DNA from: Bacilli bacterium
GTDB lineage: Bacteria; Bacillota_I; Bacilli_A; Haloplasmatales; Haloplasmataceae
Direction of reading: 5' to 3'
Length of the DNA: 21,080 nt
Assembly: GCA_012516175.1 (NCBI GenBank)
Contig: JAAYWZ010000081.1
Coordinates: forward strand, 1-21,080
The translations under genes and the position numbers were made by a program. Positions 1 through 21,080 of this stretch are shown piece after piece. A model generated the notes under the pieces. It worked only from the letters and a program-made list of their open reading frames with translations. It searched no databases and was not told the DNA's origin. The stretch's first letter is position 1, and each line of letters starts with the position of its first letter.

Positions 1-1174
1 CAAAAAATGTTTCCATCTTTGCGTTATCAAGACAGTTTCCTCGTCTTGACATTGATTGTATTACTCCTAAATCTTTAAGTTTATTTACATAAGTTGGATT
101 AGTATAATGTCCTCCTTGATCAGAATGAATCATGACACCATTCATTTTATTTCTTCCCAATCTACTTGTTAATTGTTCTATTACATTAATTGATAATTCT
201 AATCCACATGTTTTTGAAACATGCCAAGCCACACATTCATTAGAACCAAGGTCTTTAACTACAGATAAATAATATCTATTATTTCCCCATATTAAATATG
301 TTATATCGGTTGCGTATACTGTATCTGGTTTCTTTACATCAAACTTTCTGTTTAGTACATTATCAAAATAATAATGTTTCTTATACTCATTATTTAAAGC
401 TGCATATGGTCTTTTCTTTCTCACCGTTGAACGAATCCCGTACTTCTTCATTAGTCTATATACCTTCTTAGGATTCATTATAATCCCTAAATCGTTCTTT
501 AAACTCATAGTTATCCTTAAATACCCATATTCCTTCTTCTTTGACCATATAGAGTGTATTATTTCAAAATCAGTCTTATCTTGTAACTCTCGTTTTTCTC
601 TCTTTTCACTATTATGTACCCACTTATAATATCCAGACCTAGATACATTGAAATATTTACATATCCTTTGAATAGACACTGTTGTTTTATCCTTTAATTC
701 GTTAATAAACTTATATATTATTTGAGTTGGCATATACTCATTATTATTTCTTCTTTTCACCACCTTTCCTTGCCATAATTGCTTTTTTAATTCTTCTATC
801 TCCATCTTTTGTGCTTCGATTATCTTTTCCTGTATTAACACCTTTTCTTCTAGCGTTATATTATCTACTTTCTTAGGTCTGCCTGTTTTACCTTTTTTAC
901 TTCTCCCTCGTGTCTCTTTATAAAATGACTCCTTTCCTAACTCATCATACTGTTTCATCCATTTCTTTATATATGATTTACAACATTCTTTTTCGTATGG
1001 TAAATTATGCATTTCAAATATTCTTCTTAAGGGGATTCCTTCTCTTCTTAGTTCAACTGCTTTTATTTTAAATTCTGGAGAATATTGAATAGTTTTACTC
1101 ACTTTAGATACGTATGGATTGTTTTCTAATTCTTTTCTATGTTCTTCGACATACTCTTTAAATTTTATCTTCAT
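1..1174 (-). CDS. IS3-family (IS150-like) transposase, fused OrfAB-type single ORF; partial, C-terminus continues past window start
   Basis: Manual reverse-strand translation from the ATG at 1174 (RBS GGAGG 7 nt upstream) gives one continuous ORF of 391 codons with no stop down to position 1. It begins MKIKFKEYVEEHRKELENNPYVSKVSKTIQYSPEFKIKAVELRREGIPL, which is an HTH. A leucine-zipper-like region follows (EEKVLIQEKIIEAQKMEIEELKKQLW). Then come DDE integrase motifs: DITYL, HSDQGGHYT and SMSRRGNCLDNAKMETFF. It is missing from the ORF track, presumably because it runs off the window edge. Confidence 0.9.
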   Translation of the reverse strand, partial: MKIKFKEYVEEHRKELENNPYVSKVSKTIQYSPEFKIKAVELRREGIPLRRIFEMHNLPYEKECCKSYIKKWMKQYDELGKESFYKETRGRSKKGKTGRPKKVDNITLEEKVLIQEKIIEAQKMEIEELKKQLWQGKVVKRRNNNEYMPTQIIYKFINELKDKTTVSIQRICKYFNVSRSGYYKWVHNSEKREKRELQDKTDFEIIHSIWSKKKEYGYLRITMSLKNDLGIIMNPKKVYRLMKKYGIRSTVRKKRPYAALNNEYKKHYYFDNVLNRKFDVKKPDTVYATDITYLIWGNNRYYLSVVKDLGSNECVAWHVSKTCGLELSINVIEQLTSRLGRNKMNGVMIHSDQGGHYTNPTYVNKLKDLGVIQSMSRRGNCLDNAKMETFF

Positions 1175-1214
1175 ATCAATATATCCTCCAACTCATTATT
1201 AGTCTCATTATAAT

Positions 1215-1265
1215 GAAAAATACCTATAAAGTATACTTTTTTAATTAGTGTCTACTTTATAGGTA
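1215..1265 (-). terminator. Stem-loop with T-run (as read on the minus strand) immediately 3' of the MATE gene; may also be the terminal hairpin of the IS
   Basis: Perfect 13-bp inverted repeat tacctataaagta (1221–1233) / tactttataggta (1253–1265). On the minus strand it is followed by TTTTT (complement of aaaaa at 1216–1220). It starts 9 nt after the MATE stop codon (1274–1276). Confidence 0.5.
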
Positions 1266-1273
1266 TAATAACA

Positions 1274-2647
1274 CTAAGAGGGGTTTAATTCTTGCTGGAT
1301 AATTCGTTTTTTCTTCCAGCGACCTGATAAGAAATATAATTGACCAAATAATAATGTGATTAAATAACTAATAGCGATAGCTATCCATACCCCATCAGGA
1401 CCCAGTGGTTTTGCGAGTATTTTAGCGAGTGGCACTCTAACCACCCAGAGGGCTGCGATGGTGAAGATTAATGGTGGTACAGTATCACCAGCACCCCTTA
1501 AGATACCATTAGTGATAAACATTAAACCAAATGGTATATAAGTAAAACCAACAATTCGTAAATAACGGGAGCCAATCCTTATTACCTCTGGATCTTTATT
1601 AAAGAAGCTGATAATAACTTCAGGAAAGATATATGCAAATAAAGTTATAAGGCTAGTAATACTTACGACTAGAATGGAACCCCATTTATAACCTTCTTTA
1701 ACTTTCTCATATTTTTGGGCTCCGAAACATTGTCCTGTAAAAGCAGAAACAGCTAAAGATAGGGATTGGGCTGGTAAATGGGCAAACTGATCAATTCTAC
1801 TAGTTACTCCAAAAGCATTAATGACATCACTACTATCAAAATCATTAATGATGGATACTAAGACCATCATCCCTAAAGATACTAGTGATTGTTGGATACC
1901 AGTAGGAAGACCTATTTTAATCATTTTAATCGTAAGATCTTTATTAAAGCGATAATCACTTAATTTATGGCTTATTAAGTGGAGCTTACGGTTCAGATAT
2001 ATAACTGAAAGGATAAAAGAAACTGCCTGGGAGATAAGTGTTGCGACGGAAGCTCCTTTAACTCCCAATTCTGGCAAAATCCACCAACCAACGATGAATA
2101 AGGGGTCTAAAACAATATTAAGGACACTCGTAATCGCCAAGAAGATTAATGGCGTTTTCGAGTCTCCTAAACCTCTTAAAATCGCACTAAAAACATTATA
2201 ACCAAACATGAAGATGAGACCATAGAAATAGATATTTAGATAATCTAAGGCATATTGAAGGTTTTCTGGTTTTATTTTCATTAATAAGAGAATATCTTTA
2301 CTAAAGATTAAACCAATAATGGTCATTACGATGGCACTTAAACCCAACACTAAGATAGAGTTATGAATAGTTTTATGCACCAACCCTTGGTTATTAGCGC
2401 CAGTGTATTGACTAACTAAGACACTTGTACCCATGGTAAAACCCATAATGAGGGAAACTAAAATAAATACTAAGGGGACGACGTTAGCCATAGCTCCTAA
2501 TGAATCTTTACCCACGAAACGTCCAACCCAGAATGTATCAGCAACACTATAGAAAGCTTGCAGAAGGTTTCCAATTAATAAGGGAATAGAGAATTTGACC
2601 AGATTCACTAAGACGCTTCCTTCGGTTAAATCGTACTTATTTTTCAC
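1274..2647 (-). CDS. MATE family multidrug efflux transporter (NorM/DinF-like)
   Basis: 457 aa with 12 predicted hydrophobic helices. The protein starts MKNKYDLTEGSVLVNLVKFSIPLLIGNLLQ...AFYSVADTFWVG, typical of the MATE family. Start codon is GTG, with RBS AAAGGAG 8 nt upstream. Confidence 0.85.
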   Translation of the reverse strand: MKNKYDLTEGSVLVNLVKFSIPLLIGNLLQAFYSVADTFWVGRFVGKDSLGAMANVVPLVFILVSLIMGFTMGTSVLVSQYTGANNQGLVHKTIHNSILVLGLSAIVMTIIGLIFSKDILLLMKIKPENLQYALDYLNIYFYGLIFMFGYNVFSAILRGLGDSKTPLIFLAITSVLNIVLDPLFIVGWWILPELGVKGASVATLISQAVSFILSVIYLNRKLHLISHKLSDYRFNKDLTIKMIKIGLPTGIQQSLVSLGMMVLVSIINDFDSSDVINAFGVTSRIDQFAHLPAQSLSLAVSAFTGQCFGAQKYEKVKEGYKWGSILVVSITSLITLFAYIFPEVIISFFNKDPEVIRIGSRYLRIVGFTYIPFGLMFITNGILRGAGDTVPPLIFTIAALWVVRVPLAKILAKPLGPDGVWIAIAISYLITLLFGQLYFLSGRWKKKRIIQQELNPS

Positions 2648-2721
2648 TAGTTCTAACTCCTTTGCTTATTATGTTAGGTTTATTATAAAATATGTTGTTT
2701 CGATGTTCAAGAATTTATCAA

Positions 2722-3048
2722 TTAAATATCACCGCCGCCACTTTCGTATACATATTTTAATAGATATAATGAAGCTATACAAGCATATATCCGACCCATC
2801 AATAAATGTCGATATGCTAGTTCAAGTTTGGGATCTTTATCTTCTTTCTTTTGATATTCCTCATAAGTGTTAATAGCTGTAGTTAAATCTAAGAAGTTAG
2901 ATAATGTTTCTAAATATGCTGCAAAAAGATTATATATTTTTTGCTTATCAGAATCGTTATTACTTGGGAAGATCGATTTTTGGATAATTAAAAAAGACGC
3001 AAAAAAACTCATGATATCGCTTAAATCATCAAGATTAATTTCCTTCAT
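2722..3048 (-). CDS. Hypothetical 108-aa protein upstream of and co-oriented with the MATE gene
   Basis: ORF with a plausible but weak RBS (gagaagag). I recognise no motif. It ends 74 bp before the MATE start. Confidence 0.35.
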   Translation of the reverse strand: MKEINLDDLSDIMSFFASFLIIQKSIFPSNNDSDKQKIYNLFAAYLETLSNFLDLTTAINTYEEYQKKEDKDPKLELAYRHLLMGRIYACIASLYLLKYVYESGGGDI

Positions 3049-3135
3049 AATAACACTCTTCTCTTGCTTATCTAATATAGAATATCAGATTATTAGATAA
3101 AAGATTATAAAATAAATGTACTAAACAGGAAAATT

Positions 3136-3178
3136 TGACTCTTATCATATTTATTTTATGATAGGGTTATGCTATAAT
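3136..3178 (+). promoter_or_regulatory. Candidate sigma-A promoter(s) for the ferredoxin gene
   Basis: TTGACT (3136–3141), 16-nt spacer, then TATGAT. Separately there is an extended -10, TGcTATAAT (3170–3178). The 12-mer atagggttatgc (3161–3172) lies between them and is repeated upstream of the next gene. Confidence 0.45.
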
Positions 3179-3213
3179 TATTGATGTATTAAACAAAAGA
3201 AAGGAATGGTAAA

Positions 3214-3408
3214 ATGAAAGCTTTTGTTGATAAAAATACTTGTATCGGTTGTGGTCTTTGCCCAACTATCTGTCCAGATATTTTCCGTATGGATGACGAT
3301 GGTTTAGCAATTGCGGAAGACATTGATATTCCTGAAGACATTCTTCCTAGCGCAAAAGAAGCAGAAGAAAATTGTCCTTCAAATTCCATAACGGTAGATA
3401 ACATGTAA
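3214..3408 (+). CDS. fdx: Single-cluster 4Fe-4S ferredoxin
   Basis: 64 aa, MKAFVDKNTCIGCGLCPTICPDIF...EENCPSNSI. It has the CxxCxxC...CP ligand pattern and the acidic character of small clostridial/Thermotoga-type ferredoxins. RBS is AAAGGAATGG. Confidence 0.85.
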   Translation: MKAFVDKNTCIGCGLCPTICPDIFRMDDDGLAIAEDIDIPEDILPSAKEAEENCPSNSITVDNM

Positions 3409-3432
3409 AGTAGCGTTTCGCTACTTTTTTTA
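3407..3432 (+). terminator. Rho-independent terminator of the ferredoxin gene
   Basis: gtagcg (3410–3415) – ttt – cgctac (3419–3424), followed by TTTTTTT (3425–3431). It begins right after the stop codon at 3406–3408. Confidence 0.85.
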
Positions 3433-3547
3433 TTAATGATAAATTGATTAATAATTATTAAATCGGACTTAAAAATTAAAAAAATATTGGTAAATTATGA
3501 CAAATATTGTAAAATAGGGTTATGCGTAGATTAGAGGAGAGATTACG

Positions 3548-6265
3548 TTGAAAAAGCGGAAGAGAAGTATAAGGCGAAGTATCAATCTATCATTGATTTT
3601 AATGGTGGTATTACTGGTCCTATCGATATTATGTTATCATTGCTTTAACAAAGAACGGGATAACTTAGAAAATACTACTAGTAAATTCAATAAATTGTTC
3701 TTATCTACTAATCAGTTAACTAACACTGTTTTCGAAATGGAACGTTTAATGAGTTTATATATAAAGGATAAAAATGTAGATGCTTATGAGGAGTATTTAG
3801 GTGAGTATTATAAATTTGAACATAATAGTTTTTTAACTGATGCTTTACTGTATCACTATCCGTTTTATGATGACGCCAAAGTGATTCATGAGATGATTAA
3901 AAAGTTACGTGATACTCACGCCGAAGGGACAATTGGGACACATGAACCAATAGTGGTAAAATTAGATAATTTTATCACCCGCATAACCCAACACCAGTTA
4001 GAATTAGAACAGCATCTTAATCGCCAAGTTAAATATCTTCAAGAATTATTTATTATTACAACGACAGCGACAATTTGTTATGGTTTATATTTTATCTTAA
4101 GATTATATTTCATTGTCGTAAAACCAGTTATAGATAATCAATCAATTTTAAAAGCCATTAACGAAGGACAGGAAGACTTACGTTTAATCTATAAATATAA
4201 TAATGATATTTCTGAGTTGTTTCATGGTTTAAATAAATATATTGATATTTCCCAAAACAGTATAAAACTAATCGAAGATCAATATAATCGCTTAAGAATT
4301 TATTCTGATTTTGGTGAAATCAACTTTGTCGAATATGACGCTACAGAAGAAATTATCAAAATTACTTTCTGTGCTAAACTAGTTAAACGCTGTAATTACG
4401 ATAGTAGTAATAAAACGTTTACCCTTCATGAGTTCGCTAAGATGATTCATCCTGATGATTTGCCAGTTTTTCAAGAAGCAGTAGAAGCTATTAAAGCTAG
4501 AGAAGACCGCGAATACAGGGTGGATTTACGCTTAAAATACCCTAATTGTGAAGATTATATGTATATATCAACTATTGGGCAAATATATCACGACAATGAT
4601 TTAACCTTTATGGGAGTCCAATTAGATATTACCTACTTAAAAGAAATCCAAATGAAATTGGCTGAGCAAGAAGAAATGTATCGCCTAATTATCGAAAATA
4701 CTTCAGACTTAATAGGGAAGATAAGTCCTGAAGGTAAACTCCTCTTTGCGAGTAAGGCTTATATTGAAACCTTTAGAGGTGTAAGAACTTATATTGATGA
4801 ATATGACCATTTAGTAAAAGTGATGAACAAAGATTGGTTCAAGAATATCTTTAAACCGCCTTACTCAACTAGAGAAGAAATTCTAGTGGAAACTACATAT
4901 GGTGATCGCTGGATTTCATGGCATAATGATGCTGTGATGAATGAGAATAATGAAGTAGAATACATCATTACAGTAGGACATGATATCACCGAAATCAAAC
5001 GGATGTATGATAAGTTAAAATATGATTCAGAACATGACTATTTAACAGATTTACTGAATCGGCGCGGTTTATATGGAAAATTGGACGAATTTAGTTCCTA
5101 TAATAGTCTCGCTGCTTTCTTTATTGATTTAAATAACTTCAAAAATATTAACGATTTATATGGACATGAGATTGGAGATAAAATTATAACCCTAATTGCA
5201 CAAGACTTAGCGAGTTTTCCCCATAGCAATCTCATCATTTCCCTCTTATCTGGTGATGAGTTTGTCATTCTCGTACCTAACTACAATGAAAATGGTTTGC
5301 TTGATAAAGTAAAAGAATATTTAAATAAACACATGAATATCACGTATCAAATTGATGGTATTGATATCTTTATCTCTACTTCAATTGGCTATGCTCTATA
5401 CCCTGATGATACATTAGATATCGAAACATTGATATCATATGCTGATATCGCGATGTATGAATGTAAGGTATCTCATCTCAATGAGTGTCTAAGATTTAAT
5501 CCACGGATGTATGAGACCGTTAATAAACGAGTGAAGATTGCCAATGACCTTAAACAAGCGATTGATAAAGATGAATTTATTATCTATTTCCAAGAAATTG
5601 TTAATGTAATTACTAATAAGGTAGAATACATCGAAGCTTTAGTACGTTGGGAATCAGATAAAGGTTTATTACTACCCAAAGATTTCATTCAAGTTGCGGA
5701 AGAAACAGGATTTATGCTAGTTCTCGATAATTTAGTAATCGACAAAGCCTTGAAACAGTTTGTTGAAATTAGGAAGAATCCTAAATATGCTGATACTATA
5801 CTTTCCATTAATGTAAGTAGGTTAAATTTACTCAATAGTAACTTCCCCCCCAATCTGTATCAACATGTCTTAAAACATAGTATTAGACCACAAGACATCT
5901 GTATTGAAATAAATGAAAATACTTTTATGAATAATATCGAATACTCAAGTTATCAAATTGCTCGGTTAAGAGAATGGGGCTTTAAAATCGCCATCGATGA
6001 TTTTGGTCGCGAGTACTCATCTTTATCTATTCTTAATAAGGTTACTTTTGATATTATTAAAATAGACCGTCTCTTTGTTGATAATTTAGATTCGCAATTA
6101 AGTGTAGAAATAATCAACATGGTTAATCGAATCGCAGAAGTATATCAACATGATGTAATTATAGAAGGTGTGGAAACAAGGGAAAAAGTTGAACAACTGA
6201 AGCATTTAGGCTGTTACTTGATGCAAGGTTACTATTTCTCAGAACCTAAAAAACTCATTGATTAG
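3548..6265 (+). CDS. Membrane-anchored sensory c-di-GMP phosphodiesterase. Two TM helices flank an ~140-aa extracytoplasmic domain, followed by PAS-like regions, a degenerate GGDEF domain (SGDEF) and an EAL domain
   Basis: TTG start with RBS GAGGAGAG 6 nt upstream. Hydrophobic segments are LSLILMVVLLVLSILCY and IITTTATICYGLYFILRLYFIVV. GGDEF domain onset is DYLTDLLNRRGLY; the signature is SLLSGDEFVILV (first Gly replaced by Ser, no RxxD I-site). EAL motifs are intact: EALVRWE, DDFGREYSSL, EGVET, QGYYFSEP. Confidence 0.85.
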   Translation: MKKRKRSIRRSINLSLILMVVLLVLSILCYHCFNKERDNLENTTSKFNKLFLSTNQLTNTVFEMERLMSLYIKDKNVDAYEEYLGEYYKFEHNSFLTDALLYHYPFYDDAKVIHEMIKKLRDTHAEGTIGTHEPIVVKLDNFITRITQHQLELEQHLNRQVKYLQELFIITTTATICYGLYFILRLYFIVVKPVIDNQSILKAINEGQEDLRLIYKYNNDISELFHGLNKYIDISQNSIKLIEDQYNRLRIYSDFGEINFVEYDATEEIIKITFCAKLVKRCNYDSSNKTFTLHEFAKMIHPDDLPVFQEAVEAIKAREDREYRVDLRLKYPNCEDYMYISTIGQIYHDNDLTFMGVQLDITYLKEIQMKLAEQEEMYRLIIENTSDLIGKISPEGKLLFASKAYIETFRGVRTYIDEYDHLVKVMNKDWFKNIFKPPYSTREEILVETTYGDRWISWHNDAVMNENNEVEYIITVGHDITEIKRMYDKLKYDSEHDYLTDLLNRRGLYGKLDEFSSYNSLAAFFIDLNNFKNINDLYGHEIGDKIITLIAQDLASFPHSNLIISLLSGDEFVILVPNYNENGLLDKVKEYLNKHMNITYQIDGIDIFISTSIGYALYPDDTLDIETLISYADIAMYECKVSHLNECLRFNPRMYETVNKRVKIANDLKQAIDKDEFIIYFQEIVNVITNKVEYIEALVRWESDKGLLLPKDFIQVAEETGFMLVLDNLVIDKALKQFVEIRKNPKYADTILSINVSRLNLLNSNFPPNLYQHVLKHSIRPQDICIEINENTFMNNIEYSSYQIARLREWGFKIAIDDFGREYSSLSILNKVTFDIIKIDRLFVDNLDSQLSVEIINMVNRIAEVYQHDVIIEGVETREKVEQLKHLGCYLMQGYYFSEPKKLID

Positions 6266-6274
6266 ATTAATAAC

Positions 6275-6306
6275 CTCCTATCAAAAGTGATTGATAGGAG
6301 TTTTAC
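6275..6306 (+). terminator. Rho-independent terminator of the GGDEF-EAL gene
   Basis: 10-bp stem ctcctatcaa (6275–6284) / ttgataggag (6291–6300), loop aagtga, then TTTTA. Confidence 0.7.
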
Positions 6307-6817
6307 ATGTAACTACTTTTTTATAAAACAGTTAACTATATATATTATTAATATACTTACCTCATTAATTACTTGTTCAAAACTTATGTACTGATTAAAG
6401 ACAATCTAATCTTTATAAATGTAATTATTGATTCACATGAAAACCTCTGTAATGTATTGTAAATTGGGCTGATATTAATTAAAACAACTTGACCTAACAA
6501 AAACGTTGATGTTACATTAAACAATATTAGTAACTTAACATTAGAGATTATTAAAGATAAATAATCAATATGTTATATCCTCATATATCAAACATCATGC
6601 TTTACTTTAGAAAACTTATATAAATATGGTCACTTAATAAGTAAATCAACAGCAAATTGAAAGAACTACTGAGAACCCTCATCAAGTTTATGGATTGATG
6701 AGAGTGAAATTTGAGGATAATAAGTTTAATTCAGTAGTTAGTAAGTTGATGAATGCTGATATTTTATTTGAGGTTATTAAGAGATTCATATAGTTATCTT
6801 TAGGGAAGGTGGTATAT

Positions 6818-7564
6818 ATGATTTATGAGAAGGGCGAGGTTGTATCTGCGACTAAATGCGATGTGAAGGCAAATTTATCATTAATAGGAGCGGTGGAACT
6901 TGTTCAAGACAATATTTGTTTTTATTTTGGAAATATGAAGATTGATCAAATCATTATGAAAAATCACCATAATGCGATTTGGATGTATACCAAGAATAAG
7001 CTTAAGTTTTATCATGACTTAACTTGGAACGATAAGTTTTTGCTTAGGTGTTTCATCTCTCAGATTACACCAGTTAGGTTAATTGTGGATACGGTATTCT
7101 TTAATGATAATAAAGACATCGCATTATATTCTAAAGTTGAGTTGTGTTTATTTGATTTAGAAAATCATAAGTTAAAACGGATTACTCCTGATATTATTTC
7201 ACCTGATTATGCCTGTCATAAATCTCTGATGGATTATTCTTATGATAAATTACTATTTGATGATAGTTTTACTTTAGTTGATGAAGTTAAAATCAGGGCA
7301 GGAAATATTGATTATTGTATACATACCAATAACATTGAATACTTGCGGTTTATTCTTAATACTTTTAATGTCAAGATGTTAGCGGAAGAAAGATTCAAAG
7401 AAGTTGAAATTCATTATTTAGCTCAATCAAAAGAGAATGATACTATTCAAATATATAAAAGTAAATGTAATGACAAACATGATTTTCTAATTAAACATGT
7501 AGCGAAAGATATTATCAAATGCCGGATTATTACCGAGCATAAATTGAGAGATAAGTTTGAGTAG
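6818..7564 (+). CDS. Acyl-ACP thioesterase family protein (FatA/FatB-like double hotdog)
   Basis: The ORF track opens at GTG 6809. The ATG at 6818 has RBS GGGAAGGTGG 5–6 nt upstream and is the more likely start. The protein (~248 aa) follows the layout of bacterial acyl-ACP thioesterases. The N-terminal hotdog reads Y.KGEVVSATKCDVKANLSL...LVQD. The C-terminal hotdog carries the conserved ...D.N.H(T/V)NN..YL... motif (NIDYCIHTNNIEYLRFIL). Confidence 0.6.
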   Translation: MIYEKGEVVSATKCDVKANLSLIGAVELVQDNICFYFGNMKIDQIIMKNHHNAIWMYTKNKLKFYHDLTWNDKFLLRCFISQITPVRLIVDTVFFNDNKDIALYSKVELCLFDLENHKLKRITPDIISPDYACHKSLMDYSYDKLLFDDSFTLVDEVKIRAGNIDYCIHTNNIEYLRFILNTFNVKMLAEERFKEVEIHYLAQSKENDTIQIYKSKCNDKHDFLIKHVAKDIIKCRIITEHKLRDKFE

Positions 7565-7714
7565 TTATAAAATGAATTATTTATCGGAACCCTAATCTTG
7601 ATATTATTGTTAAATTATGCATTTTATTTAACTTTTAGACAAGTGGTGTTATAATTAAAGAAAACATAACATTATTTGTTGTGTTGAATATTTTATATAA
7701 GAGGAGATGAAGGG

Positions 7715-8791
7715 ATGTTTAAACTTATCAGACGATTAATTACGTTGGTTATCTTACTAATCATCATCGTCCCTGCTGCCCTAATTGTACTAGCATTTAT
7801 CGATGATACTAAACCACCAATTTATCTAAAGAAAGAAGAAATCGAGCAATATCAAGATGTCGAAAAAGTCTTTCTATCCGATATTAATCAAACAGTATTT
7901 CAATTCATATCAGGGGATCGCACGCTTAGATTTCACGAAATAAATGTTAATAAAACAATTTATGGGTATTTTGCGGGATTTGATAAAGATGCGGAAAATC
8001 GCATCGGTAAAGAAATCGATAATTTTTATGTTGAGGGAATTTGGGTGGATGTTGAAGATAACCACTTAATTCTATATACCAAGTTATCATACATGAGACC
8101 ATCTACTACTATTTCTGCCAAAGTAAATGTCGATACTACGGATGATGAAGTAATATTAACTCTATCTGCTTTTAAAATAGGTAAATTATCAGTACCTAAG
8201 TTTGTCTTTACAAAATTATTAGAGAAGTTACAAATTGAAGTTAAAGAAGGCGAAATCATTGCCCAAACAGTACAACTTAAAATTAAGAAGGAAGTTATTC
8301 AACGCGAACTCGAAAACGCGATGGATAACAAGTTGATTCGCTTTGAAGATATAGTTCTTAATGAAGATGAAATAGTTATTTATTATGATTTAAATACATC
8401 AGCTAGTAGTCAAGCGGAAATCTTCCAACAAGCAATTGATGAGATAAAGAATGTTGTACAAAATGATTCGCTAGTAAGCAATATCGAAAACAAATTAAAT
8501 GAGTTGGATATACCTGCTGAAGATCAAGATAAAGTCGATGACTTTTTAGCAGATTTAAATGCGGTTAATGATTTGTTGAAGGATAAACTCAATAATCCTT
8601 CTGGGGTTACTGATGATGAACTTGAACTATTATTAGAGCTACAAGAAAGTTTCGAAACTATTCCTAATCAGCAGGAGGTTATTATAGAAGCCTTTGAAGC
8701 TACTTTTGATGCAGATTTAATCAATGATATAAACCAACTATTAAGCGATTTAGGATATAGTAGTATTGCGGATTTAATCTTTGGTAAATAA
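7715..8791 (+). CDS. Hypothetical membrane-anchored protein with one N-terminal TM helix and a long acidic, helix-rich C-terminal region
   Basis: 358 aa, RBS GAGGAG. N-terminus MFKLIRRLITLVILLIIIVPAALIVLAFI. The C-terminal third is rich in D/E/L. I recognise no catalytic motif. It has its own terminator. Confidence 0.7.
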   Translation: MFKLIRRLITLVILLIIIVPAALIVLAFIDDTKPPIYLKKEEIEQYQDVEKVFLSDINQTVFQFISGDRTLRFHEINVNKTIYGYFAGFDKDAENRIGKEIDNFYVEGIWVDVEDNHLILYTKLSYMRPSTTISAKVNVDTTDDEVILTLSAFKIGKLSVPKFVFTKLLEKLQIEVKEGEIIAQTVQLKIKKEVIQRELENAMDNKLIRFEDIVLNEDEIVIYYDLNTSASSQAEIFQQAIDEIKNVVQNDSLVSNIENKLNELDIPAEDQDKVDDFLADLNAVNDLLKDKLNNPSGVTDDELELLLELQESFETIPNQQEVIIEAFEATFDADLINDINQLLSDLGYSSIADLIFGK

Positions 8792-8804
8792 ACAAAGTGT
8801 ACTT

Positions 8805-8834
8805 GGTGCTGTTTTTACAGCGCCTTTTTATTTT
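8805..8834 (+). terminator. Rho-independent terminator
   Basis: ggtgctgt / acagcgcc, an 8-bp stem with one G·U pair and a tttt loop, followed by TTTTTATTTT. Confidence 0.75.
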
Positions 8835-8893
8835 ATTTACTAACAATATTGAATATGATATAATTAATGGTGTATTAGAAAGGGGGGCACAAT

Positions 8894-9496
8894 GTGTTCG
8901 ATTATTTTAAGAACTTAACCACAGAACAATCCATCTATTTCTATGTAGCAATATTCTTTTCTGTAGTATTCATTTTACAAACCATTTTTACTTTTCTAGA
9001 TTTAGGGGAAAGTTTTAACTTCGATGCTGATTTTGATAGTGATGTCGATGTTGATTTGGGTGATACATTAGGACTTCCATTCCACTTATTTAGTGTACGT
9101 GGAATTATAAGCTTTTTTATGGTTTTAGGTTGGAGTGGATTCCTATTAAGCAAGAATGGCGTCCATCCTGTAATAACCTTTCTTTTGGCATTTGTTTTTG
9201 GTGCTATTACGATGTTTTTAATTGCGCTAATTTATGGATTGGCGCTTCGATTAGAAGATCATGGCACAATGAGTTTAAAAAGTGCTATTGGTAAAGAAGC
9301 TGAAGTATATTTACCCATACCTGAAAATAACACTGGTATTGGTAAAGTACATGTCATTATAAATGAATCGTTGCGAGAAGTTGACGCGATTACTTATGAT
9401 GAGAATATTCCGACTGGTACGATAGTTAAAATTGTCAATGTACTTAATGATAAAGTCGTAGTGGAAAAAATAAAGAAGAGTGAAGGAGAGAATTAG
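8894..9496 (+). CDS. nfeD: NfeD-family membrane protein (YuaF-like), the partner of flotillin
   Basis: GTG start with RBS AAAGGGGGG. The N-terminal half is hydrophobic membrane segments. The C-terminal ~70 aa form a beta-rich, OB-fold-like domain (EAEVYLPIPENNTGIGKVHVIINESLREVDAITYDENIPTGTIVKIVNV). Its stop lies 1 nt before the flotillin start. This is the classic yuaF-floT arrangement. Confidence 0.75.
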   Translation: MFDYFKNLTTEQSIYFYVAIFFSVVFILQTIFTFLDLGESFNFDADFDSDVDVDLGDTLGLPFHLFSVRGIISFFMVLGWSGFLLSKNGVHPVITFLLAFVFGAITMFLIALIYGLALRLEDHGTMSLKSAIGKEAEVYLPIPENNTGIGKVHVIINESLREVDAITYDENIPTGTIVKIVNVLNDKVVVEKIKKSEGEN

Positions 9497-9497
9497 T

Positions 9498-10895
9498 ATG
9501 ATTCTTGCAGGTTCATTACTCCCCATTTTAATTTTAATTGCGGTACTGGTTGTACTTGCAATAATTTTCGTAATTAGCAGATTCCGTATCTGCCCATCCG
9601 ATAAGATTCTCGTCATCTATGGTAGGAATCGTAAAACGGAAACAGGAGAAACCAGAAGTAGTAAATGTATTCATGGTGGTTGGGCGTTTGTCTGGCCAAT
9701 TATTCAAGAATATAAGTATATGGACTTAACTCCCATGTCCATTGAAGTTAACTTGACAAATGCTTTGTCCCGCCAAAACATCCGTGTCGATGTTCCAAGT
9801 AGATTTACCGTAGGGATTTCTACTGAACCAGGCGTTATGCAAAATGCGGCTGAACGCTTACTTGGTTTAAGCCACAATGATATTAAAGCATTAGCTAGCG
9901 ATATGCTTTTCGGGCAATTACGTTTAGTTGTGGCGACAATGGATATTGAAGAAATTAACGCTGACCGTGATAAATTCTTAGCCAACATTCAAAAGAACGT
10001 TGAACAAGAATTAAAGAAAATTGGTCTCAAGCTAATCAACGTTAACGTAACCGATATTAAAGATGAATCAGGTTATATTGAAGCGTTAGGTAAAGAAGCA
10101 GCAGCGAAAGCGATTAATGATGCGCGTAAATCAGTCGCAGAAAAGAACCGCGATGGTTCAATCGGTGAAGCCAATGCGAAACAAGAAGAACGGATTAAGG
10201 TAGCACAAGCCAATGCGGCAGCAGTTCAAGGGGAAAATGATGCGAAGATTCTCATCGCTAACTCTGAAGCAAATCGTCGGGAAAAAGAAGCGATTGCGGA
10301 AAAAGTTGCGGTTACCGCAGAAAAAGTTCAACGGGCTAAAGCATTACAAGAATCCTACTTGGCCGAAGAAGAAGCCGAACTTGCGCGGGCTAAACGGGAA
10401 CGGGCAACGCTTGAAGCCGATACCTTAGTTAGAGCTGATATTGAAAAAGAAAAGATTCAAATTGAAGCGGAAGCGGAAGCTGAACGAATTAGACGGCAAG
10501 CTAAAGGGGAAGCTGATGCTATTCTCTTTAAGATGCAAGCACAAGCTGATGGTATTTATGCAATCTTAACTAAACAAGCTCAAGGTTTCGCTGAACTTGT
10601 TCAAGCTGCGGGTGGCGATCCACAATCTGCAATCACCATGATGATTACCGATAAATTACCTGAACTTGTTAAAGCACAAGTTGAAGCGATTAAAGGTATC
10701 AAGATCGATAAAGTTACTGTTTGGGATTCGCTCGGAAAAGATGGCGATGGTACACCAAGTACCGCGAAATTCATTTCTGGTATGTTAAAGTCACTTCCAC
10801 CATTTGAAGATATCTTTAAAATGGCAGGGATGGAACTACCAAGTTTCTTCAAGAGTAAGACAGAAAAAACGGAAACTGAACATGTAACTGAATAA
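9498..10895 (+). CDS. floT: Flotillin (FloT/YuaG-like SPFH-domain protein)
   Basis: The ATG at 9498 has RBS GAAGGAGAG 7 nt upstream; the ORF track begins at the in-frame GTG at 9480. It has an N-terminal TM anchor and an SPFH/band-7 domain. A long Ala/Glu-rich coiled coil follows, containing EAEAEAE flotillin repeats (KIQIEAEAEAERIRRQAKGEAD). Overall it resembles B. subtilis FloT. Confidence 0.9.
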   Translation: MILAGSLLPILILIAVLVVLAIIFVISRFRICPSDKILVIYGRNRKTETGETRSSKCIHGGWAFVWPIIQEYKYMDLTPMSIEVNLTNALSRQNIRVDVPSRFTVGISTEPGVMQNAAERLLGLSHNDIKALASDMLFGQLRLVVATMDIEEINADRDKFLANIQKNVEQELKKIGLKLINVNVTDIKDESGYIEALGKEAAAKAINDARKSVAEKNRDGSIGEANAKQEERIKVAQANAAAVQGENDAKILIANSEANRREKEAIAEKVAVTAEKVQRAKALQESYLAEEEAELARAKRERATLEADTLVRADIEKEKIQIEAEAEAERIRRQAKGEADAILFKMQAQADGIYAILTKQAQGFAELVQAAGGDPQSAITMMITDKLPELVKAQVEAIKGIKIDKVTVWDSLGKDGDGTPSTAKFISGMLKSLPPFEDIFKMAGMELPSFFKSKTEKTETEHVTE

Positions 10896-10904
10896 TTGCT
10901 GATA

Positions 10905-10941
10905 ATAAATAGGGATGTTTAACATCCCTATTATTTTTTTA
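10905..10941 (+). terminator. Strong Rho-independent terminator after the flotillin operon
   Basis: taaat-agggatg – tttaa – catccct-attat, followed by TTTTTTT (10934–10940). Confidence 0.85.
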
Positions 10942-10953
10942 TAATACCTATCC

Positions 10954-10982
10954 TTGAATAATTAAACTATTTGTCATACAAT
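10954..10982 (+). promoter_or_regulatory. Sigma-70-type promoter of the ATPase/HEPN module
   Basis: TTGAAT (10954–10959), 17-nt spacer, TACAAT (10977–10982). RBS AGGAAAGG lies at 10992–10999. Confidence 0.55.
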
Positions 10983-11001
10983 AAACTTAATAGGAAAGGT
11001 T

Positions 11002-12159
11002 GTGATAATCTTGCTAATTCAACTAGCAATTGAAAATTACCGTTCCATTAAAGACCCAATTATCTTATCGCTCCTTGCTAGTAAGGATCCTTTACATAAG
11101 TTATATCTTCGTAATAGTGCTTCATTAAGCATTTTACCTACTTCACTTATTATTGGCACCAATGGGGCAGGTAAATCCAATGTCTTTAAAGCTGTTAAGT
11201 ATCTTCAATCGATACTTCAACGAGGTATTGAGGAGATAAAGGTATATCCCCACTTTTCTAGTAAAGTAAGTGAACCAACCCGCATCGATCTTCAGTTTAC
11301 ACTTGATAATAAACGTTTTGTATATGGTGTAGATTTAGTGAAAAATGAGGTTAAGAATGAATTCTTATATGTTTATGAAGGCGAAAAGGAGACAATACTC
11401 TATCTTAAAGAAAACAATGCTTATAAATACGATGCTTCACTAAAAACAGTATTTAGTGATGCAATAAATAAAATGGGAAAAGAGAAACTCTTATTACCTT
11501 TGTTATGTGATTATACGGATCATCCTTTAATAAGGAAAGTATATGAGTTTCTTACTAAAAACATTATTGTGATTATGTCGGAAGCAGATGATGAAGCTAC
11601 AATTTATCAACAGGCATTAAGTGATTTCAAACAATTAGGTGTTGAAGAAGAAGTCAACAGTTATCTAAATGATATTGATATTGGTATAAAAGCCTTTATA
11701 AATAAAGATAATGATATTTATGTTAGCTACAATTATGGAGAAATAAACATCAATGAAGAATCGAGGGGAGTACAAAAACTCTTTACCTTATTAGTCATAA
11801 TTAATAAGGTTTTAAAAGAAGGAAAAGTACTTCTCTTTGATGAATTTGAAAAACACATGCACCAAGCCTTTATCAAATATTTTATCAATTTATTTAATGA
11901 CCCTTTAATAAATCCTAATAACGCCCAATTGCTTTTTTCCGCTCATAATACTACTTTGTTAGATTTAAGAGTTTTCCGTCGTGATCAAATTTGGCTAATG
12001 GATAAGGATTTAAAAAGTATGTCCACGGTATGTTACTCATTATATGAAATTGAAGATGTCTTAGATAATGAAAACATCGAATTAGGATACCTTTTGGGTA
12101 AGTATGGTGCAACCTATGAGTTTAAACATGGTGGGGTAGTTAAAAATGAAGAAGAATAG
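11002..12159 (+). CDS. ABC/AAA_21-type (OLD/Abi-like) ATPase. The likely true start is the TTG at 11011
   Basis: The N-terminus LLIQLAIENYRSIKDP matches the characteristic M-I-x-x-L-x-I-x-N-F/Y-R-S-I start of AAA_15/AAA_21 Abi ATPases. Walker A is GTNGAGKSN. The Walker B/D-loop region is VLLFDEFEKHMH. The C-terminal H-loop motif is QLLFSAHNTTLLD. Confidence 0.8.
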   Translation: MIILLIQLAIENYRSIKDPIILSLLASKDPLHKLYLRNSASLSILPTSLIIGTNGAGKSNVFKAVKYLQSILQRGIEEIKVYPHFSSKVSEPTRIDLQFTLDNKRFVYGVDLVKNEVKNEFLYVYEGEKETILYLKENNAYKYDASLKTVFSDAINKMGKEKLLLPLLCDYTDHPLIRKVYEFLTKNIIVIMSEADDEATIYQQALSDFKQLGVEEEVNSYLNDIDIGIKAFINKDNDIYVSYNYGEININEESRGVQKLFTLLVIINKVLKEGKVLLFDEFEKHMHQAFIKYFINLFNDPLINPNNAQLLFSAHNTTLLDLRVFRRDQIWLMDKDLKSMSTVCYSLYEIEDVLDNENIELGYLLGKYGATYEFKHGGVVKNEEE

Positions 12160-12862
12160 AACTTCCCTCTATAACCGTGAGACGACAAAAAGAAGGAAAA
12201 ACGTCCATTATATTGATAAAGAAGCGAAAGACATTATTCTAGGGTTTCGCAAAAACATTACACGTATTAAGGAACAATATAAAATAATAGATTATCTCAT
12301 GAATAAACAAGAATATGAAGCAGCTAATGATATTTTGAGATTTCAAATTGTTTATGTGATGAGTGCTTTAGACTTCTTTCTTCATGAGATCTATGTATAC
12401 TGTTTCATCAAAATCTTTAATAACGAATTACCAAAAACAGATAGATATTATGAGTATCGGGTTCCTTTAAGACTAATCGAACAAGCGTTATATGACCAAG
12501 AGAACTTTGAAATGTATCTTACCAATGCCTTAATCGAATTAAATAGTAATCTCACCTTTATGGCACCTAATCGGATTAAAGAATTACTTAACATCATTAC
12601 CCCTGAGGATGAATTTACGATTGCGGAAGAAATGTTAAAAAAGAAGGGAATAATTAAACCTGGAGTTAGGCTAATTCGTTTACTTGATGAGATTTATGAC
12701 AGGCGCAATAAGATTGCCCATCAGACTGATATCAATCATGGTTGTGATGAAAAAAATATCATCACCAAACAAGAAGTGGAATACTATGTGGATGTTATCC
12801 ATAATTTCGTTGAAGAAGTATTCAAAATTATAATCCAACAAACAAGAAAGGATTTTAAGTAA
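12146..12862 (+). CDS. HEPN-like putative RNase, the partner of the ATPase
   Basis: Its start overlaps the ATPase stop by 14 nt; RBS GGTGGGG is 6 nt upstream. The protein is all-alpha. Near the C-terminus it has a canonical HEPN R-N-x-x-x-H motif: IYDRRNKIAHQTD. Confidence 0.55.
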   Translation: MKKNRTSLYNRETTKRRKNVHYIDKEAKDIILGFRKNITRIKEQYKIIDYLMNKQEYEAANDILRFQIVYVMSALDFFLHEIYVYCFIKIFNNELPKTDRYYEYRVPLRLIEQALYDQENFEMYLTNALIELNSNLTFMAPNRIKELLNIITPEDEFTIAEEMLKKKGIIKPGVRLIRLLDEIYDRRNKIAHQTDINHGCDEKNIITKQEVEYYVDVIHNFVEEVFKIIIQQTRKDFK

Positions 12863-12876
12863 CTTACTTAAAATCC
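12850..12876. terminator. Perfect 13/13 palindrome filling the gap between two convergent genes; candidate bidirectional terminator
   Basis: ggattttaagtaa c ttacttaaaatcc. It overlaps the HEPN stop codon (12860–12862) and abuts the stop of the minus-strand thioesterase (12877–12879). The flanking T-runs are only modest. Confidence 0.5.
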
Positions 12877-13296
12877 TTAATCTTTATGAATCAATTTCAG
12901 ATAAACAGCATAGATGTCAGGGGCTTTTTTATTAATCTTGGTGATTTGAAAAGTCTCCTTGTCAACAGAGATTAGAGTAACTTGACCCTTGGCTTTAAGT
13001 TCACCAGTATCATTATAGATAGTTTGCTCGTAGGTGGTTTTAATTGCGTTAAAATCAACAACTTTAGTTTCTACATAGATTTTTTCTCCATAAAAACAGG
13101 GTCGAAAATATTCGATATGAACTTCACGAACGGGGAAAAGCAGGCCACGATTCTCTAAATCAACATAATCAAATCCTAAATCTTTGATAAAGTGCGATCG
13201 TGCTACCTCAAACCACACCAGATAATTCGCATGATAAACAACCCCCATTTGGTCCGTTTCACTGTAACGAACTTCGATTTCAGTTCTTGATATCAT
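12877..13296 (-). CDS. YbgC/4HBT-family acyl-CoA thioesterase (hotdog fold)
   Basis: 139 aa. MISRTEIEVRYSETDQMGVVYHANYLVWFEVARSHF is the hallmark N-terminus of the 4-hydroxybenzoyl-CoA thioesterase/YbgC family. RBS is GAGGTG. Confidence 0.85.
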   Translation of the reverse strand: MISRTEIEVRYSETDQMGVVYHANYLVWFEVARSHFIKDLGFDYVDLENRGLLFPVREVHIEYFRPCFYGEKIYVETKVVDFNAIKTTYEQTIYNDTGELKAKGQVTLISVDKETFQITKINKKAPDIYAVYLKLIHKD

Positions 13297-13419
13297 ATTT
13301 ACACCTCACTAATCAAGTTATCATATAATTATATTGATTTGCGACTTTATTTAGCTTTTTATTTTGAATTCAACTAAATTATCAGTTATAATTATGTCAA
13401 AATTAGGTAGGAGAAGCTT

Positions 13420-13896
13420 ATGAAACTAGTATTTAAAATATCCTTATTGCTTATTTGGATGGGAGTCATCTTCTACTTTTCCCATCAACCAGGAAATGTT
13501 AGTAGTGAAACAAGTCTTTTTGTGCTTAATCTTTTTAATATAATCGGTGTAGATATTAATTCTCCATTAGGAGAATTTATGCATCTAATAATAAGGAAAC
13601 TAGCTCATTTTACCGAGTATTTTATCTTGAGTCTCCTTTTTTATAACATTATTAGACCGTATACTAAATATAAATATTGGTATTCGCTACTTTTCGCATT
13701 TTTCTATGCTTGTACTGATGAACTTCATCAGTATTACATTCCTAATCGGATCGGTTCATTTATTGATGTATTGATTGATACAACTGGTGCTAGCCTGGCG
13801 ATGCTTTTAATGTATCTCATTAATCGACTTAAACCTAAAGTAAGTTCTCCATATCAGGAGGAAGAGGAATCTTTACTTCAAAAGGTTCCATCGTAA
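13420..13896 (+). CDS. VanZ-like family membrane protein
   Basis: 158 aa with RBS AGGAGAAG. It carries the VanZ signatures RKLAHFTEYFILSLLF and CTDELHQYYIPNRIGSFIDVLIDTTGA. Confidence 0.7.
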   Translation: MKLVFKISLLLIWMGVIFYFSHQPGNVSSETSLFVLNLFNIIGVDINSPLGEFMHLIIRKLAHFTEYFILSLLFYNIIRPYTKYKYWYSLLFAFFYACTDELHQYYIPNRIGSFIDVLIDTTGASLAMLLMYLINRLKPKVSSPYQEEEESLLQKVPS

Positions 13897-14731
13897 CAGG
13901 GTGGATGAGCTGTAATTTATAGGCATGTAAAGCTTGTCTTGTTATTAAGGGAGATTTACCACCATATAAATCATCGCCTAGAATGGGATGATTTAAAGAC
14001 GCAAGATGAATGCGGATTTGATGGGTTCTACCTGTTTCTAATTCTAACTCAACTAAACTATAATCTTTATGTTCCCGTTTAACTTGATATTTAGTAATTG
14101 CTTCTTGTCCAGAATTAGCTATCACCATACGATCGGATAGGTGTCTGTGCCTGCCGATTTTTTTATTTATTATACCGCTTTTTTGTTTTAAATGACCATG
14201 GACAAGGGCTAAATAACAGCGTTTGATAATTTTTTGTTCGAGTAGGACATCATATAGATTATGGGTAAAATAGTTCTTCACAAATACTATTAACCCCGTT
14301 GTATCCCTATCTAATCGATGTATATAACGAACACGATGGTTTTGGTTCGTAATCTGATAATAATAACTTACTCTATTTACTAATGTACCTAACCTATTTT
14401 TCGAATCAGGATGAACTTCTAGTTGAGGTGGTTTATTCACAACAAGGATAAAATCATCTTCATAAGCGATATCAATCGGCTTATCATCAGGAAGAAAATC
14501 AACGTCCTCATCAATAAAAATGGGTAATCTAAGCTCATCATTTTCACTTAGTTTAATAGAAAAGTCTTGCTTGATATTTTTTCCATTAAGAAATACATCT
14601 TTACTCATCCTTAAGTGATGGATGAGTTTTTTTGAACTGTGATAATGTTTTAATAATTCTAGTATCGTAAAATTATGAAAATCCTTGGATATGGTTAATA
14701 CTAAATAGTGTGACTCTTTCCAATATTTCAT
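13835..14731 (-). CDS. RluA-family 23S rRNA pseudouridine synthase (RluD/RluC-like)
   Basis: Catalytic motif HRLDRDTTGLIVFVKN, with an N-terminal S4-like region. The ORF track extends to 14761, but the ATG at 14731 (MKYWKE) has an RBS (GGTGA) whereas the ATG at 14761 has none. Its 3' end overlaps the VanZ gene by 62 nt. Confidence 0.8.
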   Translation of the reverse strand: MKYWKESHYLVLTISKDFHNFTILELLKHYHSSKKLIHHLRMSKDVFLNGKNIKQDFSIKLSENDELRLPIFIDEDVDFLPDDKPIDIAYEDDFILVVNKPPQLEVHPDSKNRLGTLVNRVSYYYQITNQNHRVRYIHRLDRDTTGLIVFVKNYFTHNLYDVLLEQKIIKRCYLALVHGHLKQKSGIINKKIGRHRHLSDRMVIANSGQEAITKYQVKREHKDYSLVELELETGRTHQIRIHLASLNHPILGDDLYGGKSPLITRQALHAYKLQLIHPVTMEPFEVKIPLPPDMENLL

Positions 14732-14813
14732 AGCATCACCCAGATTATTTGACATGAGCATATCTTTAGTTTACCATATGTAATAGAGATAATAAATGTG
14801 AGGTGTGAAAATT

Positions 14814-15620
14814 ATGCAAAACTTTTATCAAACAACGATCAAATTTCCCGAAATTGATATGGAAAAGGTGTTTAATCTTATCATAACATACGGTTTAAAG
14901 GTATTATATGCCTTAATAATTCTCTTTATTGGTCGAAGACTCATCAAATGGTTAATTAAACATCTAAATAAACACCTAGATAAGAAACATGTGGATACTT
15001 CTTTAAAAACCTTCTTGGCGCCTTTAATCAATGTAACCCTAAATATATTGTTAATTCTCTCCCTCATTGGGATGTTCGGGATTGAGGTTACTTCCTTTGT
15101 GGCAATTCTAGGGGCGGTTAGCTTATCAGTTGGTCTTGCATTTCAAGGTAGTTTGGCAAATTTTGCGGGTGGTGTGCTCATTCTCGTTCTAAAACCCTAT
15201 CGTGCTGGTGATTTCATTGAGACTGATAAGTATATTGGGGTTGTTAAGGAAATCCGCATCTTCTATACGATTCTTAATACTGTTGATAACCGTAAAGTCA
15301 TCATTCCAAATGCAAACCTCTCGAATGCGAGTTTAATTAATCATTCAGCCTATCCTTATCGAAGATTAGAGATGAAGTTTTCCTTTACTATTGATAATGA
15401 TATCGAAAAAGTTAAATCAGTAATTGAAAAGATTATTAATGAACAAGATTATGTCTTAAAGGAACCACGGCCATCGATTTTCTTTAGCGATATGAACCAA
15501 AAGAAACTCAACTTTAGCGTCTATGTTTGGGTGAATAATGCGGAGATGTTAGTAGTTCAAGATGAGCTGATGTATAAATTTAAAGCAGCATTCGATCAAG
15601 AAGGTATAAATTTAGCCTAA
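14814..15620 (+). CDS. MscS-family small-conductance mechanosensitive channel
   Basis: The ORF track opens at GTG 14805; the ATG at 14814 has RBS TGAGGTGTGA ~6 nt upstream. Pore-lining TM3 and beta-domain signature: LSVGLAFQGSLANFAGGVLILVLKPYRAGDFIE. Confidence 0.85.
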   Translation: MQNFYQTTIKFPEIDMEKVFNLIITYGLKVLYALIILFIGRRLIKWLIKHLNKHLDKKHVDTSLKTFLAPLINVTLNILLILSLIGMFGIEVTSFVAILGAVSLSVGLAFQGSLANFAGGVLILVLKPYRAGDFIETDKYIGVVKEIRIFYTILNTVDNRKVIIPNANLSNASLINHSAYPYRRLEMKFSFTIDNDIEKVKSVIEKIINEQDYVLKEPRPSIFFSDMNQKKLNFSVYVWVNNAEMLVVQDELMYKFKAAFDQEGINLA

Positions 15621-15623
15621 TAT

Positions 15624-15655
15624 AAAAAGGGACTTAATAGTCCCTTTCGTCATTT
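15624..15655. terminator. Bidirectional stem-loop shared by mscS (+) and the convergent minus-strand gene
   Basis: aaagggact – taat – agtcccttt. The loop contains the stop codon of the minus-strand gene (15634–15636). T-rich flanks on both strands. Confidence 0.6.
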
Positions 15656-15987
15656 TCTAAGAATTCATTGATTATAACGAGGGTTTCTTCACAAACTTGT
15701 GCTGTTAAAGAGGTTTTCGCATCTGAGAACTTTTCACATTCTTCTTTAGTGTCTTGAATTACTTTTGCACAAAGGCTAGTAATCTCTTTTAGATAAGGAG
15801 AATCATTGATATAGGCTTGTGCAGTATATAGGGTATAGTTATTACATTCATATAAGAGTTTTATGAGACGATTTCTTTGATTCAAATCTAAGGCATTAAG
15901 GCTATAATCAATACACTCTAAGCAGATTTGATTTAAATCATGGAGAAAATCAATGCAGTCTTGATGTAGAGCATTTTCGATGACCAT
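15634..15987 (-). CDS. Four-helix-bundle DUF326/YhjQ-like (copper-storage-protein-like) protein that has lost most of the family's Cys ligands
   Basis: 117 aa with strong RBS AAGGAGG. It aligns by eye with B. subtilis YhjQ (DSPYLKEITSLCAKVIQD vs DSPFMKEICALCADI). Only 7 Cys remain against the family's usual many CxxxC repeats. Confidence 0.5.
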   Translation of the reverse strand: MVIENALHQDCIDFLHDLNQICLECIDYSLNALDLNQRNRLIKLLYECNNYTLYTAQAYINDSPYLKEITSLCAKVIQDTKEECEKFSDAKTSLTAQVCEETLVIINEFLENDERDY

Positions 15988-16038
15988 ATATTAACCTCCT
16001 TGCCTTATTATTATGAGAAAATTTTGGAAGATTAATAC

Positions 16039-17217
16039 TTAACGGTCATCAACTTGCAGAATATAGAGTTTAAGATAATGTGATTCATCATACCCAAATA
16101 AAATGGGATGATCTTTGTCTTGGGTACGGTATTCTACAACACGAATTGTTTTTTTTGCATCGAGGGCAGCTTCCTCTAGCATTTGTCTAAATAAGTCAGG
16201 TGTCATATAGTAGGAACAAGAAGCAGTGACTAAGAAACCGCCAGGTTTAACAATTTTCATTGCTCTAAGATTTATTTCTTTATAACCACGATAGGCATTT
16301 TCTAACTTTTTCGCTGATTTAGTGAAGGCGGGAGGATCAAGTATTACTACATCATATTGCTTCTTTTCATCAGCATAGGATTTTAGTAAATCAAACGCAT
16401 TTGCGCAAATGAAGTTGATTTTATTACTAACCTTATTTAATTCAGCATTTCTCTTTGCTAGTTCAATTGCTTCTTCAGAAATATCTGCGGCATCTACTTG
16501 CTTTGCGCCATGACAAGCAGCATGTAACGCAAATCCTCCTGTGTGGGTGAAACAGTCTAGCACAGTTTTATCTTTCACAAAAGGTGTTATCGCATGGTGA
16601 TTCGCTTTTTGGTCCAAAAAACTACCCGTTTTTTGCCCACCTGCGATATCAACATAGAATTTAACTCCATATTCATCAATGATAGTTAGCGGATCAAATT
16701 CATTATAGAGGAAACCCGTTTGTTCCGGTAGACCTTCTAATAACCTAACTGAGTTATCATTGCGTTCATATATCCCTTTTGGTTGCACGATTTCAATTAA
16801 TAACTTAACAATTAGATTTTTATACTGATCAATTCCTAAAGTTAAAGTTTGAATTGATAAATAGTCGTTAAACTTGTCAATGATAAGTCCTGGTATTTCA
16901 TCAGCTTCACCGAAGATTAAGCGATAACTTTCACCAGGCATTACTAAACGTCGATAATCATAAGCTTTCTGAATACGCTTCTTAAAGAATGTTTCATTAA
17001 TATCTTCATTAATATCTCGAGTCATTATTCTTACAATGATTTGGGATTGGGGATTAATATATCCCTTTCCAATGAATTTATTTTTATGATTATATACATT
17101 CACAATGTCCCCTGGTTTATAATCACCTTCGATATGATCAACTTCATTTTTATACACCCAAGGATGATTATTTTCAATTCGCTTTTTGATACCACTTTTT
17201 AAGATTACTTTTGTCAT
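16039..17217 (-). CDS. rlmI: RlmI-type class I SAM-dependent 23S rRNA (m5C) methyltransferase (PUA + MTase)
   Basis: 392 aa. N-terminus MTKVILKSGIKKRIENNHPWVYKNEV (RlmI/YwbD PUA-like). The SAM-binding region is VLDCFTHTGGFALHAA and the downstream motif is DVVILDPPAF. Confidence 0.85.
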   Translation of the reverse strand: MTKVILKSGIKKRIENNHPWVYKNEVDHIEGDYKPGDIVNVYNHKNKFIGKGYINPQSQIIVRIMTRDINEDINETFFKKRIQKAYDYRRLVMPGESYRLIFGEADEIPGLIIDKFNDYLSIQTLTLGIDQYKNLIVKLLIEIVQPKGIYERNDNSVRLLEGLPEQTGFLYNEFDPLTIIDEYGVKFYVDIAGGQKTGSFLDQKANHHAITPFVKDKTVLDCFTHTGGFALHAACHGAKQVDAADISEEAIELAKRNAELNKVSNKINFICANAFDLLKSYADEKKQYDVVILDPPAFTKSAKKLENAYRGYKEINLRAMKIVKPGGFLVTASCSYYMTPDLFRQMLEEAALDAKKTIRVVEYRTQDKDHPILFGYDESHYLKLYILQVDDR

Positions 17218-17334
17218 GGTATATACCTCACATAGTTAGATTAATCAAACATATTATATATCCAGAATGGTAATTTTATCAATGCATGGTCTTTCCGTCT
17301 TTGGTAAATAATATATTTAACAAGGAGGGATGCC

Positions 17335-17511
17335 ATGGCGAGTTTAAAAGACAAGAAAGACAATGACCGCTTAGTTATTGATAATGAAAAGTATCATGTT
17401 GAACTTGGTCAAGATATCAGTATCCCTGTGATTTCGGAGAATTTTGTTGATTTACAGAAAACCAATAATCCAAAACAGAAAAAACCATTAAGTCAGGATC
17501 AGAAAAAATAA
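17335..17511 (+). CDS. Small hypothetical protein (58 aa), not in the ORF track
   Basis: ATG preceded by a consensus RBS, AAGGAGGG, at 5-nt spacing. Sequence MASLKDKKDNDRLVIDNEKYHVELGQDISIPVISENFVDLQKTNNPKQKKPLSQDQKK. A terminator hairpin follows. Confidence 0.55.
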   Translation: MASLKDKKDNDRLVIDNEKYHVELGQDISIPVISENFVDLQKTNNPKQKKPLSQDQKK

Positions 17512-17545
17512 GAAATATAGGAGTCTATATTTCTTATTTCCTTTC
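17500..17545. terminator. Bidirectional terminator between the small ORF (+) and zur (-)
   Basis: agaaatatag (17511–17520) – gagt – ctatatttct (17525–17534). T-rich on both sides (AAAAAATA upstream, TATTTCCTTTC downstream). It overlaps the zur stop codon. Confidence 0.65.
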
Positions 17546-17950
17546 TCTCTGACATTTTGGACAGATTCCAAACAATTCTAATTTATGTTTTAGAATAGTA
17601 AACGAAGTTAATTGTTCGACTTGTTTTTCAAATTCATCAAAAGGGCAAAAATCAATCTTAATCATGGTGTGACACTTATCACAGACTAAATAATGATGGT
17701 GTTCATCTCGATTTAAGATATAGGAAGCTTTATTACCATCTTTCATTAAGGGAATCTGAACGATATTTTTATTTAAGAAGACCTCTAAGGTACGGTATAC
17801 CGTCGATAAATTAATGGGGTCTTCTTCATTTTGGATTAACCAATATATTTCTTCAGCAGTTAAAGGTTTATCAGCTTTATCTAAAACATCAAGAATTAAT
17901 AAGCGACTTTTGGTCTGTTTTAGACCTTTACTCATTAAGATATCTTCCAT
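17534..17950 (-). CDS. zur: Fur-family metalloregulator, most likely Zur
   Basis: 138 aa with a winged-helix N-terminus. The C-terminal metal-site motifs are HHHYLVCDKCH...CPKC. It is the last gene of a znuACB-like operon. Confidence 0.75.
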   Translation of the reverse strand: MEDILMSKGLKQTKSRLLILDVLDKADKPLTAEEIYWLIQNEEDPINLSTVYRTLEVFLNKNIVQIPLMKDGNKASYILNRDEHHHYLVCDKCHTMIKIDFCPFDEFEKQVEQLTSFTILKHKLELFGICPKCQRERK

Positions 17951-17954
17951 AAAA

Positions 17955-18785
17955 TCACCACTTATATCTTAATACTTTTAACAGATAGACAAAGATAAAG
18001 ATGATTCCATTAATTACTACGATTGTTGCCCCTGGAGGGGTATTTAAGATAATTGCCAAGAGAATTCCTAATATGATACTTAAAATACTGACAATGAGCG
18101 AGTAGATGATGGTTTTCTTAAAGCTTCGTGCTATTTGTAAAGCAATTACGGTCGGGAAGATGATTAAACTAGAGATTAACATCGTACCAACAACACGTAT
18201 ACCTAAGACAACTGTTAAAGAAGTCAAGATGGATAATAAATAGTTTAGACGTTTAGTCTTTAGTCCTAATACTTGAGCAAAGTCTTCATCATAGGTTAAA
18301 GCAAAGAAGTCATTATAAAAATATAATACTGTAAGAACGACAATAACTGATAATATTAAAGATAAATATATATCTAGATTACTAACTAAGAGAATATCAC
18401 CAAATAAGTAATTTGATAGATTAACTGTAAAGCCACTAGTGCTACTGGCGATGATATAACCTAAAGCAACGGAAAAGGAACTTACTAAGCCGATAGCTGC
18501 ATCACCATGCACATCGGCTTTTTCGTTTAGTTTTAGGATTAGGAAGGATGCTAGAATAACTAAAGGTACAGAAACATATATAGGGGTTATACCTAAGACT
18601 AGTGCTAAGGCAATCGTCCCAAAACTAACATGAGCTAAACCATCACCGATGAAGGAATACTTCTTAAGAACTAAAAAGATACCTAAAAGTGAGGAAGAAA
18701 TCGCAACTAAGATTCCAACGAAGATGGCTTTATGAATAAAACTAGAACTTAATGCTTCTATTAATGTTTCCCACATTTCACGCAT
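17955..18785 (-). CDS. znuB: Metal (Zn/Mn) ABC transporter permease, ZnuB/MntB family
   Basis: 276 aa, polytopic, with a ZnuB-like hydrophobic profile. It overlaps the upstream ATPase gene by 8 nt. Confidence 0.8.
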   Translation of the reverse strand: MREMWETLIEALSSSFIHKAIFVGILVAISSSLLGIFLVLKKYSFIGDGLAHVSFGTIALALVLGITPIYVSVPLVILASFLILKLNEKADVHGDAAIGLVSSFSVALGYIIASSTSGFTVNLSNYLFGDILLVSNLDIYLSLILSVIVVLTVLYFYNDFFALTYDEDFAQVLGLKTKRLNYLLSILTSLTVVLGIRVVGTMLISSLIIFPTVIALQIARSFKKTIIYSLIVSILSIILGILLAIILNTPPGATIVVINGIIFIFVYLLKVLRYKW

Positions 18786-19461
18786 GATGATGCTCCTTTA
18801 TTTCTTGATAATTTTCTTTTAATCCATAATAAAGAATCGTTCTATTTAGATACAGAATCTTATTATATCCAGACTCTTTATTACCAGTATCATGGGTTAT
18901 ATGAAGGATAGTTACGCCATCTTCTTGGTTTAAACGATTTAAAAATTGATAGAATTCATGTTTAAAATGAGGGTCTAAGGCACTAGTAGGTTCATCAAGA
19001 ATAAGTATTTGGGGATTATTTACGATTGCCCGTGCCAGGAGTACTCTTTGTTGCTCGCCACCCGACAACTCCCCAATTCGTCTATAACGTAGGTGATATA
19101 TTCCTAGTTTTTTTAGTACTTCTTCAATTTGTTTATTATCGCTAGCGGTTAAGAGTTTAGGATATTTACGTTTAGCTAAGAGTCCTAAAGAGACGATTTC
19201 TTTTACACTAGCGGGAAACATTTTATCATTATTGTTGGTTTTTTGAGGTAGGTAGCCAACTGAATTAGCGTGAATATTAATTGACCCTTGATATTCATTA
19301 ATTAATCCTAAAATAGCTTTAACAAGAGTTGTTTTACCCGCCCCATTAGGACCGATGATATTTACATAATCTCGTTGATTAACTGTGAAACTCACATCTT
19401 TTACTACATAATCATGACCATAAGCGATATTAAGATTTTCAACTTGTAGAATACTATTCAT
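18778..19461 (-). CDS. znuC: Metal ABC transporter ATP-binding protein, ZnuC family
   Basis: Walker A GPNGAGKTTL. ABC signature LSGGEQQRVLLARAI. Walker B ILILDEP. Confidence 0.85.
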   Translation of the reverse strand: MNSILQVENLNIAYGHDYVVKDVSFTVNQRDYVNIIGPNGAGKTTLVKAILGLINEYQGSINIHANSVGYLPQKTNNNDKMFPASVKEIVSLGLLAKRKYPKLLTASDNKQIEEVLKKLGIYHLRYRRIGELSGGEQQRVLLARAIVNNPQILILDEPTSALDPHFKHEFYQFLNRLNQEDGVTILHITHDTGNKESGYNKILYLNRTILYYGLKENYQEIKEHHHA

Positions 19462-20374
19462 GGTAATTTAACCCCTTTTTTAAGTTTTCGATATTTTGAT
19501 ACATTAAATCTAAGTATGTTACACCTTCATCAAAATCTTTTTTAGATATATATCCAGCCCCATTTAATGGTAAGAGTTTCGCACCTGTTTCTTGAGCAAG
19601 TACTTCTGCGACTTCAGGGTTAATCATCTCTTCATAGAAGATGGTTTTGTTTCCTGTTGTTTGAATTAAGTTAATGAGGTTATGGAGATTTCGTGTGGTA
19701 GGTAAAGTATCTGGTGAAAAGCCTTTATAGGGAGAAACATGAAGAATCCCATATCGTTCAGCTAGGTAACCAAACACAAAGTGACCACCAAAAATTATCG
19801 TTTTATGTTCAACTTTAGAGAACAAATCTTGATATGCTAAATCCAGTTTTGATAATTCTTCTTTATACTTTTCAGCATTCTCCCGATAAAAGCTTGCATT
19901 TTCAGGATCAATCTGGATAATATATTCAAGGATGTTGTCGATAATTGTCATTGCTAGGATGGGATCAACCCAAATATGGGGATCCACATCATGGTCATGT
20001 TCTTCTTCCTCATCCTCATGATGTAGTTCAAGGTTGTGACTTACATTTAAGACTAACACTTCATCTTCATCTAAGACATCAATTAACTTATCAGCCCAGA
20101 CTTCCAAGAAGGGACCTGTATATATGAACATTTTACTATTGCGGATTGTCAATATATCTTTAGGTTTAAGTTGATACGTATGGGGTTCATTACCAGGGGG
20201 AAGAATCATTTTTACCTTTAGTTTATCTTGTGTTATTTGCTTAGTAAAATCATATAAAGGGAAGATTGTGGTCGTAATGGATACATCTGTTTCAGTACTA
20301 CTAGTACAACCAAATAAGAGAAATAAACTAAGAGAGAACCCAATAATTGATAATAAATGCTTTACTTTCATCAT
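19454..20374 (-). CDS. znuA: Zinc ABC transporter substrate-binding lipoprotein (ZnuA/AdcA, TroA-like), with a His/acidic-rich loop
   Basis: Signal peptide with lipobox LLFGC. His-rich insert HHEDEEEEHDHDVDPH, which is typical of Zn-specific ZnuA. RBS AAAGGTGG. Confidence 0.8.
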   Translation of the reverse strand: MMKVKHLLSIIGFSLSLFLLFGCTSSTETDVSITTTIFPLYDFTKQITQDKLKVKMILPPGNEPHTYQLKPKDILTIRNSKMFIYTGPFLEVWADKLIDVLDEDEVLVLNVSHNLELHHEDEEEEHDHDVDPHIWVDPILAMTIIDNILEYIIQIDPENASFYRENAEKYKEELSKLDLAYQDLFSKVEHKTIIFGGHFVFGYLAERYGILHVSPYKGFSPDTLPTTRNLHNLINLIQTTGNKTIFYEEMINPEVAEVLAQETGAKLLPLNGAGYISKKDFDEGVTYLDLMYQNIENLKKGLNYHE

Positions 20375-20416
20375 CAGACCACCTTTCTAACTACATTATG
20401 GTTAACAACATCTTAT

Positions 20417-20462
20417 ATTATGCCTAATTTTAGATGCAAATGCAAATCATTTGCATCTAAAA
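20417..20462 (-). promoter_or_regulatory. znuA promoter with an overlapping long palindromic operator candidate
   Basis: On the minus strand: -35 TTGCAT (+20440–20445), 17-nt spacer, -10 CATAAT (+20417–20422). The palindrome tagatgcaaatg-caaat-catttgcatcta occupies 20431–20459. With flanking A/T it extends to 15 bp per arm (20428–20462). It covers the -35 and part of the spacer. Confidence 0.55.
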
Positions 20463-20464
20463 AT

Positions 20465-20502
20465 ATCAAAAAGAAAAAGGTTGTAAAGTTAATTACAACC
20501 TT
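20465..20502 (-). terminator. Rho-independent terminator of the small zinc-ribbon gene (minus strand)
   Basis: aaggttgtaa (20477–20486) / ttacaacctt (20493–20502), loop agttaa. On the minus strand it is followed by TTTTCTTTTTG. Confidence 0.7.
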
Positions 20503-20513
20503 GTTAAGCACGA

Positions 20514-20675
20514 TTAACGACGAGTGTTCGTTCTTTGTGCTTTTCTTTGTTTGCGGCATTCTGGGCATCTAACTGGTTCGTTTTCAAAGCCTTTTTCTTT
20601 GTAGAAGGCTTGTTCGCCTTCAGTAAAGACGAAGTCTTTGCCACAATCTTTACATTTGATTGTCTTGTCAGCCAT
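20514..20675 (-). CDS. Small zinc-ribbon protein (54 aa; CxxC…CxxC with a basic tail), not in the ORF track
   Basis: Reverse-strand ATG at 20675 with RBS GAAGGAGGG 6 nt upstream. Sequence MADKTIKCKDCGKDFVFTEGEQAFYKEKGFENEPVRCPECRKQRKAQRTNTRR. It has its own terminator. Confidence 0.6.
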   Translation of the reverse strand: MADKTIKCKDCGKDFVFTEGEQAFYKEKGFENEPVRCPECRKQRKAQRTNTRR

Positions 20676-21080
20676 GGTTTCCCTCCTTCTAGTTAGGAGT
20701 AATATTTAGTACCCTTAGAAGAAGGGACTAATATTAGAGCCTAAGTGATTCTTTGAATATTGTAACACACTCTAAGTAATAAAACAATAGTTTTTACTCA
20801 GAATAGTTACTATTTATAATTATTTGGAACTATTAGGTATTTATACATAAATTATTATATTTATTAGTAACTTTTCAGGTAAATGTTAAATGTTGTATAC
20901 AAGCACATTTTAATAAATTCAACCAATAGTGATAACAAAAATACGATAATTATCTGGTTGCTTTACTTAAATCAGAAATCATCCAAATTGAACACCAATT
21001 GAATGTGCTTAATCTATGTATTGATAAGATGAAAGCTTTAGCTATGAATATTCCTCTTTATTACCAACTACAAACTATTC

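Follow-up and report, generated by a model that had tools for sequence, protein, structure and literature searches.

An AbiLi-lineage ABC ATPase gene coupled to a predicted HEPN RNase gene in Haloplasmataceae: a candidate unnamed relative of AbiL and PARIS

Two overlapping genes lie between a flotillin gene and a thioesterase gene in a 21,080-nucleotide stretch of Haloplasmataceae DNA (the window, meaning the whole stretch that was analyzed). We propose that they form a two-component toxin-sensor module working on the logic of AbiL and PARIS, in which an ABC ATPase of the AbiLi lineage would be co-translated with a predicted RNase of the RiboL-PSP HEPN family, and we give this reading a probability of roughly 0.6. 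Judged from the sequences, the pair is most likely an unnamed relative of these anti-phage systems with a predicted RNase in place of the usual Toprim nuclease. The case for a defense module is built on the domain identities, the intact motifs in both proteins, their obligate linkage, a single-clade relationship to AbiL, and homologues in prophage, ICE-like and hotspot settings, together with two precedents, the neutralization of toxins by ATPases in NetFlax and the sequestration and release described for PARIS. The ATPase-HEPN pair extends a well-established theme and does not overturn current thinking.

The locus and its two proteins

The two open reading frames, their overlap and all the motifs quoted in the earlier note on this DNA were found (Table 1). 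The overlap is consistent with translational coupling. The true start of the ATPase is probably the TTG, because homologues begin at query residue 4 and AGGAAAGGTTGTGA ends a few nucleotides before that codon. As a good terminator hairpin (-14.4 kcal/mol, z = -4.0) stands behind the flotillin gene, the pair is very likely a transcription unit of its own with this terminator as its 5' boundary. The sigma-70 promoter credited to the pair is present as a string but is indistinguishable from background: promoter-like sites are not enriched in the region (11 found, 15.2 expected from shuffles), so TTGAAT-17-TACAAT alone is weak evidence. The terminal palindrome, previously given as 13/13, reaches across the stop codon of the HEPN gene and the end of the thioesterase gene that converges on it, is common to both genes, and has a folding energy of -16.1 kcal/mol (z = -5.7) on one strand and -16.6 kcal/mol (z = -5.9) on the other. 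An RNA antitoxin of the type III kind, as in AbiD-F-like combinations of HEPN protein and RNA, is unsupported, as positions 10500-13500 contain neither a tandem repeat array nor an Rfam family that passes the threshold; an sraA-like match at 10900-10972 stays below the gathering score (33.7 against 56 bits) and sits on the flotillin terminator.

Table 1. Features of the ATPase-HEPN locus, in window coordinates
Feature	Position	Strand	Remarks
Intrinsic-terminator hairpin of the upstream flotillin (Band_7) gene	10908..10932	+	11-bp stem, then T-run
Sigma-70-like promoter candidate TTGAAT-17-TACAAT	10954..10982	+	9/12 matches; plausible by position only
Shine-Dalgarno-like AGGAAAGGTTGTGA	10992..11005	+	read from sequence; ahead of probable start TTG 11011
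ATPase gene	11002..12159	+	385 aa from GTG 11002; probably 382 aa from TTG 11011
IENYRSI	residues 10-16 of ATPase	+	N-terminal motif
Walker A/P-loop GTNGAGKSN	11155..11181, residues 52-60	+	G52, N54, G57, K58 invariant
ABC signature ESRGVQK	11758..11778, residues 253-259	+	E253, S254, G256 invariant
Walker B and D-loop LLFDEFEKHMH	11830..11862, residues 277-287	+	D280, E281 invariant; H287 >= 90%
H-loop (switch) QLLFSAHNTTLLD	11926..11964, residues 309-321	+	Q309, H315, L320 invariant
ATPase stop/HEPN start overlap	12146..12159	+	14 nt
HEPN gene	12146..12862	+	HEPN_RiboL-PSP family, 238 aa, all-alpha; putative RNase effector (toxin)
Basic N-terminal extension of HEPN, ~30 aa, motif h-x-L-x-x-R-x-E-x-x-R	12146..12235	+	only in ABC-ATPase-linked members
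Second conserved HEPN site D76...H80 (ALDFFLHE), long helix	12371..12385	+	each 99% conserved, 140 sequences
HEPN motif R187-N-K-I-A-H192 (R-x4-H)	12704..12721, residues 187-192	+	putative catalytic site
Palindrome	12848..12878	.	14-bp stem, 3-nt loop; AT-rich, terminator-like both ways

By its sequence the first protein is an ABC ATPase of the AAA_21/AAA_15 'OLD/Abi' group, as the earlier note had recognized, and of the AbiLi lineage within it. Its Pfam match to AAA_21, at 85.7 bits, is well above the gathering score of 27. In PADLOC, a check proposed earlier, the best of its 60 matches is AbiLi (PDLC02335; 1.7e-66, 222 bits), with the AriA model of PARIS a secondary match at 90 bits and HEC-01A, HEC-02A and PtuA weak ones. 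Conservation of its motifs was scored in 56 homologues (Table 1); the stretch LLFDEFEKHMH, once described as D-loop-like, is indeed there but is really Walker B plus D-loop. A sequence search of the PDB was nearly uninformative (OLD family, 2e-4). Structure comparison places the fold of the model as ABC (Rad50/SMC-head-like) and not AAA+, closest to Rad50/SMC heads and to the defense ATPases of retron Ec83, PtuA and AriA. We propose, by analogy, that this protein is both sensor and regulator.

The locus had been read as a split system of the PrrC/RloC type, and as a functional analogy this holds, in that both would use an ABC ATPase together with a HEPN R-x4-6-H RNase and place under NTPase control an RNase that stops translation in infection. 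As homology it fails: the ATPase has no match at E <= 1 to AAA_13, which we take to be the Pfam family of the PrrC/RloC ATPase, it falls in the AbiLi lineage, and it shows no linkage to restriction-modification. A related possibility, which we consider unlikely, is a PrrC-like switch in situ, a constitutive complex within which a DNA-damage signal, or the binding or hydrolysis of a nucleotide, switches on the RNase, with the ATPase as activator and the HEPN protein inert on its own. The tight translational coupling suits such a stoichiometric complex; PrrC and RloC are described as joining ABC ATPase and HEPN anticodon nuclease in one regulated polypeptide, and RloC as Rad50-like and DNA-responsive, which would agree with the likeness of the model to Rad50 heads. 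However, besides the missing AAA_13 homology, PrrC is absent from the best 25 PADLOC matches of the ATPase, whose model has a helical insert of only ~80 aa and neither the long coiled coil nor the zinc hook of RloC. PrrC and RloC are single polypeptides whereas there are two separate ORFs here, and the HEPN families differ. PrrC is also tied to type I restriction-modification (hsd), and no restriction-modification genes occur among the neighboring ORFs scanned (positions 1274..15620 of the window). AbiL and PARIS, which are nearest to the pair in descent, are described as sequester-and-release systems.

The second protein is, again by sequence, a HEPN protein of the RiboL-PSP family and a predicted RNase with an intact R-x4-H motif. 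It matches HEPN_RiboL-PSP (PF18735) at 45.5 bits against a gathering score of 28.4, over profile positions 13-190 of 191, and its model is an all-alpha HEPN helical bundle with a likeness to HepT in fold only, so that the HEPN assignment made earlier is borne out by both profile and fold; a PDB sequence search was uninformative. Conservation of RNKIAH, the other part of that claim, is equally clear, with R187 and H192 kept in 100% and N188 in 95% of 140 homologues (median identity 27%) and all three invariant among 12 close homologues. PADLOC, which we take to include models for PD-T4-2, PD-T4-5, PD-T7-3 and ApeA, gave no match of the protein to any of its models. Pfam and PADLOC found no RloB, DUF4435, AriB or AbiLii signal in it, and none of AbiLii, RloB or DUF4435 in any HEPN partner. 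The partner is thus not of the Toprim, RloB, DUF4435 or HNH type of AbiL, PARIS and Septu, as the earlier note had supposed; its tentative statement that the AbiL and PARIS partners are Toprim-type is correct.

The N-terminal motif of the HEPN protein is common to 30 ABC-linked HEPNs, whereas alignments of ParA-linked relatives start only at profile positions 28-31, and the model has low pLDDT at residues 1-24. We infer that this extension is a candidate ATPase-docking tail.

Linkage, descent and genomic setting

The ATPase and HEPN genes are obligately linked, as the earlier note expected. An AbiLi-class ATPase stands immediately upstream of the HEPN gene in 18/18 genome loci with readable upstream DNA and in 16 of the 17 viral-contig loci recovered with a broad alignment (A3); scanning the viral contigs with a narrow one (A1), whose search patterns are clade-specific, gave no loci. 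Of 30 non-redundant homologous pairs, 29 have genes that overlap (17) or stand 0-20 nt apart (12). The HEPN-linked ATPases form one clade, split apart from the RloB/AbiLii-linked ones with bootstrap 96/100 and a mean identity of 29% between the two groups. Phage-borne relatives of the window ATPase score 276 bits against AbiLi in PADLOC; as a positive control, an RloB-linked pair from Vibrio (L007) was recovered as true AbiL, with AbiLi at 345 bits and AbiLii at 94 bits.

Gut and rumen Firmicutes and their prophages commonly carry this family. The earlier note had asked whether related pairs sit in defense islands, and in a handful of inspected loci the context is of this kind: homologous pairs occupy prophage slots flanked by integrase and endolysin or by primase and terminase, another lies in a variable hotspot that otherwise houses RnlAB, Hachiman and a type II restriction-modification system, and one is in an ICE-like (conjugative-element-like) region.

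These settings bear on a plainer explanation, namely that the locus is an addiction or stress module in which the HEPN RNase is a toxin and the ATPase its proteinaceous antitoxin, stabilizing the DNA that carries it or answering stress without dedicated anti-phage sensing. Carriage on an ICE-like element and prophages also suits addiction, and the window copy has no defense neighbors. Further points in its favor come from the 2023 NetFlax work, which classes the ATPase hub D29 as an antitoxin and lists D29:M61 (HEPN) in the order 'AT'. The one AAA-toxin pair that was assayed there for phage protection in E. coli gave none, a result that also counts against the defense reading. A precedent on the side of the defense reading is that AAA/ABC ATPases of the D29 hub neutralized their toxic partners in the three pairs examined in that work. 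Several points nonetheless make the toxin-antitoxin explanation improbable. A simple antitoxin would need far less than an ATPase of ~380-430 aa with fully conserved catalytic motifs; AbiL and PARIS, to which this ATPase is most closely related, defend against phages and use their 'antitoxin' ATPase as the sensor; and RnlAB, Hachiman and restriction-modification in the same variable hotspot point to defense. Toxin-antitoxin and abortive-infection roles can, in any case, coexist.

In Haloplasmataceae the setting is different in kind. The window neighbors are all housekeeping genes (MatE, GGDEF-EAL, NfeD-like/flotillin, thioesterase, VanZ, pseudouridine synthase, MscS), which counts against the defense reading, and the GC content of the pair is unremarkable at about 0.29-0.32. 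The pair had been described as a self-contained insertion between the flotillin and thioesterase genes, which is misleading, as it holds the same flotillin-adjacent site in at least nine Haloplasmataceae-type loci. The flotillins at these loci are 72-92% identical and the pair diverges roughly in line with its neighbors. This shared position and parallel divergence indicate, on sequence grounds, a long vertical residence with occasional loss; a close relative (L078, flotillin 83% identical) lacks the pair at the site. The conserved synteny, the housekeeping neighbors and the ordinary GC content lead us to reject the idea that the pair entered this genome recently or belongs to a mobile island.

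Such synteny is less typical of mobile defense genes and leaves room for a domesticated role, in which the pair would have lost its immunity function and become a housekeeping or stress RNase system, for example for ATP-controlled RNA turnover or membrane-stress-linked RNA decay beside the NfeD/flotillin operon. Despite the fixed position and the entirely housekeeping neighborhood, we regard this as very improbable. The terminator lies between flotillin and pair, the association is absent outside the Haloplasmataceae lineage, and 18 other flotillin loci are without the pair; for the first two of these reasons functional coupling to flotillin/NfeD is itself unlikely. In addition, ATPase identity is only 37-52% where that of flotillin is 72-80%, a much faster evolution that is typical of conflict genes. 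Degraded copies of the pair (L006, L023 and L024), like the empty site at L078, are as expected of an accessory and possibly costly gene pair.

Likeness to described systems

AbiL (AbiLi and AbiLii, Lactococcus) and RloA/RloB share with the window pair the ATPase family, the two-gene operon with the ATPase first, the overlap of the genes and carriage by phages. However, the ATPase of the window lineage is about 30-40 aa shorter, and the AbiL partner is the RloB/Toprim-OLD-type AbiLii where here it is a HEPN protein and predicted RNase. The pair is therefore not a true AbiL, having the AbiLi-type ATPase but not an AbiLii/RloB partner. PARIS (AriA and AriB) likewise couples an ABC ATPase sensor to a separately encoded nuclease effector, which is a tRNase, and an RNA-directed outcome may by analogy be common to both; yet AriB is DUF4435/Toprim and the AriA match of the window ATPase is much the weaker.

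Other systems are more distant. HEC-01/02/03 and Septu also combine an ABC ATPase with a variable nuclease (Toprim/NERD/PIN/HNH), but with other ATPase subfamilies and effector folds and in no case with a HEPN partner. Septu and Gabija use HNH (PtuB) or an ATPase-fused Toprim plus the GajB helicase, and no such domains occur in the HEPN protein or its neighbors. In HEPN-MNT (HepT/MntA) the antitoxin is an adjoining MNT nucleotidyltransferase; here an ABC ATPase stands upstream instead, and no nucleotidyltransferase lies near the pair in the window.

The closest precedent for the combination itself is NetFlax D29:M61, also two genes with the ATPase first and also an AAA_15/21-type hub with HEPN, although M61 was compared by description only; the example is from Anoxybacillus flavithermus WK1 (Bacillota), WP_041638689.1. 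NetFlax noted this AAA+HEPN node computationally, in one sentence and without experiment on that pair. The earlier note suggested that the locus may be an uncharacterized variant; the HEPN partner has neither PADLOC model nor name. Coupling an ABC ATPase to an exchangeable nuclease is a recognized theme, and the novelty is lower than the earlier note implied. Our literature search found no name for the HEPN partner, although an earlier description is possible in Krishnan et al. 2020 (ABC ATPases). Searching for 'RiboL-PSP' or 'PF18735' returned one unrelated preprint and one review table only, in which PF18735 is a generic HEPN tag for PD-T4-2, PD-T4-5, PD-T7-3 and ApeA. Anantharaman et al. 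2013 predicted Ribo L-PSP-HEPN (PF18735) to be catalytically active and distantly related to AbiD/AbiF, and described an endoRNase L-PSP fusion and an 'operon with ParB' with no mention of an ABC ATPase partner.

Proposed mechanism and the wider HEPN family

Hypothetically, the module would work as follows. In the uninfected cell, oligomers of the ATPase would bind the HEPN protein and hold it inactive, possibly through its class-specific basic N-terminal tail. Once the ATPase sensed a phage-derived trigger, an ATP-dependent rearrangement would release or re-orient the HEPN subunits, which would then dimerize and so complete the R-x4-H active site. The dimer would cleave cellular RNA, perhaps tRNA or mRNA, translation would stop, and the infection would be aborted.

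If this is a working defense system, it falls in an annotation gap: current tools recognize the ATPase as AbiLi, but with no PADLOC model for the partner they do not call the complete system. It would also be a natural effector-swap experiment, one sensor-ATPase lineage carrying either a Toprim nuclease or a HEPN RNase, and comparing the two branches could reveal how sensors of the ABC ATPase type dock effectors that are unrelated to each other, and how they let them go.

Two kinds of ATPase gene precede RiboL-PSP HEPN genes, ABC AAA_21 and ParA/MinD-type AAA_31. We tentatively hypothesize, a little short of even odds, that this HEPN family is a dedicated 'NTPase-gated RNase cassette', in every clade the second gene of a translationally coupled operon behind a P-loop NTPase. 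The family would have recruited this NTPase from two unrelated classes: AbiLi-type ABC ATPases among Firmicutes and the phages of Firmicutes, and ParA/MinD-type ATPases among cyanobacteria, Chloroflexi, Burkholderia and Pf-like filamentous phages. The ABC branch would then be a distinct, widespread and unnamed anti-phage family, in effect 'AbiL with an RNase effector', derived from one ancient exchange of Toprim for HEPN, and the ParA branch a second unnamed system. That ParA-type ATPases, those of Pseudomonas Pf phages among them, are paired with this HEPN family as well hints that the gating of RNases by NTPases may be a more general principle.

An ABC ATPase and a HEPN protein encoded as one unit

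The two genes are co-directional and share 14 nt (see table). Protein 1, the ATPase, matches AAA_21 in Pfam at 85.7 bits, as well as AAA_15, and carries a helical insert of only ~80 aa at the place of the Rad50 coiled coil. Walker A (G52/N54/G57/K58), the ABC signature (E253-S254-x-G256), Walker B (D280-E281) and the H-loop (H315) are invariant among 56 homologues, and the protein resembles the immune ATPases of retron Ec83 (18.0), PtuA (17.3), AriA (15.1), OLD (13.0) and GajA (12.6). These features make it an ABC ATPase rather than an AAA+ protein.

Protein 2 matches HEPN_RiboL-PSP (PF18735) over nearly its full length (45.5 bits; threshold 28.4). An exhaustive profile search (E <= 1e-3) found its relatives in 769 clusters at 50% identity. 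Across 140 of the most similar clusters, whose median identity to the query is 27%, the RNKIAH residues R187 and H192 are conserved in 100% and N188 in 95%, D76 and H80 in 99%, and R65 and D195 are also near-invariant. The unit thus combines an intact ABC ATPase with an intact HEPN active site, predicted to be that of an RNase. The overlapping frames and every motif that the earlier note quoted from the two proteins are confirmed.

The ‘Ribo L-PSP-HEPN’ family goes back to Anantharaman et al. (2013), who predicted it to be active, described it as distant kin of AbiD/F and listed a fusion to L-PSP as well as an ‘operon with ParB’; an ABC ATPase partner is not mentioned. Not one of 259 relatives carries a name in any source. 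The one PHROG match to protein 2 is of unknown function there, and nothing in NCBIfam or PADLOC matches it, despite the PF18735 tag that a review table gives to PD-T4-2, PD-T4-5, PD-T7-3 and ApeA.

Our scan of species-representative genomes yielded 28 loci. In all 18 informative ones (HEPN at least 28% identical, upstream DNA available), from Haloplasmataceae/Bacilli MAGs, Clostridia, Selenomonas and Ruminobacter, a strong ATPase homologue (371-559 bits) lies directly upstream on the same strand, and the same is true of 16 of 17 IMG/VR viral contigs with a HEPN relative. Seventeen of 30 non-redundant pairs overlap and 12 are spaced by 0-20 nt. The linkage is obligate, with predicted co-transcription, and the genes co-evolve; translational coupling is probable. 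Three copies are broken: at L006 (5247-5942) the HEPN gene has come apart into ORFs of 57 and 158 aa, at L023 (265-1054) it is also split, and at the Ruminobacter locus L024 (212-1464) the ATPase gene carries a frameshift.

Features of the ATPase–HEPN unit in the window, and loci of ParA-linked HEPN relatives
Feature	Location	Strand	Remarks
Terminator hairpin 3' of Band_7 gene	10908-10932		z = -4.0; bounds unit upstream
Promoter-like TTGAAT-17-TACAAT	10954-10982		site present
ATPase ORF	11002..12159	+	385 aa from GTG 11002
HEPN ORF	12146..12862	+	238 aa
14-bp palindrome	12848-12878		z = -5.7; common to HEPN and convergent thioesterase gene; bounds other side
ParA-linked HEPN loci	L025-L027, L029, L031, L033, L034		Chloroflexaceae, Arthrospira, Stigonema, Nostoc, Trichormus
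ParA-linked HEPN locus	L036, 2676-4308		Pseudomonas Pf-like phage WX-TY
ParA-linked HEPN locus	L037		Burkholderia arboris megaplasmid
ParA-linked HEPN locus	L047		IMG/VR

The sigma-70 promoter proposed earlier exists as a site, but is plausible by position only, because the region has no more such sites than its shuffled versions do (11 against 15.2 expected). ATPase homologues begin at query residue 4 and a Shine-Dalgarno-like sequence fits TTG 11011, so the annotated GTG (window 11002-11013) is probably wrong and the true protein probably has 382 aa. A weak minus-strand match to the Rfam sRNA sraA (10900-10972; 33.7 bits against a gathering score of 56, E = 0.011) overlies the flotillin terminator hairpin and is most likely due to chance.

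Relationship to AbiL and other ATPase-nuclease systems

The best PADLOC match of protein 1 is AbiLi (222 bits, 1.7e-66), by a wide margin over AriA (90 bits). However, in AbiL the partner of the ATPase is RloB/AbiLii, whereas here it is a HEPN protein; the AbiLii feature was tested for and is absent, so the pair is not AbiL by definition. More distant ATPase relatives (~29% identity) are likewise paired with RloB, not HEPN. One such pair, in a P2-like prophage of Vibrio litoralis, is a complete PADLOC AbiL (AbiLi 345, AbiLii 94 bits), and a viral scan anchored on the ATPase found RloB in 18 of 22 loci with a clear ATPase match. A neighbour-joining tree built from 49 non-redundant ATPases places the 29 HEPN-linked sequences in one split (bootstrap 96/100), and the nearest neighbour of every ATPase has the same partner type. 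This indicates that the pair is a sister lineage of AbiL, one that would have arisen when, in one ancient exchange, HEPN took the place of a Toprim-type effector.

Descent from a split PrrC/RloC, as the earlier note had it, is ruled out: AAA_13 is unmatched, there is no linkage to RM genes, and the HEPN family of PrrC/RloC differs from RiboL-PSP. The broader reading of that note is largely right: the pair is a candidate defence module, as yet uncharacterised, in which an ATPase would gate a HEPN protein.

In NetFlax (PNAS 2023), the AAA ATPase hub D29 is linked to Toprim, RloB, HNH and the HEPN node M61. Its D29:M61 example, a predicted pair from Anoxybacillus, shares ATPase-first order and HEPN with ours, M61 being likened by its HEPN label only. 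ABC ATPase plus variable nuclease is also the general theme of the HEC preprint of Payne et al. and of a 2026 lactococcal Abi review. The module is no surprise in principle, yet it is unnamed, widespread and missed by a standard defence annotator.

In PARIS, AriA keeps the tRNase AriB sequestered until it is freed by a trigger, and in NetFlax ATPases of hub D29 were reported to neutralise toxic partners. By analogy with both, we hypothesize that an ATPase oligomer would keep HEPN inactive, and that a phage cue and ATP would release or re-orient it. Dimerisation of HEPN would then complete the R-x4-H site, and RNA cleavage would abort infection. No RNA partner is evident at the locus.

Genomic setting of the pair

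The window neighbours of the pair are housekeeping genes, and the earlier note had proposed a self-contained insertion. At least nine related loci have the pair at this very site, after the NfeD-like and Band_7 genes, and across them identities drop roughly in step (flotillin 72-92%, ATPase 37-76%, HEPN 47-88%). In a flotillin-anchored metagenome scan, the pair was present only in the closest relative. The scan also gave one natural empty site (L078, 760-1510; flotillin 83% identical), reading flotillin, 1-Cys peroxiredoxin-like gene, thioesterase, with no detectable ATPase or HEPN remnant. The shared site and in-step divergence tell against recent insertion. In the Haloplasmataceae lineage the module has long been resident, evolves fast and, as at L078, is occasionally lost.

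The peroxiredoxin-like gene of L078 appears broken by a stop codon. NfeD-like and Band_7/flotillin genes overlap in the window (8894-10895) and in related loci L001, L002, L004, L005, L008-L010 and L060; as a conserved anchor they immediately precede the pair across the Haloplasmataceae-type lineage. The NfeD-like gene of the window has no Pfam match. In some relatives the thioesterase is separated from the pair by MGMT, GNAT and peroxiredoxin genes. At L001, in a Haloplasmataceae MAG, genes for a GH1 glycosidase and an Imm5-like immunity protein, together with a 42-aa ORF, are inserted between flotillin and pair (4137-6318), and a rve transposase and two tyrosine integrases are encoded downstream (12343-16720), so the site can gather accessory DNA. 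Upstream of the operon, window 3548-6265 encodes an ordinary, unannotated 905-aa GGDEF-EAL protein whose N-terminal ~490 aa have no Pfam match.

In other places the pair is flanked by a prophage integrase on one side and endolysin/tail genes on the other (L038), or lies between primase and terminase/portal genes (L051). It also occurs in an ICE-like region, which encodes a DUF3991-Toprim primase and a polyvalent SNF2 helicase of ~2650 aa, and in a chromosomal hotspot edged by conserved VTC/Metallophos/Rex/AdhE genes. Other occupants of the hotspot vary (RnlA-RnlB, HamA plus helicase (Hachiman), type II RM, methyltransferase clusters). Such placement, seen in the few loci inspected, is the classical signature of defence genes.

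In the Clostridial defence hotspot, a 619-aa AAA_15/AAA_21 ATPase (L056, 11214-13804; L057, 11214-13073) lies ~1.5 kb downstream of the pair, beyond two small ORFs. At L056 a 221-aa RNase III-domain protein follows it, possibly another ABC-ATPase and RNase pairing.

HEPN relatives next to ParA/MinD-type ATPases

Upstream of more distant RiboL-PSP HEPNs (23-30% identity), an overlapping ParA/MinD-type ATPase of ~340-370 aa (AAA_31, 1e-26 to 1e-32) replaces the ABC ATPase. These pairs have only marginal PADLOC matches and look like a second, apparently unnamed two-gene module, carried by filamentous Pf-like phages too. ABC-linked HEPNs have a basic N-terminal extension of ~30 aa (h-x-L-x-x-R-x-E-x-x-R), a candidate docking element; ParA-linked relatives are without it.
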